Part shown: piece by piece, positions 1-64,000 of the stretch | Layout of the letters: every line of letters starts with the position of its first letter | How positions within the stretch are numbered: the first letter of the stretch is position 1 | Assembly (NCBI GenBank): GCA_951812955.1 | Contig: OX638340.1 | Location: 384,001 to 448,000, forward strand | Source of the DNA: an uncultured Gemmatimonadota bacterium | GTDB lineage: Bacteria > JAAXHH01 | Direction of reading: 5' to 3' | Length of the DNA: 64,000 bases | The notes under the pieces: generated by a model | Seen by the model: only the letters and a program-made list of their open reading frames with translations | What the model was told of the DNA's origin: nothing | Databases searched by the model: none | Translations under genes and position numbers: made by a program

Positions 1-71
1 TTCATAGGAATTCACCATCAATCCTGGCGCCCCTACATGTTTCTCAAGAACGACCGGCCGGAAGAAATACT

Positions 72-818
72 ATGGCCTACCAGGTAAGGCTCGAACACTT
101 CGAAGGGCCGCTGGACCTGTTGCTGTACCTGATCAGGGAACACGAGGTGGATATCTACGACATCCCCATCTCGCTGGTCACGCAGCAGTACCTTCAGTAC
201 CTCGAGCTGCTCAAATTACTCGATCTCGAAGTGGGCAGCGAGTACCTGCTCATGGCGGCGACGCTGTTGCGCATCAAGTCGAAGATGCTCCTGCCCCGCA
301 GGTCCGAAGAGGAGGAAGACGAGGCCGTCGACCCCCGGGAAGAACTCGTGCAGCGATTGCTGGAATACCGGCAGTTCAAGGAAGCGGCCGGTGTGCTAAA
401 CGCGCATCAGGACCGTAGTGCCGATGTGTTCTACCATCCGCCGGCGGAGAACGTGGACGAAGACCTGAACGGAGTGGAAACGCTCGATACCCGTCTGGTC
501 GGCAACCTGAATCTCTGGGACCTGCTCCAGGCTTTCAAATTCACGCTCGACCGTGCAAGAGACGATTTCGACCGCACGGTAGAGCGGGAGACCTTATCGA
601 TCGAGGACCGAATGGACGATATCCTGGACAATCTGAAGAAACAGAAGAACCTCTTTTTCAGTTCGCTGTTCCAGGAAGACCTCTCCCGCTCCTTTCTGAT
701 CGTTACATTCCTGGCCCTGCTGGAACTGATCCGGCAGAACAGGGTGGTTTTCGAGCAGACCGATACGCTTGGGGAGATCTGGCTGACCCTGTCCGATTCG
801 GTTAATCCATCGACGTGA
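72..818 (+). CDS. scpA: Segregation and condensation protein A (kleisin ScpA)
   Basis: 248 aa. N-terminal LDLLLYLI...VDIYDIPI...QYLQYL pattern typical of ScpA. ScpB follows 14 bp downstream. Confidence 0.85.
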   Translation: MAYQVRLEHFEGPLDLLLYLIREHEVDIYDIPISLVTQQYLQYLELLKLLDLEVGSEYLLMAATLLRIKSKMLLPRRSEEEEDEAVDPREELVQRLLEYRQFKEAAGVLNAHQDRSADVFYHPPAENVDEDLNGVETLDTRLVGNLNLWDLLQAFKFTLDRARDDFDRTVERETLSIEDRMDDILDNLKKQKNLFFSSLFQEDLSRSFLIVTFLALLELIRQNRVVFEQTDTLGEIWLTLSDSVNPST

Positions 819-831
819 GGAAACAGTCCGG

Positions 832-1506
832 ATGCAGAAGAAACTGATCATGGACCAGGCGCAGCTCGACGAATACCGCGCGATCACGGAAGCCGTGCTT
901 TTCGCGAGTGACGCGCCGCTTAGCCTGAATGAACTCAGCCGCATCATGGACGATGTGGGCGAGGAAATGATCGGAAATTGCATCGAAGCCCTGAACGAGC
1001 GGTATGCGCAGGGCGGCCACGGTTTCGAAATCCGGCTCGTGGCCAACGGTTACCAGTTCAGCAGCAAGGTGGCTTACGCAAAGTGGATACGCCGGCTCTA
1101 CCGGGGCAGGATTCCATCCCGCCTGACACAGGCGGCCCTGGAATGTCTGTCGATCGTCGCGTATAAGCAACCCATCAGCCGATCCGAGGTGGAGGCGATA
1201 AGGGGTGTGAATGTCGACGGCGTATTGCGTACGCTGCTGGACCGCAACCTCATTCGTATCGCTGGCCGTGGGGAAGGCGTCGGCCGGCCGATTCTCTATG
1301 CGACAACGAGTGATTTTCTCAGGTATTTCGGGCTGAACAAGCTTTCGGACCTGCCCAAGCTGGACGAATTGAACGAATTGTTGAAGGAACAGGATATCGT
1401 GCTGGACGAAGATGACGAAGAGCCCGACCCGTCGCTGTTCCCGGGACCTGGGATAACGGCTGGCGAAACGGATGGGAAGATTGTATCCAGAGATGAGACT
1501 GAATAG
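832..1506 (+). CDS. scpB: Segregation and condensation protein B
   Basis: 224 aa. Tandem winged-helix ScpB pattern (SRSEVEAIRGVNVDGVLRTLLDRNLIRIAGR...GRPILYATT). Adjacent to scpA. Confidence 0.85.
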   Translation: MQKKLIMDQAQLDEYRAITEAVLFASDAPLSLNELSRIMDDVGEEMIGNCIEALNERYAQGGHGFEIRLVANGYQFSSKVAYAKWIRRLYRGRIPSRLTQAALECLSIVAYKQPISRSEVEAIRGVNVDGVLRTLLDRNLIRIAGRGEGVGRPILYATTSDFLRYFGLNKLSDLPKLDELNELLKEQDIVLDEDDEEPDPSLFPGPGITAGETDGKIVSRDETE

Positions 1507-2206
1507 ATACATGGCCCGGGCGGGCGTCGCCTCCCGGAGACACAGCGAATCGATGATCGTGGCCGGCCGGGTTAAACTGAACGGAGAGAAGGTAGTTTCC
1601 CTGGCCACGCGGGTTCAGCCCGATTCCGATGTCGTGACAGTCGATGACAGGCCGTTGAAGGCGTCGGAAACCCGGAGATGTTATCTGCTCAACAAGCCGG
1701 CGGGATACCTGACCACTTTGCGCGATCCTTTCAACCGGCCGACAGTCGCCTCGTTGATCCGGGACATCCCGGAGCGCGTCTTTCCCGTTGGCCGGCTGGA
1801 CCGCGACACGGAGGGTCTTCTGCTCTTAACCAACGACGGTTCTTTGAGTTACAGGCTGATGCATCCCCGATTCGGTTTTGAAAAGGAATACCACGTACTG
1901 GTAAAGGGCGTGCCGGGTGAAGGCACGCTGCGAAGGCTGAGAGAAGGTATCGAGATCGACGGCCGGACCACGGCGAGTGCGGGCGTGGCGGTGCTTCGGT
2001 GCACGAAGCACTGCACCTGGCTCTCGATCGTGCTGCATGAGGGACGCAAGCGTCAGGTTCGAAGAATGTTCGACCGTGTGGGGCATCCCGTGAAGCGGTT
2101 GATCAGGGTGCGCCTGGGCGGACTGGCCGACCGGGATCTGCCGGCCGGGAAATGGCGCGTGCTTACGCCAGGAGAAATCGAGGATCTGGAGCCGGTGGCC
2201 GTATGA
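1493..2206 (+). CDS. rluB: rRNA pseudouridine synthase (RsuA/RluB family) with N-terminal S4 domain
   Basis: MRLNRYMARAGVASRR S4-like start. Catalytic motif GRLDRDTEGLLLLTNDG. I chose the internal ATG at 1493 because the conserved N-terminus begins there; the track ORF starts at 1472. Confidence 0.8.
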   Translation: MRLNRYMARAGVASRRHSESMIVAGRVKLNGEKVVSLATRVQPDSDVVTVDDRPLKASETRRCYLLNKPAGYLTTLRDPFNRPTVASLIRDIPERVFPVGRLDRDTEGLLLLTNDGSLSYRLMHPRFGFEKEYHVLVKGVPGEGTLRRLREGIEIDGRTTASAGVAVLRCTKHCTWLSIVLHEGRKRQVRRMFDRVGHPVKRLIRVRLGGLADRDLPAGKWRVLTPGEIEDLEPVAV

Positions 2207-2289
2207 CCGGTTGAAAGACTGTTTTTGTTCGGGCGGACCTGCCCCGGCGTGACGGCGGTCCGTGTTTTAATTCATCAAGGAGGATTGAC

Positions 2290-4233
2290 ATGCCAGAGGA
2301 CACACCGAAGACATCCGAGGTCGAGGAGACCGAGGAGTCTTCTTCACCCGTCCAGTCCGCGGAGGCGGCTAAAGAGGTATCCACGGAACCACCTGTGCCG
2401 GAAGCGGAGGCCGATGCGGCAGCGGAGTCACCCGTCGAATCGGAGACTGCCGTCGCGACTGAGACTGCCGTCGAAACGGAGCCCGTTCCCCCGAAGCGGC
2501 CCTTCAGGCTGCCCAAGTGGGTGGATGAGCAGGACCTGAATCAACAAGAACTCGAAGAATACGAGCAGATGTTCCAGATGTACGACGAGACCCTGAAGGA
2601 TATCGTGGAAGGCGAGATCGTTCCCGGCCACGTAATCGCTGTTGAGAACGGTGAAGTCATTATCGACGTAGGGTTCAAGTCGGAAGGCGCGATCTCGCTG
2701 TCCGAGTTCACCGACCCGGACGAGCTCGAAGTCGGCCAGAACATCGAGGTCTTCCTGGAGGATATCGAAGCCCAGGAAGGGCAGGTCGTACTGTCGAAAC
2801 AAAAAGCCGATTTCATGAAGGTGTGGGACAAGATCAAGGACGCCCACGAAGAAGGCGCCGTGGTGGAAGGTCAGATTCTGAGGCGCATCAAGGGCGGCCT
2901 GGTGGTCGATCTGTTCGGTGTGGACGCCTTCCTGCCCGGTTCCCAGGTGGCCCTGAAGCAGACGCCGAACCTGGACCAGTTTATCGGAGAAAAGCTTCCG
3001 TTCAAGATCATCAAGCTGAACAAGAGCCGCAGGAATATCGTAGTGTCGCGCCGCGTGGTGCTCGAGGTGGAGAAGGAGCGCCAGAAACAGGCCATCATCG
3101 CCGAACTGGACCGCGGACAGGTACGCAAGGGTGTGGTCAAAAACATCACGGATTTCGGCGCTTTCGTGGATTTGGGCGGCATCGACGGACTGCTGCACAT
3201 CACGGATATCTCGTGGGGACGCATCGGCCACCCTTCCGAACTGGTGACGATCGGCAGCGAGATTACCGTGGCCATCCTGGAATTCGACCGTGAACGGGAG
3301 CGCATCTCGCTCGGCCTCAAGCAGCTCGAGCCTTACCCGTGGGCGAACGTCGAGGAGAAATATCCTGTTGGTTCGAGAATCACCGGGCGGGTCGTCAGCA
3401 TCACCGACTACGGCGCCTTCGTGGAGCTCGAACGGGGCGTCGAGGGACTGATACACATCTCGGAAATGTCATGGACGAAGCACGTGACCCATCCGTCGAA
3501 GATGGTAACAGTCAACGAGAACGTGGACGCCGTCGTCCTCAAGGTGGATCAGCAGAACGAGAAGATCTCCCTGGGCATGAAACAGACCCAGCCGGACCCG
3601 TGGCAGTCACTCAACGACCGGTACACCGTGAATACCATGATCCGGGGGCGCGTGCGCAACATCACCGCGTTCGGCGCTTTCGTGGAAATCGAGGAGGGCA
3701 TCGACGGGTTGGTCCATATCTCCGACATGTCCTGGACGCGACGCATCAAACACCCGAGTGAAGTCGTCAAGAAGGGTGAGGAGATCGACGTCATGGTCCT
3801 CAACATCGATCCCGATGCCCGGCGCGTATCCCTCGGCATCAAGCAGGTCACCGAGGATCCCTGGCTTTCGCTTGCCGAGGTATACCCGGTAAACACCGAG
3901 ACGACGGGCGTCATCATCCGCCTGCTCGAACGGGGTGTGGTCGTGGAGCTTTCGCACGAAGTGGAGGGATTCGTCCCCATTTCGCAGCTCAATCATCCGG
4001 AAATCAAGCGACCGGGCGACGCTTTCAAGGAAGGCGAGGAGATTCCGCTTAAGGTCATCGAATTCGATGGGAAGAACCGCCGGGTCGTGCTGAGTGTCAA
4101 GGCTTACTTCCGCGATCGGGAGCGGGCCGAAATCGACGACTATCTGAGCAAACACCCCGTTGCGAGCACCGTGATCGGCGATGTGGTGGCGGTGGAAGAA
4201 AGCGCCGTGAGCTCGGAAGAGACGGACGGTTGA
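2290..4233 (+). CDS. rpsA: 30S ribosomal protein S1 with a ~80-aa acidic N-terminal extension
   Basis: 647 aa with six S1-domain repeats (GxV.GxVxxItdfGaFVdl...GLlHISe). RBS aaggagga lies upstream of the ATG. Confidence 0.9.
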   Translation: MPEDTPKTSEVEETEESSSPVQSAEAAKEVSTEPPVPEAEADAAAESPVESETAVATETAVETEPVPPKRPFRLPKWVDEQDLNQQELEEYEQMFQMYDETLKDIVEGEIVPGHVIAVENGEVIIDVGFKSEGAISLSEFTDPDELEVGQNIEVFLEDIEAQEGQVVLSKQKADFMKVWDKIKDAHEEGAVVEGQILRRIKGGLVVDLFGVDAFLPGSQVALKQTPNLDQFIGEKLPFKIIKLNKSRRNIVVSRRVVLEVEKERQKQAIIAELDRGQVRKGVVKNITDFGAFVDLGGIDGLLHITDISWGRIGHPSELVTIGSEITVAILEFDRERERISLGLKQLEPYPWANVEEKYPVGSRITGRVVSITDYGAFVELERGVEGLIHISEMSWTKHVTHPSKMVTVNENVDAVVLKVDQQNEKISLGMKQTQPDPWQSLNDRYTVNTMIRGRVRNITAFGAFVEIEEGIDGLVHISDMSWTRRIKHPSEVVKKGEEIDVMVLNIDPDARRVSLGIKQVTEDPWLSLAEVYPVNTETTGVIIRLLERGVVVELSHEVEGFVPISQLNHPEIKRPGDAFKEGEEIPLKVIEFDGKNRRVVLSVKAYFRDRERAEIDDYLSKHPVASTVIGDVVAVEESAVSSEETDG

Positions 4234-4243
4234 TCGCCGGCGC

Positions 4244-5731
4244 ATGACCCACGGGACAGAGGTTTCAGTGGCTCATCCGGCCGTGGCCTTGGCGGATGCT
4301 TCTCCGACGGTGGCCCTGCATACGCTCGGCTGCCGTCTGAATCAGTACGAGACCGAGGCCATTCGCGAACAGTTTGTTTCCCGGGGCTTTCGCGTCGTGC
4401 CCTTCAACGGTCCCGCGGATGTCTACGTCGTCAATACCTGCACGGTGACGAACCAGGCCGACGCGCGGGCCCGGCAGACGCTTCGCCGGGCCGTGCGTCG
4501 CCGGTCCGAGTCCATCGTCGTAGCGACGGGCTGTTACGCCCAGACTCATCCAGAACAGCTTCTGGCAATCGAAGGCGTTGACCTCGTCCTCGGCAACGCG
4601 GAGAAGGGCGGGCTCGTCGACCGCGTGCTGAGTTTGCGCGCGGACGATCCGCCTGTTTCCCAGGTGACGCGGCGGGCGGAGATGTCGCGATTCGACGAGC
4701 GTCTCGACGTTTTCGCCTTCGAGGACCGAACACGGGCTATGCTGAAGCTCCAGGATGGTTGCGACCAGTTCTGCTCGTTCTGCATCATACCCTGGGCCCG
4801 CGGCCGTCACCGCAGCCTGCCTCCGGACACCGCGCTGCGCCAGGTCCATTCCCTGATAGACAGAGGTTACGCCGAAATCGTACTCACTGGCGTTCACCTC
4901 GGTGAATACGGTACCGATCTGCCCACGCCCGTCACGCTAAATTCGGTCGTCCGTCAGATCCTGGAGCAGACCGGACTGCCCCGCCTGAGGTTGAGTTCTA
5001 TCTGGCCCACGGCGGTGAACCGGGAATTGATCGATCTGCTCGGGAACCACGCGCCGAGACTGTGCCGTTACACGCACCTGGCCGTGCAACATGGCGACGA
5101 CAGCCTGCTGCACGCCATGCGCAGGACGTATACGGCCGGTCAGGCCGAGGACGTGGTCTGCCGGCTCGTGGACGCGGTGCCCGATATCTGTATCGGCGCT
5201 GACATCATGGTCGGGTTCCCGGGGGAGACCGACGCCTCCTTCCAACGTATGTACGACTGGTTGGACCACCTTCCCTTCGCCTATTTCCACGTGTTTTCCT
5301 ATTCCAGGCGGGACCATACCCGGGCGGCACGCATGCCGGACCAGGTGCCCCCTTCGACGGCACGGGAACGCAGCCAGTTGCTTCGGACGTTGAGCGATCG
5401 GAAATCAGCGGCCTACCACAGCCGTTTCAGGGGCAGGGTCCTGCCCGTACTGGTCGAGGATGAATACAGTGGACCGCCTGGTCCGCCTGGTCCGCCTGGC
5501 CCGGACGGCCAGGTCGGCGCGCACAGTCCGGACGACCTGTCTGGCCCGCACAGTCCGACTGGCCCGCACGATCGGGGCATGACGGGGAGAACGGACCACG
5601 GTCTCAGATGCTGGTTCGATGGGCGGGCAGAGCAGGTGAACACCTTCGTCGAAATGGAAGTGTTGTCGACCGACGCCCGGGGTGCGGCCGGCAGGCTTAC
5701 GGAACCCGTCGACAACCCTGAAATGGATTGA
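4244..5731 (+). CDS. mtaB: Radical-SAM methylthiotransferase (MtaB/MiaB family) with a low-complexity insertion in the TRAM domain
   Basis: MTTase N-domain (LGCRLNQYETE). Radical-SAM core CxxxCxxC (DGCDQFCSFCIIPWARG). The C-terminal TRAM region is interrupted by GPPGPPGPPGPDGQVGAHSPDDLSGPHSPTGPH. Confidence 0.8.
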   Translation: MTHGTEVSVAHPAVALADASPTVALHTLGCRLNQYETEAIREQFVSRGFRVVPFNGPADVYVVNTCTVTNQADARARQTLRRAVRRRSESIVVATGCYAQTHPEQLLAIEGVDLVLGNAEKGGLVDRVLSLRADDPPVSQVTRRAEMSRFDERLDVFAFEDRTRAMLKLQDGCDQFCSFCIIPWARGRHRSLPPDTALRQVHSLIDRGYAEIVLTGVHLGEYGTDLPTPVTLNSVVRQILEQTGLPRLRLSSIWPTAVNRELIDLLGNHAPRLCRYTHLAVQHGDDSLLHAMRRTYTAGQAEDVVCRLVDAVPDICIGADIMVGFPGETDASFQRMYDWLDHLPFAYFHVFSYSRRDHTRAARMPDQVPPSTARERSQLLRTLSDRKSAAYHSRFRGRVLPVLVEDEYSGPPGPPGPPGPDGQVGAHSPDDLSGPHSPTGPHDRGMTGRTDHGLRCWFDGRAEQVNTFVEMEVLSTDARGAAGRLTEPVDNPEMD

Positions 5732-5758
5732 CAGGGCTCCTCATCGCCCGTTATATTG
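5728..5758 (+). promoter_or_regulatory. Putative sigma70 promoter for tRNA-Arg (TTGACA-N17-TTATAT)
   Basis: TTGACA at 5728-5733, a 17-nt spacer, TTATAT at 5751-5756. The tRNA begins ~18 nt downstream. Confidence 0.45.
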
Positions 5759-5773
5759 CCGCATGAAAAGCTT

Positions 5774-5847
5774 GCGCCAGTAGCTCAGCTGGATAGAGCG
5801 ACGGCCTCCGGAGCCGTAGGTCAGAGGTTCGAATCCTCTCTGGCGTA
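5774..5847 (+). tRNA. tRNA-Arg (anticodon CCG)
   Basis: Cloverleaf folded by hand. Acceptor GCGCCAG/CTGGCGT; D arm GCTC-AGCTGGATA-GAGC; anticodon stem ACGGC/GCCGT with loop CTCCGGA (anticodon CCG); T arm AGAGG-TTCGAAT-CCTCT; discriminator A. No encoded CCA. Confidence 0.85.
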
Positions 5848-5896
5848 TAACCCCCGCGGATCAGCCTTCTCTGGCGTATATCCCCGCGGATCAGCC
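5838..5896. repeat. Tandem direct repeat (29 + 28 bp) duplicating the tRNA 3' end (att-like)
   Basis: ctctggcgtataacccccgcggatcagcc (5838-5866, begins inside the tRNA) and ctctggcgtatatccccgcggatcagcc (5869-5896). Confidence 0.8.
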
Positions 5897-6640
5897 CCGC
5901 CCTCCTGCCTGGTCATCATCGTCTTCTTCGCCAAGGTAAAGTTCGTTTTTCAGCAGATAACTTACCGTGGATGCATACCAACGGGTTTCCCTTGAAACCG
6001 CCGATGCACGTTTGGTGGGCACCTTCTGCTCATTGAGTTCATCCGCGATCTTGCGCAGGCTCCTGCCCTCGGCCCGCCAGTGCTTCACCTGCCTGATGAT
6101 CTCCTGCTCCCTTGAGTTGGGCACCAGCTGATTGCCGGACAGGTCGTATCCGTAAGGGATCGCGCCGTAAACGAACCGGTTGTTCTTTTTTTTCCGTATC
6201 CAGTTCTTCGTCCGCTCGGCGGGCAGGTCGCGGGCCAAACCGGCCAGCACGTTGAGCGTGCTCAGCACCACCTTCCCCTGTTCCTGATCGGTGCGGATGG
6301 ACATGCCATCGAGATCCAGCACGTGGCATATGATGCCTGCGCCGGACCAGGCCCCGAGGCAACCCGACATTTCGGCCGCTGACCTGAACAGCCGGTCGAG
6401 TCGCCAGATAACGATATGCTGGATGCCCTTCGATTCAACCGTGTTGGCCAGGTCCCGGCCACCCAGCCGATCCTCGAGCGGGATGAACGCCTCGACTCGG
6501 ATGTCGGGAATCACCAGCATGATGTCGAGGTCGTTTTCCGCGCAGTAGGACCTGAGCCGCTTCTCCTGGTCGGCCCTTCGAAAGGGATGCTTCCGGGTCT
6601 CCATCGGACCGACCCTGATATAGCATACCGCCTTTTTCAT
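5891..6640 (-). CDS. Truncated, degenerate serine recombinase (resolvase domain plus recombinase domain; catalytic Ser replaced by Gly)
   Basis: 249 aa. N-terminal MKKAVCYIRVGPME aligns to the serine-recombinase YxRVSTxxQ motif, but here it reads RVG-P. Resolvase-type LDRLFRS and recombinase-domain GAIPYGYDL are present; the zinc ribbon and coiled coil are missing. The stop codon lies inside att-like repeat B. Confidence 0.6.
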   Translation of the reverse strand: MKKAVCYIRVGPMETRKHPFRRADQEKRLRSYCAENDLDIMLVIPDIRVEAFIPLEDRLGGRDLANTVESKGIQHIVIWRLDRLFRSAAEMSGCLGAWSGAGIICHVLDLDGMSIRTDQEQGKVVLSTLNVLAGLARDLPAERTKNWIRKKKNNRFVYGAIPYGYDLSGNQLVPNSREQEIIRQVKHWRAEGRSLRKIADELNEQKVPTKRASAVSRETRWYASTVSYLLKNELYLGEEDDDDQAGGRG

Positions 6641-6887
6641 CTGGCGTCTCCCGGACCGTCTGGACCATGCCTTTTTGATGTCTCTTTAATTACTAAACAT
6701 ATTTTGTGTCTTTTCCCGATCCAAGGACTTTTTCGAAGCCGGCAGTGAAGGGGTCGGGAATCGACGTAAAACTTTTTGCTTGCTTGGTTTAATATGCCCC
6801 CATATATTAGAGCGGTGCTGCAGAAGTGGGCGAAGTAGTGCCCGCTTTTTTTTATGTGTTTTTCGTGCTGAAACTCGAAAATGCGCG

Positions 6888-7370
6888 ATGGAAACTGACC
6901 GTGATTCAATCCTTCGGAACGTCTCGTCACTCGCCAGGCCGATCGTCGACGAAGCCGGGTTCGAATGGGTGGAAATGGAACTGGCGGGTAGGCAGGGCAG
7001 TTTCGTCCTCAGGCTGCTGATCGATAAGCCGGGTGGCGTCACGATAGACGACTGTGTGGCAATCAATCGCGAATTGTCCAGCCTGCTCGATCAGGAAGAT
7101 CCCATTCCATCCCGCTATACGCTCGAAGTCTCTTCACCTGGCCTGGACCGGCCGTTCAAGACGGAAAGAGACTACCGGAAAGCCGTCGGTAAACGGGTAA
7201 AGGTCGTAACCGTGGACGACGACGGCGGGCAGGTCACCCGGATAGGGTGGCTCGAAGGCATTGAGGACGGCACGGTTGAAATCGTCTGTGGCGACGTAAA
7301 ACATCGTATTTCCGTCGCAAGCATCAGGAAAGCCCACCGGGAACTGGATCATGGATGGGAGAACGGTTAG
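6888..7370 (+). CDS. rimP: Ribosome maturation factor RimP
   Basis: METDRDSILRNVSSLARPIVDEAGFEWVEMEL...LEVSSPGLDRP is the RimP signature. The internal ATG at 6888 was chosen; the upstream part of the track ORF lies in AT-rich non-coding sequence. Confidence 0.85.
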   Translation: METDRDSILRNVSSLARPIVDEAGFEWVEMELAGRQGSFVLRLLIDKPGGVTIDDCVAINRELSSLLDQEDPIPSRYTLEVSSPGLDRPFKTERDYRKAVGKRVKVVTVDDDGGQVTRIGWLEGIEDGTVEIVCGDVKHRISVASIRKAHRELDHGWENG

Positions 7371-7388
7371 GAGAGGGAGTCACTGGTA

Positions 7389-8648
7389 ATGAATTACGAG
7401 GTCATCGAGGCGCTGGCACAGATCATCCGTGAAAAGAACGTGGAGCGCGAAGTGGTCTGGGACACGGTGAAGACCGGCCTGATCACGGCGGCGAAGAAGC
7501 GATTCGGCACGGGCGACGACAACGTCGATGTGCGGATCGACGAAAAACTGGGAACGATCGAGATGGCTGCGGTCTGGGAGGTTGTGGACGAGGTGGAGGA
7601 TCCCGAGACGCAGATCAGCCTCTTAACGGCGAAGGGAATGGATCCGGAGGCGGAAATCGGGGGAAGAGTCGAACAGGCCCTGGCCTTCGAAGAGTTCGGC
7701 CGCAACGCGATACAGGCGGTGAAACAGGTCGTCGTGCAGCGCGTCCGGGAGGCGGAGCGGGAAAACGTCTATGAGATGTACAAAGACCGGGTCAACGAAA
7801 TCATAATCGGCAGCGTCCAGCAGGTGGACAGGGGCAATATCATCGTCAAGATAGAGCGCACCGAGGCGTTGCTTCCGTGGCGCGAGCAGATTCGGCGGGA
7901 AAGGTACCGGCAGGGTGAGACCATACGCGCCTATATTCTGGACGTGCAGAACGACATAAAGGGTCCCCAGGTCATTCTTTCGCGAAGCTGCGAGGCTTTC
8001 CTCGAACTCCTGTTCAGGATGGAAGTGCCGGAAATACACGAGGGCATTGTGGAAATCAAGGCATCTGCCCGGGAGCCCGGCGACCGGTCCAAGATCGCCG
8101 TCCTCTCACACGATGACCGGGTCGACGCGGTCGGGGCGTGCGTGGGTATGAAAGGCACCAGGGTACAGGCGGTCGTCCGAGAACTCAACAACGAACGTAT
8201 CGACATCGTGCCCTGGAGTAACGATCCGTCCTCCTTCGTGACCCAGGCGCTGCGTCCCGCCGAAGTAGCACAGGTCCAGATCCTGGACATCGAGAAAAAG
8301 GACATGCGCGTGGTCGTCGAGGATGACCAACTCTCGCTGGCCATAGGGAAGGCGGGCCAGAATGCCCGGCTCGCAGTAAAACTCACCGGATGGAATATCG
8401 ATCTGATCAAGCGTTCGGACCTCGAGAAGCAGCTCATCTCCGAGACATTCGGCTCGGATGACTCCGAATCGGAAGAAGCCGGATCGATTGCCGAAGTCGA
8501 CGGCATCTCGGAGAAGCTGGCTCAGAAGCTGGAAGACGCCGGCTACACGACGGTGGAGTCCCTTCAGCAAGCGACGGCCGACGAACTTCAGGCCATTTCA
8601 GGGATCGGCGGCGTGACGGCCGTCAAGATCATGACCGCGGTGCAGTAA
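7389..8648 (+). CDS. nusA: Transcription termination/antitermination factor NusA
   Basis: 419 aa with S1, KH and C-terminal HhH regions (VKIMTAVQ end). Conserved rimP-nusA-infB context. Confidence 0.9.
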   Translation: MNYEVIEALAQIIREKNVEREVVWDTVKTGLITAAKKRFGTGDDNVDVRIDEKLGTIEMAAVWEVVDEVEDPETQISLLTAKGMDPEAEIGGRVEQALAFEEFGRNAIQAVKQVVVQRVREAERENVYEMYKDRVNEIIIGSVQQVDRGNIIVKIERTEALLPWREQIRRERYRQGETIRAYILDVQNDIKGPQVILSRSCEAFLELLFRMEVPEIHEGIVEIKASAREPGDRSKIAVLSHDDRVDAVGACVGMKGTRVQAVVRELNNERIDIVPWSNDPSSFVTQALRPAEVAQVQILDIEKKDMRVVVEDDQLSLAIGKAGQNARLAVKLTGWNIDLIKRSDLEKQLISETFGSDDSESEEAGSIAEVDGISEKLAQKLEDAGYTTVESLQQATADELQAISGIGGVTAVKIMTAVQ

Positions 8649-8667
8649 ACGTAAAGGACCTGCAGTC

Positions 8668-8985
8668 TTGCAGAAAAGCGATAATCCATCCGTAACCGGT
8701 CTGCTGGGCCTTGCCGTACGCGCCGGACAGGTAAAGGGCGGCGCCGAAGCGGTTAAGAAGTCTATTCATGGCGGCAAGTCCCGGCTTGTCATCCTGGCCG
8801 CGGATGCCTCCGAGGGAACGAAACGCTCGTTCAGGAGACTGGCGGGTACACGGGGCGTACCCGTGCTCGAATGTCATACCAGTCTGGAACTGGGCGCGTG
8901 TCTGAATCGGGCGCCCAAAGCGGTGATTTCCATATCAGACCGGCATTTCGCGAGCGGAATGCTGAAGAAGGCATCTCCAGCATGA
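8668..8985 (+). CDS. ylxQ: L7Ae-family RNA-binding protein (YlxQ-like)
   Basis: 105 aa, GLAVRAGQVKGG...GKSRLVILAADAS pattern. Sits between nusA and infB. No ylxR/DUF448 gene is present. Confidence 0.7.
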   Translation: MQKSDNPSVTGLLGLAVRAGQVKGGAEAVKKSIHGGKSRLVILAADASEGTKRSFRRLAGTRGVPVLECHTSLELGACLNRAPKAVISISDRHFASGMLKKASPA

Positions 8986-9031
8986 GCCCCGGCCGGAACG
9001 ACCGGCACGTACAGAGGAAACTTTTACGCAT

Positions 9032-11299
9032 ATGGCGTCTAAAAGAATATACGAAGTAGCCAAACAGTACAATATATCCAGCAACGCGCTCGTCCAGATG
9101 CTTCGTGACCTGGACCACACGGTGAAGAGCCATATGAGCATCATGGACGAGAAGATGGTCCTCGATGTCAATATGCGGTTCGAGCAGGAGAAACTGGCGG
9201 CGCGTAAGGAACAGGACCGCAAGAAGAAAATGGCCGCGTCGGAGACGTCCACCAAGCAGAAGGCGGTGAAGGACGCCCCGCGCGGGAGCAAGCCGAAGAC
9301 CGAAGCGGAACCGGCGGCCAAGAAGAAGGAACAGTCCTCCACGGCCAAGGTGGCAAAGGGGGATGGAGACGCCCGCGGGCGGCGACGCCGATCCAAGAAG
9401 AAGAAGGCGAAGGTCGACCAGAAGGAAGTGGAAGCCAGCGTGCGCCGGACCATCGCGCAGATGGACAGCACCCGGACCCGCCGCCGCCGCCGCAGGGGCG
9501 AAAGGGAAGAAGACGAACCCGGCGACGAAGCGCAGCCCGTCATACGGGTTCCGGAGTTTATTTCCGCTGGTGAACTGGCCGAGCACCTTTCCGTTTCACC
9601 AACGGAAATCGTCTCGAAATGCCTGCAACTCGGACTGATGATTACGATCAACCAGCGGCTGGACATGGATACCCTGATGACCGTCGCTTCCGAGTTTGGT
9701 TTCGACGTTGAGAAGCAGTCCGAATACGGTCTGGAGTATATCGAAGAAGTCGAGGAAGAAGAGGAAGATGAAGGCGCCCTGGAGCCCCGCCCCCCCGTAG
9801 TTACTATCATGGGGCACGTGGACCACGGCAAGACTTCGCTCCTCGATTACATCCGGGAAAGTAACGTGATCGCCGGAGAGGCCGGGGGCATAACCCAGCA
9901 TATCGGCGCCTACGAAGTCGAACTCGAAAGCGGGCAGATCACGTTTCTGGACACGCCGGGACACGAGGCGTTTTCCGCCATGCGCGCCCGGGGAACGCAG
10001 GTGACCGACATCGTCATACTCGTGGTGGCGGCCGACGAAGAAGTCATGCCCCAGACCATCGAGGCCATCGATCACGCCAAGGCCGCCGAAGTCCCCATCA
10101 TCATCGCGCTGAACAAGATGGATCTCGAAACGGCTCGCCCCGACCGCATCAAGGAACAGCTGAGCCAGCGCGGACTTCTCGTGGAGGACTGGGGCGGCGA
10201 CGTCATTGCCTGCGAAGTATCGGCCATATCCGGACAGGGCATGGACCACATCCTGGAAATGGTGCTGCTTCAGTCCGAGATGCTCGATTTGAAGGCGAAC
10301 CCCAACAGGCGGGCGCAGGGCGTAGTCGTGGAAGCCGAACTGGACAAGGGCCGTGGCACGCTCGCCACCGTCCTCATCCAGCAGGGCACGCTACGGGTCG
10401 GTGACCCGTTCGTGGCTGGCCAGTTCAGCGGTCGCGTCAGGGCACTGCTCAACGAAAGAGGCTCGCGGGTTGAATCGGCGGGTCCATCGGCGCCCGTTCA
10501 GATCATGGGATTCTCGGGCATGCCCCAGGTCGGCGACTCCTACGCGGTCGTTGAATCGGAGTCCCTGGCGCGGGAAATCGGTTCCCGGCGCCGCCAGATG
10601 CGCAGGGAGCACGAGTTCCGTCAGTCCAAGCCCGTTACCCTCGAAGACATTTACGACCAGATCAAGGAAGGCGAGATCCAGGAACTCCCCGTCATCGTCA
10701 AGGGCGACGTGGGAGGTTCCGTGGAGGCATTGAGCGATTCGTTGCTGCGCCTTGAGAACGACGAAGTTAAAATCAGGATCATCCATACGGGCATCGGGGC
10801 CATCAATGAATCCGACGTCCTGCTCGCTACGGCTTCGAACGCCATCATTATCGGATTTCACGTGCGGCCCAACGCCCAGGCGAGAGCCTTGGCCGAGCGC
10901 GAGAAAGTCGACATTCGTCTATATGATATCATCTACCGGGTCATTCAGGACGTTACCGATGCCCTGGAAGGCATGTTGAAACCGGATATCGAAGAAGACG
11001 TGGTGGGCGTAGTGGAAGTGAGAGAGATTTTCAAGGCGCCGCGCGTTGGAACGATCGCAGGCTGCTACGTCCAGTCCGGCAACGTGACCCGAAACGCCAA
11101 CATCCGTCTCATTCGCGACGGGATCGTAGTCTATGAGAGCACGGTCGGATCGTTGCGAAGGTTCAAAGAGGATGTTCGCGAGGTGCAGTCCGGGTTCGAA
11201 TGCGGACTGACCGTCGACGGGTTTCAGGATGTCAAGCAGGACGATACCATCGAGGTTTACGAGACGCGGGAAGTCGCAAGGCAACTCGAGACGCGTTAA
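9032..11299 (+). CDS. infB: Translation initiation factor IF-2
   Basis: 755 aa. Basic low-complexity N-terminus. GTPase motifs ([26 protein letters not shown]). C-terminal beta-barrels. Confidence 0.95.
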
Positions 11300-11306
11300 A
11301 CAAATC

Positions 11307-11588
11307 ATGATCGTAGGGCTGTGCCGAATCGACTTGTTTCTACCCGAAAGCCGCTCGCTGAAGGCCAAGAGACAGGTGATCAAGGGACTTAAGGACCGGA
11401 TCCGAAATCGATTCAACGTGTCCGTCGCCGAAGTGGAACACCAGTCACTCTGGCAACGGGCTACCCTCGGACTCGCGATGGTTTCCGAAGAGAGAGGATA
11501 CATCGACCGGACCCTGCAGCAGGTTCTGAATCTTGTTCAGGCGGAACCCAGGCTGCTGGTACTGGATCATGCTTTCGAGTGGTACTAG
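11307..11588 (+). CDS. DUF503 protein (YlxP-like)
   Basis: MIVGLCRIDLFLPESRSLKAKRQV... is typical of DUF503 between infB and rbfA. Internal ATG at 11307 chosen. Confidence 0.7.
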   Translation: MIVGLCRIDLFLPESRSLKAKRQVIKGLKDRIRNRFNVSVAEVEHQSLWQRATLGLAMVSEERGYIDRTLQQVLNLVQAEPRLLVLDHAFEWY

Positions 11589-11597
11589 GAGCGATAA

Positions 11598-12002
11598 ATG
11601 GCCCACCGGCGAACGGAACGGGTGGCTGATCTGGTCAAACAGGAGGTCAGCCAGATCATTCAGCAAGAGATGAAGGACCCCCGTATCGGATTCGTGACGG
11701 TGACGTCCGTGGAGGTATCCGTCGACCTGAGGCACGCGCGGGTCTATTTCAGCGTACTCGGATCGCAGGCGGATCAGAAAGCGAGTCTGGAGGGACTCGA
11801 AAGGGCAACGGGATTCATCAGGTCGCAGCTCGGCCGGAGGATCAAACTGAGGCACATTCCGGAACTGCTCTTTCGATACGACGAGTCCTTCGACTACGCA
11901 CAACGCATTTCGAATGTCATGCGGAGCATTGAAACGACGGAAAACGAAACCGATCGCCAGGCGGACCAGGTTCCGGCGGACAAAGGAGACGACGAAGGTT
12001 GA
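11598..12002 (+). CDS. rbfA: Ribosome-binding factor A
   Basis: RTERVADLVKQEVSQII...DPRIGFVTVTSVEVSVDLRHARVYFSVLG is the RbfA signature. Confidence 0.9.
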   Translation: MAHRRTERVADLVKQEVSQIIQQEMKDPRIGFVTVTSVEVSVDLRHARVYFSVLGSQADQKASLEGLERATGFIRSQLGRRIKLRHIPELLFRYDESFDYAQRISNVMRSIETTENETDRQADQVPADKGDDEG

Positions 12003-12931
12003 TGCCGGTCCTTCGCTCCGTTGAGGAAGCCGCAAGCCGCTTTCCCAGGGCCGTGATAGCCGTCGGAAACTTCGACGGGGTCCACAGGGGACACGGCGCG
12101 ATTATCGAGTGTGCTATCGATCGGTCGCTGGCCTTGAGTGCACCTTGCCTGGTCGTCACTTTCGATCCGCATCCGCAACTGGTCGTCGGCAGAAAGCCGT
12201 CTTTGCCGATACTGACGCCGACGGACCAGAAACTGGAGTTACTGTCGAAATATGAGATCGATGCTGTGCTCGTTATTCCCTTCACGGGCGGGTTTGCCCG
12301 GATCGAGCCGGAAGCCTTCGTCAAAACGACGTACGTCGACGCGCTGGATATAAGGGAGATCATCGTAGGCTACAGCCATAATTTCGGTAGATACGGACGG
12401 GGAGACCGGATGTTGCTGCAGCGGCTTAGCGCGCAATACGGTTTCGGAATCCAGGTCGTAATGCCTATACAGATGGAAGGGAGCCCGGTAAACAGCAGCC
12501 ATATCCGAGCCGTCCTTTCCGCGGGAGAAATCAACGACGCCGAACTTCTGCTCGGCCACCCTTACGCGATCACGGGCAACGTGGTCCGAGGTGACGGACG
12601 GGGAAGCACGTTGCGGTTTCCCACCGCTAACCTGGAGACACACGATCCGGACGCCCTGATTCCTAAACGGGGGGTTTATGCGGTACGGGTCGGCCTGGGC
12701 GAAAGGATGCTCAACGGCGTGATGAACATCGGCGTACGGCCCACGTTCGGCCAGGACGTCGAACACTGCGAGGTACATATACTGGATTTTGAAGGGGACC
12801 TCTATAACCAGTCCATCCGGGTGGAATTCGTCGAGCGTATCCGGGACGAGAAAAGGTTCGCGACCGTCGAAGCGCTCAAAGACCAGATTTCAAAGGACGT
12901 ATATACGACGTACAACATGTTGAAAGCGTGA
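11999..12931 (+). CDS. ribF: Bifunctional riboflavin kinase / FMN adenylyltransferase
   Basis: AVGNFDGVHRGH nucleotidyltransferase motif; C-terminal kinase PTANL...GVY and HILDF motifs. ATGA overlap with rbfA. Confidence 0.9.
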   Translation: MMPVLRSVEEAASRFPRAVIAVGNFDGVHRGHGAIIECAIDRSLALSAPCLVVTFDPHPQLVVGRKPSLPILTPTDQKLELLSKYEIDAVLVIPFTGGFARIEPEAFVKTTYVDALDIREIIVGYSHNFGRYGRGDRMLLQRLSAQYGFGIQVVMPIQMEGSPVNSSHIRAVLSAGEINDAELLLGHPYAITGNVVRGDGRGSTLRFPTANLETHDPDALIPKRGVYAVRVGLGERMLNGVMNIGVRPTFGQDVEHCEVHILDFEGDLYNQSIRVEFVERIRDEKRFATVEALKDQISKDVYTTYNMLKA

Positions 12932-13004
12932 TCGAAGCAGGCGGTACCCCTTCGGTACCCGCCGGAATCCCGGTCACAGTCAATTCATTTAAGGAGATCG
13001 TTTA

Positions 13005-13274
13005 GTGAGCATAGAGAAAGAACAGAAAGAGCAGATCCTGGGCGAATTCGGCCGGCACGAGAAGGATACCGGGTCTTCCGAAGCGCAAATCGCCCTTATG
13101 TCCGCAAGGATTACCGAACTGACGGAACATTTCAAGGTCCATAAGAAGGACCATCATTCGTTGCGAGGACTACTCAAGATCGTAGGCCGCCGCCGCCGTT
13201 TGCTTTCGTACCTGCGCAGGCACGACATCGAACGGTATCGTACATTGATCAAGTCACTGGGAATACGCGGATAG
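13005..13274 (+). CDS. rpsO: 30S ribosomal protein S15
   Basis: 89 aa; [20 protein letters not shown] conserved. Confidence 0.95.
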
Positions 13275-13287
13275 GCGGCCCGGTTAA

Positions 13288-13307
13288 GGACGGCAAAAGC
13301 GCCGTCC
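13288..13307 (+). promoter_or_regulatory. Hairpin in the rpsO-pnp spacer (attenuator/processing-site type)
   Basis: GGACGGC-aaaagc-GCCGTCC, a 7-bp stem, no strong U-tract. A hairpin at the equivalent rpsO-pnp position is described in E. coli. Confidence 0.4.
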
Positions 13308-13337
13308 GTATAAGCTTCAAGGAGAAAAACCCGTATT

Positions 13338-15422
13338 ATGGCACATCGTGTAGAGCTAGAACTGGCTGGAAGAACGCTGTCTCTCGAAACCGGCAAGGTC
13401 GCCAAGCAGGCGGATTCGTCGGTCTGGGTTCAGTATGGGGAGAGCGTCATTCTCGCCAATGTCGTATCAGAGTACAAGTATGTGGAAGGCAGAGATTACC
13501 TTCCGTTGATGGTTGATTATCGTGAGCGGATGTACGCGGCGGGACGTATTCCCGGCGCAAGGCTTCGGAGAGAAGGGCCTCCGTCAGAAAAGGAAATCCT
13601 GAGCGGGCGCCAGGTCGATCACGCTATACGGCCTTTGTTTCCCAAGGATTATTTCTACGAGACGCAGGTATCCATCCTCGTGCTTTCCACGGACATGGAA
13701 AACGATCATGACGTGCTGGGCGTAATCGGCGCCGCCGCCGCCCTGCATATCTCGGACATTCCCTTCAAGGCGCCGCTGGCCGCTGTCCGCATGGGGCGTG
13801 TGGACGACGAGTTTGTGGTCAATCCGATGTATAGCGACCTGGAGGAGAGTGACCTGGATTTCGTGGTGACCGGCACGCCGGATCACATCATGTCGCTCGA
13901 AGGCAGCGCGCACGAGATCTCGGAAGAAGACCTGACAGACGCGATTTTGCTCTGTCATGAGAACATCAAGGCGATCATCGGCAAAATCGAGGAACTGCGC
14001 CAGATGACCGGTGCGCCCGAACGGCGGTCGTATGATTCGCCCAAGACGGATTCCGTGCTCACCGACAAAGTGCGCGAGATTGCCCTTCCTCTGGTGCAAG
14101 AGGGCAACCGGACCCGGGAGAAGCAGGCCCGGGGCGACTGTTTCAGCCGGGCCGCCGACCTTGCGGTCGAGCAACTGGCGGAGGAGTACCCGGACAACGA
14201 GAATATCATCCGGGACCTGGTGCGGGACGTACAGAGCACCGATATGCACGACATGATCAAGAACGAAGGCGTGCGTGTCGACGGACGGGGCATGGACGAT
14301 ATACGTCCCATCTGGTCGGAAGTCGGGGTGTTGCCCCGGACCCACGGTTCGGCGCTCTTCACCCGGGGTGAAACGCAAAGCCTGACCGTGACGACACTGG
14401 GATCCAAGATGGACGAGATGAAGCAGGACGATCTCGAAGGCGATTCCCTTAAGTCCTTCATGTTGCATTACAATTTCCCGGCGTTCAGCGTCGGTGAAGT
14501 TCGCATGGCCCGGGGACCCCGGCCGAGGGATATCGGACACGGTTCGCTGGCGGAGCACGCCATCGCGCCGGTGATCCCGTCGGAGGATGCATTCCCCTAT
14601 ACCATCCGCATCGTTTCTGAGATACTTGAATCCAACAGTTCTTCGTCCATGGCCACCGTCTGCGGCGCGACCCTGTCCCTGATGGACGCGGGCGTGCCCA
14701 TTAAAAGCGCCGTTGCCGGGGTGAATATCGGCCTGATTCCGGATGATCCCAAGCCACAGTACCTGGTGGATATCCAGGGCGTGGAGGATCACCTGGGCGG
14801 AATGGATTTCAAGGTCGCCGGCACGCGGGAAGGGATCACTTCTGTGCAGCTCGACGTCAAGGTCATGGAAGTCAACGAGGAGATCCTCCGCGAGTCCTTC
14901 GCCCGTGCGAAGAAGGCGCGGCTGTTCATCCTGGACAAGATGGCCGAGACCATTGCCGAATCACGTACGGAAATGTCCGAGTACGCGCCGCGCATCCTGA
15001 CCGTACAGGTCAAGCAGGATCAGATCGGTTCCGTGATCGGTCCCGGAGGCAAGGTGATACGCGGCATCCAGGAGGAAACGGGCGCGCAGATCAATATCGA
15101 TAACGACGGTGTAGTAACGATCGCCGCCGTCGACGCGGCTGCCGGTGAAAAGGCGAAGCAGATTATCGAAAGCATGACGGAGGAGCCCGAGATCGGGAAG
15201 GTCTACCAGGGTACGGTGAAACGTATCGTCGATTTCGGTGCCTTTGTCGAGATCCTACCGGGCAAAGACGGCCTGGTGCATATTTCGGAATGGGAGAACC
15301 ACAGGACCAATTCCATGCGGGATGTGACCAACGAAGGCGACGAGGTGACTGTCAAGATCATCAATATCGATGATCAAGGCAAAGTCAAGCTGAGTCGAAA
15401 ACAAGTGCTCGCCGCGAACTAA
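13338..15422 (+). CDS. pnp: Polyribonucleotide nucleotidyltransferase (PNPase)
   Basis: 694 aa. Two RNase PH domains, KH (GPGGKVIRGIQEETG), C-terminal S1 domain. Confidence 0.95.
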   Translation: MAHRVELELAGRTLSLETGKVAKQADSSVWVQYGESVILANVVSEYKYVEGRDYLPLMVDYRERMYAAGRIPGARLRREGPPSEKEILSGRQVDHAIRPLFPKDYFYETQVSILVLSTDMENDHDVLGVIGAAAALHISDIPFKAPLAAVRMGRVDDEFVVNPMYSDLEESDLDFVVTGTPDHIMSLEGSAHEISEEDLTDAILLCHENIKAIIGKIEELRQMTGAPERRSYDSPKTDSVLTDKVREIALPLVQEGNRTREKQARGDCFSRAADLAVEQLAEEYPDNENIIRDLVRDVQSTDMHDMIKNEGVRVDGRGMDDIRPIWSEVGVLPRTHGSALFTRGETQSLTVTTLGSKMDEMKQDDLEGDSLKSFMLHYNFPAFSVGEVRMARGPRPRDIGHGSLAEHAIAPVIPSEDAFPYTIRIVSEILESNSSSSMATVCGATLSLMDAGVPIKSAVAGVNIGLIPDDPKPQYLVDIQGVEDHLGGMDFKVAGTREGITSVQLDVKVMEVNEEILRESFARAKKARLFILDKMAETIAESRTEMSEYAPRILTVQVKQDQIGSVIGPGGKVIRGIQEETGAQINIDNDGVVTIAAVDAAAGEKAKQIIESMTEEPEIGKVYQGTVKRIVDFGAFVEILPGKDGLVHISEWENHRTNSMRDVTNEGDEVTVKIINIDDQGKVKLSRKQVLAAN

Positions 15423-15507
15423 CCTCGGCGAACGATCCGAACGTCGTCGCCATGGGTAATCGCCCATCCGGGCGCCATGGCGGCGATCTATCCTGTACGG
15501 CCCCCTC

Positions 15508-16770
15508 TTGCCAGAATCTACCGAAGGTTACAGAAAGACCGTACTCCCTAACGGCATCCGGGTGGTAACGGTGCGCATGCCGCACGTCCGGTCGGTAACG
15601 ATGGGCGTATGGGTGTGGTCCGGTACGCGGTTCGAACCTTCCGGATCCCCCGGGATCGCACACTTTCTCGAACACGCGGTATTTAAGGGTACCGAAAAGC
15701 GCAACGCATACCAGATCGCGCTGAGCATCGAGAGCCTGGGCGGATACCTCAACGCGTTCACCGGCCGGGAACTCAACTGCTACGTTGCCCGCGTGATGGA
15801 CAGTCACCTGCCCGTGGCCGTGGACGTTATCGGCGATCTGCTCCAGTCCTCGCGGTTCGATCCCCGGGAGATAGAGAAAGAAAAGACGGTGGTCATCGAG
15901 GAGATTCACGGGCTCGAAGACAATCCGGAAGACCTGGTCAACGAACTCTACGCCAACCTGGTCTGGCAGCCCCATCCTCTGAGCCGCCCGATCCTCGGCA
16001 ACACGGCCTCCGTCTCGTCCTTCACGCGGAGCGATCTGGTAGCCTATCTGGCGGACCGTTATCGCAACGACCGGATTCACATCATAGCGGCGGGTTGCGT
16101 GGATCACGACGGCCTGGTCGATCTCATACGGGACCAGTACGATTTCCCCGGTGATAGCCGGGAAGCCGGCCCGGATGACCAACCGGATTCCAACGGGGCG
16201 CGCAAGCGCGTACTGAGCAAGGACGTGTCCCAGGTGCATCTCTGTCTGGGTGGCATCGGACTGCCCTATTCCCATCCGTCGAAATACGCCCTGTTCCTAT
16301 TGAACGCCGTCCTGGGCGGAGGAATGACATCGCGGCTGTTCCAGAAAGTCCGCGAGGAGGCAGGACTGGCATATTCTATTTACTCGGATCTGGAGTTCTG
16401 CCGGGATACCGGCCAGATCTGCATCAGCGCGGGCGTGGACCCGAAGGATGCGCAGCGCACGATCGACTTGATCCGCCATGAGTGCCGGGTGCTGTGCGAG
16501 CAACCCGTTCCGGAGGATGAACTCCGCGACACGCGGTCTCAATTGGTCGGCGGCCTGTACCTCTCGCTGGAAGAAACCGGCAGCGTGATGAACCGCCTCG
16601 CCAGGGCGGAAATTTACGAAAACGCATATGCCTCGGTGGACGAGACCGTCCGGAAGCTGGAAGAAGTGACCGCTTCGGACATTTCCGATATGGCCAATAT
16701 CCTGTTCACGCCGGAAAACACGTACCTGACGGCCGTCGGGCCCGTATCCGACGGCGATATCACGCTTTGA
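15508..16770 (+). CDS. M16-family zinc peptidase (PqqL/insulinase-like)
   Basis: HFLEHAVFKGT inverted zinc motif (HxxEH). Confidence 0.85.
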   Translation: MPESTEGYRKTVLPNGIRVVTVRMPHVRSVTMGVWVWSGTRFEPSGSPGIAHFLEHAVFKGTEKRNAYQIALSIESLGGYLNAFTGRELNCYVARVMDSHLPVAVDVIGDLLQSSRFDPREIEKEKTVVIEEIHGLEDNPEDLVNELYANLVWQPHPLSRPILGNTASVSSFTRSDLVAYLADRYRNDRIHIIAAGCVDHDGLVDLIRDQYDFPGDSREAGPDDQPDSNGARKRVLSKDVSQVHLCLGGIGLPYSHPSKYALFLLNAVLGGGMTSRLFQKVREEAGLAYSIYSDLEFCRDTGQICISAGVDPKDAQRTIDLIRHECRVLCEQPVPEDELRDTRSQLVGGLYLSLEETGSVMNRLARAEIYENAYASVDETVRKLEEVTASDISDMANILFTPENTYLTAVGPVSDGDITL

Positions 16771-16777
16771 GCGGCCT

Positions 16778-17230
16778 ATGAGCACGCCCGTCGTCATACC
16801 CATTACGTCGACACGTCCCGGCCGGTCCCATCCCATGCCGCGCCGGATGACCCCCGGGTCGACCGGGTTGGATCTGTACGCCTGTGTCGACGAGCCGTTG
16901 GAAATCCCGCCGAAGCAACTCGAGCTCATCGGGACGGGATACGCCATCGCGCTGCCTCCTGGATACGAAGGACAGGTGCGTCCCCGAAGCGGGCTGGCGC
17001 TGAAACACAAGATCGGCGTGCTCAACAGTCCGGGCACGATCGATTCGGACTACCGCGGGGAAATAAAGGTGATTCTGTTCAATTTCGGCGATCAGCCATA
17101 CCGGGTTCTTGACCGGGAGCGGATCGCCCAACTCGTAATCGGCGCCGTGCCTTCCGTAGTCTTCGAAGAGGTAGAGTGCCTGGACGATACGGACCGAGGC
17201 GCGGGCGGATACGGCCACACGGGACGATAA
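16778..17230 (+). CDS. dut: dUTP diphosphatase
   Basis: GLDLYA...GVLNSPGTIDSDYRGEIKVILFNFG motifs. Confidence 0.9.
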   Translation: MSTPVVIPITSTRPGRSHPMPRRMTPGSTGLDLYACVDEPLEIPPKQLELIGTGYAIALPPGYEGQVRPRSGLALKHKIGVLNSPGTIDSDYRGEIKVILFNFGDQPYRVLDRERIAQLVIGAVPSVVFEEVECLDDTDRGAGGYGHTGR

Positions 17231-17232
17231 CC

Positions 17233-17571
17233 ATGCTGCTTCGACTGATCCTTACGACCCTGGCCATACTCCTGGTTACCAAAGTGTACGGCGGCATCCA
17301 GGTCGATTCCGTCACCACCGCGGTCATCGCGGCCGTCGTACTGGGCCTCATCAACATGATCGTGCGGCCCGTCATCGTACTCCTTACCCTGCCCATCAGC
17401 ATGCTCACCCTGGGCCTGTTTCTGCTGGTCATCAACGCCGGGATGCTTTCCCTGGCCGCGTGGCTGGTCAACGGATTCGAGGTAGGCGGTTTCTGGGATG
17501 CCCTGATCGCGTCGTTCATTATTTCGGTCGTCGTGGCCCTGTTGAACGGGTTGGTCAGGAGCAGGAGCTGA
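17233..17571 (+). CDS. DUF360 (phage holin 4-like) small membrane protein
   Basis: 112 aa with four hydrophobic segments. ATG at 17233 immediately follows the dut stop. Confidence 0.6.
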   Translation: MLLRLILTTLAILLVTKVYGGIQVDSVTTAVIAAVVLGLINMIVRPVIVLLTLPISMLTLGLFLLVINAGMLSLAAWLVNGFEVGGFWDALIASFIISVVVALLNGLVRSRS

Positions 17572-17682
17572 AATCCCGGCGGCGCGTTCTCGGAACCGGC
17601 ATGCGGCGCCTGTTCGCACGGGCGCTTCAAACGTTACGATATTAACGGTTTTTCAAACATAGTTGCATACCAGGCAGGATAC

Positions 17683-19131
17683 ATGATCCAGATCAAAGAA
17701 ATCGACCTCCGCATCCAGAACATGCGCACCCGCATGCCCTTCAAATTTGGCATATCGACCATGACGGCCGTGCCGCACCTGGTGCTTCGCATGGAACTGG
17801 AAGTGAACGGACGCACCGGCAGCGGATATTCCGCGGATCACCTGCCGCCGAAGTGGTTCACGAAGAACCCGGAGACGTCCCTCGAGGACGAAGTAGGGGA
17901 CATGATCTCCGTTATCCGCCACGCAAGCGACGCCGCGCTGGCCCTGGGACCCGCGCCCGATCTGTTCACCCTCTGGCTCGAACTCTACCAGGCCCAGAAG
18001 ATCTGGGGCAACGGGAGAGGTTTTGCGCCACTCCTGTGGGGCCTGGGAAACAGCCTGGTGGAAAGGGCCATGATCGAGGCTTTCTGCCGCATACAGGGCA
18101 CGGATTTCGGTAAAGCCGTGCGATCAAACGCCTTCGGCATTCGTTTCGATGCGTTCAATAGCCGTTTGAAGGGCCTGGCGCCCGCCGATGTGTTGCCCGG
18201 CTCCCCGATCACAGTCACCAACGTGCGCCATACCGTAGGGCTGGGAGACCCCCTGACCACGCAGGATATACCGCCGGAGGAGCTTTGCAACGACGGGCTG
18301 CCCCAGTCGCTGGACGAAGTCATCGACACCTATGGCATAACGTACTTCAAGATCAAGCTGTTCGGGGATGTAGCACGGGATATAGATCGCCTGAAGCAGA
18401 CGGCCAGTATCATCGACGGGCGATTGAACCAGTATGCGTTCACGCTGGACGGCAATGAAAACTACGGAGACATGGAAACGTTCCGGTCCTTCTGGGAATC
18501 ACTGCGGGCCGACCGTAATCTGGCAGGATTCCTCGGGCGGCTAATCTGCATCGAGCAGCCATTGCATCGCGATATAGCGCTGGATAAAGCACTCAGTGAG
18601 CATTTCGAGGCATGGCCTGACAGGCCACCATTCATTATCGACGAATCCGATGGGGACATCGGCGACCTGGAACGGGCCGTCGATATCGGTTACGCGGGTA
18701 CAAGTTACAAGAACTGTAAAGGAGTGTTCAAAGGGCTGTCCAACGCAGCTTATCTCGAGTACCTGGCAAGACAGCATCCGGACCGCCGGTACGTACTGAC
18801 GAGCGAAGACCTGTCCAACATCGGGCCGATCGCTCTTGCGCAGGACCTCGCAGTATTGGCCACATTAGGGGTTGACCACACAGAGCGGAACAGCCACCAT
18901 TACTTCAGAGGATTGACGACCTGGCCCCGCAAGATCCAGGAACAGATGCGATTATGTCATCCGGATCTGTTCAGTGTGCACGAAGAAGGTTTCACATGCA
19001 TGCACATCGAACAGGGTCGGATCAGTCTGGAGAGCGTAACGAAAAGTCCCTTCGGGGTAGGATTCGAATTCGACAGTTCAAAGCTTACCCCGCTGGATGA
19101 CTGGGAATATGCTACGCTGGATGTTGAATAA
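17683..19131 (+). CDS. Enolase-superfamily (MR/MLE-like) protein, substrate unknown
   Basis: Capping-domain pattern IKEIDLRIQNMRTRMPFKFGISTMTAVPHLVLRMELEVNGRTGSG. Barrel motifs KIKLFGD (KxK), LDGNENYG, IEQPL, IDESDG as metal ligands. Unusually long at 482 aa. Confidence 0.6.
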   Translation: MIQIKEIDLRIQNMRTRMPFKFGISTMTAVPHLVLRMELEVNGRTGSGYSADHLPPKWFTKNPETSLEDEVGDMISVIRHASDAALALGPAPDLFTLWLELYQAQKIWGNGRGFAPLLWGLGNSLVERAMIEAFCRIQGTDFGKAVRSNAFGIRFDAFNSRLKGLAPADVLPGSPITVTNVRHTVGLGDPLTTQDIPPEELCNDGLPQSLDEVIDTYGITYFKIKLFGDVARDIDRLKQTASIIDGRLNQYAFTLDGNENYGDMETFRSFWESLRADRNLAGFLGRLICIEQPLHRDIALDKALSEHFEAWPDRPPFIIDESDGDIGDLERAVDIGYAGTSYKNCKGVFKGLSNAAYLEYLARQHPDRRYVLTSEDLSNIGPIALAQDLAVLATLGVDHTERNSHHYFRGLTTWPRKIQEQMRLCHPDLFSVHEEGFTCMHIEQGRISLESVTKSPFGVGFEFDSSKLTPLDDWEYATLDVE

Positions 19132-19189
19132 CAAGCGTGTGAGTGATGTTCGACATTTTGGAATTTTCATCGCGCGGAGAATTTACACC

Positions 19190-19780
19190 GAACCGGACGT
19201 ACAAATAGAAAGTAAATTGTACGCTTTCTGGAGCAAAACATACAGACAGAGTATTCATTGTACATTTGAAGCAGACCGATGTACAAATCATATAACAATT
19301 GTACAAATATACAGAAACGCTATGAAAGCACGCGAAATGAGCCTTCGGGCAGAGATCGATAAGAAAATCCGGCCGGTCACGATGAGCTCGCGGCATCAAT
19401 TAGTACGTTTCGGAACCGAAAATCGGGATTTCGAGGGTAGTTTCGACCCACCCCCTGACCCTCCAGGGACCGGATCAGAGCACATATAGATTTACATAAT
19501 ATCTATTATGCGAAGTAGGGATTTAGAGGGGTATACGAGGGATTTTGGGTCCGGAGACTATAAATCAGCTCAGAATAGACTTTCGAGAGGTAATGTACAA
19601 AAGAAAGATTATTTGTACGAACGCGGTAAATCTGAATACAAAAGAGGTAATGTTTGTACGAATGGGTGAATAGCATGTACAGAGATAGATAGAATAGTAC
19701 AGTGATACTAGTACAAATATAAAGATGGTTGTACAAGTTTGTTGAGATATCGTACTAAGAATAGATGTATTGTACGCAGG
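19190..19780. repeat. Phased array of ~15 TTGTACAA-like palindromic motifs in an AT-rich ORF-free island
   Basis: GTAC cores at 19198, 19220, 19261, 19283, 19302, 19402, 19597, 19615, 19658, 19679, 19700, 19713, 19732, 19755 and 19773. Perfect TTGTACAA at 19298-19305 and 19728-19735. Spacings are mostly 18-23 bp or 41-43 bp. Confidence 0.7.
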
Positions 19781-19926
19781 GTTATCTTAATAAAAATCTT
19801 AATTTGTATTTTTCGTGGCATGACAAATTAAAATCGAAAGATGTAAATGAAACAAACCTCGTTTCTTCAGAATGCAACCTCCCGTTCAATCCAGCATTCC
19901 AATCACCAATTTCCAGAGTAAATTCC

Positions 19927-20919
19927 TTGCGGTCACAACGACTGGTCAACACTGATTTCCGAAAGATAATACTGGAAGAGTATGAGATTCCTTCCGTGCC
20001 GGATGACAGTGTACTCGTACAAAACGAATATACTGCTGTCAGCGTAGGCACTGAAGTCTACAATTATATACATGGGTGTGAACCGGGCGGTGAGCCTCGA
20101 TTCCCCAGGAACACGGGCTATTGCAACGCAGGTGTAGCGCTGAAGGTTGGTAGGGACGTGCAGGGGATTGTACCGGGGGATCGTGTCGCCGGCCAGGGAA
20201 ACCACGCAAGTCATTCCATAATGTCGGGCTTGATCAGCAAGGTGCCGGCGAACGTATCGTCCAGGGCGGCGGCGTTCATGGTGATGTGTGCGACCTCATT
20301 GCATGGTCACCGCGTTGCCCGTCCCGAGCTGGGCGAGGCCGTCGTAGTGACCGGCATGGGCATCGTCGGTCAATTGGCTGCATCCTTTGCCCGGCTGAGC
20401 GGCGCTGTACCCGTCATTGGCGTGGATTTGGACGACTTTCGCCTTCAAAAAGCCCGTGAACGCGGGGTCGACGTGTGTATCAACCCGGAAAAGGAACCTG
20501 ATGTGGCTGAGGCGGTGCGCCGGTACTGTGCGGCAGACGGTGCTGACTTGGTCATCGAAGCGACCGGGGTACCCTCCGTGTATCCAATGGCACTGACCCT
20601 GCCGAGACTCGGCGGCCGTTTGCTCGCCCTCGGTTCGCCGCGCGGATCGGTGGAAGTGAGCTTTTTCGCCGAGGTCCATCTGCGCGAGGTCACGATCCTG
20701 GGCGCCCACCAGCCCAAAACACCTGATGAGGCTGACCTGTACTATCCCTGGAGCAAGCGAAGGGACCGCGACCTGGTCCTCCGGCTCATGGGTGAAGGAA
20801 AACTGCCGATCGAAGACCTGATTACTCACGAAGCAAATCCCGCCGATTGCCAGTCCGTTTACGACATGCTTGCGGATCGTCCCAGGGATGTGCTTGGGGT
20901 GGTGTTCAGGTGGGTGTGA
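19927..20919 (+). CDS. MDR-superfamily (Zn-ADH-like) oxidoreductase
   Basis: ILEEYEIPSVPDDSVLVQNEYTAVSVGTE catalytic-domain start. Rossmann GxGxxG (VTGMGIVGQLAA). Start uncertain: TTG 19927, or the track ATG 19765 within AT-rich sequence. Confidence 0.7.
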   Translation: MRSQRLVNTDFRKIILEEYEIPSVPDDSVLVQNEYTAVSVGTEVYNYIHGCEPGGEPRFPRNTGYCNAGVALKVGRDVQGIVPGDRVAGQGNHASHSIMSGLISKVPANVSSRAAAFMVMCATSLHGHRVARPELGEAVVVTGMGIVGQLAASFARLSGAVPVIGVDLDDFRLQKARERGVDVCINPEKEPDVAEAVRRYCAADGADLVIEATGVPSVYPMALTLPRLGGRLLALGSPRGSVEVSFFAEVHLREVTILGAHQPKTPDEADLYYPWSKRRDRDLVLRLMGEGKLPIEDLITHEANPADCQSVYDMLADRPRDVLGVVFRWV

Positions 20920-20937
20920 TCCCATACGATTTTCTCC

Positions 20938-20972
20938 TTGACTTGAACCCTGATTTTGCCGTTATGTTAACG
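20938..20972 (+). promoter_or_regulatory. Putative promoter (TTGACT...TTATGT) overlapped by the inverted repeat CCGTTA-N3-TAACGG
   Basis: TTGACT at 20938-20943. Inverted repeat at 20958-20972 covers the -10 candidate. Upstream of the moaD-like operon. Confidence 0.3.
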
Positions 20973-21065
20973 GTCGGGTTTCACCATTGTACCGGTGAAT
21001 CCCGGTATGCGTAACCATTTGCAAGACAAGCATTTACCAATTGTATGAAATCGAGAGGAAGTTCC

Positions 21066-21308
21066 ATGACCGTATCCATCAAGCTCTTTGCCACCCTGCG
21101 GAAATTCCTGCCCGAAAACGCGGTCAACAAAACCGCGACGCTTGAACTCGGAGACCAGGCCACGGCGAGCGATATCATCAAGCAATTGGACATCCCCGAT
21201 GGCCACATACACCTGATTCTGATCGACGGCAAGCACTCGGCTGAAGACACCCCCCTTACCGACGGCGCGGTGGTCAGCTTTTTTCCACCGATTGCCGGCG
21301 GGGCGTAG
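21066..21308 (+). CDS. MoaD/ThiS-family sulfur-carrier-like protein (C-terminus ...PPIAGG-A)
   Basis: 80 aa, beta-grasp pattern (SIKLFATLRKFLP...TLEL...ATASDII...HIHLILIDGKH). GG plus one extra Ala. RBS gaggaag. Confidence 0.7.
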   Translation: MTVSIKLFATLRKFLPENAVNKTATLELGDQATASDIIKQLDIPDGHIHLILIDGKHSAEDTPLTDGAVVSFFPPIAGGA

Positions 21309-21313
21309 GGTCG

Positions 21314-21607
21314 GTGTCCCACCATACCTTCTACGGATTCAAGCTGGAAGACGCCGTACGGGGACTGAAACGGGCGCTGCGGGACGAACAGATCCCCGTC
21401 GTATCGATCAGCGAGGATGAAAACAAGGTAGTCTTCGCAGTTCGGATCTCATCTGAAACAGGCAAAATCAGCCTGGTCGCCCATACCACCAATGCCCATC
21501 CCCTGGCCAGGCTCGGTGATATACCCGCGATCGAAGTCGCGGTCGACGATCATCTCCCCGATGTTAGGTCCGTGCTCACCATGGCATTTCTGAGAGGCGG
21601 AGGCTGA
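21314..21607 (+). CDS. Small PII-like (GlnB-superfamily-like) protein, unknown function
   Basis: 97 aa. FYGFKLEDAVRGLKRALRDEQIPVVSISE resembles the PII/DUF190 beta-alpha-beta start. 5-bp gaps to both neighbours. Confidence 0.35.
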   Translation: MSHHTFYGFKLEDAVRGLKRALRDEQIPVVSISEDENKVVFAVRISSETGKISLVAHTTNAHPLARLGDIPAIEVAVDDHLPDVRSVLTMAFLRGGG

Positions 21608-21611
21608 CAAT

Positions 21612-23153
21612 ATGCGCGTCCGATTCCAGGCTCCCCTGGGTTTTTCGGTTTTACTGTGCATTTCCCTTCTCCTGGCAATAACGCTTCCGTTATCGGCCCA
21701 GGTCTCCGGAAACGGCAATCCGGCGGGGCGGATCGCCGTGGCCACGTCCGTCCTGAATCAGCTTTCCGATCTCGACGCCGGATTCCTGATCCCCAAAACC
21801 TTCGAGAAGGTCAGCGAGGCTTACGAACGGTATACCGGTGTAGTCCGGGAAGGCGAATCGATCCGCGATATCGAGCGGGCCTATTCGGAATTCGACGCCG
21901 CCGTGATCCAGGCGCGGGAACGACTGACGCGCGTGAACGAGATGTTGATGGTACCGCTGGGAAAACGGGCTGCGGCGCGGCGGGCGAATGCACCCGCGAT
22001 GGTTCCGGATGCCTACGAGGCGGCCGAAAAACGCCTCGAACGGGCTATTTCCAGGCTGGAAGACGACCGGGTCTCCGACGCCTTCTCGCTGGGACAGGAA
22101 GCGGCCGGTCTCTACGATGACGCCAGGTCGTCGGTGATCGAGATGTCGCTCATCGGGACGGCCAGGATCGGACTGTCGGAAGCAGAGAAGAAGGACTGGG
22201 ACCGGCTCGCTCCGGCCTCATTCGAACAAGCCCGCCGGTTGATGGACGAAGTGACCGGCGCCCTGGACCGCGGAGAACTCCTTACCGCCGCGCTGCGTAA
22301 CAAGGCCCAGGCCGCCGATTACGCGGTAAGACGGGCGATCGGGCTCGCGGCGAGGATCGACTCGCTAAGGCGCGATCCCGGGAACTGGGAGCGCATGTTG
22401 TTGTCGCGGCAGGATCTCGCACGGCAGGCGGCCGACGTGGCGGGGATCGCCGCCGATTTTCTGGCGGATGAACCACAGGCGATTATAAAGGAAAGCCTGC
22501 GTACGCTTTCCGCGAAACAGGACTCGCTCGTCCTCCTGCTCCAGCGGGCCGATGCTAACGCCGCAGCATCCAGCGCGGAAGCCGATTCCCTGCGTCAGGC
22601 GATCGAGCAGCAGCAGATCCGCCTGTCGTCCATGGTGGAGGAGTTCCAGCTGGACCTTCAGCGAAGAAAGGAAGCGCTGGACCGGGAACGCCGCGAACTC
22701 AGGGAATACCTGTACGAAAAGACCCAGCTGGATGCGGCTGCGCAGGCCAGGGAGCGTTTTGCGGACAGCGAATCGATCGTGACGCGTGAGTCCGGCCGTC
22801 TCATCCTGCGGCTTATAGGGATTTCGTTCCGGGCTGGAAGAACGGAACTACCCGCGGACGCCCACGGACTGCTCGCGAGGCTCGGGGAATTTCTCGCGCT
22901 ATATCCCCAGACCCGTGTTGCCGTGGAGGGACATACCGATGCCACGGGAAAAGAAGACAAGAACATCGAACTTTCCAAAGCGCGCGCCGAAGCGGTCATG
23001 GGGTCTCTTGCGGACCAGTCCGGTGTCTCGACCGAACGCATGACGTCCTCGGGACTTGGCAGTGCTCAGCCCATCGCCAGCAACAATACGCGTAGTGGCA
23101 GGGAGCAGAACCGAAGGATCGACGTAGTGCTGACCTTCAGTAGAGATCCCTAA
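21612..23153 (+). CDS. OmpA-family protein with signal peptide and long coiled-coil N-region
   Basis: Signal peptide MRVRFQAPLGFSVLLCISLLLAITLPLSAQ. ~400 aa of heptad-rich sequence. C-terminal OmpA domain (FRAGRTELP...HTDATGKEDKNIELSKARAEAV...NRRIDVVL). Confidence 0.8.
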   Translation: MRVRFQAPLGFSVLLCISLLLAITLPLSAQVSGNGNPAGRIAVATSVLNQLSDLDAGFLIPKTFEKVSEAYERYTGVVREGESIRDIERAYSEFDAAVIQARERLTRVNEMLMVPLGKRAAARRANAPAMVPDAYEAAEKRLERAISRLEDDRVSDAFSLGQEAAGLYDDARSSVIEMSLIGTARIGLSEAEKKDWDRLAPASFEQARRLMDEVTGALDRGELLTAALRNKAQAADYAVRRAIGLAARIDSLRRDPGNWERMLLSRQDLARQAADVAGIAADFLADEPQAIIKESLRTLSAKQDSLVLLLQRADANAAASSAEADSLRQAIEQQQIRLSSMVEEFQLDLQRRKEALDRERRELREYLYEKTQLDAAAQARERFADSESIVTRESGRLILRLIGISFRAGRTELPADAHGLLARLGEFLALYPQTRVAVEGHTDATGKEDKNIELSKARAEAVMGSLADQSGVSTERMTSSGLGSAQPIASNNTRSGREQNRRIDVVLTFSRDP

Positions 23154-23177
23154 CACACCTGCGAGGAGAACGCGAAA

Positions 23178-23843
23178 TTGAGCAAAGAAACAGGCAACGA
23201 ACCCTTCGAAGAGATGAGAAGGCTGCTTTTCTCATCGGTAATCGCCGATGCGCTGGATGCCTGCGGATATCGTGACCAGATCCTGCGACACGACATCCGG
23301 CCCCTGTATCCCGATGCGGTCGTGGTGGGCCGGGCGCTGACCGTACTTTCGGTCGACGTATACGAGATTCCCGAAGAGCCCTACAAGCTCGAGTTGGAAG
23401 CCGTGGATGCCCTGAAGCCGGGCGATGTGCTCGTCGCGCAGACCAACGGTACGACGCGAAGCAGTCTCTGGGGCGAGCTGCTTTCAACGGCCGCGGAAGT
23501 CCGCGGTGCGCGTGGCGCCGTGATCGATGGCTTTACGCGGGATACACAGGCCATTTGCGCCATGGGGTTCCCGGTTTTCGTCCGCGGCATCGCGCCATAC
23601 GATTCGAAGGGACGAAGCGACGTGATCGCATACGATGTGCCCATTGAGTGCGGCGGCGTCAAGGTGTGTCCGGGAGATCTCGTCTTCGGAGATTACGACG
23701 GGGTTGTGGCGATTCCCCGGGCCGCCGAAGAGCAGGTATTGAAAGCGGCGTTCGAAAAGGCTGCCGGAGAAAAAGAAGTGAAGGAAGCGCTGGAAAACGG
23801 CATGTCCGCCACCGCTGCCTTTCAAAAATACGGCATTCTCTGA
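23178..23843 (+). CDS. RraA-family protein (RraA/HMG-CHA aldolase-like)
   Basis: 221 aa. RraA-fold signature VLVAQTNGTTRSSLWGELLSTAAEVRGARGAVIDGFTRD. Confidence 0.75.
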   Translation: MSKETGNEPFEEMRRLLFSSVIADALDACGYRDQILRHDIRPLYPDAVVVGRALTVLSVDVYEIPEEPYKLELEAVDALKPGDVLVAQTNGTTRSSLWGELLSTAAEVRGARGAVIDGFTRDTQAICAMGFPVFVRGIAPYDSKGRSDVIAYDVPIECGGVKVCPGDLVFGDYDGVVAIPRAAEEQVLKAAFEKAAGEKEVKEALENGMSATAAFQKYGIL

Positions 23844-24748
23844 TGAAACCCCTGGTCGAATGCGTGCCCAATTTCAGCGAAGGGCGCGATTCCGGGATTG
23901 TCGAGGCTATCGCAGCCAGTATTGCGGCCTCCGATGGGGTCCACCTTGCCGGTATGGAAATGGACGCGGACCACAACCGCTCCGTGATCACCTTCATGGG
24001 CTCGCCCGAGGACGCGGCGGCGGCCGCCTATGAAGCCTGCAAGACAGCACGTTCGTTGATCGACCTGAGGCGTCACCGGGGCGTTCATCCACGCATCGGC
24101 GCTACGGACGTCCTGCCATTTGTCCCCCTTTCCGCCTGTTCCCTTTCCGAATGTATATCCCTCGCGCGGATCGTTGGTCGGCGGATCGGACAAACCCTCG
24201 ATATCCCGGTGTTCTTCTACGGCGACGCATCCACGGATTCGCGGCGCGGTACGCTTCACGCGATCCGCCGGGGAGGTTTCGAACGGCTGGTCCGGGAGAT
24301 GGGAACGGATCCGGATCTCTCACCCGACGTGGGACCCGATGTGGTCCATGTTTCCGCCGGCGCCACGGCGGTAGGCGTCCGCGATATTCTTGTCGCCTTC
24401 AACGTAAACCTGGATACCGATGACGTGCACGCCGCCCAGGCGATCGCGCGGGAGATCCGGGAGAAGAACGACGGTCTGCCCGGCGTCCGGGCACTGGGAC
24501 TCTTGCTGCCTTTTAAGGGCCGCGCACAGGTATCCATGAACCTGACCGACTATCGCAAGACGGATATGGCCCAGGCTTTCCGCGTGGTCGCTCGCCTCGC
24601 GGAAGCCCGGGGCGTAGGCGTCCTTGAGAGCGAGCTGATCGGACTCGCGCCCCGCGCGGCCATGGGCGGCGCGGAACCGGATGAATTACGTATTCGGCCC
24701 CTCGAGCCGTCCCGGTATCTTGAATACCACACGAGCCAATTCGACTGA
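23843..24748 (+). CDS. Glutamate formimidoyltransferase-like (formiminotransferase domain) protein
   Basis: MKPLVECVPNFSEGR N-terminus is the FTCD formiminotransferase hallmark. TGATG overlap with the preceding gene. Confidence 0.75.
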   Translation: MKPLVECVPNFSEGRDSGIVEAIAASIAASDGVHLAGMEMDADHNRSVITFMGSPEDAAAAAYEACKTARSLIDLRRHRGVHPRIGATDVLPFVPLSACSLSECISLARIVGRRIGQTLDIPVFFYGDASTDSRRGTLHAIRRGGFERLVREMGTDPDLSPDVGPDVVHVSAGATAVGVRDILVAFNVNLDTDDVHAAQAIAREIREKNDGLPGVRALGLLLPFKGRAQVSMNLTDYRKTDMAQAFRVVARLAEARGVGVLESELIGLAPRAAMGGAEPDELRIRPLEPSRYLEYHTSQFD

Positions 24749-24791
24749 CGGCCTTCCTCATTCCAGGTACCTTGACGGCGTACCGACGTCT

Positions 24792-24842
24792 CTAAATTAC
24801 TTGACTACCTCCCTCCCCCTTCATATCATGTTGACTAAATTA
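24792..24842 (+). promoter_or_regulatory. Putative promoter (TTGACT-N17-TATCAT) flanked by two CTAAATTA elements (candidate Rrf2 operator)
   Basis: CTAAATTA at 24792-24799 and 24835-24842. TTGACT at 24801-24806. TATCAT at 24824-24829. The Rrf2 gene starts at 24875. Confidence 0.35.
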
Positions 24843-24874
24843 GTAAACTAACGCCTGATGGCGAGGGAGGACGC

Positions 24875-25315
24875 ATGCGGGTATCGGCCAAGGCGGAGTA
24901 TGCTTGCAGGGCCGTGCTGGAGTTGACAAGGTACCATGAGAAGGCGGAAGTCATCCATATCGGCGACATTGCCGTCCGCCAGTCCATACCGGAGAAGTAC
25001 CTCGTTCAGATCCTGCTGCAGTTGCAGCGCGCCGGGCTGGTCAAGAGCAAACGCGGGGCGACAGGCGGATATGCGCTCGCCCGCGCACCGGGAGAGATCT
25101 CGCTGGGTGATGTGATCCGGGCGATGGACGGCGCGCTGATCGCCGTCGAGAGCCTGTCCGACGATACGAATGTGTCCGATCAAATGAGCGGCCAGCATGT
25201 ATTGAAGAACGTCTGGATGGATGTGCAGGATAGACTCGGCGAAATCATGGACGGGATCACTTTCGATGAAATCTCGCGACAGGCGCAAAAAAGCCTTTCC
25301 ATGTACTACATATAA
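24875..25315 (+). CDS. Rrf2-family transcriptional regulator (CymR/IscR-like)
   Basis: 146 aa; wHTH AKAEYACRAVLELTR...GDIAVRQSIPEKYLVQILLQLQRAGLVKSKRGATGGYALAR. Confidence 0.85.
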   Translation: MRVSAKAEYACRAVLELTRYHEKAEVIHIGDIAVRQSIPEKYLVQILLQLQRAGLVKSKRGATGGYALARAPGEISLGDVIRAMDGALIAVESLSDDTNVSDQMSGQHVLKNVWMDVQDRLGEIMDGITFDEISRQAQKSLSMYYI

Positions 25316-25325
25316 GGGATAGAAC

Positions 25326-26273
25326 TTGGCGTCCGGAACTGGAATAATCGACAGCGCACTCGATCTGATCGGGCATACCCCGCTCATTCGCCTTGGACGA
25401 ATAAATGAAAGTCCAGGCGTCCAAGTACTCGGCAAGCTCGAATCGGAAAACCCGGGCGGCAGCGTGAAGGACCGCGTTGGCCTGAGCATGATCCTGGACG
25501 CCGAACGAAGAGGCCTGCTCAGCCCGGGCGGTACGATCGTGGAGCCTACGAGCGGAAACACCGGGCTCGGCCTGAGCATGGTGGCCGCGGTGAAGGGCTA
25601 CAAGGTCATACTTGTCATGCCGGACAACATGAGTTCGGAGCGGCGGGTATTGCTGACCTCCTACGGTGCTGAACTGGTCCTGACGCCGGGTATGCTCGGC
25701 ATGGCCGGCGCTGTGCAGAAGGCGGAGGAGATTCTTCGGGAACATCCCGGTTATTTCATGCCCCAGCAGTTCAAGAATCCCGCCAACGTGGAGATACACC
25801 GCAAGACCACCGCGGAGGAGATCTGGGAAGCGACCGGCGGGAAAATCGACGCCTTTGTGGCAGCCGTGGGCACGGGGGGTACGTTGACGGGCGTGGGACA
25901 GTTTCTGAAGGAAAAGGACGAACGAATCCGCGTCATCGCGGTGGAACCATCATTGTCCCCGGTGATATCGGGCAAGCCAGTGGAGAGCCTGGTGCATGCC
26001 ATCCAGGGGATCGGCGCCGGGTTCATACCGGACATCCTGGATACGTCGATTATCGATGAAGTGATACTGATCGACGACGAGGACGCGTACCAGTCGGCCC
26101 GCCGTCTGGGCATGGAGGAAGGGCTCCTGGTGGGCATTTCGGCCGGCGCCAACGTATGCGCCAGCCTGAAGGTGGCAGAGAATATGGGAGAAGGGACGAT
26201 CGTGACCATCCTGTGCGATACCGGCGAAAGATACCTGAGCATCCGGGAATACTTTGAAGGACAGGGAGATTAA
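25326..26273 (+). CDS. cysK: Cysteine synthase family (CysK/CysM-like) PLP-dependent sulfhydrylase
   Basis: PLP lysine motif NPGGSVKDR, TSGNTG loop, GTGGT glycine loop. Whether it is CysK or CysM is ambiguous. Confidence 0.85.
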   Translation: MASGTGIIDSALDLIGHTPLIRLGRINESPGVQVLGKLESENPGGSVKDRVGLSMILDAERRGLLSPGGTIVEPTSGNTGLGLSMVAAVKGYKVILVMPDNMSSERRVLLTSYGAELVLTPGMLGMAGAVQKAEEILREHPGYFMPQQFKNPANVEIHRKTTAEEIWEATGGKIDAFVAAVGTGGTLTGVGQFLKEKDERIRVIAVEPSLSPVISGKPVESLVHAIQGIGAGFIPDILDTSIIDEVILIDDEDAYQSARRLGMEEGLLVGISAGANVCASLKVAENMGEGTIVTILCDTGERYLSIREYFEGQGD

Positions 26274-26289
26274 CAGGAGGAACCGTTTG

Positions 26290-26661
26290 ATGTCCGTTAC
26301 CGTACGAATTCCAACCCCGCTGCGCAAGTTGACCGGCAACCAGTCCGTAATCGAAATCGACGGCGATACCGTCGAATCGCTGATCGGGAACATGGAAGCA
26401 TCCTACCCCGGAATCAAGGATCGCATCTGCGACGAGTCCGGGAAAGTGCGGCGGTTCATCAACATCTACATCAACGAAGAAGATATCCGGTTTCTGGATG
26501 GCACCGGTACCACGGTGAAAACAGGAGACCGGATCTCCATCGTCCCCGCCATCGCCGGCGGTCTGGGCGACCTGGGCGGTCCAGGTGGTCAAGGCGGTCC
26601 CGTCAGTTCCGCCAATCCTGACGGTCCCGTCTGTCCTGTCGGTTCGCGGGACATTGGCTGA
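26290..26661 (+). CDS. MoaD/ThiS/CysO-like sulfur-carrier protein with a 33-aa Gly/Pro-rich extension after the GG motif
   Basis: MSVTVRIPTPLRKLTG...IEIDGDTVESLIGNME...ISIVPAIAGG followed by LGDLGGPGGQGGPVSSANPDGPVCPVGSRDIG. RBS caggagga. 17 bp after cysK. Stop overlaps the ThrB start (TGATG). Confidence 0.75.
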   Translation: MSVTVRIPTPLRKLTGNQSVIEIDGDTVESLIGNMEASYPGIKDRICDESGKVRRFINIYINEEDIRFLDGTGTTVKTGDRISIVPAIAGGLGDLGGPGGQGGPVSSANPDGPVCPVGSRDIG

Positions 26662-27566
26662 TGTCCTCCGTGCGGGTGCGCGTACCCGCGACGACCGGCA
26701 ACCTGGGTTCCGGCTACGACTGCGCCGGCATGGCCCTCGGCCTGTATAACACCATCGAGTTCGCCGAAACGGAATCCGGACTGGACGTGACCATGGAGGG
26801 CGAAGGCGCCGACGCGGTACCGCTCGATGAAGGCAACCTGTGCATCGTCTCCGCACGGGCCGTCTTCGATGCCGCGGACTGGCGACCCCCCGGTCTCCTG
26901 GCACGCATGCGCCACGCGATTCCTGTGTCACGGGGCCTGGGCAGCAGCGGAGTCGCCATCGTGGCGGGCGCCGTTGCGGCCAATGAACTCGCGGGAAGGC
27001 CGCTGGACAAGTCCGAACTCCTACGCATCTGTTCCGAACTGGAAGGCCATCCGGACAACGTCGTACCTTCCCTGCTCGGTGGCCTCTCCGTGAGCGGCGA
27101 GCGGTCGGGAGCGATCGTATACCAGACCTTCAGGGTTCCCGACGACATCAAGGCCATCGTGGCCATTCCCGAATTTACGCTCGACACGAAGGTTGCCCGC
27201 GGCGTCCTGCCTGAATCCGTATCCATGGAGGACGCGGTCTACAATCTTTGTAGCGTGGGACTGCTCATCGGCGGCATGATTACGGGTAATTACGCCTTGC
27301 TCAGGGAGGGCATGGCCGATCGCCTGCACCAGCCCTACCGGCAGCACCTGGTTCCTGGCCTGGCGGAGGTCACCGGAGACGCCCTGGATGCCGGTGCCCA
27401 CGGCGCAGCCCTCAGCGGCGCCGGACCGACGGCCATCGCCCTGGCGACGGAAGATCACGAGGGGATCGGGCAAGCCATGGTCGAAGCCTTCGCCCGGCAC
27501 GGCGTTTCCGGACAGTTCCGGATCCTCCCGATAGACAACGACGGATGCCAGGTGCTGCAGGACTGA
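26661..27566 (+). CDS. thrB: Homoserine kinase-like GHMP kinase
   Basis: VPATTGNLGSGYDCAGMAL (ThrB motif 1) and PVSRGLGSSGVAIVAGAVAAN (GHMP motif 2). Confidence 0.8.
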   Translation: MSSVRVRVPATTGNLGSGYDCAGMALGLYNTIEFAETESGLDVTMEGEGADAVPLDEGNLCIVSARAVFDAADWRPPGLLARMRHAIPVSRGLGSSGVAIVAGAVAANELAGRPLDKSELLRICSELEGHPDNVVPSLLGGLSVSGERSGAIVYQTFRVPDDIKAIVAIPEFTLDTKVARGVLPESVSMEDAVYNLCSVGLLIGGMITGNYALLREGMADRLHQPYRQHLVPGLAEVTGDALDAGAHGAALSGAGPTAIALATEDHEGIGQAMVEAFARHGVSGQFRILPIDNDGCQVLQD

Positions 27567-27611
27567 ATCCGCGCGAACCAGGCACACAACAACCTTACAG
27601 GTACCAACGTC

Positions 27612-28796
27612 ATGGGCGCACTCAAGGACATTCGCGTCATCGACCTCACCCGGGTGCTCGCGGGTCCATTCACGACCATGACCCTGGGCGACCTGGGCGC
27701 CGATATCATCAAGGTCGAACCCTTCGGCGGGGACGAGGCGCGGGGATTCGGTCCCTTCAAAGAGGGCGTAAGCGGCTACTTCGAGAATGTCAACCGGGGC
27801 AAGCAGAGCATCGCCATCGATCTGAAGCATCCTGACGGACGCTACCTGCTCCTCGAATTGATCGCGAAGTCGGACGTGCTGGTGGAGAACTTCAGGCCGG
27901 GCGTGATGAAGAAACTCGGACTGGACTACGAGACTTTGCAGGAGCGGTTCCCGGGGCTGATCTACGCGGCCTGTTCCGGATTCGGACAGACCGGACCCTA
28001 CGCCCGGCGCGGGGCCTACGACATGATCATCCAGGGTATGGGCGGTATCGTCAGCATAACGGGCGAACCTGACCGCCCTCCTGTACGGGTGGGCGTATCC
28101 ATCGGGGATATCGCCGCCGCGCTATATTCCTGTATCGGCATTCTCACGGCACTATTCACCAGGACGCAGACGGGCAGGGGACAGATGGTGGACATCGGCA
28201 TGCTGGACTGCCAGGTCGCTCTCCTCGAGAACGCCATCGCCCGTTACGACATGACGGGCACCGTTCCGGAACCGCTCGGGGCCAGGCATCCATCCATCAC
28301 GCCCTTTCAGGCTGTCGAGACCCGGGACGGATGGATCATGATCGCGGCGGGGAACAACGTGCTCTGGCGCCGGCTGTGCGAAGTCGTTGAACGTGAGGAC
28401 CTGGCCGACGACGCACGCTTCAGGGACAACAACCTGCGCACCGAAAACAACGCCGACCTGCACACGATCCTGAGCGATGTATTCCGAGAAAGTACGACGG
28501 AAGACTGGCTGAGACGATTGGATGCAGCTGAGATACCTTGCGGGCCCATCCAGAATGTCCGGCAGGTCGTGGAAGATCCCCAGGTACTTGCCCGCGACAT
28601 GATCGTGAATCTCCTGCACCCTATCGCCGGCTCCCTGCGTGTAGCCGGTTCTCCAATAAAACTCTCAGAAACCCCGCCGGAAGTCACCCGGCACGCCCCC
28701 GCCCTGGGTGAACATACCGATCAGGTGCTGAAGTCGCTGCTCCAGGCGACCGGGGACGACCTGGCGCGCTGGCGCGAATCGGGTGCAATTCGTTAG
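27612..28796 (+). CDS. Family III CoA-transferase (CaiB/BaiF/formyl-CoA transferase-like)
   Basis: IRVIDLTRVLAGPFTTMTLGDLGADIIKVEP N-terminus; catalytic Asp in ...GAYDMIIQGMGG. Confidence 0.85.
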   Translation: MGALKDIRVIDLTRVLAGPFTTMTLGDLGADIIKVEPFGGDEARGFGPFKEGVSGYFENVNRGKQSIAIDLKHPDGRYLLLELIAKSDVLVENFRPGVMKKLGLDYETLQERFPGLIYAACSGFGQTGPYARRGAYDMIIQGMGGIVSITGEPDRPPVRVGVSIGDIAAALYSCIGILTALFTRTQTGRGQMVDIGMLDCQVALLENAIARYDMTGTVPEPLGARHPSITPFQAVETRDGWIMIAAGNNVLWRRLCEVVEREDLADDARFRDNNLRTENNADLHTILSDVFRESTTEDWLRRLDAAEIPCGPIQNVRQVVEDPQVLARDMIVNLLHPIAGSLRVAGSPIKLSETPPEVTRHAPALGEHTDQVLKSLLQATGDDLARWRESGAIR

Positions 28797-28958
28797 AAAG
28801 AGGGTACTATGCGATAGCGGAGCTGGGATTTAACGGGAACTCGAAAGAAAGAACATCCTCAACATGCTCATTACGAAAGTTACCGGTATTTTCCCTAAGT
28901 AGTGTTTAATCCCTCGGTTTCGTATCCATACTTAAATCACACGTCAAATCCACTGTCC

Positions 28959-28989
28959 CAATAAAAAGCCCTCCGGAGACCGAAGGGCT
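28959..28989 (-). terminator. Rho-independent terminator for the minus-strand ilv-leu operon
   Basis: On the minus strand AGCCCTTCGG-tct-CCGGAGGGCT followed by TTTTTATT; ~90 nt downstream of the leuB stop. Confidence 0.6.
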
Positions 28990-29079
28990 GATTCATGCTG
29001 CGCGTACCAATTCGATTTTAAACAATCAGATTATCGAAGTTGCGTTCCAGCAATTGTGCGTCACGCCAGTTAACGTGGG

Positions 29080-30132
29080 TCAGCCAACCGCCTCCGCAAC
29101 CATGTCGCCGATCTCGCTGGTGCCGTAGCCCATCCGGCCGGCGTCCATGCTCTTCATCTTGTTACTTACGACGTCGATGATGGCCCGCTCCACGAAGTCG
29201 GCGGCCTGCGCTTCACCCAGCTGGGCAAGCATCATCTGGCAGGAGGCGATGGCCGCGATCGGATTGATGACGTTCTGGTCCGTGTATTTCGGCGCCGAAC
29301 CCCCGATGGGCTCGAACATGGAAGTTCCCTCGGGATTGATGTTGCCCCCCGCGGCGATGCCCATGCCGCCCTGGATCATGGCGCCCAGGTCGGTGATGAT
29401 ATCGCCGAACATGTTGGTCGTCACGATGACGTCGAACCATTCGGGGTTTTTGACCATCCACATGCAGGTCGCGTCCACGTGGGCGTAGTCGGCGGTGATG
29501 CCCGGATATTCCTCGGCGACTTCGTAGAACACCCGCTCCCAGAGATCGTGGGCGTAGGTCAGCACGTTGGTCTTGGCGCAGAGGGTCACCTTGTTCTGCC
29601 GGTCTCGGGCCTTCGCCGTCTCGAAAGCGAATCGGACGCAACGCTCCACGCCCTTGCGGGTATTGATAGACTCCTGCACCGCGACCTCGTCGGTCGTACC
29701 CTTCTTGTACACGCCGCCGGCGCCGACGTACAGGTCCTCCGTGTTCTCACGGACCACGACGAAGTCGATATCCTCGGGCCCCTTGTCCTTGAGCGGACAG
29801 TCCACGCCCGGATACAGCTTGACGGGACGCAGGTTGATATAGAGGTCCAGTTCGAACCGGATGGTCAGGAGGATGCCCTTCTCCAGCAGTCCCGGCGGGC
29901 AGTCCGGGTGACCGATGGCGCCGAGGTAAATGGCGTCGTAGTGGCCCAGTTCCTGCAGCCCCTCTCGCGGAAGAATCTCTCCCGTCCTCAGGTACCTCTC
30001 TCCGCCGAAATCGTATTCCGTGAGTTCATATTCGAATGAAAACTTCTTCGAGGCCGCCTCGAGCACTTTCAGCCCCTCGCGCACGACCTCCGGACCGGTA
30101 CCGTCGCCCGGAATGACCGCGATATTGTACAA
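29080..30132 (-). CDS. leuB: 3-isopropylmalate dehydrogenase
   Basis: 350 aa isocitrate/isopropylmalate DH family (IAVIPGDGTGPEV...). leuA is immediately upstream in the same operon. Confidence 0.8.
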   Translation of the reverse strand: MYNIAVIPGDGTGPEVVREGLKVLEAASKKFSFEYELTEYDFGGERYLRTGEILPREGLQELGHYDAIYLGAIGHPDCPPGLLEKGILLTIRFELDLYINLRPVKLYPGVDCPLKDKGPEDIDFVVVRENTEDLYVGAGGVYKKGTTDEVAVQESINTRKGVERCVRFAFETAKARDRQNKVTLCAKTNVLTYAHDLWERVFYEVAEEYPGITADYAHVDATCMWMVKNPEWFDVIVTTNMFGDIITDLGAMIQGGMGIAAGGNINPEGTSMFEPIGGSAPKYTDQNVINPIAAIASCQMMLAQLGEAQAADFVERAIIDVVSNKMKSMDAGRMGYGTSEIGDMVAEAVG

Positions 30133-30167
30133 GTGTTCCTCCTGCGTAATGGGAATGTAGGGTAAGG

Positions 30168-31694
30168 TTACTCGACGATCAGCCCGCCGTGCCGGGCGAC
30201 GAGTTGATTGAGGGAATGCAGGTAAGCCTGGATGCTTGCTTTCACCACGTCGGTATCCGAGGCGTGGCTGTTGAAGGACTGGTCGTGGAAACCCACGCTG
30301 AGCTGGACGTGGTGGGCGCCGTCCCGACCGTTCGACGAGGTCTGGATATCCTTGACGTAGGTCGGCAGCTTGGTGATCCGGTCGACGGCGTTCAGGGCGG
30401 CCAGAATCTGGTTGTCGCCCACGCCCCCTTCTTCGATCGTCTCGCCGCTTACGTGAAGCCTTACGCTCGCATCGGCCTGTCCGGAATGCGAAGAAGTCAC
30501 CCTGAAGTCCTCGAGCAGGTACTGTTCGGGCACTTCCACGGGCATGTCGGTGACGATCCGGTGGAGGTCCTCGTCCGCCACTTCTTTTTGCCGGTCCGCC
30601 ACGTTCAGAAAGCGTACATGGACCTTTTCGAATTCATCTTTCTGGTTTTCGTCGTATGTATAACCCAGCAATTCGAGCCGATGCCGCAGGGCATGCCTGC
30701 CGGATCTTGCCGTCAACACGATGTCGCTCTTCTCGATGCCCACGTCAGACGGGCTCATGATCTCGTAGTTTTCCCTGTGCTTGAGGAATCCATCCTGGTG
30801 TATTCCCGAGGAATGGGCGAAGGCGTTGCTGCCCACGATGGCCTTGTTGCGCTGCACGGGCATGTGCATCAGGTCGCGCACCAGCAGGCTCGTGGTATAG
30901 ATCTGCGTGGTCTCAATGCCGGTGCGCGCGTCGTAGAAATCTCCGCGCATCTTGACCGCCATGACGATCTCTTCCAGGGAAGCGTTGCCTGCCCGTTCGC
31001 CCACGCCGTTTATGGTGCATTCAATCTGGGTTGCGCCTGCCTTGATCGCAGCCAGGGAATTGGCGGTAGCCATCCCCAGGTCGTTGTGGCAGTGCACGCT
31101 GACCTTGGCTTTTCCGATGTTCGGCACGGTGGCGATGAGCCGGGAGATCAGGTTGCCCCACTGCTCCGGCACGGCGTATCCGACCGTATCTGGTATATTC
31201 ACCACTGTTGCGCCGGCGTCGATGACCGCCTCAACGGTCTCGCACAGGTAGTCGAAATCGCTCCGGGAGGCATCCTCGGTCGAGTACTCGATGTCTTCGC
31301 AAAGGTCCTTGGCAAACTTTACGGCGTCCACGCCCATGTCCATGATCTGCTGGCGGGACTTGCGGAATTTGTGCTTCAGGTGGGTGTCCGACGTGCCCAG
31401 AACGATGTGTATCCGGGGGCGTTTGGCCGGTTTTACGGCCTCGGCCACGGCCACGATGTCCGATTCCACCGCCCGTGCGAGGGCTGTGATTACCGGGCCT
31501 TCGACCTGCTCGGCGATGTTCTTAACCGCGGCGAAGTCGCCGGGCGAAGACGCGGCGAAACCGGCTTCGATCACGTCAACGCCGAGTTCGGCGAGCTGGT
31601 GCGCGACCTGGATCTTCTCGTCCCGGTTCAGCGAAGCGCCGGGGACCTGTTCACCGTCACGCAGGGTGGTGTCGAAGATGTCCACTTTTCGCAT
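30168..31694 (-). CDS. leuA: 2-isopropylmalate synthase
   Basis: 508 aa; MRKVDIFDTTLRDGEQ N-terminus, HCHNDLG motif, C-terminal LeuA dimerisation domain. Confidence 0.9.
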   Translation of the reverse strand: MRKVDIFDTTLRDGEQVPGASLNRDEKIQVAHQLAELGVDVIEAGFAASSPGDFAAVKNIAEQVEGPVITALARAVESDIVAVAEAVKPAKRPRIHIVLGTSDTHLKHKFRKSRQQIMDMGVDAVKFAKDLCEDIEYSTEDASRSDFDYLCETVEAVIDAGATVVNIPDTVGYAVPEQWGNLISRLIATVPNIGKAKVSVHCHNDLGMATANSLAAIKAGATQIECTINGVGERAGNASLEEIVMAVKMRGDFYDARTGIETTQIYTTSLLVRDLMHMPVQRNKAIVGSNAFAHSSGIHQDGFLKHRENYEIMSPSDVGIEKSDIVLTARSGRHALRHRLELLGYTYDENQKDEFEKVHVRFLNVADRQKEVADEDLHRIVTDMPVEVPEQYLLEDFRVTSSHSGQADASVRLHVSGETIEEGGVGDNQILAALNAVDRITKLPTYVKDIQTSSNGRDGAHHVQLSVGFHDQSFNSHASDTDVVKASIQAYLHSLNQLVARHGGLIVE

Positions 31695-31812
31695 CGCCGC
31701 GTGCTCCTGTTAACGGTCTGCGCCCGGTCGGCCTGGATGCCTGACCGGTTTACTTCGAGGCTGGGACGCACTGCCTTGATCGTTACGCTGCTTCTGTTTG
31801 AGGCAGTGACGC

Positions 31813-32808
31813 TTACTTCTTCTCTTCGATCCAGCTCATCATGCTGCGCAATTGACGTCCGACCTCCACGATCTTCTTCTCCGACGCATTGCGTCTGAGC
31901 GCGTGCATGACCGGGGCGTTGGCCTGGTTCTCGAGCATCCATTCCCGGGCGAAGGCGCCGGACTGGATCTCGGCGAGAATGCGTTTCATCTCGGCGCGGG
32001 TCTCTTCGTTTACGATCCGCGGACCGCGGGTCAGGTCGCCGAATTCGGCCGTGTTGCTGACGGAATAGCGCATGCCTTCTATGCCGCCCTCGTACATCAG
32101 GTCCACGATGAGCTTCAGTTCGTGGAGACACTCGAAGTAGGCGATTTCGGGTTGGTACCCGGCCTCGACCAGGGTCTCGAAACCGGCCATGACGAGTTCG
32201 GACGTTCCGCCGCAGAGCACGGACTGTTCACCGAACAGGTCGGTCTCGGTTTCTTCCCGGAAGGTCGTTTCGATGACGCCGCCGCGGGTGCCGCCGATGC
32301 CCTTGGCATAGGCCAGGCCGATATCCCGGGCTTTGCCCGTGTGGTTCTGGTTGACCGCGAGCAGGCAGGGTACGCCGCCGCCTTCCTCGAACACCCGGCG
32401 CACGAGATGCCCCGGCCCCTTGGGCGCGACCATGAAGACGTCCACGTTATCGGGCGGGACGACCTGGTTGAAATGGATGTTGAACCCGTGGGCGAAGGCG
32501 AGGGCGTTGCCCTCTACCAGGTTCGGCGCCACGTAATCGTTGAATAGACGCGACTGGAGTTCGTCGTTGACCAGCATCATGATAATGTCGGCTTCGGCGG
32601 CCGCTTGTTCCACGGTACGGGGCTCGAATCCGTCCTTGACGGCCTGATCCCACGAGCCACCCTTACGCAGTCCCACGATGACGTCCAGTCCGGAATCGCG
32701 TAGGGAAAGTGCGTGGGCGTGTCCCTGGCTGCCGTAACCGACAACCGCGATGGTCTTGCCGTCCAATATGCCCAGGTCGGCGTCCTGATCGTAATACAGT
32801 CGAGCCAT
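31813..32808 (-). CDS. ilvC: Ketol-acid reductoisomerase
   Basis: 331 aa; [17 protein letters not shown] Rossmann motif. RBS GAAGGAGAA. Confidence 0.95.
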
Positions 32809-32820
32809 TGGTTCTCCTTC

Positions 32821-32952
32821 GTGCCGGACCGGCGTTCAGGCGAGGTCGGCGGTGATCATTTGGCGTGCCAGACCGGCGTTCAGGCCGGGTCGGCGGTGAT
32901 CATTTGGCGTGCCGGTCCGGCGTTCAGGCCAGGTCGGCGGTGATCTTCTTGC
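32821..32952. repeat. 3 x 44-bp tandem repeat; copy 3 is the ilvN 3' coding end
   Basis: gtgccggaccggcgttcaggcgaggtcggcggtgatcatttggc / gtgccagaccggcgttcaggccgggtcggcggtgatcatttggc / gtgccggtccggcgttcaggccaggtcggcggtgatcttcttgc. Confidence 0.85.
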
Positions 32953-33484
32953 GTTCCTTCTCCCAGACGGGAAGCGGGGCTTCCGGCGACGGGGTATCCT
33001 TGCTCTGGGATTCACGGGCGAGCGCCACCCGGCCGGTCCGGGCGATTTCCCGCACGCCGAAGGGCCGCACCATGTTGATGATGGCGTCGATCTTGTCCTC
33101 GTTGCCCGTAGCCTCCAGCATGATCGTCTTCTGGTTTATATCGACGATCTTCGCCTTGAAGATGTCAGCGATCTGAACGAGTTCCTGCCGCGTGGACTGA
33201 CTGGCGTTTACCTTGATCAGGGCGAGTTCCCTGTTGATGAAATTCTCGCCGGTCAGATCTACGACCCGGATCACGTCCACCAGCCGGTTCAACTGCTTGA
33301 TGATCTGTTCGATGATCGCCTCGTCACCCTGGGTGACGATGGTCATGCGGGCCGTGCCGGGTTCCGCCGCTTCGCCGACGGCAATGCTGTCGATGTTGAA
33401 ACCCCGTCCGCTGAACAGCCCGGAAATACGGGCGAGGACCCCAAAACGGTTCTCGACCACCATGGATATGGTATGGCGTGCCAT
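32924..33484 (-). CDS. ilvN: Acetolactate synthase small (regulatory) subunit
   Basis: 186 aa; ACT domain ISMVVENRFGVLARISGLFSGRGFNIDSIAVG. Confidence 0.9.
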   Translation of the reverse strand: MARHTISMVVENRFGVLARISGLFSGRGFNIDSIAVGEAAEPGTARMTIVTQGDEAIIEQIIKQLNRLVDVIRVVDLTGENFINRELALIKVNASQSTRQELVQIADIFKAKIVDINQKTIMLEATGNEDKIDAIINMVRPFGVREIARTGRVALARESQSKDTPSPEAPLPVWEKERKKITADLA

Positions 33485-33560
33485 GGTACAGTAGACTCCC
33501 TGCCGGTATATCCTCCCGGCCTTTTACCGCCGGTAAATTCTCCCGGCCAGTTTTCCTCGC

Positions 33561-35333
33561 CTATTCCTCTATCATCTCGTGGGACGCCGCCCCCGCGGGG
33601 ATCATGGGATACACGTTGTCTTCTTCGGCGATCACCAGATCGAGCATCACGGGACGGTCCTTGACCTTGCTGGCCTCGAGCCAGGCGCCTTCAACGTCTT
33701 CATCCTTGAAGACCCGAATTCCCACGGCGCCGTAGGCCTCCGCCAGCTTCACGAAATCCGGGTTGGACTCGCGCAGGTCAACCTCCGAGTAGCGCCGCGC
33801 ATAGAACATGTCCTGCCACTGCCGCACCATGCCGAGAAATCCGTTGTTCAGCAGCACGATCTTGATCGGCAGCCTGCAGGCCACGGCCGTGGCCATTTCC
33901 TGGATATTCATCTGTATGCTGCCGTCGCCGGAAAACACGATGACCTCGCGATCCGGGAAAGCGAACTGGGCGCCGATCGCGGCGGGCAGTCCGAATCCCA
34001 TCGTACCGAGTCCGCCGGAGGTGACCATCGATCGGGGATTCGAGAAGCCGTACCACTGGGCCGCCCACATCTGGTGCTGGCCGACGTCGGTGACCACGAA
34101 GGCTTCGCCCTTCGTAAGCTGGCCGATCCGCTCGATGGCATACTGTGCACACAGCGGCAGATGGTCCGTGCCCTTCTCGACCGTCTCCCGGTCAACGCCC
34201 TCCAGGCCTTCCTCGTGTACACCGATCGTGTTCGCGTAGGTCAGCGGGTGGTCGCGTTTCCATTCGTCGATCAGCTGGAGCCACTCTTCCGTATCTGCAC
34301 GTTCAACCAGGGGAACCAACTGCTGCAGCACGTTCTTCACGTCGCCCACGATGGGCAGGTCCACCCGCACGTTCTTGTTGAGAGACGACGGGTCGATGTC
34401 GATGTGGATTTTCTTTGAATTGGGAGAAAATTCTTCCAGATTGCCGGTCACCCGGTCGTCGAAACGCGCGCCGATGCAGACCAGCAGGTCGCACATCATG
34501 ACGGCGGTGTTCGCGTACCACGTGCCGTGCATGCCGAGCATCTTCAGCGAAAGCGGATCGTTTTCGGGGAATGCGCCGAGTCCCATCAGCGTAGTCGTCA
34601 CCGGGGCGTTGAGCTTGCGGGCCAGCGCACGGACTTCCTCCGACGCCTCGGAGATGATCGCTCCACCGCCAACGTAGATCACCGGTCTGCTGGCCGAGGT
34701 GAGCATCTCCGCTGCCTTGCGGATCTGCCTCGGATGTCCCTCGGTGCGGGGCTTGTACCCGCGTATATCCGGTCTTTCGGGGTATGCGAACTCGGCGGTC
34801 CCGACTTGCACGTCCTTCGGTACGTCGATCAGGACGGGGCCGGGCCTTCCCGTGGTCGCGATATGAAATGCCTCGGCGAATACCTGCGCGATGTCTTCAG
34901 TTTCCTTGATGAGGAAGTTATGCTTCGTGATCGGCCGGGTGATGCCCACGGTGTCCGATTCCTGGAAGGCATCGTTTCCGATCAGGTGCACCGGTACCTG
35001 GCCCGTGATCACGATCATCGGGATCGAATCCATGTACGCGGTCGCGATGCCGGTTACCGTATTGGTGGCGCCCGGACCCGAAGAGACGAGCACCACGCCG
35101 GGTTTGCCGGTGGCCCGCGCATATCCGTCGGCCATATGGGTCGCGCCCTGCTCGTGCCGGACGAGGATATGCTTGAGCTCGGTGGTGCGCTGAATTACGT
35201 CATAGGTCGGGATCACAACGCCGCCGGGATAACCGAAAACGACATCGACGCCTTCCTGCTTCAGACACTCTATGACTATTTCCGCACCCGACAATTCCAT
35301 CGAACGTCTCCTTGTAAAACAGGCGTATTCCAC
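33561..35333 (-). CDS. ilvB: Acetolactate synthase large subunit
   Basis: 590 aa ThDP enzyme (GYPGG, GPGATN, GDGS motifs). Confidence 0.95.
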
Positions 35334-35610
35334 CCCGGACGTGATCTACCGTTCACGAAACCGGCTGTGATTTCGTCGTGTAGATAACCCAACTTGTGCT
35401 TCGTAAAATATGCCGAAGACGCCTGTTGTCAAGTTAAAACTCCAGATAAACCCCTTGACGAAACGTACCGTTTCCGTTATATGTTCTAGGCTTTGCGCCA
35501 GCGGTCGGATCCGCTGTCCGTTCGGCGTTTAGCCAGCACGATACACAGCGGTTTAAGGCGGTTTCTAACCGGCGAATTACTCGACGAAACTTCGCAGGAG
35601 GTCCGGGTCG

Positions 35611-36282
35611 ATGGCAAGAACGAGACGGCGCATCAGCCGTCGTGAAATGAAGGAAGACCGATTCATTCTCTGGCTGTACGAGTTGAGCAGCGAGATCGAC
35701 AAGCACTGGAAAACGCTCACGGCGGCTGCCGTCGCTGTGGTCGTCTGCGTGGCCGGCTGGTATTACTGGACAAACAAGCAGACCGATGACATAGTCGAGG
35801 CGGGACGGATACTCGCGCCGGGGCAGACGGCGATGCAGAATAATCGCTATGAAGACGCCATTCCCATGTTCGAGCGGGTCGTGAACGAATTCGGCGGGAC
35901 CGCTCTTGCCCTCGAGGCCACGATCGAACTGGCCAACGCTTGTTTCCAAGCCGGCGACGTTGAGAAGGCACGCACCTACTATCAAAAATACCTCGACGAA
36001 TACGGCAGTCAGAACGCGTATTTCTGGATGGCCGCACGCTCCGGCCTGGCCGCCTGTGACGAAGAGGAAGAGAAGTACGAGGAAGCGGCCAACCAGTATC
36101 TCGCCCTGGTGGACGAAGATCCGGACAGCTATCTCGCCCCCGGTTTTCTCCTGGATGCCGCTCGATGTTTCAGCGCCGCTGAACAGAAGGACCAGGCAAG
36201 GGCCCTGTACGACCGTGTGGTTGATACCTACGAATCCACGCCTTACGCCCGGGAAGCCCGGATCGCGTTGACCGCGCTCTAA
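35611..36282 (+). CDS. Membrane-anchored TPR-like protein (YfgM/YbgF-like)
   Basis: 223 aa. One N-terminal TM segment, then TPR-like helical repeats. Confidence 0.6.
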   Translation: MARTRRRISRREMKEDRFILWLYELSSEIDKHWKTLTAAAVAVVVCVAGWYYWTNKQTDDIVEAGRILAPGQTAMQNNRYEDAIPMFERVVNEFGGTALALEATIELANACFQAGDVEKARTYYQKYLDEYGSQNAYFWMAARSGLAACDEEEEKYEEAANQYLALVDEDPDSYLAPGFLLDAARCFSAAEQKDQARALYDRVVDTYESTPYAREARIALTAL

Positions 36283-36385
36283 TCGACCGCATTCCAGTTG
36301 ACTGCGTCCTAGTTGCCCGCGTTCCAGCGGAGATCGCGTGGTCCGAACGCACCCCTCGCGTTGACTGCGCGCTAACGGAGATCGC

Positions 36386-37525
36386 GTGAAGGTTACCAAC
36401 TTCGCCCCCGGCCCCACACCGGTTCCGGATCGAGTCGTCCGAAAGATGTCGGAACCGGTCCTCACCCACCGATCCAGTGAATTCAGCGGCCTGCTGAGAC
36501 AAGTCACGTCGGGACTGCAGCACGTTTTCCAGACAGAGAACGATGTGCTCGTACTTACGGCCTCCGGCAGCGGCGCCATGGAAGCCGCCGTCGTCAACCT
36601 GCTGTCGCCGGGAGACCGCGTACTGGCGATCAGCGGAGGCAAATTCGGTAGTAGATGGGTCGAACTGTGCGAGACCTTCGGCCTGGACGCCCTGACCTTA
36701 GACGTGGCGTGGGGAAAGGCCGCCGATCCGGATGAAATCGACCGGATCCTGGCTGAGCGGGGACCCTTCGAGGCCGTGCTGGCCACCCATAGCGAAACAT
36801 CGACCGGCGTGCTGCACGACATCGAGGCCCTGGGGAATGTCGTTCGCGGTCACGGCTGCTATTTTGTCGTGGACGCAATCAGTGGACTCGGGGCCAACGA
36901 GCTGAAGACGGACGAATGGCACGTCGACGTGGCCCTGACGGGATCGCAGAAAGCGCTCATGGTCCCGCCCGGCCTCGCCTTTATCAGCGTCAGCGAACGG
37001 GCATGGAAGGGTATAGAGAGAAACACTCTCCCGTCCTATTATCTCAATCTGAAACGGGCCAGAGATTCCTTCTCTAAGGGGCTCACGCCCTATACGCCCG
37101 CCGTTTCGCTGCTCATGGGACTGGCCGAGTCACTGAGGATGATGAAGGAACTCGGACTGGAAGATATCTACCGGATTCACGAAAGAAACGCCCTGGTGAC
37201 CCGTGCGGGCGTCGCTGCGCTCGGGCTGAGGGTTTTCGCCCAGCGCCCTTCCAACGTACTGACTTCCGTATCCATGCCGCCCGGCATCGACGGCTCCGAG
37301 CTGCTGAAGACGATCAAACAGGATTGCGGCGTGACTATCGCCAACGGAATGGAGCACTTCAGGGGCAAATACATCCGCATCGCCCACCTGGGCTACGACA
37401 TCGCCCCTTCGGACATGCTGGTTGCGCTATCGGCACTCGAGCACGGCCTGAGCCGCCACGGGTACGCGTTCGAATCCGGCGCGGGTATCGCCGCGGCACA
37501 GCGGGTGATCCTCGAGACGGGGTAA
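36386..37525 (+). CDS. Class V aminotransferase (serine-pyruvate / phosphoserine aminotransferase-like)
   Basis: 379 aa. FAPGPTPVP start. PLP-lysine region VDVALTGSQKALMVPPGL. Confidence 0.8.
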   Translation: MKVTNFAPGPTPVPDRVVRKMSEPVLTHRSSEFSGLLRQVTSGLQHVFQTENDVLVLTASGSGAMEAAVVNLLSPGDRVLAISGGKFGSRWVELCETFGLDALTLDVAWGKAADPDEIDRILAERGPFEAVLATHSETSTGVLHDIEALGNVVRGHGCYFVVDAISGLGANELKTDEWHVDVALTGSQKALMVPPGLAFISVSERAWKGIERNTLPSYYLNLKRARDSFSKGLTPYTPAVSLLMGLAESLRMMKELGLEDIYRIHERNALVTRAGVAALGLRVFAQRPSNVLTSVSMPPGIDGSELLKTIKQDCGVTIANGMEHFRGKYIRIAHLGYDIAPSDMLVALSALEHGLSRHGYAFESGAGIAAAQRVILETG

Positions 37526-37628
37526 GGGTCGGTCGGCCCACGGGCATCTCGGCCGCGCAGCGGGCAGCGGGTGATCCTCGAGCAGGCCGCATCGTAGGAA
37601 GCCAAGTTTCGCAATACCGCAATACCTT

Positions 37629-39155
37629 TTACTTTTTCAGTTCGCGGATCTCGATATTGCCGTCGCTCGTCTCCAGCCAGATCCGGGTGCCGCCGCCGTT
37701 AAGCGCATACGTAGCGCTGATCTCTCCTTCTTCCGCGTCTTCCTCGTAGCGCTCCGCTTCCAGATCGGATCGGATCTTGTATCGCAGTGAATTTCTGACG
37801 TTACTCCGGTTGGAATGGATCACCTTCTTCTTCACTTCGACAGATTTCCTCTGTTTACTTGATAACTCCTGCCGGGCTTCCTGTAATACCTGCTGGGCTT
37901 CCTGCAATTCCCGTTGCATCTCTCGCAGGAACCGTTGCGCCTCTTCGGCTGACATCTGTAACGCCTGGTTCGCGCTCTGCGTCAGCTTTTCAATGATCTC
38001 GTTCAACTTCTCCTCGTCGATCTCCGTATCCGACAGATCGAGGTCGATCGTTGGAATCTCGGGTAATTCGGGCAGGTCGGCAGTTGTGACTACACGTGCG
38101 CGAACGGTTTTGCCGGAGGGATCAACAAACACCCCGAATCCCTCGTCCACGTGGATCCGCGCTTCGATGGTCGCCTTCGCTCCCGGATCCACGTAGAGTA
38201 CAATGTCGCCGCCGGCCGAAATAAGCGAACTGCCCTCTGAACCCTCCGGCGTGATTTCGGCCAGGACGTCGCCGCCTGCGGTCCTCGCGTCGATCGTCCC
38301 CGTTACGTTCAACAGCTCCAATTCGCCACCGGCGGTTTTCGCCTGGACGGCACCCTTCGCGTTTTGCAATTCGATATCTCCGCCGGCTGTCGTGATACGG
38401 GCGTTCGCCGAAAGCTCGTCGATCTCTATATCGCCTCCGGACGTCCTGATACGGGCCTCGCCACCTACAAACTCAATGGTGATGTCTCCGCCGGAAGTCT
38501 GGGCTTCCAGCGAATTGCCGACGCGGCCGATCCGGATATCTCCGCCGGAAGTCTGGACATCCAGGTCGGACGATGCCTCTTCGACCCGGATATCACCCCC
38601 GGACGTCTGCAGATGAACGTCGCCACCAATAGTGCCAACGTGGATGTCGCCTCCCGATGTGGTCAACTCCACTTCACCGCCGATATCCCGAAGCGTTACG
38701 TCGCCGCCCGACGTATGACTCTTCACGTCGCCCTTCAGATCGCCGACGACCTCGATATCGCCACCACCGGTGCGCAGGTCCAGGTCGAACTCCTCGGGCA
38801 GATCGATCTTGAAACGCAGCCCCTGTCTTCTGTTGAATGACCGTCTGGGAAAACGCGGGTCGTAATCGACACGCAGTATGCCCCCGTCGTAGCGTATTCT
38901 GAGGTCACTTTCTATGTTTGGCGGGATGCCCTGGACGGTCACGACCGCTTCATCCTTCCTCCACGTGGAGATGGTGATGTCGCCCGCCCGGGTGTTCAGA
39001 TCGAGCCGCTCGCCCCTTTCCACCTGGAAGGTCTCAGACCGGCTGCTGCCGGCGGCCCTGTTCTGATCCTCCGTGAGTGCCAGGGCTTGTTGCGCCAGGG
39101 CTTGCTGCGAAAAAATCAAAATGCCGAATGTGCAGACCAGAAACCTCATAATCAC
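37629..39155 (-). CDS. Secreted DUF4097-repeat (putative adhesin / beta-helix) protein with C-terminal coiled coil
   Basis: Signal peptide. More than 12 tandem T(S/A)GGDI repeats. Last gene of the ECF sigma operon. Confidence 0.75.
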   Translation of the reverse strand: MIMRFLVCTFGILIFSQQALAQQALALTEDQNRAAGSSRSETFQVERGERLDLNTRAGDITISTWRKDEAVVTVQGIPPNIESDLRIRYDGGILRVDYDPRFPRRSFNRRQGLRFKIDLPEEFDLDLRTGGGDIEVVGDLKGDVKSHTSGGDVTLRDIGGEVELTTSGGDIHVGTIGGDVHLQTSGGDIRVEEASSDLDVQTSGGDIRIGRVGNSLEAQTSGGDITIEFVGGEARIRTSGGDIEIDELSANARITTAGGDIELQNAKGAVQAKTAGGELELLNVTGTIDARTAGGDVLAEITPEGSEGSSLISAGGDIVLYVDPGAKATIEARIHVDEGFGVFVDPSGKTVRARVVTTADLPELPEIPTIDLDLSDTEIDEEKLNEIIEKLTQSANQALQMSAEEAQRFLREMQRELQEAQQVLQEARQELSSKQRKSVEVKKKVIHSNRSNVRNSLRYKIRSDLEAERYEEDAEEGEISATYALNGGGTRIWLETSDGNIEIRELKK

Positions 39156-39179
39156 TACTCCTTTGTCGGCCGCGTTCCG

Positions 39180-40175
39180 TTAAGGTGCGGGCAGGTTGCT
39201 AAGCACGGTCCTCGCCCTGGTGCGGATATAGGCGTTTTCGTCGGAAACCATCCGGGCCCTTAGTACCCTTTCCAGGTCTTCGTCGATCGAGGTCGGCACC
39301 TGCTCCTGCAGCCGGTTGATCGCGTTGATTCTGAGGGCCGGATTCTCGTCGAAGACCAGTGTGTGGATCATGGCGTCTCTGATCCCCTCGTCAAAAGGAT
39401 ACCGGGAGAGGGCGTTGAACGCCTCGCCCCTGACCCCGGCATTCGAGTCCGTTTTCAAGGCGGTGACGAGGGCATCCTTGATCTCATGCTCCGAATGCAG
39501 GATTTCGGAATCGCTCACGGCGTTCACCGCCCGCAGCCGGACGCCGGGATTCTGTTCATTAAGTACGGCAAAGGTGAGTACACGTTGTATGCCGGGATCG
39601 TCGAGCGTTCCTCTGATCTGCACGGGCCGGACGGCTTCGAACTGGAATTCCAACATGCCATCGGGGGCGCCGGAATCCACGAACCGAACGTTTGAAATGG
39701 CCACGTCGTCATTGGTCAACAGGTCCGTCTGATCCATGCCCGGCGTCGCGAATCCAATGGAACGGTCTCCCTGGAAGGCCAGGTAGTAACCGGCAACCAG
39801 GCCGATGAACAACAGCAGTGCTCCCCCGAGGACGGAGCGGTAGGAAGGAAAGGTGTTTATCGTAACCCTTTGCAAGCCGTCTACTATGCGACCTGCCCAC
39901 CCGCTTGGGATGTGGAGACCCGGGCGGCCGAGTGTCACGTTGGACCAAAATCGGTTTCGAGCTTCATTCAGGTCTGCCGCACCAGGCCTGGCAGGGGCGG
40001 CTTCCCCCATGACCAGTCTGAATTCATCCAGACGGGCGCGGTACGCCCGGCATTGATCACATGATTCGAGATGGACGTCCAACCGCCGCTGATCTGCATC
40101 GGACAATTCACCGTATTGGGAGAGTTCCAGCCATTCTTCCCATTTCGTGTGAGACCGGCTCCTGTCTTCTTTCAT
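39180..40175 (-). CDS. Anti-sigma factor: N-terminal zinc-finger (HxxxCxxC) domain, TM segment, C-terminal HEAT repeats
   Basis: LDVHLESCDQCRAYRARL ZAS-like motif. Hydrophobic segment. HEAT-like repeats in the C-half. Its ATG overlaps the sigma-factor stop (ATGA); the internal ATG at 40175 was chosen. Confidence 0.7.
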   Translation of the reverse strand: MKEDRSRSHTKWEEWLELSQYGELSDADQRRLDVHLESCDQCRAYRARLDEFRLVMGEAAPARPGAADLNEARNRFWSNVTLGRPGLHIPSGWAGRIVDGLQRVTINTFPSYRSVLGGALLLFIGLVAGYYLAFQGDRSIGFATPGMDQTDLLTNDDVAISNVRFVDSGAPDGMLEFQFEAVRPVQIRGTLDDPGIQRVLTFAVLNEQNPGVRLRAVNAVSDSEILHSEHEIKDALVTALKTDSNAGVRGEAFNALSRYPFDEGIRDAMIHTLVFDENPALRINAINRLQEQVPTSIDEDLERVLRARMVSDENAYIRTRARTVLSNLPAP

Positions 40176-40831
40176 TTTCGTATGTCCTCGAGTTGACTGC
40201 GCAGTCTTCGGGTGGCATCGAAAAGGTATTTCTTTACCGTGCCTTCGGCACATTCCATGATTCCCGCTATCTCCCTCAGTTTGAATCCTTCGTGGTGGCG
40301 CAACACAAACACCGTTCGCAGACGGGGAGAAAGTGTACCGACGGCGGACCGGATCCGCGAAGCGATTTCGCTGTTGATGACTGCCGCGTCCGGCCGTTCG
40401 GGGGTAACGGGCGTAACACCGTAAGTGACCGTAGCCTGGTTTTCGTCGAACTTGTCTTCGATAGGGATGAACCGCCTGGTCCGGTTCCGCGACCGATGCG
40501 TGAGGCAGACATTGGTGACGATCCGGTACAGGTAGGTGGAAAACCGGCTGCGGAATTCGAAATCGGGCAGTGCCTTGAATACACGCATGAAGACTTCCTG
40601 GTATACATCCTTTGCGTCGTCCAGGTCGCCCACGAAGGACACGGCCATGGACAGCACTTTCTCGTCGTATCTGTATACGAGTTCTTCCAGGGCCCGCATG
40701 TCGCCTCCCCGGGCCTTGAGAATCAGCCTGCGCTCCTCCAGGTCCGTGCGATTTCCTGCCGAATCGTTATCCATGTGCTCTTCCCGATCATCCGGTGCGA
40801 TTCGGCCGTCGAGTTTACGGGCAGTTTCCAC
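40172..40831 (-). CDS. ECF-subfamily RNA polymerase sigma factor (sigma-24 type)
   Basis: Region 2 (LVYRYDEKVLSMAVSFVGDLDDAKDVYQEVFMRVFKAL) and region 4 (LSPRLRTVFVLRHHEGFKLREIAGIM). Confidence 0.85.
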   Translation of the reverse strand: METARKLDGRIAPDDREEHMDNDSAGNRTDLEERRLILKARGGDMRALEELVYRYDEKVLSMAVSFVGDLDDAKDVYQEVFMRVFKALPDFEFRSRFSTYLYRIVTNVCLTHRSRNRTRRFIPIEDKFDENQATVTYGVTPVTPERPDAAVINSEIASRIRSAVGTLSPRLRTVFVLRHHEGFKLREIAGIMECAEGTVKKYLFDATRRLRSQLEDIRK

Positions 40832-41508
40832 GTGGTTACCTGGTCACGTCGTGGTGCATGTGCGTGTAACTAAACTTCGAGAAACTTGCTGTCTCCGATC
40901 GGGCGCTTGGTGACCATGTGCGGGCACCTGATGATGACCTTTCTCGAGCCCTTGTGACTTTACGCTGGCGCGTGGCGCCTGGAATCCATATGCGGGATGC
41001 GGGCGCTTTATGTTCATGAGACCGTGTCTACATCGAATTGGTTGTGGACTAACGCGTTTTTTTAAAAGGAGACCGCGGGAGTATGCGGCGTATACACGAT
41101 CAACACGGTGCGCAATGCAGTCTTTAGGTGATTCAACGCACGGGAACGAGGAAAGTCGAGGGAATTACGGTTGAGGCATGTGGCGATGTGACGATACTGG
41201 CGTGTGGCGAGGTCTGTCCGGCGGACCGGATTCGAGTTCATGATCGTCAGTAAAGGCAGGAATGAGCTGGAAGGTGTTTGAAGGAGCGGGAAGGAGCTGG
41301 ACGAGCATATAACCAAAGGAATCAAAGACTTACGAATCCCAAGAAGGCAGGACGCCAGCGGCAGAGCAAGGATCTGCCGACTGGTCGGAATCGATCGACA
41401 TGATCGGAATCCGTTGTGTCAATAGCCGGAGGGTGGCCATTCAATCCGGTCGGTGGAACCGCACGAATTTTACGCAACCGGAAACAGGCCGCTCGATACG
41501 ACAGGCGT

Positions 41509-41703
41509 TCAGCCGTCCTTCGAGGTAGACGAACCTGACGTATTCTGATTCTCTTCGGCGGGCTCTTTCTTCTGTGCTTTCTTGAATTCGGTGATCCCCT
41601 GGCCCAATCCCTTGGCCAGTTCAGGGAGCTTCTTCGCGCCAAATAGGACCATGACGATTACAAGAATAATAATCAGTTCGGTCGTGCCGAAACTACCGAG
41701 CAT
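41509..41703 (-). CDS. tatA: Twin-arginine translocase subunit TatA/E
   Basis: 64 aa; [53 protein letters not shown]. Confidence 0.9.
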
Positions 41704-41922
41704 TTAAATCACCTCCTCAGAACGCAGGATACCTTTATTGCCCTGGTTTGTCAAGCGGCAATAAAAGGACTTCCATTCTGCCGCTTAGCTGCCAACGACC
41801 CGGCGCAGTCGCATGGGCATGCCGTTTAGAATACTTGCATAGAAGCAATTTGCGTGTTTACTTATTCCCTGACCACAAATTTTGAAGTCGCTGCCGGTTG
41901 ATTTTATACGTTCAAGGAGGAC

Positions 41923-42165
41923 ATGGTGACTGTACGCATTGTATACTGCGCTGATTGAAGCTATGAACAAGACGCCGCCGGGTTGGCGGTGAAATTACTT
42001 GAGTATTACAAACACGATATCGAGCAGTTGCAGCTTGTGCCTTCCGGGGGCGGCAGGTTCGAAGTCACCGTGGATGATTCGCTGATCTTCTCCAAACTGG
42101 GAACCGACCGGTTTCCCGAATACGGGGAGGTCAAGGACGCCATCGAGGCATCGATCGCGGGTTGA
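41923..42165 (+). CDS. SelW/Rdx-family selenoprotein (in-frame TGA = Sec at 41956-41958; CxxU motif)
   Basis: My translation across the TGA: MVTVRIVYCADUSYEQDAAGLAVKLLEYYKHDIEQLQLVPSGGGRFEVTVDDSLIFSKLGTDRFPEYGEVKDAIEASIAG. RBS caaggagga. The track shows only the C-terminal 60 aa (41983..42165). Confidence 0.7.
41973..41991 (+). promoter_or_regulatory. SECIS-like hairpin 15 nt downstream of the in-frame UGA
   Basis: CGCCGCC-GGGUU-GGCGGUG: 7-bp stem including one G-U pair, G/U-containing apical loop. Confidence 0.5.
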
Positions 42166-42273
42166 ACCGCAATCGACCGCCGCGGCGTCTATTAAGGATC
42201 CATAATCCAGGTCCGGACGCTTTTCCCGGCCCGGGCGCTTTTCCAGTCTATTGGTCTGAGGACAGAGGTTAGT

Positions 42274-42615
42274 ATGAATATCTACGTTGCGCTGGAAGAC
42301 GAGATCGCCGTGCTTCGCATCGAGGGCAGATTGTGGGAAGAAGGAGACAGCGTTGAGCTGGATCGGATGATCGACGATACCCTTGACCGGGGATGCACGC
42401 GGTTCGTTGCCGATTTGACCGGCGTGCCCATCATGAACAGTTCCGGGTTGGGTTCGCTGATCGCGGCCATGAAGAAAATACGTTCCAGGTCCGGGGAGAT
42501 GGTGCTCACCGGCGTCAACGACCGCCTGGATCAACTGTTCCGGATCACCCGGCTGTACACGGTCTTCAAGAAGTATGACGATGTGGACGCCGCCGTGGAA
42601 AACATGCATGCCTGA
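42274..42615 (+). CDS. STAS-domain anti-sigma-factor antagonist (SpoIIAA/RsbV-like)
   Basis: 113 aa; phosphorylatable Ser region DLTGVPIMNSSGLGSLIAA. Confidence 0.8.
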   Translation: MNIYVALEDEIAVLRIEGRLWEEGDSVELDRMIDDTLDRGCTRFVADLTGVPIMNSSGLGSLIAAMKKIRSRSGEMVLTGVNDRLDQLFRITRLYTVFKKYDDVDAAVENMHA

Positions 42616-45112
42616 CTACCAGCCCCTGGACCTCACGCCGAGTTGCAACGCGCCCCGAAGCATTTACGATTCCATAACGGATCCTCCGCTCGGATCACAG
42701 GAATTCTATGGTCTTCCCTTTCAAATCGGCGACGGCGCCGGAGATTCCGACTGTTTCGTCGGCTTCGGTGACCAGATCGGCTGCTCGTCCTCTCCCGCAG
42801 CGATTCCCGTCGAAAGTTCCGCCGTCAACGTGATCTTCGCCCACGCGGTGATCCGTTCGGAAATCGAGGCCGGCGGTCCGATCGCCCTTCCCGTGGCCAC
42901 TTACCGGTTCATCTGGGACGACGGGCATGACGAGTCCGTTACGATCCGCGAGCGGTTCGAGATCGGCTACATGCCGCTGCCCTGGGGACAATACCCCTTC
43001 CTGTGCGTGCCCGATCAGAAGCCGGTTATTTACAACCGGTCCGGCGGCGATTGGAACGATGCCGGCCGCCGGCAGACCGAAGCCGAGCAGGGTTGGCCAC
43101 AGGGGTACTACCTCTGGGCATGGCGCAATCCCCGGCCCGACCAGGATATCCGTTCCATCGAAATCACGCCGCAGGGCCCACCTTTCGTCGTGGCCGCCAT
43201 CACGCTCGGCCATGTCGACGAAGATCCAATTTGCCGGTGGGCTGCCAGGGACGTCCAGGTCGAACTGAAAAACCCGAAGCGCGCGGAGAAACCCTTCGAC
43301 CTCGAAGTCGAAGTCGACCGCGGCTACGCCACATACGCCTATCCACTGCCCGGGCAGGTCGACCAGGCCTTCATGAACGACACCCACCGCGGATGGGGCC
43401 AGGCGGACAGCAACCGCTCCAGTCCCGCCCATGTTGGCGTGGCTGGCACGCCGTCGGCCACGGTGACCGTAAAACAGGACGGGAAGGCGGTCGGGTCGGC
43501 TAACTGGGGCGAGCTGGAAGCGAAAGAGGTAGTCGATACGCCCGCGGTTCGATTCGAGGTCATCGACACGGGACGAAACTGGGTACACACCACGGTCCTG
43601 GACGACGAGACCGGCCACCCCGTGCCCTGCCGTGTGCATTTTCGATCTGCCAAGGGTGTGCCGTACGCGCCCCACGGCCACCACGCCCACGTGAATTCGA
43701 ACCTGGATACCTGGCACGTGGACGTGGGCGGCGACGTCAGGCTGGGACAGATGTCCTATGCGTACATCGACGGCAGGTGCCAGGGCTGGCTGCCCCGGGG
43801 CGAGGTGCACGTGGACGTGGCCCGGGGATTCGAATATGAGCCGATTCGCGAGTGCGTCACCATCGATCCCGGGCAACGCGAGCTTACCCTCAGGCTGAAG
43901 CGGTGGACCGATCTGAACGCGGAACGGTATTTCAGCGGCGACACCCACGTGCATTTCCTCTCCACCCAGGGCGCTCACCTGGAGGCCCAGGGGGAAGACC
44001 TGAACGTGGTCAATCTCCTGCTGTCCCAATGGGGAGGCCTTTTCACGAACACGGAGGAGTTCACCGGATCGGCGAGCGCGTCGCCGGACGGAGATACGAT
44101 CGTTTACGCCTCGCAGGAAAACCGGCAGCACATCCTGGGCCACCTTTCGCTCCTCGGCCTCAAAGAACCGGTCATGCCCTGGTGTTCGGACGGACCCGGT
44201 GAAGCGGAACTGGGAGGCAACCTGGAAACGACCCTGTCGTACTGGGCCGACGCCTGCCATGCGCAGGGCGGGACGGTCGTGATTCCCCATATCCCCAATC
44301 CAAACTGCGAACCGGCGGTTCTCATCGCCACGGACCGCGCCGACGCCGTGGAGATGCTGGTGCACAGCGAGTACAATCACCTCGAATACTACCGGTACCT
44401 GAACTGCGGCTACCGTCTGCCGCTCACGGGCGGGACGGACAAGATGTCCAGCGACGTGCCCGTGGGGATCTACCGGACCTATGCCTACATCCCGCCGGAC
44501 GAGCCCTTTACCTACGACAACTGGTGCAAGGCGCTGCGCGGCGGCAACACCTTCCTGAGCGCGGGACCCATCATCCGGTTCACGGTGAACGGCCGGCCGA
44601 TCGGCGATACGGTAAATCTACCCGGCAACGGCGGGACGGTGGAGATCGAGGCGTCGGCGGATTCGACCCTGCCGATCCATACCCTGGAAATCGTGCAGCA
44701 GGGCAAGGTCGTCGCCGCTACGGAAGAGATGAAAGGCGTCCGCCGGTTATCGCTCAAGACCTCCCTGAAGATTGAAAGCCACACGTGGCTGGCGGCCCGG
44801 TGCGCCGGACCGAACTACTCCAGCGTACCGCACCACGACGGCTGGCGCCGCGGCATCATGGCCCATACGTCGCCGGTATACGTGGCCTGCGGCGGCCCCT
44901 ACTGGCTGTTCGACCTGGAAAACGCCCAGTACATGCTGAGCCTGATCGAAGGGGGCCTTTCCTACATCAAGCGTCGAAGTTGGCAACACAAGCCGGAAAC
45001 GACCACCCACCACCACGGCGGCGACGACCACGAAGCCTTTCTCGAAGCCCCATACCTGCAGGCGCGGGAAGCCATCCACCGCCGCATGCACGAACTGAAC
45101 ATCCCGCATTGA
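42608..45112 (+). CDS. Large PHP-domain (CehA/McbA-like) metallohydrolase with an N-terminal domain of unknown function
   Basis: FSGDTHVHF, VIPHIPNP and LPLTGGTDKMS resemble PHP-domain metal-binding motifs. Start (ATG 42608) overlaps the STAS 3' end by 8 nt. Confidence 0.55.
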   Translation: MPDYQPLDLTPSCNAPRSIYDSITDPPLGSQEFYGLPFQIGDGAGDSDCFVGFGDQIGCSSSPAAIPVESSAVNVIFAHAVIRSEIEAGGPIALPVATYRFIWDDGHDESVTIRERFEIGYMPLPWGQYPFLCVPDQKPVIYNRSGGDWNDAGRRQTEAEQGWPQGYYLWAWRNPRPDQDIRSIEITPQGPPFVVAAITLGHVDEDPICRWAARDVQVELKNPKRAEKPFDLEVEVDRGYATYAYPLPGQVDQAFMNDTHRGWGQADSNRSSPAHVGVAGTPSATVTVKQDGKAVGSANWGELEAKEVVDTPAVRFEVIDTGRNWVHTTVLDDETGHPVPCRVHFRSAKGVPYAPHGHHAHVNSNLDTWHVDVGGDVRLGQMSYAYIDGRCQGWLPRGEVHVDVARGFEYEPIRECVTIDPGQRELTLRLKRWTDLNAERYFSGDTHVHFLSTQGAHLEAQGEDLNVVNLLLSQWGGLFTNTEEFTGSASASPDGDTIVYASQENRQHILGHLSLLGLKEPVMPWCSDGPGEAELGGNLETTLSYWADACHAQGGTVVIPHIPNPNCEPAVLIATDRADAVEMLVHSEYNHLEYYRYLNCGYRLPLTGGTDKMSSDVPVGIYRTYAYIPPDEPFTYDNWCKALRGGNTFLSAGPIIRFTVNGRPIGDTVNLPGNGGTVEIEASADSTLPIHTLEIVQQGKVVAATEEMKGVRRLSLKTSLKIESHTWLAARCAGPNYSSVPHHDGWRRGIMAHTSPVYVACGGPYWLFDLENAQYMLSLIEGGLSYIKRRSWQHKPETTTHHHGGDDHEAFLEAPYLQAREAIHRRMHELNIPH

Positions 45113-45161
45113 GCATCCGTGCGGGCATGTCGTCCCGTTAAACCGAACCGGAGAATGACAC

Positions 45162-46748
45162 ATGCAGGGACCCCGTGTCGACCGGGTCATATTCTGGGTC
45201 GCGCTGCCGCTGATCGCGGGCGTCTCGGTACCGCTGGTGCTGTTTCCCGTCGAGGGAGAAGCCCTCCTGAGCGCGGCTTTCGGCTGGCTGACACGGGTCC
45301 TGGGATGGGCCTATCTCTGGTTCACGATCGCCGCCTTCGCGATCCTGGTCTATTACGCCCTGGGCAAGTACGGTCATGTGCGTTTCGGGGGGCCCGACGC
45401 CAAACCCGAATTCTCCCTGGTCAGCTGGATCGCCATGATCTTCTGCGCCGGCATCGGCGCCAGCGTCCTGTACTGGGGCACCATCGAGTGGGTCTACTAT
45501 TACACGAACCCGCCCTTCGGCCTCGAACCGCGCTCCACCGAGGCCACCGAGTGGGCGGCGACCTACGGGCTGTTTCACTGGGGATTCACGGCATGGGCCA
45601 TTTACTGTATCCCGACGCTTCCCCTGGCCTACCTGTTCTGGAACCGCGGGCGGCCCATCCTGCGCATGTCCGCGGCCTGTGAAGGCGTCATCGGCGAACG
45701 CGCCACACGGGGCTTTCCGGGCAAGGTCATCGACATGTTCTTCATGTTCGGCCTGCTCGGCGGGGTTGGAACGTCCATCGGACTGAGCACGCCCATGATT
45801 TCGGCCGGCCTGTCGGAACTGCTGGGTGTGGAAAGAGGATTCTGGCTCGACGCGGCGGTGGTGATCACTTTGGGGGTGATCTTCGGCGTCAGCGTCTATA
45901 CGGGGCTGCAGCGCGGCATCCGTGTCCTGAGCGGGGTCAACCTCTGGCTCACCATCGGGGTGCTGACCTTCGTCTTCCTGTTCGGTCCCACGCTGTTCAT
46001 CATCGACACGTTCACCAACAGCATCGGCCTGCTGGTGCAGAACTTCATCAAGATGAGCTTTTACCTCGAACCCGTCGCCAAGGCGGAATCTATTATCTCG
46101 GCGGCGGCGGAAGGGAGATCGGGACTGTCTTCCGCGGATACGTTCTCTGAACAGTGGACCATCTTCTATTGGGCGTGGTGGATCGCCTTCGCGCCCTTCA
46201 TGGGTCTCTTCGTCGCCCGGATCTCCCGGGGCCGCACGATCCGCGAGTTGATCGGCGCTGAATTAGTAGGCGGATCTCTGGGCTGCTGGCTGTTCTTCGC
46301 GGTGCTCGGCAACACGAGCCTGTTTCTGCAGCTTGAAGGATCCCAGGACCTCACCGGCCTGGTTGCCCGCAACATGACCCCGGAGGCGATCATCACGACC
46401 GTGGTAGCCGTGGGGGACCGGGTGATCCCTTTCGCCGTGCCCCTCCTGATGGTTTTCGTAACCCTTGCGATCATCTTCGCCGCCACCACGCTGGACTCGG
46501 CGTCTTACATCCTGGCGTCAGTGGCTACGAAGGAACAGGCCGAGGTACGGGAACCCGCGCGCTGGCACCGCTGCTTCTGGGCCGTCGTACTCAGTTCCGT
46601 TGCCCTGTCATTGATGTTCGTTGGAGGTACGGAAAGCCTGCGGGCGGTCCAGTCGGCGTCCCTGATCGTCGCGCTTCCCCTCATCGCCGTGCTGGTCCTG
46701 ATGACGATGTCCTTCATCCGGTGGCTGAGGCAGGACCACGGATCGTGA
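45162..46748 (+). CDS. BCCT-family (betaine/carnitine/choline) transporter
   Basis: 528 aa, ~12 TM segments. BCCT signature W-rich segment GTIEWVYYYTNPPFGL...WGFTAWAIYCIPTLPLAYLFW. Confidence 0.85.
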   Translation: MQGPRVDRVIFWVALPLIAGVSVPLVLFPVEGEALLSAAFGWLTRVLGWAYLWFTIAAFAILVYYALGKYGHVRFGGPDAKPEFSLVSWIAMIFCAGIGASVLYWGTIEWVYYYTNPPFGLEPRSTEATEWAATYGLFHWGFTAWAIYCIPTLPLAYLFWNRGRPILRMSAACEGVIGERATRGFPGKVIDMFFMFGLLGGVGTSIGLSTPMISAGLSELLGVERGFWLDAAVVITLGVIFGVSVYTGLQRGIRVLSGVNLWLTIGVLTFVFLFGPTLFIIDTFTNSIGLLVQNFIKMSFYLEPVAKAESIISAAAEGRSGLSSADTFSEQWTIFYWAWWIAFAPFMGLFVARISRGRTIRELIGAELVGGSLGCWLFFAVLGNTSLFLQLEGSQDLTGLVARNMTPEAIITTVVAVGDRVIPFAVPLLMVFVTLAIIFAATTLDSASYILASVATKEQAEVREPARWHRCFWAVVLSSVALSLMFVGGTESLRAVQSASLIVALPLIAVLVLMTMSFIRWLRQDHGS

Positions 46749-46890
46749 AGTCTTCCCAATATGCCGCAAATGTCGCGGTAGCATAACAAAGCCCGGACTG
46801 CTCAGGAGAGCGATCCGGGCTTCGCTTTCAGGACGGATCAACGCCTGCCTTCATTGATCCCCCGCTCAGTGTTCCTCCTCCGTTCGCCTC

Positions 46891-49860
46891 CTACTGAAAC
46901 TGGTACGTCAGCCCCAGCTTGAAACGCCTTCCTTTCGGATCGTGCGTCAGTGCGTCGAAGGCCAGTTCCTGGTTCACATAGGGCGGCGGCGCGTCGGTCA
47001 GGTTAAACATCGACAGGGTGGCGACCACACCCGCATTGGGTATCCGCCACTGAAAATTCATATCGAAGGTCAGGAACGAGTCGATCTGGGTCCAGTCTTC
47101 GCCCGCGGGCCCCGTATCGAACCACCAGTCCCCATTCTCGTATGAGGAGATGTAATGTCCCCTGGCGATGGCGCTGTAGTCGCTCCAGTGGTATCCGGCG
47201 GACGCGTTCAGTCGCAGGGGAGGCAATGGCGGCGCCAGGGGATTCGTCGCGTTGAGGAACCCCACGGCCTCATTCTCGCCGACCAGCTCCACGCCGTTGT
47301 GCATGAGAGGCTCTATGGTATAGTCCAGGGTGTAACTGCCATCCAGGTGAACGTCGATCGCGCCACTGCCCATTACCTGTCGCGCACCGATATGCCAGTC
47401 GATCCCCGAGGTCTTGAGGCCGGGCCAGTTGATATGGTTGATCCTGATCCGTTCCATGTCACCCGGAGCGCAACTCCCGTCGTTTCGATTGCCGGGACAG
47501 TAAATGCGGTCCTGCACCGCGGCTCGGGTTGACGGATCCACGTAGGCCGCCGCCAGGGCGGCATCGGGAATGACACCGATGGGATTGTTGAAGTCGAAAT
47601 TCCAGTAATCCACCGCTGCTTCGAAACCGGTGTCGTTTTCTACGATCACGCCGATGTTATAGGTAAACGCTTCTTCCGGTTCGAGGTCTTCCACGCCCCG
47701 GTTTTCAATGGCCTTCCAGGCGCCTGTCGGTCCGACGTAAGCCGTGTAGATGACTACGTCTGTATTCAGATCGTCCACTGAGGGTGTTCGGAAGGTAGTC
47801 TGAACCGTACCCCGCAGAGCCAGGTTATCGTTTAACTGCGCCCGCAGGGAGACTTTCGGGTCCAGGCTGTTTGCGAACCCGTAATCCTCGAAATGCAGCG
47901 CCGCCTGGGTATCCAGCCAATCGCTGTACTTAAGCGCCAGTTCGGCAAAAACTGCGTGGGTCGTCTGATTGGCTTCATATGGATGGATACCCGATGTGAA
48001 GGTAAAGGACCCAGTCTGAATATCACAGCTCGTATCCCCCGGTATGCGGCAGGGATTCCGGGAGAGGTCGCCGGGCGCATTGGGCACGGCGGAGACATCG
48101 ACGCGGCGCAACTGGTACCCCGCGGCGTAGCTGGCGACGTCTTCCTTCAGCACACCGCTCAACAGACCGTCCAGCACCAGCAGGCTGGCCTCGCTGGTTG
48201 TGGCGACTTTTTCGTTTATCCAACCGAGCAGCTCGGGACTGTGCGCGAGGTCGGCGCGGTAATTCGGATTGGCGCTGTCCGTATAGGGTGCGTCCGGTTG
48301 CGCGGAAAACTGGATGCCATTGCTGAAGGGATTGAAGTAGGAGCAGTTCCCGGATCCTGCGATGACGCCGCTGGGGATAGTTCCGAGGGCAAGGCCGGAA
48401 GGCGCGCTGGGAACCGGGACGACCCCGACGCCGCAGTTCGCCCCTCCGTATCCACGGAAAGCCAGGAACTTCCGGTACGCGTATTCCGCGGGTTGGCGCA
48501 CCGTGCCCTTCGTATCCGAATAAGATATACCGAGATCGTAGCTGATGTTGGACTCGCCTATCGGTCCGGTAAGCGATCCGGCCAGGCGGCGGGTAACGGA
48601 CTCCCTGCTCTGGACGCGTCCGGGGCCGGCATTTCCGACCAGGCGGCCGAAGAAGTACCAGGGCTGGTCGCCGGTAAGGTCCAGCACATCTCCGCTAGCG
48701 TTCGTATAGGTGGGGTTCTCCGCTACGAAGGCCACGCGGCCGGGATGATCGACAGGTACCTGCTGCACGCCGTCATAGAAGGCGATGGGAGGAAACGAAG
48801 GGGTCGTCTCCCACTCGGGTACCCGTGCGTCATGGTAGAGCGCTTCCACGTGATACGTCGTTTCGCCCAATGAACCGTTCAACTCGGCGAATCCCCGGGT
48901 GTGCTGGAGTTTTTCGATGATGCTGTCCCAGGGCTGATAGCGGAAGCGGCACGTACTGGCGCCCACCTGGTAACCGCCCAGGCCTTCACAACCCGGATCG
49001 ACGAATCGAGGTTCGCCGGAAAGTACGGCCTCGTCTGTTATATTCCCGTCCGGTATGATGAATGCGCCGGGGTTGCCGTACCAGGACCAGCCCCATCCGT
49101 AGTTCGGAAAGGGACGCAGCGCCCAGTCCCGCTCTTCGGCGCGCAAATTCTGGCGGCGCTTGTGTTCCAGGGATACCACCAGGTGGGAATCGCCGACTTT
49201 GCCGCCCCAGATGCCGCCCAGCATGGCGTCTCCGGCGGAGTCGAAATAGTCATAGGACACGTCCAGCTCGAAACCTTCGAAACCGCTTCGCGTGATGAAG
49301 TTGGCGACGCCCGCGATCGCATCCGATCCATATACGGCGCCCGCGCCTTCCTTCAGGATATCCAGCCGTTCGATGGAGATGGACGGGAAAGCGTTCACGT
49401 CGACAAACCGGCCCCCGACGAGCCGGCCCGCGACGTAGGTCTGCCTGCGGCCATTGAGCAGCACCAGGCTGCGCGAAGCGCCGAGGCCGCGGAGGTTGAT
49501 GTTCGCCACGGTTTCGGGGATGTCTCCCGACTGCGCGTTGTACCAGCTGTTGGCCTCGCCGATGACGCCGCTGCTCGCACTCAGGTTCTTGAACAGGTCG
49601 ACCATGGATGGCGCACCCTGTTCAGCCAACGACGATCGGTCGATGCGGGCGACTGCATAGGGGAGTTCGATCGGGGATTCCCGGACCGCGGTACCGGTCA
49701 CGACGATCGCCTCCGCCTCGATCACGGGCAGCAGGAAGAGGGAATCCAGCTCCGCTTCCTCCTGTTGGTCCGCGTACGTGTTGGAGTAAGGCGGCATTCC
49801 GGCCAGACAAAGCCAGCCGAAGGCAATCAATGCCAATGAACGCATATCCATGTTGTACAT
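46891..49860 (-). CDS. TonB-dependent outer-membrane receptor
   Basis: 989 aa. Signal peptide, plug domain, barrel ending in terminal F (RFKLGLTYQF). Confidence 0.85.
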   Translation of the reverse strand: MYNMDMRSLALIAFGWLCLAGMPPYSNTYADQQEEAELDSLFLLPVIEAEAIVVTGTAVRESPIELPYAVARIDRSSLAEQGAPSMVDLFKNLSASSGVIGEANSWYNAQSGDIPETVANINLRGLGASRSLVLLNGRRQTYVAGRLVGGRFVDVNAFPSISIERLDILKEGAGAVYGSDAIAGVANFITRSGFEGFELDVSYDYFDSAGDAMLGGIWGGKVGDSHLVVSLEHKRRQNLRAEERDWALRPFPNYGWGWSWYGNPGAFIIPDGNITDEAVLSGEPRFVDPGCEGLGGYQVGASTCRFRYQPWDSIIEKLQHTRGFAELNGSLGETTYHVEALYHDARVPEWETTPSFPPIAFYDGVQQVPVDHPGRVAFVAENPTYTNASGDVLDLTGDQPWYFFGRLVGNAGPGRVQSRESVTRRLAGSLTGPIGESNISYDLGISYSDTKGTVRQPAEYAYRKFLAFRGYGGANCGVGVVPVPSAPSGLALGTIPSGVIAGSGNCSYFNPFSNGIQFSAQPDAPYTDSANPNYRADLAHSPELLGWINEKVATTSEASLLVLDGLLSGVLKEDVASYAAGYQLRRVDVSAVPNAPGDLSRNPCRIPGDTSCDIQTGSFTFTSGIHPYEANQTTHAVFAELALKYSDWLDTQAALHFEDYGFANSLDPKVSLRAQLNDNLALRGTVQTTFRTPSVDDLNTDVVIYTAYVGPTGAWKAIENRGVEDLEPEEAFTYNIGVIVENDTGFEAAVDYWNFDFNNPIGVIPDAALAAAYVDPSTRAAVQDRIYCPGNRNDGSCAPGDMERIRINHINWPGLKTSGIDWHIGARQVMGSGAIDVHLDGSYTLDYTIEPLMHNGVELVGENEAVGFLNATNPLAPPLPPLRLNASAGYHWSDYSAIARGHYISSYENGDWWFDTGPAGEDWTQIDSFLTFDMNFQWRIPNAGVVATLSMFNLTDAPPPYVNQELAFDALTHDPKGRRFKLGLTYQFQ

Positions 49861-50114
49861 GATAGTCCGCCAATCTGTGTAAGTTTTTTATGATTTCATG
49901 GTTTCGGAATTAGAAACAATGTATACATAACAATCTCCATTATGTCAAGGGAATTAAGGACTTATACTTGCGTTACAAAAGCTCACAATACACTGTGCAA
50001 TAACTTGAAACTGTAAATGGCAAATCGTAATTCCCGGCGGCCTTACTGGACGATGCCCGCATTTCGCACCGCGTCTCGTCGCACCATTGCTGCACATGAT
50101 CCGGTGCCTGCACA

Positions 50115-51008
50115 TCATTGCCTGATCAGATTAAGGCACCAGAACAGCGGTGGCAAGGCGAACACATCGCTACGTCCTTCCACGTACCGCTTGTGCTGAT
50201 CGTCCGGAGAATCGTTACAGACGACTTCCCAGAACCCATGGACATTAAACTCAGATTCCACACGGTCCGGATCGAAGGACGTAATCATGGGTTCACCCAG
50301 TTTGCCCACATAGTTCTTCAAACTGATCGCAAGCGGGCGTTTTTCCTCAGGGATGCTGCCGTCTTCTGCCAGGTAATCGAAGACGATCTCGGAACCGGGG
50401 CAGGCAATGCCGGCCACGTGTTTCAGCGTGTCTTGAATCGCTTCCCGTGAAAGGTAATAGGTCACGCCCAGCCAGTTGAAGAAAGACTTCTTACCCGGGT
50501 CGAATCCATGGGCGGTCAACTTGTCTCCGAGATCGTCTTTTTCAAAGTCGAAAGGAATGTGCCGCACACAGTCTGGAAACGCCAGTCCGGCCGCGCGGGC
50601 CCGCTCCCTTTTGAGGGCGATCGTAGATGCGAGATCGATTTCATAGATGGTTACGCCGAGTCGTGGATGACGCAGCGCGAAGGTATCATAGCCTGAGCCG
50701 AGTATGACGTATTGTCTTACGCCCTTTTCGATCGACGCCAGCAGGCGATCTTCTGTAAATCGAGCCCGCGTGAGGGGTTGTGTGGTGATCGGCATGAGCC
50801 TGCGCAGCAGGACCTTTGATACAATCATGTCGCGCAGTCTTGAACCGAGGATCCGTTGCCACCGCTTGCTCAGAAAACGGAACGCGAAGGGATCGTTGAA
50901 AATGTAGGGTGGTTTGTGCCGGAGGAGATGCCGCGCACGGCTTACCGCCACGAGTTCGGCCGTTCGGCTGCCATGTATCTGAACCTGACCGGGGGGCTGT
51001 TCAGACAT
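50115..51008 (-). CDS. Class I SAM-dependent methyltransferase (leucine carboxyl / TIGR00027 O-methyltransferase-like)
   Basis: VAVSRARHL...YVILGSGYDTFALR...IYEIDLASTIALKR motifs. Confidence 0.75.
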   Translation of the reverse strand: MSEQPPGQVQIHGSRTAELVAVSRARHLLRHKPPYIFNDPFAFRFLSKRWQRILGSRLRDMIVSKVLLRRLMPITTQPLTRARFTEDRLLASIEKGVRQYVILGSGYDTFALRHPRLGVTIYEIDLASTIALKRERARAAGLAFPDCVRHIPFDFEKDDLGDKLTAHGFDPGKKSFFNWLGVTYYLSREAIQDTLKHVAGIACPGSEIVFDYLAEDGSIPEEKRPLAISLKNYVGKLGEPMITSFDPDRVESEFNVHGFWEVVCNDSPDDQHKRYVEGRSDVFALPPLFWCLNLIRQ

Positions 51009-51040
51009 AGTTAGGTATTGGGTTACCTTGATTACCCGGT

Positions 51041-51382
51041 TCAGGTTCCGAAGGCTTCGATAGCGCCTTCCAACGTATCGTGGACGGCGAACACGGTGGT
51101 CAACTTCGTCATCTGGAGAAGGCTGCTGACGCTGCGTGTCACCCGCGCGAGCTTGAGGTCCCCGCCGACCTTTTGCATGCGGGTGTATGCGCGGATGAGG
51201 AGACCCAGGCCCGAACTGTCGATCCAGTGCACCTTGCTCAGATCGAAGATGATCTTCCTGGAGCCATTGTCGGCCAGTTTGTTGATACGCTCGCTCAGGG
51301 CGTCGGTGTCCCTTCCCTCGGCCATGCGGCCACTCAATTCCAGCACCGTGACGTCACCGTGCTTTAATTCTCTGACTTTCAC
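51041..51382 (-). CDS. STAS-domain anti-sigma-factor antagonist
   Basis: 113 aa; DLSKVHWIDSSGLGLLIRA. Confidence 0.8.
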   Translation of the reverse strand: MKVRELKHGDVTVLELSGRMAEGRDTDALSERINKLADNGSRKIIFDLSKVHWIDSSGLGLLIRAYTRMQKVGGDLKLARVTRSVSSLLQMTKLTTVFAVHDTLEGAIEAFGT

Positions 51383-51857
51383 TGATTCCTGCCTCTCTCA
51401 AGCGGGACCGGGGCGGAAACCTGCTGATTTCCCCGCAATCATCCCGCGATTTGAACGCTATCCCAACGACGCTTCGGCCATTCCGGGAAGGACGTTCCGT
51501 TCGTTGACCGTCGACCGGTCATTCCATGGTGTCGTGTGTCGCAAAATCCCCGAACCCGTTTAAATCCGCACGCCCATCCGCACATGCACAGGGGCAGTTG
51601 CAGGCGAAATTAGAGGGATCAAGAATGATATACCTTGACTTGGCGGGGTACTGGCGCCGGAAGAACGTCCCGCAACTCCGGAATGGGTAATCAAACCGAG
51701 CGGCATAAACGAGAACTTCCACCGGATGCCACCCCAAGGGGTGAATCCGGTCTTGTCTTGATGAAATGCGCGTTGAATAATATACTGTTCAAGTTCACCT
51801 GTCAAGTCGATTTTATGGGCTGATTCCTGATTCCTCACTCGATTGGACCGACTTGAA

Positions 51858-52553
51858 ATGAAACCGGACCGACGACCCCACATCCTGCTTAATTACGCCA
51901 TGAGCCTGGACGGCAAGATCTCCACGGAGCATCGCGATCCGGTTCTATTCACGAGCAAGATAGACCGCGGGCTAATGGACGAGATCAGGGCGGACGTCGA
52001 CGCCGTACTCATCGGCGCCGGTACGCTTCGCGCAGAGGAGCCACCGGTCAGGATACGGTCAGCCAGGCGGAGGGATGAGCGCGTGCGAACCGGTAAATCG
52101 CCCCATCCCGTCTCGGTGATTCTGTCCCGCACCATGCTGCTGCCCGTCGAAGGAAGGTATTGGAAAGACGACAAGGTTGAACGGATCATCGCGACCACGA
52201 ACCAGGCGCCGGATGAGCGGATATTACCCTTTAAAGCGAAGGCGGAGGTCATCCGGTCAGGCCGGTACGCCGTGGACCTTGGTGAATTATGCCGTCTGCT
52301 GTATGACCGCGGCATATCCCGGCTACTCGTGGAAGGCGGAGGTGAGGTCAATATGGCATTCTGGGAAGCCGGGCTGGTGGACGAGGTGTACCTGACCCTG
52401 TGTCCCGTGGTGATCGGTGGGCGGAACGCGCCGACAGCGGCAGACGGTACGGGTTTCACCGTAGACTGTATCCGTAAACTCAGACTGATCGAATCCAGAC
52501 GGGTCGGGCAGGAGTTGTTTCTGCGATACCGGATGGTGCGAACCAGGTCGTAG
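51858..52553 (+). CDS. RibD C-terminal-domain reductase (DHFR-fold; diaminopyrimidinone/ribosylaminouracil reductase-like)
   Basis: PHILLNYAMSLDGKIS...DAVLIGAGTLRAE...RLLVEGGGEVN motifs. Confidence 0.75.
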   Translation: MKPDRRPHILLNYAMSLDGKISTEHRDPVLFTSKIDRGLMDEIRADVDAVLIGAGTLRAEEPPVRIRSARRRDERVRTGKSPHPVSVILSRTMLLPVEGRYWKDDKVERIIATTNQAPDERILPFKAKAEVIRSGRYAVDLGELCRLLYDRGISRLLVEGGGEVNMAFWEAGLVDEVYLTLCPVVIGGRNAPTAADGTGFTVDCIRKLRLIESRRVGQELFLRYRMVRTRS

Positions 52554-52595
52554 TGGGCGGTGTACCTTCCCGTGCCGGTTTCCAGACCGATAAAA

Positions 52596-53063
52596 TCACC
52601 GCAGCGTATGCACCCTGATCAAGACGGATCCGTCCTGCACTTTCAGCGTGGACTCGGCCAGGAACAGAGGGACTTCGACAGGGCCGCCGTCTGCGGTCTC
52701 GGGTTCCAGCGTCACGTCCAGCCTCGCAGGTTTCAAGCCCTCCCACGTTCCCCAGTAGATGTCGATGAAGAGACCGATGCCAAGGGTGAGCAGGATGTCG
52801 GCGATGACAACAGAAGGCAATTTGACCTTCTGCAGGACGATCCACTTCGTTTCGTAACCCGGTTTGGAGATTTCTACCAGGTGGGATTCATTCCGCGGAA
52901 GTTCGATCGTAAACGGATTCGTGTCCCGGTCGATGCGATCCGGGATCTTGATTCGGGCATCTGCCGGCGTAACGTTGATTTCCACTTTCTGCGTGTCGCC
53001 CAGGAACACCCGTCCGCATCCCGTCAAGAATACCAGTAAAAAGCATAACATCAAACGCCGCAT
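52596..53063 (-). CDS. Lipoprotein (lipobox LTGC) with a PEGA-like domain
   Basis: MRRLMLCFLLVFLTGC signal peptide plus lipobox. RBS GGAGG 6 nt upstream of ATG 53063. Confidence 0.6.
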   Translation of the reverse strand: MRRLMLCFLLVFLTGCGRVFLGDTQKVEINVTPADARIKIPDRIDRDTNPFTIELPRNESHLVEISKPGYETKWIVLQKVKLPSVVIADILLTLGIGLFIDIYWGTWEGLKPARLDVTLEPETADGGPVEVPLFLAESTLKVQDGSVLIRVHTLR

Positions 53064-53127
53064 CGATTTCCTCCGATTACTAAGTTTGGTAAAACATGCC
53101 ATTCATCCGTAGGGATGCGCACGTCCA

Positions 53128-53215
53128 GACCAGAACGAATGCGCACATCACGTCCAGTACGGATGCTTCATCATGATCGGAACGGTTACGCACATCACGT
53201 CCAGTTCGTGTACGG
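53128..53215. repeat. ~25-29-bp degenerate tandem repeat x3 (gcgcaca(t)cacgtccagt(a/t)cg)
   Basis: gcgcacgtccagaccagaacgaat / gcgcacatcacgtccagtacggatgc / gcacatcacgtccagttcgtgtacgg. Between the lipoprotein start and the aldo/keto reductase stop. Confidence 0.6.
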
Positions 53216-54160
53216 CGGAAGCGGCCAGTCCGCTTCCCGGCCGATGGCTAAAGCTCGCATCCGTTCGTCGGCGGTAAGGGGCGGTACGCAGTCCGCTCCG
53301 GCATTTTCCTCGAGCTGCGCGCGATTCTTCGCACCGGGTATCACCGAGGTCACGCCCGGGGTATCCAGCACGAACCGGAGCGCGGCCTGCACCATGGTGC
53401 GTTTACCTCCCGCAACCAGAAAAGACAGTTCCGACAGTTTTCTCAGCGCGGAATGGATTCGGGGATTGTCGAAACGCTCGTGCCGGCGGTCCTGCGTATC
53501 GAGCCGGGACAATGAATCGAAGTACTTGCCGGTCAGCGCGCCTTGCGCAAGGGGCACGCGAATTAGCGTACCCAGGTTTTCCTCTGCCGCGAACCGCAAT
53601 CCCGCATTTCCCACCGGATTGACGATGCTGTAGCCGATCTGCGCCATCGCGAGGTCGCCCAGCGCCATCAGGGACCGCATGACTTCCGTCTCGTACGTCG
53701 AGATGCCGAAACACCGGATCTTGCCTTCTTCGACCAGCCGCGTTAACGCCTCCACGATCGCAGGCATGTCGGCCTCGTCCGGCTCTCCGTGCAACTGGTA
53801 GACGTCGATGTATTCGGTCTGAAGCCGTTCCAGGCTTCCCTCGCAATTCCGTGCGATGTAACGCTGTATCGACTCGTCCGGATCGTCCGTCCTGGGGGCC
53901 ACCTTGGTTGCGATTACGTAGCGTTCGCGTCTGCCCCGGAGTGCTCGGCCGATGATCCGCTCGCTATGGCCGGCTCCATACCCGTTGGCCGTGTCCAGCA
54001 GGTTGATTCCAAGCGATTCCGCGTGCTGTATGGTGGCGATGGACTCATCGTCGTCGATGCCCGACCAGTTCGCTCCGCCGGCCATGCCGGCCATGGGCCA
54101 GCAGCCCAGGCCGATACACGACACCTCGATTCCCGTCTTTCCCAGAACTCGGTACTCCAA
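53195..54160 (-). CDS. Aldo/keto reductase
   Basis: 321 aa; LGCWPMAG...IDTANGYGAGHSERIIG signature. Confidence 0.85.
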   Translation of the reverse strand: MEYRVLGKTGIEVSCIGLGCWPMAGMAGGANWSGIDDDESIATIQHAESLGINLLDTANGYGAGHSERIIGRALRGRRERYVIATKVAPRTDDPDESIQRYIARNCEGSLERLQTEYIDVYQLHGEPDEADMPAIVEALTRLVEEGKIRCFGISTYETEVMRSLMALGDLAMAQIGYSIVNPVGNAGLRFAAEENLGTLIRVPLAQGALTGKYFDSLSRLDTQDRRHERFDNPRIHSALRKLSELSFLVAGGKRTMVQAALRFVLDTPGVTSVIPGAKNRAQLEENAGADCVPPLTADERMRALAIGREADWPLPPYTNWT

Positions 54161-54314
54161 TGATCTAACGTCCCTCCTGCAACCAGAGTTTCATTACTGG
54201 CCGAACAGCCGGGGCCGACGGACGAAATTTCAATGGTGGCCGAACAACCGCGGCCGCCAGACGAAGACACGCAGCCAGACAGAAACGCGCAGCCAACCGA
54301 TCAACCCCGGCTGA

Positions 54315-56654
54315 TCAACGCGGCATGATCGTAAGCCGATGCCCCGCAATGCCTTCCACCGCTTCTCGACTGAACGCCAGCGGAAGATATTCGTCCTCCG
54401 CCCAGGTTTCCAGCAGGCTGCCGTAGTATGGGCTTTCCGGCTGACCCGACTGACCCGGCGTGATGATGAAGACCGAGCGGTCCCAGTCGTCGGTGTCCAG
54501 GATATGGCGGAAGCTCACCGACGTGGCGGCGATGGTGCCGTAGCCACCGGACCGCTCCACGGCGGGCAATGAGAAGGCGTCCGTCACGAGATGGGTGAAT
54601 GGGCTTCTCTGCAGCCGACCGTACCGCCACTGGTCCCAGTTCTCCCCCAGTTCCCCTTTCAACCGGTCCACGGTCTTGCGCAGGCCTGCTTCGATGAGCG
54701 GCTGTCGTTCCTCAGTTGGAGTCTCCGGATCGAATGCGGCCGATTCGGCTTCGCCCCGCCAGCGGTACCACACTGCCGCGCCGGCGCTGTCCCGGTCCAG
54801 CACGCCATTCCAGCCTGCGACCAGTCCGCGGGCCCGTTCGACTTCGGCGTCGTCCGACACCCAGCCTCGGAACGACGGGATATCTGCCTCTGCGCGCAGC
54901 GAATAGGCGTCCAACTGGATACGCTTGTGGTCGTCGACGGTGTACTTGCGGTTGGATTGCAGCAGTTGCTTCATGCGTTCTATCCGGGAGTATTCGACGC
55001 CTCGCGAGGAGTGGAACATGACCGGCCGGCCCTCGTAGTCCGGCGGGTGGGAATCGTTGTTCGCGGACCCTACCCAGCCGCGCTGGGGGTTGTACTCCCG
55101 GGGCAAGTCTTCCCTAAACCCCTGCCACTCGTATCGCCCGTCACCCGGGACCGGCAGCCGGCCATTCCATCCGTCTCGGTCCGGCGTAAGGGCCGAGACC
55201 TGGAAGGCGATATTGCCCTCCACGTCGCCGAATACCAGGTTGTGGGTAGGCACCTTCCAGAACATGGCGCGTTCGAAAAAGTCCTCCGCGCTCTCCGCCT
55301 GGGCCATGCGGAAGCATCCCAGGTAGGGGGCCGTGCCCGGTTCGTGGGTGATGGAACGCACGGCGTAGGCCACGCCGTTGTCCGGGTCCTCGTAGAACAC
55401 CGGTCCGTGCCGGCTATACTTGAGCACGACCTCGCGGGGCTCTTCGCCCTTCACCGGGATCTCCTCCCGAATGACGCGGAGAGGTTCCCAGCCGTCCTGC
55501 CACCGCACCATGTCGGGCTGGTCCGGGTGCAGCGCTTCCACGTACACGTCGTTCACGTCGACCCCCGCGAAGGTGAATCCCCAGGCGACCCGGTCGTTGT
55601 GTCCGGCGTTCACGCCCACGAAGGGCGGCTCGCTCGCTCCGATCATGTTCCAGCCCGGGGCGTTCAGATGGGCATAGTATCTCAGCGACGGATTCTCGAG
55701 CCGGCGGTGGGGATCGTTGACGACCATGACCTGGCCCGTGATGGACAGGGCGCCGCTTACGGCCCAGTTGTTGCTGCCGATCTCGAGCAACTGCTCTTCC
55801 GTGGGCGCTTCGGCCTGGCGGTCCGCGGGTACAAGACCTGTATACGGCTCGACGAGTTCAAGCTGCGGAAGCCGTCCGGGCACCAGGGGATCACCCTCCC
55901 CTTTTCGCATCGCGGCCACGATATCCTCATGGACGAGGGTCACGTCCAGTCCTTCTGGCACCACGAGGTCATCCCACGGCAATGGCGCCGCCCGGCGATT
56001 GGCCTCCTCGACGCCGAGTTCCGCCACGGACCGGGCCAGCCGGATCTCGTCCCCGGCGTCGTTTCCCGCGCTTGGGAAGAAGAGTCCGGTCCAGCGCCGC
56101 ACCACGGTCTCTTTGGTCCACCGGCCGGGCTGAATGCCCGTCAGCTTGAACTCCACCGGCAGGTTGTCGGCATGCGCGTCTATAAACGCGTTGACGCCGT
56201 TTGCGTAGGCGGTGAAGATCCGCTCGCCCTCGGCGTGGTAGCTTGTCCATTCGCGCTCGTCAAAGGGGCCGCGGTACATCATGAGCCGCGTGCGGGCATC
56301 ATAGTCGAAGGCCTCGGGACCAAAGATCTCCGCGAGACGTCCCTCCCGCCACCGGCGCCACAGCTCCATCTGCCACAGGCGGTCCTGGGCCATCACGTAA
56401 CCCTGGGCGAAGAAGAGGTCGTCCGTGTTCTGCGCGTAGATGTGCGGAATGCCGTGCTGATCGCGGATCACTTCCACCGGCTCGTTCAGACCATCCAGCG
56501 CCAGTTCGCCCTCGATCTGGGAGAGGGATTCGCGGGCCAAGGACAGAAGCTGCTCGTCGGAATCAGCCATTTCGACCTCCTCGCCGCATCCCGTGATCAT
56601 CAGGGGAACAACGAAAAGCACCGCGCAAAAGTAGATGAAGTGAGAAATCGTCAT
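54315..56654 (-). CDS. Penicillin-acylase family (S45) Ntn-hydrolase, possibly acyl-homoserine-lactone or beta-lactam acylase
   Basis: 779 aa. Signal peptide. Self-cleavage / nucleophile motif GSNNWAVSG. Confidence 0.85.
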   Translation of the reverse strand: MTISHFIYFCAVLFVVPLMITGCGEEVEMADSDEQLLSLARESLSQIEGELALDGLNEPVEVIRDQHGIPHIYAQNTDDLFFAQGYVMAQDRLWQMELWRRWREGRLAEIFGPEAFDYDARTRLMMYRGPFDEREWTSYHAEGERIFTAYANGVNAFIDAHADNLPVEFKLTGIQPGRWTKETVVRRWTGLFFPSAGNDAGDEIRLARSVAELGVEEANRRAAPLPWDDLVVPEGLDVTLVHEDIVAAMRKGEGDPLVPGRLPQLELVEPYTGLVPADRQAEAPTEEQLLEIGSNNWAVSGALSITGQVMVVNDPHRRLENPSLRYYAHLNAPGWNMIGASEPPFVGVNAGHNDRVAWGFTFAGVDVNDVYVEALHPDQPDMVRWQDGWEPLRVIREEIPVKGEEPREVVLKYSRHGPVFYEDPDNGVAYAVRSITHEPGTAPYLGCFRMAQAESAEDFFERAMFWKVPTHNLVFGDVEGNIAFQVSALTPDRDGWNGRLPVPGDGRYEWQGFREDLPREYNPQRGWVGSANNDSHPPDYEGRPVMFHSSRGVEYSRIERMKQLLQSNRKYTVDDHKRIQLDAYSLRAEADIPSFRGWVSDDAEVERARGLVAGWNGVLDRDSAGAAVWYRWRGEAESAAFDPETPTEERQPLIEAGLRKTVDRLKGELGENWDQWRYGRLQRSPFTHLVTDAFSLPAVERSGGYGTIAATSVSFRHILDTDDWDRSVFIITPGQSGQPESPYYGSLLETWAEDEYLPLAFSREAVEGIAGHRLTIMPR

Positions 56655-56811
56655 GAATGGCTCCTCCTGCTATCCACTTTCGGATTGCTCGTTTCAACAC
56701 ACTTGAATCAAGTCGTATCACCAGGCTGCTCACCGTCGGTGAAACGGCCGTTACGGTAGACAAACATCCTACCACGAGGACGCATGGTTGTCAAGCAACC
56801 CGGGGCCTTGA

Positions 56812-57768
56812 TCAATCGCGCAGCTCCGCCCGGATGCGGTCGGCCAGCCTCATCGTCTCCACAGCCTCCTCCAGCCCCGCCGCGGGCAGATCCACGGGCC
56901 GGTCCTCCTTGATGCAGTCGATGAGGAAGCGGGCCTGTTCGGCCGTTCCGGCGGATTCCACCGTGTCGAGCACTTCTTCTTTGCCGTCCCGCTGTACCAC
57001 TGCTCTCTTCACGCCTTCCAGGTAGGCCGAACAGTCCCTGCCGTGGATTTCATAGCGCTCCAGGCGGGCGTCCGTCGTGAAATTGGCTGTGAGCTGGGCC
57101 ACGCACCCATTTTCGAATCGTAAGAGCGCCGCGTAGACGTCGACATATCGAGAATGAGCCCTGCGGGCGACGGCATGGACTTCGGCGATGGGAGAACTGC
57201 CCGCCAGGGACCGGGTCAGGTCGATGGCGTGGATCGGCGTCTCGTAGATGAAGTTGTCCAGCAGATGGTCTGGGAAGGGCCGTTCACGCAGGCGCGTCAT
57301 GCTCTTGTGAAATTCCGCCACGATCTGGGTGACGGGTCCCCGCTCCTCGATCATGCCTCGGGCCTTGCAGATCAGGGAATGGAACCGGCGGTTCCAGCCG
57401 ACCAGCACCTTCGCTCCGGATGCGTTGGCGGCGTCGCGGAGCCCCTCGGCTTCCGCGCCCGACAGGCCGGGCGGCTTTTCAATGAGCGCGTGCACACCGG
57501 CCTGTATGACGGGCAGCGCGCATTGGCCGTTCAGGTGGGCCGGCGTCGCGACTACCGCCAGGTCCAGATCTTCCATCGACAGCATGTCCTCGATATCTTC
57601 GTATCGCCGCGGGACTGCGTTTTCCTCAGCCACCCGGTCGCGCAGTTCCTTCACCGGATCGCACACGGCCACGAACCGCAGGTCGTCGAAGGTCTTCATG
57701 GTCTCGAGATGACCGCGACCCCGCCCTCCGCATCCGATCAGGGCGGCTTTTAAGACTGTTTCCGGCAT
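56812..57768 (-). CDS. Gfo/Idh/MocA-family NAD(P)-dependent oxidoreductase
   Basis: LKAALIGCGGRGRGH Rossmann start. ATG 57768 with GGAG upstream preferred over the track TTG start at 57831. Confidence 0.75.
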   Translation of the reverse strand: MPETVLKAALIGCGGRGRGHLETMKTFDDLRFVAVCDPVKELRDRVAEENAVPRRYEDIEDMLSMEDLDLAVVATPAHLNGQCALPVIQAGVHALIEKPPGLSGAEAEGLRDAANASGAKVLVGWNRRFHSLICKARGMIEERGPVTQIVAEFHKSMTRLRERPFPDHLLDNFIYETPIHAIDLTRSLAGSSPIAEVHAVARRAHSRYVDVYAALLRFENGCVAQLTANFTTDARLERYEIHGRDCSAYLEGVKRAVVQRDGKEEVLDTVESAGTAEQARFLIDCIKEDRPVDLPAAGLEEAVETMRLADRIRAELRD

Positions 57769-57847
57769 TTGGGTTGCTCCGGTTGCGGTGGTGAGCATCC
57801 TCTGCGAAGCGTATATTACTATAAGTTGCAATCACCACGGTATATTG

Positions 57848-57911
57848 CTTGACGCGTGCAATGCTAGACGCGTGCAATGATTGACGCATGCTTTGCTTGA
57901 CGCGTGCAATG
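57848..57911. repeat. 4 x 16-bp tandem direct repeat cTTGACGCGTGCAATG in the divergent intergenic region
   Basis: cttgacgcgtgcaatg / ctagacgcgtgcaatg / attgacgcatgctttg / cttgacgcgtgcaatg. Each unit contains the ACGCGT palindrome and a TTGAC(G) -35-like hexamer. Confidence 0.8.
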
Positions 57912-57964
57912 TATCGCCATTTCTTCTGCAAGTAAACCCACCATTATCGAACGGTGATTCCTGC

Positions 57965-58702
57965 ATGCTGGATCTCGACTTTTTCAGGCAAAACGGATAC
58001 GTCAACCTCGGCCGGGTTTTCGTTGGCGAGGAATTGAACCGTTTTGTCGAACTGTACGACCAGGACCGGTCGAATCGGGGTTGCTTCTGGCATCCCATTT
58101 CCAATCACGGCCACCAGACCCTGAACTGCGAGCCCCTGATCTCCTCGCCGGAGATCGACGGACTGATCCGCCACCCCAAGTTAATCAAACCGATCGAGAC
58201 CATTTTCCAGGGCCCCAGCTGTCTCGGTGAAGTCTGCCTGCGCCACATGGTCCCGCGCGACGGCGAACCGGAGGAGATCTGGCACCGGGACCGGCCGCAT
58301 GCGAAGGACCGGCCCTACCGGTGCGGCTTCCTGCAGATGATGCTCTACCTGACCGACGTGCACGAGGGCACGCACTGCTTTTCAATCTCTCCCGAGCCCT
58401 GCGACGGTCCTGTGCTCGATACAAAAGAGCAGCTCGACCAGCGGGGCGCGGTCCATCTGCACGGACCGGCCGGTACCGTCATTCTCTTCAACCTTTCCGT
58501 GCTGCACGCCGCAACGGTTCGGATCACCCCGCACGAACGCAAGACCGTCCAGATCTACTACGGCCATCGCGATGGTCCTGTGCTGAGCGACTGTACTTTG
58601 ATTCCCACTAGTTTCTGGCGGGACCATCCCGACCCCGAGGTGCGGGGTTTCTACGGCCTGATGACCAGCCGTTCCAGGCAATATGCCGAGGCCTTTGGCT
58701 GA
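57965..58702 (+). CDS. PhyH-family Fe(II)/2-oxoglutarate dioxygenase
   Basis: HxD...H pattern (WHRDRPHAKD...HEGTHC...VLHAA). Alternative start at 57881 would lie inside repeat unit 3. Confidence 0.7.
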   Translation: MLDLDFFRQNGYVNLGRVFVGEELNRFVELYDQDRSNRGCFWHPISNHGHQTLNCEPLISSPEIDGLIRHPKLIKPIETIFQGPSCLGEVCLRHMVPRDGEPEEIWHRDRPHAKDRPYRCGFLQMMLYLTDVHEGTHCFSISPEPCDGPVLDTKEQLDQRGAVHLHGPAGTVILFNLSVLHAATVRITPHERKTVQIYYGHRDGPVLSDCTLIPTSFWRDHPDPEVRGFYGLMTSRSRQYAEAFG

Positions 58703-58777
58703 GTCATGGGTAGAATCAATGGCCAGGATGGGACCGTCTGTTGAGGTTGGTACAAACTGGCACAAATTGGAGAGCGA

Positions 58778-59833
58778 ATGTCGAATAAACGTCCTCAGGT
58801 ACTCATCGCATGCAGCGAACGCGTCCGAAATGGATACATGCCGCCAAAGGAACTGGCCCGTCTCGAGGAGTTTGCCGATTGGACATGGTTCCACTGCGAG
58901 GGCGGCGGGATCTACGATACCAGTTCGGATCCCGAGACCACGGTGCAACTGGCGAAGGAAATGGCCGGGGTGGACGCGCTCGTCGTCTGCCACGGCGCGC
59001 CGAGGGTTGGCGCCGAAGTCCTGGATGCCGCGCCGCGGCTCCGTTTTGTCGGCGAACTGGAAGGAGACCGTTTCGCCGCGCGGCTTGACCTGGAATCGAT
59101 GTGGTCCCGTGGCATCAGCACGATAGATACGACCAACGGCTCCACCTATCCGGTAGCGGAATGGGCCCTGGGGCTGACGCTGATCTCCATGCGCAATGCC
59201 GGGGCACTCTTTCGTAGGATCATCGAACGCAATACGCAGGATCGTGATCTCATTCAGCCCATGGCGGGCATCCTTACCGGCAAAAGAGTGGGATTGATCG
59301 GCGGCGGGCACATGGGACGGCGGCTGATGAAGCTGCTACGACCCTTCGATGTGGAATTGTGGGTCCATGATCCGTACCTGCCGCAGGAATTGCCCGAAGC
59401 GCTGGGATTCCTGCAGACCTCGCTGGACAATGTGCTTTCCAAGTGCAACGCGATCATCTGCGTGGCGCCCCTCACGCCGAAGACCCAGGGCATGATCGGG
59501 CAGCGCGAACTGGACCTCATCCCTTCTGGCTCGGTGTTCGTGAATGTTTCGCGGGGGCCGATCGTCGACTCGGCAGCCCTGATCGAGCGCCTCAAGCGCA
59601 ATGATATCGCCGCGGGGCTGGACGTTTTCGATCCGGAGCCCATCCCCGAAGACAGCGAAATCATCGGCCTGCCCAATGTTTTCCTGACACCCCACTTCTC
59701 CGGACGCACGGGTGAAGAATACCCCCACTTCTTCGGCTTCATGGTCGATGAACTGGAACGGTTCTTCTCCGGTCACGAGACCTGGTTCAACCTGACGCCG
59801 CGATCGAAAGCCAACCGCGAGGGACAATCGTGA
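58778..59833 (+). CDS. D-isomer-specific 2-hydroxyacid dehydrogenase (NAD-binding)
   Basis: GLIGGGHMGRRL Rossmann motif; catalytic R/E/H region (VSRGPIVD...TPHFSG). Confidence 0.8.
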   Translation: MSNKRPQVLIACSERVRNGYMPPKELARLEEFADWTWFHCEGGGIYDTSSDPETTVQLAKEMAGVDALVVCHGAPRVGAEVLDAAPRLRFVGELEGDRFAARLDLESMWSRGISTIDTTNGSTYPVAEWALGLTLISMRNAGALFRRIIERNTQDRDLIQPMAGILTGKRVGLIGGGHMGRRLMKLLRPFDVELWVHDPYLPQELPEALGFLQTSLDNVLSKCNAIICVAPLTPKTQGMIGQRELDLIPSGSVFVNVSRGPIVDSAALIERLKRNDIAAGLDVFDPEPIPEDSEIIGLPNVFLTPHFSGRTGEEYPHFFGFMVDELERFFSGHETWFNLTPRSKANREGQS

Positions 59834-61269
59834 CACGACCCAATCTGCTCTACATTTTCACTGACCAGCAGCGTGCCGACACGCTGGCCTGCTACGGCAA
59901 TCACCAGATTGAAACCCCTGCGCTCAACAGACTGGCCGAGGACAGTTTCGTCTTCGAAAACGCCTACGTGAGCCAGCCCGTATGCAGTCCGGCCCGGGCA
60001 ACCATGCTTACCGGCCTCTGGCCCCACACGGCGGGCGTCCCGTCCTGCAACGTACCGCTGGCCTGCGACAAGCCGACCATCGCCGAGATGCTTCCGGCGG
60101 AATACGATACGGCCTTCATGGGGAAGTGGCACCTGGGAGACGAGATCTTCCCCCAGCACGGCTTTAAGACCTGGGTGGGTACGGAAGACCAATATCGAAG
60201 CGGATACTCGGAAACGGATCGGTTGGCCGAAGTCAGCGACTATCATCACTTCCTCGTGGATAAGGGGCACACGCCCGACATCGAGCTGCTGGGACAAAGG
60301 GTTTTTTCGAGACACTATGCGGCGTCCCTGCCCGAGGAATCCACCAAGGCATGGTACCTGGGCGAACGGGCGGCCGACTACATCAATAATCAGGGCGACG
60401 ACCCCTTCACCCTGTGCGTCAGCTACCTGGAACCCCATCCTCCGCACACCGGTCCGTTGAACGACTTCTACAACCCGGACAGCCTGCCGACCGGGCCGGC
60501 CTTCATGCGGCAGCCACCCTTCGACGCACCGCTTCTCGTCCGTTTGATGGCGGCCTTCTACATGCAGTCGGAGAACTACGGACTGGATCTGCGGACCGAG
60601 GCGGGCTGGCGGGCCTTGATGGCACGGTACTGGGGCAACGTTACCCTGGTGGACCGTTCGGTGGGGAGGATTTTGAAAGCCCTCGAAGAAAGCGGCAAGG
60701 CCGATGACACCATCGTCGTGTTCACTTCGGACCACGGAGAGTTGATGGGCGATCATGGCATCCTAGGCAAGACGCTCATGTACGAGGAGTCCATCAAGGT
60801 GCCGATGTTGCTGCGCGCGCCCATGCTGGATCACGAATCGCGACAAATCGGCGGCCGGTTCAGCCATATCGACCTCGTGCCCACCCTGATGGAGTTATTG
60901 GGCCTCGAGCGACCGGACAGGTTGCAAGGTCGAAGCCGCGTGCCCGTGCTGCAGGGGCACGAGAACCTGGATAATGATGATGTGTTCGTCGAGTGGAGCG
61001 GAGAGGACGGCCATGCGCGGGCCGGACTTGGGGAAGCCGAACCGAACCAGAGCATGGTGCATCAGAACCGGACGATCGTGACCGCGGAGGGATGGAAACT
61101 CAACCTGTACGGAAAAGGGCAGGGAGAGCTGTACGATTTGAACAACGATCCCTGTGAATTGGTGAACCTGTTTCATCGGGGTGAGCAGGCGGGACGGATC
61201 GGAGATCTGACGCAGCGGATTCGGGCGTGGCAGGAGGAGACTGGGGATGGGGTGGAGTTGGGGGTATAG
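59830..61269 (+). CDS. Sulfatase (formylglycine-dependent arylsulfatase family)
   Basis: NLLYIFTDQQRAD and CSPARATMLTG (C-x-P-x-R formylglycine motif). GTG start overlapping the upstream stop (GTGA). Confidence 0.85.
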   Translation: MTRPNLLYIFTDQQRADTLACYGNHQIETPALNRLAEDSFVFENAYVSQPVCSPARATMLTGLWPHTAGVPSCNVPLACDKPTIAEMLPAEYDTAFMGKWHLGDEIFPQHGFKTWVGTEDQYRSGYSETDRLAEVSDYHHFLVDKGHTPDIELLGQRVFSRHYAASLPEESTKAWYLGERAADYINNQGDDPFTLCVSYLEPHPPHTGPLNDFYNPDSLPTGPAFMRQPPFDAPLLVRLMAAFYMQSENYGLDLRTEAGWRALMARYWGNVTLVDRSVGRILKALEESGKADDTIVVFTSDHGELMGDHGILGKTLMYEESIKVPMLLRAPMLDHESRQIGGRFSHIDLVPTLMELLGLERPDRLQGRSRVPVLQGHENLDNDDVFVEWSGEDGHARAGLGEAEPNQSMVHQNRTIVTAEGWKLNLYGKGQGELYDLNNDPCELVNLFHRGEQAGRIGDLTQRIRAWQEETGDGVELGV

Positions 61270-61346
61270 CGATACTAGCGTCAATCTCATCTCAGTAAGC
61301 ACACTCACTGAAAGATGATCCGGAACGATACAAGGAAATCCAGAAC

Positions 61347-62153
61347 ATGGCCATGACCGACGAAGAACGCTTCCGATTCGACTTGACCGGATTTTTAGTG
61401 CGCCCGGCCATTCTCACGGCGGACGAAGTAAAAGAAATCCGAGAGCAGATCTACCTGATCAAGCACGATCCGGAGTCGCTCCCGCCCGAACATCGAGACG
61501 TCCCCGGTGGACCGTCGAGCATTCTAATCGATCATCCCGCTGTCATCGACGTCATCTCGGAGATCATCAGTCCCGATTTTCGGCTGGAGAACTGCAGTTG
61601 TGTCTGGCGCAATAAGGGGGAAGAACACGGGGAACTTCACGGCGGGGGTCCCAACCAGATCGATCCCATTTTTGGCTACCGCGTGCAGCGGGAACGCATC
61701 TATGCTGGTATGGTCCGGGTGATTTTCGAGTTTACGGATATAAAAATGGAGGACCAGAGCACGCACTTCGTGGTAGGCAGCCACAAGGCCAACTTCCCCA
61801 TGCATCCAGATCACAAGTCGTTGGAGCCTGGGAAACGGAGTGATTTCCTGATGACTTATGCCTGTCCCGCAGGCAGCGCTGTGTTCTTCACCGAGAACCT
61901 GTGTCACGCCGGCCCCAAGTGGAACCGGGACGAGCCCAGGGTTACCGTCCTCAACGCCTATTCCCACCTGGCCACCCACTGGCACCGGTTGAAAACTCCG
62001 CCAGAGGTCATTGCTGGGCTGCCTCGCGAGAAGCAGGTCTACTTCCGCGAAACGTGGATCGCCGATTTTCGATCGAATCCTGCCACGATCAATACAGCGG
62101 AACGCTTCCTGGGCAACGACGAACCGCCCATAGACTCGGATAACGAACCCTAG
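61347..62153 (+). CDS. PhyH-family Fe(II)/2-oxoglutarate dioxygenase
   Basis: 268 aa; DLTGFLVRPAILTADEV start; HxD/E...H candidates. Confidence 0.7.
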   Translation: MAMTDEERFRFDLTGFLVRPAILTADEVKEIREQIYLIKHDPESLPPEHRDVPGGPSSILIDHPAVIDVISEIISPDFRLENCSCVWRNKGEEHGELHGGGPNQIDPIFGYRVQRERIYAGMVRVIFEFTDIKMEDQSTHFVVGSHKANFPMHPDHKSLEPGKRSDFLMTYACPAGSAVFFTENLCHAGPKWNRDEPRVTVLNAYSHLATHWHRLKTPPEVIAGLPREKQVYFRETWIADFRSNPATINTAERFLGNDEPPIDSDNEP

Positions 62154-62211
62154 AATCAATCCTTGAAAGTATGGGGCCGGTTGGGTTGGATGCCTGGTCC
62201 GCTACAGCACG

Positions 62212-63429
62212 CTAGGGCCTTACGATGCTGCCATCCGCCCTCCGGTCCTCCGCGGCATAGCGCGGCATAGCCGCATCCTCTGCGTCCAGCAACCTGGCCG
62301 CTGCGTCCTCGTCGATGTCCAGCCCCAATCCCGGATTGTCGTTCGCGTAGAGATGCCCGTCCGCCAGCACGCACGCCCCGGGGAACGCCGCGTATTCCGA
62401 TTCGCTGAAGGTGTTCTCTTCCTGGATCCCGAAGCTCCAGCTTGACATGTCGAGATGAACGGCCGCGGCCTGGTTGACCGGGTCGTTGTCTCCCCCTTCC
62501 TGCCAGGCCGTGTTGATGCCGAAGGATTCGCACAGGTTCGCGATCTTCCGGCACGGGGTGATGCCGCCCGCCTTGGAAACCCGTACCCGGACGTAATCGA
62601 TCAGGCGCTCGGTGATGAGGGGCGTCCATTCGTGGGGATTCACGAAGAGTTCGCCCATGGCCTGCGGCGTCGTGCATTGCTCCCGAATCAGGCGGTACCA
62701 CTGGACCTGCTCGGGGGACAGGACGTCCTCCAGAAAGAACAGGCGGTAGGGTTCGAGGCGCTTGGACAGGGCGACAGCGGACTGGGGCCGCAGGTGCTCG
62801 TGGACGTCATGGGTCAGTTTGGGGCCGAATCCGAGCTTCGAGCGCAGATACTCGAACATGTTCGGAATGGCCTCGATGTAGGCCTCGTCGTCGAAGACCT
62901 GGTCTGCGGGCCAGGCGTTGGCGGGGCGAGGTGCGTCTTCCGATGGAATGAACCCCCCGCCGCCGTAACCACCCAGCTGGCAGCGGACCACAGGAAACCC
63001 TTCATCAAGGTAGCCCTGTATGGCTTCCAGCAGGGTTTCGGGGGTACCACCGCCCGCGTGGGCGTAGCAGGGGACGGCGCTCCGGCAAGCGCCGCCCAGG
63101 AGCTGGTAGACGGGCATCCCCGCCTCCTTGCCCTTGATGTCCCACAGCGCCATGTCGATGCCGCTCAGAGCCGTGTTGGTGATGGCCCCGTTCCGCCAGT
63201 ACCCGCTCGTGTAGAAGGTCTGCCAGATGTCCTCGATGCGGCTGACGTCGCGGCCGATGAGTTTCGGGGCCAGCATGGACTCGATGGCCTCGATGACGGC
63301 GCCCTGGTGGTAGTGGTCGCTCGCCGATCCGATGCCGTGCAGTCCGGGCTGGTTCGTGGTGATCTTGACGATGCCCCAGGTTCCGTTCGATCGCGTCCGG
63401 ATACACTTCACCCCGGTGATGGTGGTCAC
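62212..63429 (-). CDS. Enolase-superfamily D-mannonate dehydratase-like (ManD/RspA subgroup)
   Basis: KITTNQPGLHGIGSA...RIEDIWQTFYTSGYWRNG...DMALWDIKGKEAGMPVYQLLGG closely follows the ManD-subgroup consensus. Confidence 0.8.
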   Translation of the reverse strand: MTTITGVKCIRTRSNGTWGIVKITTNQPGLHGIGSASDHYHQGAVIEAIESMLAPKLIGRDVSRIEDIWQTFYTSGYWRNGAITNTALSGIDMALWDIKGKEAGMPVYQLLGGACRSAVPCYAHAGGGTPETLLEAIQGYLDEGFPVVRCQLGGYGGGGFIPSEDAPRPANAWPADQVFDDEAYIEAIPNMFEYLRSKLGFGPKLTHDVHEHLRPQSAVALSKRLEPYRLFFLEDVLSPEQVQWYRLIREQCTTPQAMGELFVNPHEWTPLITERLIDYVRVRVSKAGGITPCRKIANLCESFGINTAWQEGGDNDPVNQAAAVHLDMSSWSFGIQEENTFSESEYAAFPGACVLADGHLYANDNPGLGLDIDEDAAARLLDAEDAAMPRYAAEDRRADGSIVRP

Positions 63430-63522
63430 GTTCCGCTCCTTGGATTGCGGTGTAGTTGCAGTCGCACGGCTTGTGTTGAATCTGTGTTGGACCAGTGTTT
63501 CGGATGCTACGGGCTACGGTGT

Positions 63523-64000
63523 CTAATCGGCCGTTACCCGCTCGCCGTCCATGAGAAAGGGCTCCGCGTTGCTCCAGTTTCGTGTCCCGTCCTCTGTGAG
63601 GATCGGTTCCGCCGAGTACTGGGTCAGGTATACGCGACGCCAGCCGTCTGAGGTATTCGTACTGCTTCTGTGGAAGGAGACGCTGGAGAATACCAGGATA
63701 CTTCCGGCCGGCGCGACCACCGGTATGCCGGGATCATCGCCGTAATAGCCTATCTTGTCGTTGGATTCATCCAGGATGCTGTGTTCCTGCCGGTGCCGGG
63801 TCCCCGCACGGGAGAAGGGCAGGACATAGACCGTGCCGTTTTCCTCGTTCACGTCGTCCAGGGCGGCCCAGCAGCTCATGTAGGGCCGGTGGTCGAATCC
63901 CACGTAGCCCGAATCCTGGTGCCAGCCGAACTTCATGCCGACTTCGGGTCCCTTCACCACGAACTGCTCATGGAACAGGTAGGCGGTGGGTCCCAGGGTG
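63523..64000 (-). CDS. PhyH-family dioxygenase, 3' part only (gene continues beyond the window end)
   Basis: WHQDSGY...H pattern. The ORF is open at the window edge. Confidence 0.6.
   Translation of the reverse strand, partial: TLGPTAYLFHEQFVVKGPEVGMKFGWHQDSGYVGFDHRPYMSCWAALDDVNEENGTVYVLPFSRAGTRHRQEHSILDESNDKIGYYGDDPGIPVVAPAGSILVFSSVSFHRSSTNTSDGWRRVYLTQYSAEPILTEDGTRNWSNAEPFLMDGERVTAD

Follow-up and report, generated by a model that had tools for sequence, protein, structure and literature searches.

A short serine recombinase homologue without the nucleophilic serine, conserved beside the rimP-nusA-infB operon

Genes and control elements at the locus

The window (the whole 64-kb stretch of DNA that was analysed) carries a 249-aa minus-strand ORF between a tRNA-Arg gene and rimP (Table 1); the initial annotation was right about both the reality of the ORF and its location. 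The tRNA-Arg gene lies 42 nt past the ORF stop codon, and no paralogue of the ORF was found within the 64-kb window.

Table 1. Features of the locus, with positions in the window; segments of the protein are given as residues of the ORF protein.
Feature	Position	Strand	Basis or remark
tRNA-Arg promoter-like site, TTGACA-18-TATATT	5728..5757	+	11/12 consensus matches; context, outside the gene
tRNA-Arg(CCG), convergent with the ORF	5773..5848	+	ARAGORN; Rfam tRNA 69.3 bits
30-nt tandem duplication	5837-5866 and 5868-5896	.	TRF period 30, 2.0 copies, 93% matches, score 106
Nucleophile-less short serine recombinase homologue, 249 aa	5891..6640	-	homology, alignment, purifying selection
Catalytic-domain fold	residues 1-119		
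αE helix	residues 120-153		
Recombinase DNA-binding domain, N-terminal half	residues 154-238		
Disordered acidic tail	residues 239-249		
Shine-Dalgarno-like GGGAGA, 6 nt upstream of the ATG	6647..6652	-	CTCC core invariant in 21 aligned relatives
Putative ORF promoter, TTGGAT-17 nt-TATGTT	6696..6724	-	conservation
GC-rich dyad between the divergent promoters	6734..6765	.	sequence varies, dyad character retained
Putative rimP operon promoter, TTGCTT-17 nt-TATATT, with T-rich upstream element	6780..6808	+	conservation
rimP-leader attenuator, GTGGGC-GAAGTAGT-GCCCGC and T8	6826..6853	+	hairpin, conserved in all loci
rimP, first gene of rimP-nusA-(L7Ae-like)-infB, divergent from the ORF	6888..7370	+	

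The ORF protein, with the N-terminus MKKAVCYIRVGPME, matches Pfam Resolvase (PF00239) over residues 4-153 (58.9 bits, against a cut-off of 23.3) and Recombinase (PF07508) over residues 178-238, the latter at profile positions 3-57 of 102 only; the GAIPYGYDL motif is present, as previously claimed. The best sequence-profile match is the phrog_95 integrase (E 2e-32), and γδ resolvase is matched at E 3e-4. An AF2 model (mean pLDDT 88.6; helix at 120-153) has its best structural matches among the serine integrases Bxb1, SPβ and TP901-1 (Foldseek, E 6e-13; matches 9iu2, 9dxh and 3bvp), with a TMt of 0.89 and an rmsd of 2.0 Å to the TP901-1 catalytic domain. The protein scores far under the cut-offs of the NCBIfam models for XisF and CcrA/B/C, and PADLOC found no defence-system match for it or for two Ser-bearing relatives. 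A large serine integrase is defined by a complete Recombinase domain, a PF13408 zinc ribbon and a coiled coil in a protein of 400-700 aa; with 249 aa, half a Recombinase domain and no match to PF13408 in the Pfam search, the ORF protein is not a member of the large serine recombinases/integrases. The zinc ribbon is thus missing, as the initial annotation had it, but the protein is not truncated, because its Ser-bearing homologues have the same length: all of the more than 150 homologues have 224-260 aa, and the short family to which they belong (353 representative clusters at E <= 1e-30) measures about 233 aa throughout, Ser-bearing members included.

The segment between the ORF and rimP, earlier taken for the AT-rich tail of an inserted element, is indeed AT-rich (GC 0.455-0.465 over 6600-6900 versus about 0.6 around it); as judged from its sequence features, it is a native control region that combines the ORF's own promoter, the rimP promoter and a known attenuator. 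The putative ORF promoter (reverse complement hexamers TTGGAT at 6719-6724 and TATGTT at 6696-6701) lies inside an almost invariant block, 6693-6733, which is not alignable in the deepest lineages and in which no convincing dyad was found. It was missed by a consensus scan because its -35 hexamer matches at three of six positions only, and for this reason we infer it from conservation. The putative rimP promoter, also not called by the consensus scan, is kept in every lineage, even where the orthologues are 49-55% identical.

The hairpin that follows, with its T8, lies 35 nt ahead of the rimP ATG. A motif consisting of a GGGc...gCCC stem and a U-stretch has been described in the 5' leader of rimP-nusA-infB (PMC2965389), and the hairpin at this locus corresponds to it in its GGGC...GCCC stem, its U-stretch and its place upstream of the same operon; the identification is based on the published description and on position, the motif being very short and an Rfam scan of 5600-7100 returning, at E <= 1, only the tRNA and a chance snoRNA match. 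A search of the intergenic region for a binding site, a res-like site or a dyad (repeats, column conservation and 8-mers over eight divergent lineages) supported none, and only the two promoters and the rimP leader stood out. The rimP promoter and leader are the only non-coding DNA conserved clade-wide, which would be expected even without the ORF protein.

At the other end of the gene, the tandem duplication takes in the final 12 nt of the tRNA together with the spacer and the stop codon of the ORF (5891-5893, within the second copy), so that the protein does end inside a repeat. The att-like nature once attributed to this repeat did not hold: the duplication occurs only in the window and in one related locus (L001) and is missing from L002, which encodes a 97% identical protein, and from most others, a sequence distribution that marks it as lineage-specific slippage or scar. 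Both long copies lie on one side of the gene, so that nothing flanks it. The 8-mer TCTGGCGT, reported earlier at both gene ends, is present there (the first site being 5870-5877, not 5871-5878), but its occurrence is at chance level, with three copies in the window (5839-5846, 5870-5877 and 6640-6647) against 2.55 expected. Two of these are the tandem duplication itself, and the third overlaps the start codon, differs in relatives (CATCTGGTGT, CATCCGGCGC, CATTTTACGC and others) and is due to chance. GACTAAACA was not enriched in the window. The reading of the repeat as an att pair was rejected on these grounds (one-sided copies, a far 8-mer that is chance-level and unconserved, and absence in L002), and direct att repeats flanking inserted DNA, as in a tRNA-flanked integrated element, are absent.

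Nucleophile loss, constraint and inheritance

The homologue alignment places Gly11 in the nucleophile column (YIRVGP versus YIRVST; ungapped alignment with 87-89 Ser-bearing homologues), in agreement with the Ser-to-Gly change noted initially. Across 120 clusters this column holds Gly in 31 and Ser in 86, with three gapped. The 31 Gly clusters form a single clade whose sister, P0034, retains Ser; on sequence evidence the Gly clade is monophyletic and nested in a Ser-bearing family of plasmids and integrative elements. Ser-bearing relatives are found in integrative elements, next to an HTH_17 gene and with tyrosine or large serine integrases nearby, and on small plasmids (Oscillatoria, Polaromonas and Picosynechococcus). 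Among the best 150 family representatives, P0249 is the only other full-length sequence without Ser, having Thr instead. The loop of the Gly clade (GPMETR, GPEEER, GPQDGA, GPLELD) contains no conserved Ser, Thr, Tyr or Cys as a replacement, which bears out the absence of an alternative nucleophile; Gly-Ser takes the place of Gly-Pro in seven species. Judged by the absence of the nucleophilic Ser, the ORF protein counts as a serine recombinase homologue and not as a functional recombinase.

The remaining active site was assessed at the equivalents of γδ resolvase R8, D67, R68, R71, E118, E124 and R125. Residues R9, D82, R83, R86, E142 and R143 are nearly invariant in the Gly clade, whereas the ORF protein has Ala at position 136, the counterpart of γδ E118, and no longer has T12, Q15 or the S50 loop. 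Several positions that hardly vary in the Ser family have changed or become relaxed in the Gly clade: S11G, T12P, Q15, G19/V20/S21/L22, the G48/S50 loop, E136 and many residues of αE. The order of events can be dated, with Ser-to-Gly first and erosion of the SG loop, E136 and αE thereafter.

The gene is under purifying selection, with a median dN/dS of 0.18 and a maximum of 0.26 (210 pairs of orthologues). All four Gly codons (GGT, GGC, GGA and GGG) are used at position 11 among orthologues, and several synonymous codons are likewise used at R9, R83, R86 and R143. When domain identities were compared for pairs with 35-60% overall identity, the Ser family ranked αE (66%) above the catalytic domain (59%) and the DNA-binding domain (43%), whereas the Gly clade ranked the DNA-binding domain (60%) above the catalytic domain (46%) and αE (40%). 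Constraint in the Gly clade has shifted away from the catalytic/αE portion and towards the DNA-binding portion, where the helix-turn-helix-like recombinase domain contains a WYASTV..LL.N motif common to DNA-binding serine integrases.

Intact ORFs of 241-257 aa are present in 24 of 24 species-level genomes; orthologues at the same place were found in these genomes, in several metagenomic contigs and in two contigs reached through homologues, invariably divergent from rimP. Adjacency to rimP is complete (24/24 genome loci), and the order S1-MtaB-tRNA-Arg-ORF-rimP-nusA-infB holds in 21; relatives had been proposed as a place to see tRNA-Arg followed directly by rimP, but in these 21 loci the ORF itself is kept between the two. 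The tRNA-Arg(CCG) gene adjoins the ORF stop in most orthologous loci, with an ancestral spacing of 12-15 nt and a poorly conserved spacer. In L022 and L024 the gene lies away from the tRNA yet is still conserved, and in L021 a tyrosine-integrase element is integrated into the tRNA-Arg adjoining the gene. Pairwise divergence of the ORF follows that of NusA (Pearson 0.96, 276 pairs) and is tracked by RimP identity, which falls from 93% to 48% among orthologous loci (neighbours confirmed by Pfam RimP_N/RimP_C).

Patchy presence among close relatives was not observed, the gene being in every clade genome sampled. All 12 metagenomic contigs with the rimP leader in a leader-pattern scan also carry the ORF, so the ancestral pre-acquisition state was not recovered. 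The gene is absent from outgroups with 54-56% identical NusA; these have different rimP neighbours (proS; M28 peptidase) and are thus too distant to show a gene-free tRNA-Arg-rimP junction. Judged from sequence, the gene is vertically inherited and has long been kept under selection beside rimP-nusA-infB in the whole lineage. The clade includes many sponge- and coral-associated MAGs.

Possible functions of the ORF protein

The initial annotation offered two readings of the gene, a fossil of an integrated element or a domesticated recombinase-derived DNA-binding protein. The former would make it the inactivated, C-terminally truncated integrase of a tRNA-Arg prophage or island, drifting to loss, and is extremely improbable. 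A gene adjoining a tRNA 3' end, with its nucleophile lost, relatives in mobile elements and a tRNA-derived repeat beside its stop codon, would fit that history, but the ORF is intact and syntenic everywhere examined, its dN/dS is 0.18, codons turn over synonymously at Gly11, divergence tracks NusA, Ser-bearing homologues are equally long so that nothing is truncated, and the gene is not flanked by the repeat, which is lineage-specific. The full-length protein is widely conserved under purifying selection, an outcome that had been named in advance as speaking against a fossil, and this conservation refutes it as a description of the present gene. The protein could instead still be catalytic, through another nucleophile (Ser12 in some species, or water, in which case Ser-to-Gly would have yielded a hydrolytic site-specific nickase) or in trans with an active recombinase. 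The almost invariant R9, D82, R83, R86, E142 and R143 point in this direction, as do the Gly-Ser of seven species and selection on Gly itself, which would fit a space need at position 11; nevertheless, we regard catalysis as quite improbable given a loop without conserved Ser, Thr, Tyr or Cys across the clade, the erosion of T12, Q15, the S50 loop, E136 and the αE activation/tetramer region, the standing of αE as the least constrained part, and the lack of a partner recombinase within the 64-kb window.

Protection of the site is a further candidate: the protein might occupy the ancestral tRNA-Arg att, or form inactive heterodimers with related recombinases that come in, and so keep related mobile elements from re-integrating next to the essential operon. 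The ancestral distance of 12-15 nt between the gene and the tRNA 3' end, the ability of small serine recombinases to use tRNA 3' ends as att, the use of tRNA-Arg(CCG) as an integration site in the clade (L021) and the rank of the DNA-binding domain as the most conserved part are consistent with such a guard or decoy. However, the L021 element entered the tRNA-Arg despite the gene beside it, so that protection would be at best family-specific; with the gene also conserved off the tRNA in L022 and L024, and the tRNA-to-stop spacer poorly conserved, we consider this role unlikely. A function away from DNA, with the fold as a scaffold for protein-protein or RNA-related contacts with the neighbours (tRNA-Arg, MtaB, RimP, NusA and IF2), has a slim chance of being correct: the constant place in a translation/transcription gene cluster and the clade-specific acidic disordered tail would suit it, but conservation is highest in the helix-turn-helix-like recombinase domain with its WYASTV..LL.N motif, and the gene is monocistronic, divergent and not co-transcribed with its neighbours.

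The second reading of the initial annotation is the one supported here. Given a vertically inherited gene under purifying selection, whose product is homologous to serine recombinases, has lost the nucleophile and shows constraint shifted to the DNA-binding domain, the ORF probably encodes a domesticated, non-catalytic, site-specific DNA-binding protein of the short serine recombinase family. Its ancestor would have come from a mobile element, probably seated at the tRNA-Arg(CCG) 3' end just upstream of rimP, and an origin from an element integrated there is a plausible history. Early in the lineage the nucleophilic Ser would have become Gly and the other catalytic and synapsis motifs would have eroded afterwards, while selection continued to act on the fold, on the dimer-forming core and most of all on the C-terminal DNA-binding domain. 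As a resolvase-like dimer, the protein is predicted to bind DNA at a single fixed target and to leave it uncut, as do resolvase subunits at accessory res sites and Ser-to-Ala/Gly recombinase mutants made in the laboratory. The likeliest targets would be the control region shared by the ORF promoter and the rimP promoter/leader, or an att remnant at the tRNA-Arg 3' end, and binding at its own locus could result in autoregulation and/or modulation of rimP-nusA-infB. The near-invariant R9, D82, R83, R86, E142 and R143 are not obviously needed for plain DNA binding, which makes residual chemistry or synapsis-like engagement possible.

The more specific proposal that the dead recombinase acts in cis as a regulator or DNA-looping factor of rimP-nusA-infB, or as a guard of the tRNA-Arg att site, is a tentative one, and adjacency to rimP could be historical and not functional. 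A cis-regulator would add a protein layer atop the NusA/rimP-leader attenuator, and with either role this would be, in the literature searched, the first natural serine recombinase described as having become a non-catalytic DNA-binding factor. The locus is a clean natural case of a recombinase turned pseudo-enzyme in which the shift of constraint can be measured, and it lies at the control region of an operon that ranks among the most conserved in bacteria. Practical value is modest until the target is found, and the main result is corrective: the gene is no prophage remnant, and what was called its "AT-rich tail" is an attenuator region of an ordinary kind that has been described before.

Comparison with known systems

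The nearest relatives, the short Ser-bearing family (P0036, P0071 and P0118), share with the ORF protein its length, two-domain architecture, 35-50% identity, R9, D82-R83, R86, E142-R143 and the motifs of the DNA-binding domain. They have YIRVSTEEQ, an HTH_17 gene downstream and an integrative-element or plasmid setting, whereas the ORF, with Gly and no HTH_17 partner, stays at one chromosomal position among core genes and encodes a protein that has an acidic tail and in which the ranking of domain conservation is inverted. The integrases Bxb1, SPβ SprA/YokA, TP901-1 and φC31 have the catalytic fold, αE and first Recombinase half in common with the ORF protein, but are proteins of 450-620 aa with a nucleophilic Ser, a full recombinase domain, a zinc ribbon and a coiled coil, the last three of which are missing from the ORF protein and the short Ser-bearing family alike.

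At the res/tnpA-tnpR region of Tn3-family transposons, a resolvase dimer binds between divergent genes without cutting and represses them. Tn3/γδ resolvase may thus serve as an analogy for a non-cutting dimer at a divergent-gene control region, although it remains an enzyme and has a simple HTH as C-terminal domain, whereas the ORF protein lacks the nucleophile; no res-like site array was found at the ORF locus by column conservation, repeats or 8-mers. The Sin complex paper reportedly provides an example of regulatory-subunit architecture. Active recombinases such as Hin, Xer and developmental excisionases are well-documented cases of mobile-element enzymes that have been exapted. The serine recombinases covered in one review are active ones only (PMC8987985), and no natural nucleophile-less serine recombinase kept under selection was found in the literature searched.

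For the arrival of the ancestor beside tRNA-Arg, φRSM Int may be taken as a model by analogy: this small serine recombinase mediates integration of a filamentous phage at the tRNA-Ser 3' end, and its gene lies directly beside att at the tRNA 3' end (PMC3816273). It is active and resides in a mobile prophage, whereas the ORF is immobile, without a nucleophile and without a surrounding element.

Gene, fold and protein family

The ORF between tRNA-Arg and rimP, both neighbouring genes and a low-GC stretch (a dip to ~0.46 across 6600-6900) were all found in the sequence as initially annotated. In Pfam, the encoded protein matches the resolvase catalytic domain (residues 4-153; 58.9 bits against a cut-off of 23.3). 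The recombinase domain is represented by its first half alone, with residues 178-238 covering profile positions 3-57 of 102, and the 249-aa ORF has no zinc-ribbon match. A confident AF2 model (mean pLDDT 88.6) can be overlaid on the structures of large serine integrases and of the TP901-1 catalytic domain; the protein has a serine-recombinase fold without its nucleophile.

Features of the window and of one orthologous locus (L021, own coordinates)
Feature	Coordinates	Strand	Details
9-nt tandem repeats, TGGTCCGCC	5470-5557		3' part of mtaB; encode PPGPPGPPGP
tRNA-Arg(CCG)	5773..5848	plus	
30-nt tandem duplication	5837-5866 and 5868-5896		TRF score 106
ORF	5891..6640	minus	uninterrupted, 249 aa; start MKKAVCYIRVGPME
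Putative ORF promoter, TTGGAT-17-TATGTT	block 6693-6733	minus	from conservation; consensus scan made no call
GC-rich dyad	6734-6765		between the divergent promoters
rimP promoter and leader, TTGCTT-17-TATATT	block 6770-6853 (promoter + attenuator 6780-6853)		short leader; hairpin GTGGGC-GAAGTAGT-GCCCGC, then T8
rimP	starts 6888		then nusA, L7Ae-like gene, infB
44-nt repeat unit, 2.9 copies	32820-32945		92% matches; TRF score 224; spacer between ilvC (31813..32808, minus) and an ilvH/ilvN-like gene
L021: tyrosine integrase gene	5961..6710	minus	after 3' half of tRNA-Arg

Among 5.8 billion proteins searched, 155 homologues were retrieved; all 120 of those listed are short (full-length ~224-278 aa, mostly 230-255), Ser-bearing members included. 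The lack of a zinc ribbon and coiled coil, initially read as a loss, is therefore a family trait, and derivation by truncation of a large serine integrase is rejected: these are short serine recombinases with a C-terminal domain equivalent to the N-terminal half of the recombinase domain in integrases. In the alignment, distant homologues (35-47% identity) bear the canonical YIRVSTEEQ, and homologues at least 45% identical have YIRVGP, or YIRVGS in one sub-branch; the one exception, the protein P0034 at 47% identity, retains Ser. When 1.84 billion representatives were searched with a profile, 353 clusters passed E <= 1e-30; in the best 150 of these, Ser is present in every full-length member except the clade with Gly at the nucleophile position (Gly clade) and P0249. 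The latter is unrelated and has Thr in place of the nucleophile plus D82A, R83H, R86C and R143Q: a separate, second case of degeneration within the short family.

Vertical inheritance and a shift of constraint

Scanning one genome per species located the gene in 24 species-level MAGs, titled Gemmatimonadetes or Candidatus Latescibacterota in NCBI and including many sponge or coral bins. The ORF is intact (241-257 aa) and divergent from rimP in 24/24, and the order S1-MtaB-tRNA-Arg(CCG)-ORF-rimP-nusA-infB is kept in 21; the same arrangement occurs on two further deep-branching contigs and on all 12 metagenomic contigs found via the rimP leader. RimP identities fall from 93% to 48% in parallel to those of the ORF (97% to 49%), and pairwise divergence of the protein tracks that of NusA (Pearson 0.96, 276 pairs). 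NusA identity is at least 69% within the clade and at most 59% outside it, and the gene is absent from two outgroup loci. Median dN/dS is 0.18 (maximum 0.26; Nei-Gojobori, 210 pairs). Gly11, the nucleophile column, is encoded by GGT (9), GGC (12), GGA (2) and GGG (2); glycine itself has therefore been maintained through synonymous turnover. The gene is thus inherited vertically under purifying selection, and its initial reading as the fossil of an integrated element is refuted by the intact ORFs, the constant rimP neighbour and the low dN/dS. In one deep lineage (L022, 4094-5682), genes for receiver-domain and pentapeptide-repeat proteins separate the recombinase homologue from tRNA-Arg, the start of the former overlapping the ORF stop.

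Comparison of 31 Gly with 87 Ser sequences identified residues that are near-invariant in the Ser family and have been replaced or are less constrained in the Gly clade: S11, T12, Q15, G19-L22, the G48/S50 loop, E136 (equivalent to γδ E118) and many residues of αE, the helix after the catalytic domain. The SG or AG loop is still present in the deepest Gly branches; erosion therefore came after loss of the nucleophile. R9, D82, R83, R86, E142 and R143 are kept, and the nucleophile loop shows no conserved Ser, Thr, Tyr or Cys across the 31 Gly sequences; because the active-site arginines persist, there is a small chance of residual chemistry. For pairs with 35-60% overall identity, αE, catalytic domain and DNA-binding domain are 66%, 59% and 43% identical in the Ser family, versus 40%, 46% and 60% in the Gly clade, in which the DNA-binding domain is under the strongest constraint. 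Crown-group dN/dS is 0.14 for the catalytic domain, 0.27 for αE, 0.145 for the DNA-binding domain and 0.65 for the acidic tail. Such an inversion would be expected if catalysis and synapsis were irrelevant and all orthologues recognised one fixed DNA target.

Flanking repeats and the ORF-rimP spacer

The first copy of the 30-nt duplication includes the final 12 nt of tRNA-Arg and the second the ORF stop codon, so that both lie on one side of the gene. It is limited to the window and one relative (L001), being absent from L002, whose protein is 97% identical like that of L001, and from most other relatives, where 12-15 nt separate the tRNA end from the stop codon. Eight further loci (L003, L006, L009, L010, L012, L015, L018 and L023) carry 2-5 tandem copies of the stop-codon region, and the units between ORF stop and tRNA-Arg differ among relatives (e.g., CCCCGGTTCAGYCC); this junction is slippage-prone and has repeatedly given rise to small tandem duplications. 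The 8-mer TCTGGCGT, initially taken as an att-like repeat at both gene ends, has three copies in the window against 2.55 expected; two are the duplication itself, and the remaining copy, overlapping the start codon, is variable across relatives. With repeat copies one-sided and the far-side 8-mer at chance level, an att pair around the gene is ruled out. The TGGTCCGCC array in mtaB is expanded in L003 (~4900-4995, 5' UTR of the orthologous gene) and resembles a minisatellite that is lineage-specific and either mobile or prone to slippage.

Alignment of the ORF-rimP spacer across 21 relatives revealed near-invariant blocks. One is probably the gene's own promoter, back to back with that of rimP; between it and the ORF come a variable 5' UTR and a GGAG Shine-Dalgarno; the rimP promoter/leader block is conserved clade-wide, even where the remaining spacer is unalignable. 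The leader's GGGC...GCCC hairpin with T8 fits a described attenuator motif (Naville and Gautheret, 2010; PMC2965389), and Rfam gave no attenuator match at E <= 1. The AT-rich segment, previously assigned to an inserted element, is thus native regulatory DNA. The dyad between the promoters varies in sequence among relatives and keeps its dyad character. In L019, three 10-bp direct repeats CAAGACTAWW immediately precede the rimP promoter; a related motif, AGGACTAAAC, occupies the -10/+1 region of the crown-group ORF promoter (window 6691-6699) and is tandemly duplicated in L018. This motif could be a candidate protein-binding site.

Origin and predicted function

The Gly sequences group as a single clade in a neighbour-joining tree, sister to P0034, the gene of which is not adjacent to rimP. 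All three Ser-bearing relatives examined lie inside integrative elements, close to genes for a tyrosine integrase, a large serine integrase or Prim-Pol/AlpA; others are on small plasmids. In these relatives' loci (L027, L028/L029 and L030/L031) a 60-65-aa HTH_17 gene always directly follows the short recombinase, in one case with a 576-aa large serine integrase next, and the pair forms a module conserved in integrative elements. Since the small serine recombinase of phage φRSM integrates the phage at a tRNA 3' end, with its own gene beside att (PMC3816273), descent from an element once located at the tRNA-Arg 3' end is plausible. In L021 (5717-6710), the ORF end borders on just the 3' half of tRNA-Arg(CCG), and an integrative element has inserted into the tRNA gene, leaving the recombinase homologue outside; tRNA-Arg(CCG) is therefore a live integration site.

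We propose that the protein acts as a dimer that recognises a fixed site and leaves the DNA uncut. Binding would control its own promoter and possibly rimP-nusA-infB; alternatively, it would occupy an att remnant at the tRNA. Repeats, spacer column conservation and 8-mers shared across divergent lineages yielded no binding site. The initial suggestion of a domesticated, recombinase-derived DNA-binding protein gains support from purifying selection and the strong constraint on the DNA-binding domain, and the sequence comparisons support an exapted mobile-element recombinase that is predicted to be catalytically dead. Binding without cleavage is established for engineered Ser-to-Ala/Gly recombinases and for the subunits of resolvase that occupy accessory res sites. 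Exapted mobile-element recombinases are known; no natural precedent for a catalytically dead serine recombinase of this kind turned up in the literature searchable here.

Follow-up and report, generated by a model that had tools for sequence, protein, structure and literature searches.

A probable dif site framed by phased arrays of 24-bp palindromes in an intergenic island of a sponge- or coral-associated Latescibacterota bacterium

Characterised chromosomal dif sites consist of a bare 28-bp core under the control of FtsK. The plasmid Xer sites cer and psi carry accessory DNA, which lies on the XerC side only, and PepA, one of the factors acting through such sequences, has no binding consensus. 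Repeated or dispersed sites of other kinds include matS, spread over about 800 kb; F-plasmid sopC, built of tandem ~41-43-bp units with a short inverted repeat; and R1 parC, with two repeat clusters around a core. Iteron-type replication origins have direct 17-22-bp repeats and DnaA boxes beside a rep gene, and at sites of the cer/psi type some 150-200 bp of protein-binding DNA directly adjoin the Xer core. Mobile elements of the IMEX type integrate at dif through the XerCD of their host. At cer, a 30-bp Xer core is combined with ~180 bp of accessory DNA bound by host architectural proteins, an arrangement that imposes the geometry of the synapse (PMC5357621), and in Caulobacter ZapT occupies about 10 sites over 0.9 Mb with no motif (PMC7188993). 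In our own search we found a layout in which phased palindromes bracket dif, or anything comparable, described for small plasmids (cer, psi) only.

Here we analyse an intergenic island within a 64-kb window (the whole stretch of DNA considered, 64,000 nucleotides). On balance we favour, with moderate confidence, the reading that this island represents the dif locus on the chromosome of a Latescibacterota bacterium associated with sponges or corals, i.e. a dif-centred platform whose accessory or architectural sites would serve Xer recombination in the manner of those at cer and psi. The island and its features are listed in Table 1; its right-hand boundary is consistent with the interspecies alignment, in which conservation sets in again at the TTGCG at 19927, the probable start of the dehydrogenase gene. 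An earlier note on this DNA described an AT-rich tract devoid of any credible open reading frame, and the latter point is confirmed: the ORFs of the island are all short, and the ORF list and species alignment contain no conserved one in 19135-19930. The only plausible candidate, 19322-19489, was rejected as protein-coding since its frame differs among species inside a conserved block and the indels are not multiples of three. The AT-richness also stands relative to surroundings of about 60% GC (59.5% for the whole window), although 19135-19930 measures 39.3% GC and not the ~35% claimed; the lowest value, 31.5%, is reached at 19600-19799. Comparison of the island with plasmid and phage collections (blastn) gave no match.

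Table 1. Coordinates of the island, its neighbours and the features within it (positions in the 64-kb window)
Feature	Position	Strand	Content and basis
Enolase-superfamily-like gene	17683-19131	+	left neighbour of island; ORF list and Pfam
Intergenic island	19132-19926	.	ORF list and Pfam
Left array (XerD-arm side)	19199-19304	.	three units (19199-19222, 19240-19263, 19281-19304), 41 bp apart; PWM and slot analysis
Conserved block, XerD side of dif	19433-19475	.	GAGGGTAGTTTCGACCCACCCCCTGACCCTCC then ACCGGAT; near-invariant columns in 18-20-species alignments
Putative dif site, 28 bp	19489-19516	-	similarity to B. subtilis and E. coli dif; invariance across relatives
XerD arm	19489-19499	-	TTATGTAAATC; part of dif site
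Central region	19500-19505	-	TAGATA; part of dif site
XerC arm	19506-19516	-	ACTTCGCATAA; part of dif site
Conserved G-tract block, XerC side of dif	19517-19566	.	AGGGATTTAGAGGGGTATACGAGGGATTTTGGG then ACTATAAATC; species alignments
Right array (XerC-arm side)	19595-19775	.	five units (19595-19618, 19636-19659, 19677-19700, 19711-19734, 19752-19775); PWM and slot analysis
MDR/zinc-type dehydrogenase gene	19927-20919	+	right neighbour of island; TTG start probable

The tetranucleotide GTAC occurs 15 times in the island (at 19199, 19219, 19260, 19281, 19301, 19403, 19595, 19615, 19656, 19677, 19697, 19711, 19731, 19752 and 19772), against 2.5 ± 1.4 and a maximum of 9 in 2000 dinucleotide-preserving shuffles, and TGTAC 10 times against an expected 0.53, which agrees with the earlier count of about 15 where 2-3 would arise by chance. 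A bias in the motif itself had been named as a possible cause, but across the window GTAC is not enriched (222 observed, ~232 calculated from base composition), so that the cluster is local and does not reflect a genome-wide bias. The 8-bp palindrome TTGTACAA, to which the array had been attributed, is indeed present twice in the island, starting at 19299 and 19729 (one base from the 19298 and 19728 previously given), with a third copy elsewhere in the window; it is not, however, the repeating element. The true unit is a 24-bp palindrome, Y-GTACAAA-N10-TTTGTAC-R, of which the island holds eight copies in the two clusters already recognised, three on one side and five on the other. Similarly, the regular spacing described as 18-23 or 41-43 bp is in fact 20 and 21 bp, rising to 41 bp where a degenerate ATAC intervenes (19240, 19636), with a single 14-bp step (19697 to 19711), and right-array units follow one another at 41, 41, 34 and 41 bp. 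The spacing within the unit is 20 bp in every case, bearing out the suggestion that the sites share one helical face. Purines predominate in the top strand of the spacers (A 0.50, G 0.21, C 0.05). Tandem Repeats Finder reported no repeats in the island because these are too degenerate beyond the half-sites; a PWM for the unit had no further match in the window outside the island, and the matches listed from a metagenome scan with a two-unit pattern were mainly 10- or 20-bp satellite repeats.

The symmetry of the unit fits a dimeric DNA-binding protein, as had been proposed, and a single sequence-specific protein presumably occupies every unit, either as a dimer or as a dimer of dimers. No candidate for this protein was found among the window proteins or beside the host island, and the recommended search for a partner regulator or ParB-like protein yielded none among the window proteins.

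The earlier note regarded the DNA between the clusters simply as a "core", and missed the dif sequence within it, relative to which the arrays are positioned. On the minus strand this sequence reads ACTTCGCATAA-TAGATA-TTATGTAAATC, two 11-bp arms about a 6-bp centre, the inner arms forming a perfect 7-bp inversion (CATAATA/TATTATG) around the central region. It matches B. subtilis dif at 22 and E. coli dif at 20 of 28 positions (reference sequences from PMC3025954), where those two sites agree with one another at 19/28, and it is the top match in the window for both. Agreement with the predicted Gemmatimonas dif is 21/28, and the XerD arm, TTATGTAAA, is the same as in the predicted Chlorobium and Gemmatimonas sites. 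The island most likely holds a chromosomal dimer-resolution (dif) site, judged by its likeness to the sites of E. coli and B. subtilis in length, in the layout of arms and centre, in the XerD arm and in its occurrence as a single intergenic copy (within the window). Unlike known chromosomal dif sites, the core is bracketed by eight phased palindromes and two more conserved blocks.

None of xerC, xerD and ftsK is encoded in the 64-kb window. GC skew across the window tracks gene strand, gene-wise GC and GC3 skew are likewise confounded by strand, and counts of KOPS-type skewed oligomers are confounded by gene orientation. Left of the island nearly every gene is on the + strand, an orientation compatible with a terminus and not decisive. 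The locus presumably sits at the replication terminus. The opposite assignment, to oriC, was rejected, since the island is without a DnaA box (at ≤1 mismatch), there is no skew switch, and on both sides the genes are + strand.

One of the two conserved blocks lies on each side of the putative dif site, and GGGATTTnGAGGG is present twice (19420-19437 and 19513-19530, repeat family D5). No compensatory changes were detected in the block on the XerD side (alignment, RNAalifold), and ARAGORN was negative for a tRNA remnant there. The G-tracts of the block on the XerC side, which invite a G-quadruplex reading, are interrupted in some species, e.g. L004. The GCC-TTCG-GGC hairpin to which attention had been drawn (~19343-19352) is present in the window but not conserved, given that most relatives have CCCGCGAAC at its position. 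Neither covariation nor an Rfam match supports the core as a small-RNA or hairpin element: Rfam gave chance-level matches only (best E-value 5.3), and RNAalifold on the core found a compensatory change in 0/21 pairs on the plus strand and 1/26 on the minus strand.

In 19 related Latescibacterota species from sponges and corals (L002-L020) the whole module occupies this same locus, beside a flanking protein of 78-93% identity, so that the comparison with relatives proposed in the earlier note shows the module to be kept. Each locus has one copy of dif in the same orientation, and the 28-mer varies only in L007, at the central dinucleotide, and in L009, at a single arm base, in surroundings where DNA that belongs to no motif has reached saturation with substitutions. 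When orthologous slots are compared, half-sites agree at 89%, spacers at 43% and linkers at 33%, the last being the random level; correspondingly, the information in a logo of 142 units amounts to 1.0-2.0 bits over YGTACAAA and over TTGTACR, with ~0 bits in the linkers. The islands together contain 157 units, as against none in the flanks, of which 312 kb were covered.

Positions are conserved as well as sequence. Relative to dif the units start at -292, -251, -210, +104, +145, +186, +221 and +262, with a tolerance of ~1 bp in most species, and a distance of 314 bp, or ~30 turns, separates the innermost left unit from the innermost right one. The three left-hand positions are occupied in 15/19 species, and in the other four the left array is shifted by +10, -11, -11/-12 and +9 bp, i.e. 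by roughly one turn of the helix. In L016 the right array has moved by ~300 bp, and in L002 it is eroded, so that its exact position is not indispensable; in L002 the left array is intact although the sequence on the downstream side of the island has lost its alignment to the dehydrogenase gene. The array is phased and under strong selection, with both half-sites and spacing constrained.

The pairing of dif with these units recurs outside the host clade in one of 58 viral contigs with a generic dif core (IMGVR_UViG_3300030397_000609), and hence as evidence from a single contig. Its dif-like site (22/28) has a central region identical to that of L007. Two units follow it on the XerC side, starting 55 bp further; they lie at 80 and 120 bp, as measured from the centre of the dif-like site, in a phase that differs from the host's. 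Phage genes flank this arrangement on either side, and the contig encodes a tailed phage (HNH, TerL, portal, major capsid protein, replication initiator). No integrase was detected (Pfam, PHROGs) in the 33 ORFs tested, which are the larger ones and stop short of the final 2.2 kb of the contig. A third unit lies 5 kb from the dif-like site, upstream of a gene, and this dispersal suggests that the unit-binding protein may also serve roles unrelated to Xer. Homologues of the phage ORFs were absent from the window and the host loci, and an RHH-like phage protein encoded upstream of the dif-like site was rejected as unit binder, being an orphan. A looser viral scan (dif plus one unit) returned two more matches, both by chance in AT-rich coding DNA. 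With its dif-like site, and without an integrase among the ORFs tested, the contig resembles IMEX elements and Xer-resolved replicons; unlike IMEX it is a tailed phage, and its site carries the same 24-bp units as dif of the host clade. We found no report of IMEX accompanied by such units.

Our preferred explanation is that the 28-bp XerC/XerD site is embedded in a conserved platform of ~600 bp, with three units on the XerD side and five on the XerC side, and that units and Xer core would together form a looped or wrapped nucleoprotein complex. We infer such a complex from the fixed distances of the units from dif and from each other, on approximately the same helical face. The arrays may help to synapse sister dif sites and/or restrict or activate Xer strand exchange, by analogy with the ArgR/PepA/ArcA accessory sequences of cer and psi, and the complex may thereby control Xer recombination. 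The likeness to cer and psi extends to a right array 78-259 bp from the XerC arm, to phase-constrained spacing and to slots conserved to ~1 bp. In contrast to those sites, arrays are present on both sides, the setting is chromosomal and not plasmid, the centre is of 6 bp (8 bp in cer), and the island contains no ARG box (≤2 mismatches), the unit being unrelated to ArgR or ArcA sites.

The main rival, which we regard as unlikely, is a terminus tether or cohesion site, similar to MatP/matS or to a centromere, at which the bound protein would join sister dif regions or anchor them to the septum with no part in Xer catalysis. Concentration of the arrays at dif and their absence from the flanks would be expected of such a site, palindromic sites would suit a bridging oligomer, and the phage, with its replication initiator, dispersed third unit and lack of an integrase among the ORFs tested, has a unit layout that resembles the dispersed centromere sites of plasmid-prophages. 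The island also shares with sopC ~41-bp repeats with inverted symmetry, and with parC two clusters around a core. The centromere-like type named in the earlier note is a live rival, if not the best-supported reading. Here, however, the core is an Xer site and not a promoter, the locus is a chromosomal housekeeping one, and no partition genes are nearby: no window protein matched the ParA/ParB family, no par or MatP-like gene lies in the vicinity, and the island is devoid of the parS consensus and of the 13-bp matS (GTGACRNYGTCAC, ≤2 mismatches). MatP and ZapT offer precedents for terminus binding (PMC7188993), and marking of the terminus or dif region via palindromic sites, for a binding protein that is putative here, is a feature in common with them. 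Nevertheless, matS and ZapT sites are spread over hundreds of kilobases, as opposed to eight 24-bp sites packed into ~600 bp, and tethering creates no obvious need for ~1-bp spacing, or indels of one turn, relative to dif.

Still less probable, in our view, is that the units are transcription-factor operators for neighbouring genes (the MDR dehydrogenase gene or an unannotated transcript), with dif adjacent only incidentally in a shared large intergenic region. The dehydrogenase gene does have the right array upstream of it, each of the three phage units is intergenic and precedes a + strand gene, and weak sigma-70-like matches overlap units. Against this, eight operators for one promoter would be unusual, the left array lies past the end of one gene and 600 bp before the next start, and L002 retains it despite the loss of alignment to the dehydrogenase gene; promoter control leaves unexplained both the phase-preserving indels between left array and dif and the recurrence of the pairing in a phage. 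More doubtful again is a replication fork trap, in which the arrays would act as Ter-like sites for a Tus- or RTP-like terminator with forks meeting at dif. Such a trap would accommodate the bracketing of dif by two clusters and the almost wholly co-directional orientation, with respect to the incoming fork, of the genes left of the island, but each unit has two-fold symmetry and its orientation does not differ between the arrays, without the mirror polarity of Tus/RTP traps, there is no adjacent terminator-protein gene, and a phage Xer site would have no need of a trap beside it. Readings as an iteron-type origin of a plasmid or phage, as a module gained by horizontal transfer (both previously suggested) or as a small-RNA gene in the core, to which an AT-rich island with 20-21-bp phased motifs and a hairpin lends itself, are largely refuted, as the units are inverted and not direct repeats, the window has no rep gene and the island no DnaA box, the same housekeeping locus is vertically conserved in 19 species, and the hairpin lacks the conservation, covariation and Rfam support noted above; what endures of the earlier proposal is a palindromic, phased array, putatively protein-bound, whose half-sites far exceed its linkers in conservation.

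Taking the dif-centred platform as the preferred reading, we advance more tentatively the idea of a clade-specific system for organising dif, in which a protein on the eight phased palindromes would govern dimer resolution or the handling of sister termini, adding to or replacing FtsK/KOPS or MatP/matS. This would be a chromosomal counterpart of the accessory-factor control known from plasmids, and the tailed phage might have copied the module to exploit host Xer. If this is true, some bacteria run dimer resolution or terminus handling via a dedicated nucleoprotein architecture at dif. The 24-bp unit could be used as bait for its binding protein, and the island offers a means of marking the probable terminus by sequence in a phylum of uncultivated symbionts. 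Use of host Xer is known mainly from filamentous phages, and a tailed phage that draws on it may represent a new phage strategy.

The decisive element of the AT-rich island between the enolase-superfamily-like and zinc-type dehydrogenase genes is a probable XerC/XerD recombination (dif) site that the earlier note overlooked, and the reading best supported by the sequence is that the island represents a chromosomal dif locus. Alignment of related loci revealed an invariant segment whose minus strand reads ACTTCGCATAA-TAGATA-TTATGTAAATC. This site agrees at 20/28 and 22/28 positions, respectively, with the experimentally verified dif sites of E. coli (GGTGCGCATAATGTATATTATGTTAAAT) and B. subtilis (ACTTCCTAGAATATATATTATGTAAACT; Kono et al. 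2011, PMC3025954), which match one another at 19/28, and is the top match in the window to each. Its XerD arm is common to the predicted dif of related phyla (Chlorobium, TTGTTGTATAATATATATTATGTAAACT; Gemmatimonas, AATGCGTATAATACATGTTATGTAAACT), and every related locus carrying the island (L002-L020) has one copy of the dif-like site, in constant orientation. No xerC, xerD or ftsK was found within the 64-kb window, across which GC skew tracks gene strand, confounding terminus placement. Other identities for the core were rejected: no reading frame is conserved between loci, no tRNA was found, and a structured RNA shows neither covariation nor an Rfam family, which essentially excludes the small RNA proposed earlier; the UUCG hairpin described with it is not conserved. 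G-tracts abound in the conserved blocks beside dif, to which a second factor may bind. In the window the right one conforms to a G4 motif; in some species its tracts are interrupted.

Features of the dif island and its surroundings (unit starts relative to dif are counted from the first T of TTTACA and equal centre-to-centre distances from dif)
Feature	Window position	Start relative to dif (bp)	Remarks
scpA, scpB	72-1506		SMC condensin kleisin and accessory subunits; ~18 kb from island
Serine recombinase	5891-6640 (-)		249 aa; Resolvase and Recombinase domains
AT-rich island	19135-19930		39% GC (whole window 59.5%); lowest 31.5%, at 19600-19799
Left array, XerD side	starts 19199, 19240, 19281	-292, -251, -210	three units; spacings 41, 41 bp
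Repeat of GGGATTTnGAGGG	19420-19437, 19513-19530
Left conserved block	19433-19475		strongly conserved, non-coding; directly flanks dif
Invariant segment	19489-19520		~31 nt
XerD arm	19489-19499		left on + strand
XerC arm	19506-19516		right on + strand
Right conserved block	19517-19566		strongly conserved, non-coding; directly flanks dif
Right array, XerC side	starts 19595, 19636, 19677, 19711, 19752	+104, +145, +186, +221, +262	five units; spacings 41, 41, 34, 41 bp

The island and GTAC cluster reported in the earlier note are real, and its motif coordinates are right to within one base: 15 GTAC occur in the island where 2000 dinucleotide-preserving shuffles predict 2.5 ± 1.4, and 10 TGTAC where the same shuffles predict 0.53. 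The cluster is local, since GTAC is not enriched window-wide (222 observed vs ~232 calculated from base composition). Site alignment pairs the GTAC cores exactly 20 bp apart with only the inner flanks conserved, so that the repeat unit in the window is a 24-bp palindrome, GTACAAA-N10-TTTGTAC; a position weight matrix of the eight units found no comparable site elsewhere in the 64 kb (next-best score 5.5, vs 20-33 for the units). The logo of 142 units reads Y-GTACAAA-(A/T-rich, C-poor N10)-(W)TTGTAC-R, with 1-2 bits of information in the half-sites and ~0 beyond them. Across loci the half-sites align column for column and the intervening DNA varies freely, identity between orthologous slots being 89% for half-sites, 43% for spacers and 33%, or approximately random, for linkers. 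Calling units at a threshold of at least 11/14 half-site matches gave 157 within islands and 0 in 312 kb of flanking sequence. The palindromic units and their conserved spacing thus support the broader proposal of phased sites for a dimeric protein; iterons are essentially excluded, and a silencer is not supported.

Searching species-representative genomes with the enolase-like protein yielded 20 loci (78-95% amino-acid identity). Every one is in a MAG, under the label Latescibacterota, Gemmatimonadetes (a mislabelling) or just "bacterium"; several bear the names of sponge or coral samples, and closed chromosomes of 3.5-3.9 Mb are among them. The island lies at the identical place in 19 of these, the remaining contig stopping short of it, which essentially excludes the suggested horizontally acquired module. 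The flanking genes are housekeeping: scpA, scpB, rluB-like, rpsA, radical-SAM MiaB-like, rimP-nusA-infB, ribF, pnp, M16 peptidase, dut and enolase-superfamily-like upstream; zinc-type dehydrogenase, a MoaD-like ORF (called from its own sequence), OmpA-family protein, RraA-like protein and formiminotransferase downstream. The serine recombinase, the sole minus-strand gene in a plus-strand housekeeping block that includes MiaB-like followed by rimP-nusA-infB, appears truncated, its Recombinase-domain match covering only about half of the model, and may be a mobile-element remnant. One relative (L010, ~7480-7660) has an extra segment between the enolase-like stop and the left array, containing a tandem duplication (two copies of ggaatcagttcattccctgggatcg).

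Unit positions relative to dif are kept to ~1 bp in most species. The left array-dif distance deviates in four (L007, +10; L012, -11; L015, -11/-12; L016, +9 bp), each by about one helical turn and with matching single indels visible in the alignment. From the inner unit of one array to that of the other is 314 bp (~30 turns), and in the right array the 34-bp step cancels the phase drift accumulated over successive 41-bp steps. With these spacings and one-turn indels, all units therefore share approximately one face of the helix with dif, an arrangement that favours a complex, looped or wrapped, with the Xer core as part of it. L016, the most divergent of the relatives, has a fourth unit in its left array; there ~300 bp of GC-richer DNA containing a repeated ACGAACCnACGCA replaces the right conserved block (L016:7925-8270), moving the right array to +402/+444 from dif.

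A scan of 2.9 million viral contigs for a two-unit pattern returned 12 matches, mostly simple repeats, of which one was informative: the 44-kb phage contig IMGVR_UViG_3300030397_000609, rebuilt to 42/44 kb. Its site, AGTTTACATAA-TACTTA-TTATACGTAGT, matches the window site at 22/28 positions and has a central region identical to that of host L007; one unit (GTACAAAGGTATATAGATGTGTAC) lies 55 bp away on the XerC side and a second (GTACAAAGGTATATAGCCTTGTAC) 40 bp past the start of the first. Site and units are very unlikely to stand side by side by chance, although this is the case of a single contig. A third, perfect unit (GTACAAAGGTGTATAGTTTTGTAC, contig 8476-8499) lies 5 kb from the site; a stem-loop and a stretch resembling a promoter come after it, ahead of an orphan 164-aa ORF. 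The spacer GGTrTATAG is common to all three phage units. A replication initiator gene lies upstream of the site, and HNH, methyltransferase-like, TerL and major head protein genes downstream; no integrase was found (Pfam, PHROGs) among the 33 ORFs tested, which were the larger ones of all but the final 2.2 kb. Directly upstream of site and units are two ribbon-helix-helix-like small ORFs (L212:12009-12233 and 12327-12653, L212 being a piece of this contig) and an HTH-containing 186-aa ORF, all possible unit binders; the ribbon-helix-helix-like ORFs are orphans with no homologue in the host loci, and the 108-aa one has none among 5.8 billion proteins. The left end of the contig encodes a TROVE-domain (Ro60-like) protein (L212:3-1403, minus strand). 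A generic dif-type core, TTTACATAATANNTATTATNCG, occurs in 58 viral contigs (L154-L210), several groups of which share identical sites; these are candidate Xer-exploiting phages or elements, and only the above contig has units. A looser combined viral scan added chance matches only. Among the listed metagenome matches to the two-unit pattern (L022-L141), most are satellite-like tandem repeats of 10- or 20-bp period with GTACA, many on contigs prefixed Ga01233xx, and unrelated to the island.

The best-supported reading is that the arrays are putative binding sites for one protein, in a complex structurally coupled to the Xer core; protein on the units and the core would assemble one looped or wrapped complex. 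The nearest known mechanism is accessory-sequence control at the plasmid sites cer and psi, where a 30-bp core adjoins ~180 bp of DNA to which ArgR/PepA or ArcA/PepA bind; the accessory complex wraps two sites around each other and imposes resolution (PMC5357621). Unlike cer and psi, the island is chromosomal, has its core flanked by an array on either side and lacks an ARG box. A strict accessory model is weakened by the L016 replacement between dif and right array, the eroded right array of L002, the differing phase of the phage units and the phage unit far from the dif-like site. A function in tethering or cohesion of the terminus, similar to MatP/matS or ZapT (PMC7188993), is the main rival; less probable readings are a replication fork trap and operators for transcription. 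The island would represent a chromosomal Xer/dif site whose putative accessory architecture is conserved and locked in phase.

Follow-up and report, generated by a model that had tools for sequence, protein, structure and literature searches.

A homoserine kinase gene beside cysK and a CysO-type sulfur-carrier gene in a conserved, predicted Rrf2-controlled operon of an uncultured bacterial clade

Carrier-dependent sulfur routes and the locus studied

In Mycobacterium tuberculosis, the locus mec-cysO-cysM (Rv1334-Rv1336) pairs a CysO-type beta-grasp carrier, the chain of which ends at Gly-Gly, with an adjacent PLP-dependent cysteine synthase of fold type II, and the E1, MoeZR, is encoded elsewhere in the genome. 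In actinomycetes, a single E1 is known to serve several carriers. Krishnamoorthy and Begley are said to have described in 2011 a methionine pathway of Wolinella succinogenes (HcyS/HcyD/HcyF/MetY) that runs via a carrier thiocarboxylate; it reportedly uses O-acetylhomoserine and the fold-type-I enzyme MetY, and a single-residue extension of the carrier beyond Gly-Gly is said to require removal by a metalloprotease before activation. In Bacillus subtilis, sulfur amino-acid genes are under the control of CymR, an Rrf2-family repressor that lacks Fe-S ligands and acts jointly with CysK. For Streptomyces albulus, a route from O-phosphohomoserine to homocysteine by MetM, MetO, Mec and MoeZ has been described (Hasebe et al., 2024, as related in bioRxiv 10.1101/2024.10.14.618325 and PMC12172450), in which MetM is a threonine-synthase homologue.

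The locus described here lies within a 64-kb window, i.e., the whole stretch of DNA that was analysed, and comprises the following features:

24801..24829, + strand: sigma-70-type promoter (TTGACT, 17 nt, TATCAT), from a consensus scan, 10/12 matches
24830..24848, no strand assigned: palindromic operator GTTGACTAAATTAGTAAAC, presumed Rrf2 site, recognised by conservation
24875..25315, + strand: Rrf2-family regulator, CymR-like (PF02082, E 7.6e-34; TIGR00738, 115 bits)
25326..26273, + strand: CysK-type O-acetylserine sulfhydrylase, TTG start (PF00291, E 9.6e-78; TIGR01139, 426.6 bits)
26290..26562, + strand: CysO/MetO-family sulfur-carrier core, 91 aa, ending AIAGG (PF02597, E 3.7e-15)
26563..26661, + strand: carrier tail, Gly/Pro-rich, 32 aa plus the stop codon overlapping the thrB ATG
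26661..27566, + strand: ThrB homoserine kinase (TIGR00191, 267 bits)
27612..28796, + strand: family-III CoA-transferase, fifth gene (PF02515, E 1.6e-136)

Core and tail together form one carrier ORF (26290-26661, + strand). An initial annotation had listed four co-directional genes, and all of these ORFs lie head to tail on the + strand at the coordinates given above; the families assigned to them at that stage agree with the Pfam and NCBIfam profile matches. Antisense ORFs across the operon region were without any Pfam match. The four-gene description is incomplete in one respect, as the CoA-transferase gene is a constant fifth companion, directly following thrB in all related loci; its product matched no NCBIfam equivalog above cut-off.

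The locus resembles that of M. tuberculosis in that a CysO-type carrier adjoins a fold-type-II PLP enzyme of the cysteine synthase type and in that the E1 is not part of the locus. It differs by the absence of an adjacent mec/JAMM gene, by the tail on the carrier, and by the Rrf2 regulator, thrB and CoA-transferase genes that belong to the unit. The MetM/MetO route of S. albulus makes use of a ThiS/MoaD-type carrier thiocarboxylate and of the product of homoserine kinase, and genes for both proteins are present here; however, neither the window nor the flanks of related loci yielded a gene for a ThrC-like (MetM) protein, an E1 or a JAMM protease, and the neighbour of the carrier is CysK.

The proteins and their control

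The initial annotation had taken the PLP enzyme for a CysM-type sulfhydrylase. The motifs SVKDR, TSGNTG and GTGGT that it pointed out are present, but the class assignment did not hold. The enzyme reached 426.6 bits with the cysK model TIGR01139 (cut-off 350.95) and remained below the cut-off of the CysM model TIGR01138 (317 vs. 394). Among solved structures, CysK enzymes match it best, M. tuberculosis CysK1 being one of them (2q3b, 342 bits); its identity is 53% to E. coli CysK (unverified reference sequence) and 41% to M. tuberculosis CysM, for which a reference sequence 100% identical to 3dwg_A was used. From 97 columns conserved among 27 CysK-type sequences, 87 are retained, and the PLP lysine, SVKDR, TSGNT(G), the Gln of QQF, GTGGT and the Ser of GISxG are all in place. 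At the column of the phosphate-binding Arg220, the equivalent of which the initial annotation had proposed to check, alignment to M. tuberculosis CysM placed a Gln, and thus no basic residue; the H-x-IQGIGAGFIP loop is intact. By this Gln together with the 41% identity and the TIGR01138 score, the enzyme is not of the CysM phospho-substrate type. It is a canonical CysK, with predicted O-acetylserine sulfhydrylase activity.

This bears on the pathway originally put forward, in which the CysK-like enzyme itself would join the carrier thiocarboxylate to O-phosphohomoserine (or O-phosphoserine), yielding homocysteine or serving a dual cysteine/homocysteine route. The tight and conserved order of CysK, carrier and ThrB would suit this model, and so would the clustering of clade-specific changes (PGPHK to SLVHA) in the loop equivalent to that of Arg220 in CysM. 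However, this change loses one Lys and adds neither Arg nor Lys, and therefore no phosphate site was gained; because the enzyme gains no phosphate-binding residue, the use of phospho-substrates is unsupported. In addition, the enzyme retains the full set of PLP and substrate motifs that mark O-acetylserine sulfhydrylases, and the carrier loci that do possess phospho-substrate-type enzymes use a different enzyme class with Lys or Arg at the Arg220 position. Gamma-replacement on O-phosphohomoserine is supported even less: CysK-type enzymes carry out beta-replacement via aminoacrylate, and to our knowledge gamma-replacement on homoserine esters occurs solely in MetB/MetY-type and ThrC/MetM-type enzymes; no MetM is encoded in the window. 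We therefore regard the model as very improbable, and we give hardly any credence to its self-contained form, in which the CysK-fold enzyme, in place of a ThrC-type MetM, would couple O-phosphohomoserine from the translationally linked ThrB to the thiocarboxylate of the adjacent carrier, yielding homocysteine by a new gamma-replacement chemistry to which the SLVHA loop would be the adaptation.

The kinase scored 267 bits with TIGR00191 (thrB, cut-off 168.25), matches both PF00288 and PF08544, and is matched by solved homoserine kinases at E 5e-53. It retains 53 of 56 near-invariant ThrB columns, with Asn85 to His as the single clade-wide change. Its nearest relatives outside the clade share 45-52% identity and include proteins of cultured Firmicutes named homoserine kinase; two of these nearest outside genes were looked up and adjoin thrC or alanine racemase. 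The kinase is a canonical ThrB and predicted to be a homoserine kinase, and the operon thus contains a gene that should be able to supply O-phosphohomoserine.

The best solved matches of the carrier are CysO of M. tuberculosis (3dwg_C, E 9.6e-25) and of Amycolatopsis (4n6e_B, E 3.6e-21), and the family alignment shows no variation at the residues P86, A87, I88, A89, G90 and G91. The Gly-Gly is followed by 32 residues, one fewer than the 33 initially counted, and by 1-56 residues in relatives. Within the long-tail subgroup the tail is always in frame and ends with R/G-D-x-G at the junction with thrB (GGCTGATG); in the present carrier gene, the tail includes 2.9 copies of the 9-nt repeat GGCGGTCCA. 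Judged from its reading frame, the carrier, a member of the CysO/MetO family, is made with a hypervariable tail after Gly-Gly. Its use would need an E1 and a tail-trimming protease, which would presumably remove the tail, as is said of the W. succinogenes carrier.

The genes are closely spaced. A gap of 10 nt separates the Rrf2 and cysK genes, and one of 16 nt separates cysK from the carrier gene, the ATG of which (26290) is preceded by an AGGAGG ribosome-binding site; the carrier stop codon overlaps the thrB start (TGATG), as had been noticed at the outset. Upstream, the -35 (CTTGAC) and -10 (TATCAT/TATAAT) elements are kept over 11 related loci with a variable spacer, and both were found as well in a relative with a different upstream neighbourhood, L096. 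The palindrome directly 3' of the -10 element is kept in all related loci, half-site changes are symmetrical (e.g., GTTGACCAAGTTGGTCAAC in L095), and the window contains no second match to it. As promoter and palindrome are conserved and there is no space for internal promoters, the Rrf2-controlled co-transcription suggested by the initial annotation is likely: the four genes are predicted to be transcribed together behind a single promoter-plus-palindrome, thrB along with the carrier gene.

For the regulator, the CymR model was the best specific NCBIfam match, at 91.3 bits far below its cut-off of 195. The protein has a single Cys (residue 11) and is without the three-Cys Fe-S ligand set, and is therefore CymR-like. 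It shares the lack of Fe-S ligands with B. subtilis CymR; the operator is different. Rrf2 would bind the palindrome and thereby repress the operon.

Conservation in the clade and carrier loci elsewhere

The initial annotation had made its proposal depend in part on the linkage being conserved in relatives. The order Rrf2, CysK, carrier, ThrB, CoA-transferase, together with the promoter, was present in every related locus examined, with ThrB identities of 60-98%. The assemblies of this clade were obtained from sponges and groundwater, and their labels read Gemmatimonadota, Latescibacterota or Zixibacteria. However, the wider neighbourhood is also largely syntenic in the clade, with OmpA, RraA-like and FTCD genes upstream and leuB, leuA and ilvC downstream, so that a shared gene order by itself says little about a functional link with thrB.

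Genes for an E1 (ThiF/MoeB), a JAMM protease, thrC or hom were not seen in the 64-kb window, where the scan covered the longer ORFs judged real apart from a few recognised solely by synteny with L001. The E1 and the tail-trimming protease had been placed outside the window from the start, and neither occurs among the scanned genes; the flanks of related loci also held no E1 or JAMM gene. As both are absent from the window, a functional thiocarboxylate cycle is only presumed for this organism.

To place the locus in a broader context, 80 species-level loci of the carrier family were surveyed for neighbours within 8 kb. At 51 of them, a ThrC-like gene (~410 aa) lies directly upstream of the carrier gene, often together with E1, NIL, JAMM, CysK and Rrf2 genes, and the present carrier is 56-67% identical to the carriers of these loci. 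This pairing resembles the published MetM/MetO route, and the ThrC-like proteins may be considered candidate MetM-type enzymes. A further arrangement of CysK-like, PAPS reductase, carrier and JAMM genes was found at 15/80 loci, and a CysK/CysM-like gene occurs within 8 kb of the carrier in 52/80.

thrB was part of a carrier locus in the present clade alone (4 of 80 loci): it was absent from the 76 carrier loci outside the clade, and conversely none of 80 ordinary thrB loci had a carrier gene. In the literature library searched, no paper joined CysO, thiocarboxylate and homoserine kinase. The earlier impression that the linkage of thrB is unusual was thus confirmed.

The survey also bears on the possibility that CysK and the carrier are neighbours and not partners, with CysK working on free sulfide only and the carrier delivering sulfur to a different acceptor, e.g., a MetM-type enzyme or a pathway to a cofactor or thionucleoside. 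The features of the PLP enzyme are those of a canonical CysK, none being CysM-type. In most phyla, the immediate partner of the carrier is the ThrC-like enzyme and not CysK, and the sharing of one E1 by several carriers in actinomycetes fits such an arrangement. However, only 16 nt separate cysK and the carrier gene, and the two are adjacent in every related locus. In addition, the nearest carriers outside the clade, those of Poribacteria (~70% identity), are located in clusters of CysK-like, CysH, carrier and JAMM genes, which are without a ThrC-like gene and therefore point to cysteine synthesis. Like the present locus, these clusters, which may also include NIL, place a CysK-fold enzyme by the carrier and sometimes have an Rrf2 gene; they differ in having JAMM, NIL-domain and PAPS reductase genes and no thrB, and in the loop of their CysK-like enzyme (TRIDGIGAG[RM]IP). 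We consider it possible, but unlikely, that CysK and the carrier act separately.

The place of thrB and its implications

The locus is probably a CymR-like sulfur operon in which a CysK/CysO cysteine module is combined with the cell's normal thrB, conserved as five genes in one clade. Each part is a regular member of an established family, and what is new is the arrangement. CysK would make cysteine by beta-replacement on O-acetylserine, with either free sulfide or the carrier thiocarboxylate as sulfur donor, although we know of no demonstration that a canonical CysK, as opposed to CysM, uses a carrier thiocarboxylate. The carrier route would require removal of the tail by a JAMM protease and a MoeZ/MoeB-type E1, both of which would be encoded outside the window. 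ThrB would act as the general homoserine kinase, converting homoserine to O-phosphohomoserine, which would not be a substrate of CysK. A sole homoserine kinase under a sulfur-responsive repressor would make threonine supply depend on sulfur status, an unexpected coupling unless the repression were incomplete or the cell had a further kinase. The likeliest functional reason for the position of thrB, though a tentative one, lies in the threonine-synthase-like (MetM-type) enzymes that accompany the carrier family in most other phyla, with O-phosphohomoserine as their co-substrate; alternatively, thrB may be a co-regulated passenger.

Taken to its full extent, the former idea would mean that thrB is there for sulfur, and that O-phosphohomoserine and the thiocarboxylated carrier feed a MetM-type homocysteine synthase, a threonine-synthase paralogue whose gene lies elsewhere in the genome. 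A single carrier would in that case supply CysK, for cysteine, as well as MetM, for homocysteine, and O-phosphohomoserine would be the branch point of threonine and methionine synthesis, as in plants. The frequency of ThrC-like genes directly upstream of the carrier (51/80) argues for this, as do several loci (e.g., L035, L052, L068 and L087) in which CysK/CysM-like and ThrC-like genes surround a single carrier gene. The pathway from O-phosphohomoserine has already been described, at least as related for S. albulus. In addition, most related loci show the carrier gene and thrB overlapping or directly abutting, stop to start, and the five-gene module is intact in L096 although its upstream neighbourhood differs. 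However, MetM would be expected beside the carrier, as in 51 other lineages, and a ThrC-like gene was absent both from the 64-kb window and from the flanks, up to 10 kb long, examined at about a dozen related loci. There is also no precedent for thrB in clusters of ThrC-like and carrier genes, as none lies within 8 kb at any of the 51 loci, and a cyanobacterial MetM homologue has been reported to show threonine synthase and deaminase activity in vitro. Such a sulfur-related role of thrB, with MetM encoded elsewhere, thus appears rather unlikely, and we retain the cysteine module with the cell's normal thrB as the preferred reading.

The operon reveals no new pathway. We found no description, however, of a canonical thrB that is coupled in translation to a CysO-type carrier and CysK behind one Rrf2-controlled promoter, an arrangement confined to one uncultured clade including sponge-derived assemblies. 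The hypervariable pro-peptide of 1-56 residues offers a convenient natural series for probing which tails the trimming protease accepts. The carrier family is widespread in uncultured phyla, most often beside ThrC-like genes routinely annotated as threonine synthase, and this matters for pathway-gap tools that predict methionine or cysteine auxotrophy from metagenome-assembled genomes. If the genomes of the clade do carry a MetM-type enzyme, the plant-like branching of threonine and methionine synthesis at O-phosphohomoserine would be under the control of sulfur.

Conservation and proposed control of the operon

The initial annotation had made its model depend on the gene linkage being conserved in relatives, and the order Rrf2, CysK, carrier, ThrB and family-III CoA-transferase was indeed retained in every related locus examined. 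These loci were located in sponge-derived and groundwater assemblies and on other metagenome contigs, and are labelled Gemmatimonadota, Latescibacterota or Zixibacteria. Carriers of the module include OZ245326.1 (3.7-Mb chromosome), JAPOOT01, JAPOZT01, JAJEHX01, GCA_016209865.1 and the 2.47-Mb contig ERZ18545484:ptg000768l.

Genes of the unit in the window
24875-25315, co-directional with the following three: Rrf2-family regulator (PF02082, 7.6e-34)
25326-26273, co-directional: fold-type-II PLP enzyme (PF00291, 9.6e-78)
26290-26661, co-directional: ThiS/MoaD-type protein, the carrier (PF02597, 3.7e-15)
26661-27566, co-directional with the other three: GHMP kinase
27612-28796, after thrB: family-III CoA-transferase, no NCBIfam equivalog above cut-off

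The positions and families initially assigned to the first four ORFs were confirmed by ORF positions, Pfam and curated NCBI models, the latter identifying the PLP gene as cysK (426.6 bits versus a cut-off of 351) and the kinase gene as thrB (267 bits versus 168). The genes are separated by gaps of 10 nt and 16 nt, an AGGAGG site precedes the carrier ATG, and carrier and thrB are translationally coupled in the window by the overlap of the carrier stop and the thrB start (GGCTGATG). ORFs on the opposite strand over the operon region had no Pfam family match. The CoA-transferase gene is always located 3' of thrB, even in the groundwater locus L096 with its differing upstream neighbourhood, and may be part of the operon transcript, although this protein has no evident link to sulfur or threonine metabolism.

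The related locus L013 (Gemmatimonadetes assembly, isolate APA_bin_41) was 95-99% identical to the window, which thus probably stems from an organism of this type. The neighbourhood beyond the five-gene unit was also largely syntenic among the related loci, which weakens the gene-order argument. In L096, however, the five-gene unit was intact despite different upstream genes. Eleven loci and L096 share the elements CTTGAC and TATCAT/TATAAT, spaced by 17 nt, upstream of the Rrf2 gene. Directly 3' of TATCAT/TATAAT lies the palindrome GTTGACyAAnnTrGTmAAC, the half-sites of which change symmetrically among the loci. No further operator copy occurred within the window, so that no regulon could be drawn from this single site. 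With its single Cys, the regulator is without the Fe-S ligand set found in proteins of the IscR/NsrR type; CymR was the best specific model, though below cut-off. We infer a single promoter for the whole unit, at which Rrf2 would repress the operon.

Elsewhere in the window, a short serine recombinase of 249 aa with Resolvase and Recombinase domains (5891-6640, minus strand) is flanked by a MiaB-like radical-SAM gene on one side and rimP-nusA-infB on the other, lies on the opposite strand, and may represent a mobile-element remnant. The G+C content of about 0.60 drops to 0.49 at 18001-20000, in the stretch separating an ADH-like gene from a 482-aa ORF that matches enolase-C only weakly, and to 0.54 at 40001-42000. 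An 845-aa ORF (42575-45112, plus strand) gave only a sub-threshold PD40 repeat match and adjoins a 204-aa ORF without a match.

The carrier and its C-terminal tail

The best solved matches of the carrier were the CysO proteins of M. tuberculosis (9.6e-25) and Amycolatopsis, and close homologues came from assemblies labelled Gemmatimonadota. Residues beyond the invariant Gly-Gly were present in all homologues and related loci examined except one, a truncated entry. In the window, the tail following AIAGG comprises 32 residues, one fewer than initially counted. Within the window's carrier subgroup its length ranges from 5 to 56 residues, with LG/GD/GP repeats and, in the window copy, a 9-nt repeat. 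The tails of this subgroup are always in frame and always end in R/G-D-x-G at the junction GGCTGATG; therefore, they are translated. A sequencing or frameshift artefact and a carrier-ThrB fusion linker were both rejected, as the tail was in frame in 7/7 related loci and likewise in all tailed homologues with a retrieved sequence, and always ends at the TGA overlapping the thrB ATG. The tail looks like a slippage-prone pro-peptide, which would have to be removed before activation of the Gly-Gly terminus.

Use of the carrier would depend on an E1 and a JAMM protease, both presumably encoded outside the window. In agreement with the earlier placement of the E1 and the tail-trimming protease, the 64-kb window showed no gene for an E1 or a JAMM protein and neither thrC nor hom, in a scan of the longer ORFs judged real except a few known solely by synteny with the related locus L001.

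In the Latescibacteria-labelled L096, a spacer of 110 bp separates carrier and thrB (8290-8420) and, by inspection, appears to contain a long inverted repeat built from units of the AAAATCCAAAAT type; therefore, not all loci share the translational coupling of the window. The window also contains a second ThiS/MoaD-like gene (21045-21308; PF02597 and Ub-Mut7C), the product of which ends in PPIAGGA, one residue beyond Gly-Gly. It is followed after five bases by a 97-aa ORF (21314-21607) ending in GGG and without a family match, and then by an OmpA-domain gene. This trio occurred in most related loci reaching far enough upstream.

The PLP enzyme and the homoserine kinase

The PLP enzyme had initially been taken for a CysM-type sulfhydrylase, an assignment that did not hold, as the protein scores above the cysK cut-off and shares 53% identity with E. 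coli CysK (unverified reference sequence) versus 41% with M. tuberculosis CysM. Among solved structures the best relatives were CysK enzymes, M. tuberculosis CysK1 being one of them (2q3b, 342 bits), and M. tuberculosis CysM was absent from the best 60. The enzyme was aligned with M. tuberculosis CysM, verified as identical to 3dwg_A, and with 60 CysK/CysM-like genes from related loci. In place of an equivalent of Arg220, the phosphate-recognition residue of CysM to which the initial annotation had pointed, the window enzyme carries a Gln, as is usual for the canonical loop of CysK (SLVHAIQGIGAGFIP). Of the columns conserved among 27 CysK-type sequences, 87/97 are kept, SVKDR, TSGNTG, QQF, GTGGT and GIS all among them. 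A clade-specific change of the Arg220 loop from PGPHK to SLVHA removes one lysine and adds no basic residue. By sequence, the enzyme is a CysK and not a CysM. Cystathionine beta-synthase or MccA-like identity was rejected (TIGR01137, 313 versus a cut-off of 510, whereas cysK passes its cut-off).

CysK-type enzymes carry out beta-replacement, and to our knowledge gamma-replacement on homoserine esters occurs only in MetB/MetY-type and ThrC/MetM-type enzymes. The CysK-like sequence, the lack of a gained basic residue and this beta-replacement chemistry make direct use of O-phosphohomoserine by the window enzyme very unlikely. The proposal that it joins O-phosphohomoserine to the carrier thiocarboxylate, yielding homocysteine, thus appears highly improbable in view of the Gln at the Arg220 position and the retained CysK motifs. 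CysK would rather form cysteine from O-acetylserine, the sulfur coming from sulfide and possibly also from the carrier thiocarboxylate.

The initial identification of the kinase as ThrB was supported: solved homoserine kinases matched at 5e-53, and 53 of the 56 positions near-invariant among 75 ThrBs outside the clade are kept. Judged by these features the protein is an ordinary homoserine kinase, and would act as the general one of the cell. A role as serine kinase supplying O-phosphoserine to the PLP enzyme was rejected on the basis of the same positions and of the missing phosphate-binding residue in CysK. Among the closest homologues identity declines stepwise from 96% to 59%; beyond this group it is at most 52%, including proteins named homoserine kinase from cultured Firmicutes. 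Of two nearest outgroup genes looked up, one is located behind a canonical thrC and the other behind an alanine racemase gene.

Carrier loci in other lineages and the linkage to thrB

Scanning with the carrier alignment, one genome per species, yielded 80 loci, annotated by tblastn of seed proteins. In 51/80, a gene of about 410 aa immediately upstream of the carrier encodes a threonine-synthase-like protein (TIGR00260, 282 bits) whose N-terminal part carries a Cys-rich ribbon. Genes for E1, NIL-domain, JAMM, CysK/CysM and Rrf2 proteins were often near these pairs, which span loci L013-L092. The ThrC-like/carrier pairing resembles MetM/MetO of Streptomyces albulus, in which a MetM/MetO/Mec/MoeZ route reportedly converts O-phosphohomoserine to homocysteine (Hasebe et al., 2024, as summarised in bioRxiv 10.1101/2024.10.14.618325 and PMC12172450). 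The ThrC-like genes, occurring in many uncultured phyla, are probably MetM-like homocysteine synthases and, passing TIGR00260, may thus be mis-named threonine synthase in annotations.

Another 15/80 loci, mostly Poribacteria, combine genes for CysK-like, PAPS reductase, carrier and JAMM proteins, frequently joined by NIL, and 10/80 had other arrangements. Clusters of the Poribacteria type, some with Rrf2, were present in L002-L005, L017-L025, L034, L038, L040, L043, L046, L047, L073 and L097. Their CysK-like enzyme is above the cysK cut-off, yet has the distinct loop TRIDGIGAG[RM]IP, in which Asp occupies the position of CysM Arg220 and Arg residues flank it; this could point to another substrate or to a class that depends on the carrier. 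A third PLP class beside E1 and carrier genes, from Nitrospinota, Thermodesulfobacteriota and other loci (L035, L050-L053, L062, L068, L085, L088), is nearer to M. tuberculosis CysM in its GT[GS]GT[IL]MG motif and carries Lys in place of Arg220 (HGLEGLKHM); its members are candidate phospho-substrate, carrier-dependent cysteine synthases.

The remaining 4/80 loci belong to the window's clade, the only one in which thrB adjoins the carrier. As a control, ordinary thrB neighbourhoods were collected by a metagenome scan with the ThrB alignment; the matches listed were 36-47% identical, none from the window's clade, and among them thrC was directly upstream in 16/80 loci and a carrier beside thrB in 0/80.

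O-phosphohomoserine and carrier thiocarboxylate are the two substrates of MetM-type enzymes, and a MetM encoded elsewhere in the genome would therefore give the thrB linkage a meaning. However, no MetM gene was found in the window or in any related sequence examined, and the MetM-like clusters of other phyla lack thrB; we regard such an enzyme as possible but rather unlikely. Alternatively, thrB would be a co-regulated passenger in the operon.

In the collection of papers searched, none combined CysO, thiocarboxylate and homoserine kinase, in line with the earlier view that thrB in such an operon is an undescribed arrangement. Every part of the operon falls within a known family, and routes to cysteine and homocysteine that depend on a carrier have already been described; what is new is the arrangement with thrB, a CysK-type partner and a long hypervariable tail.
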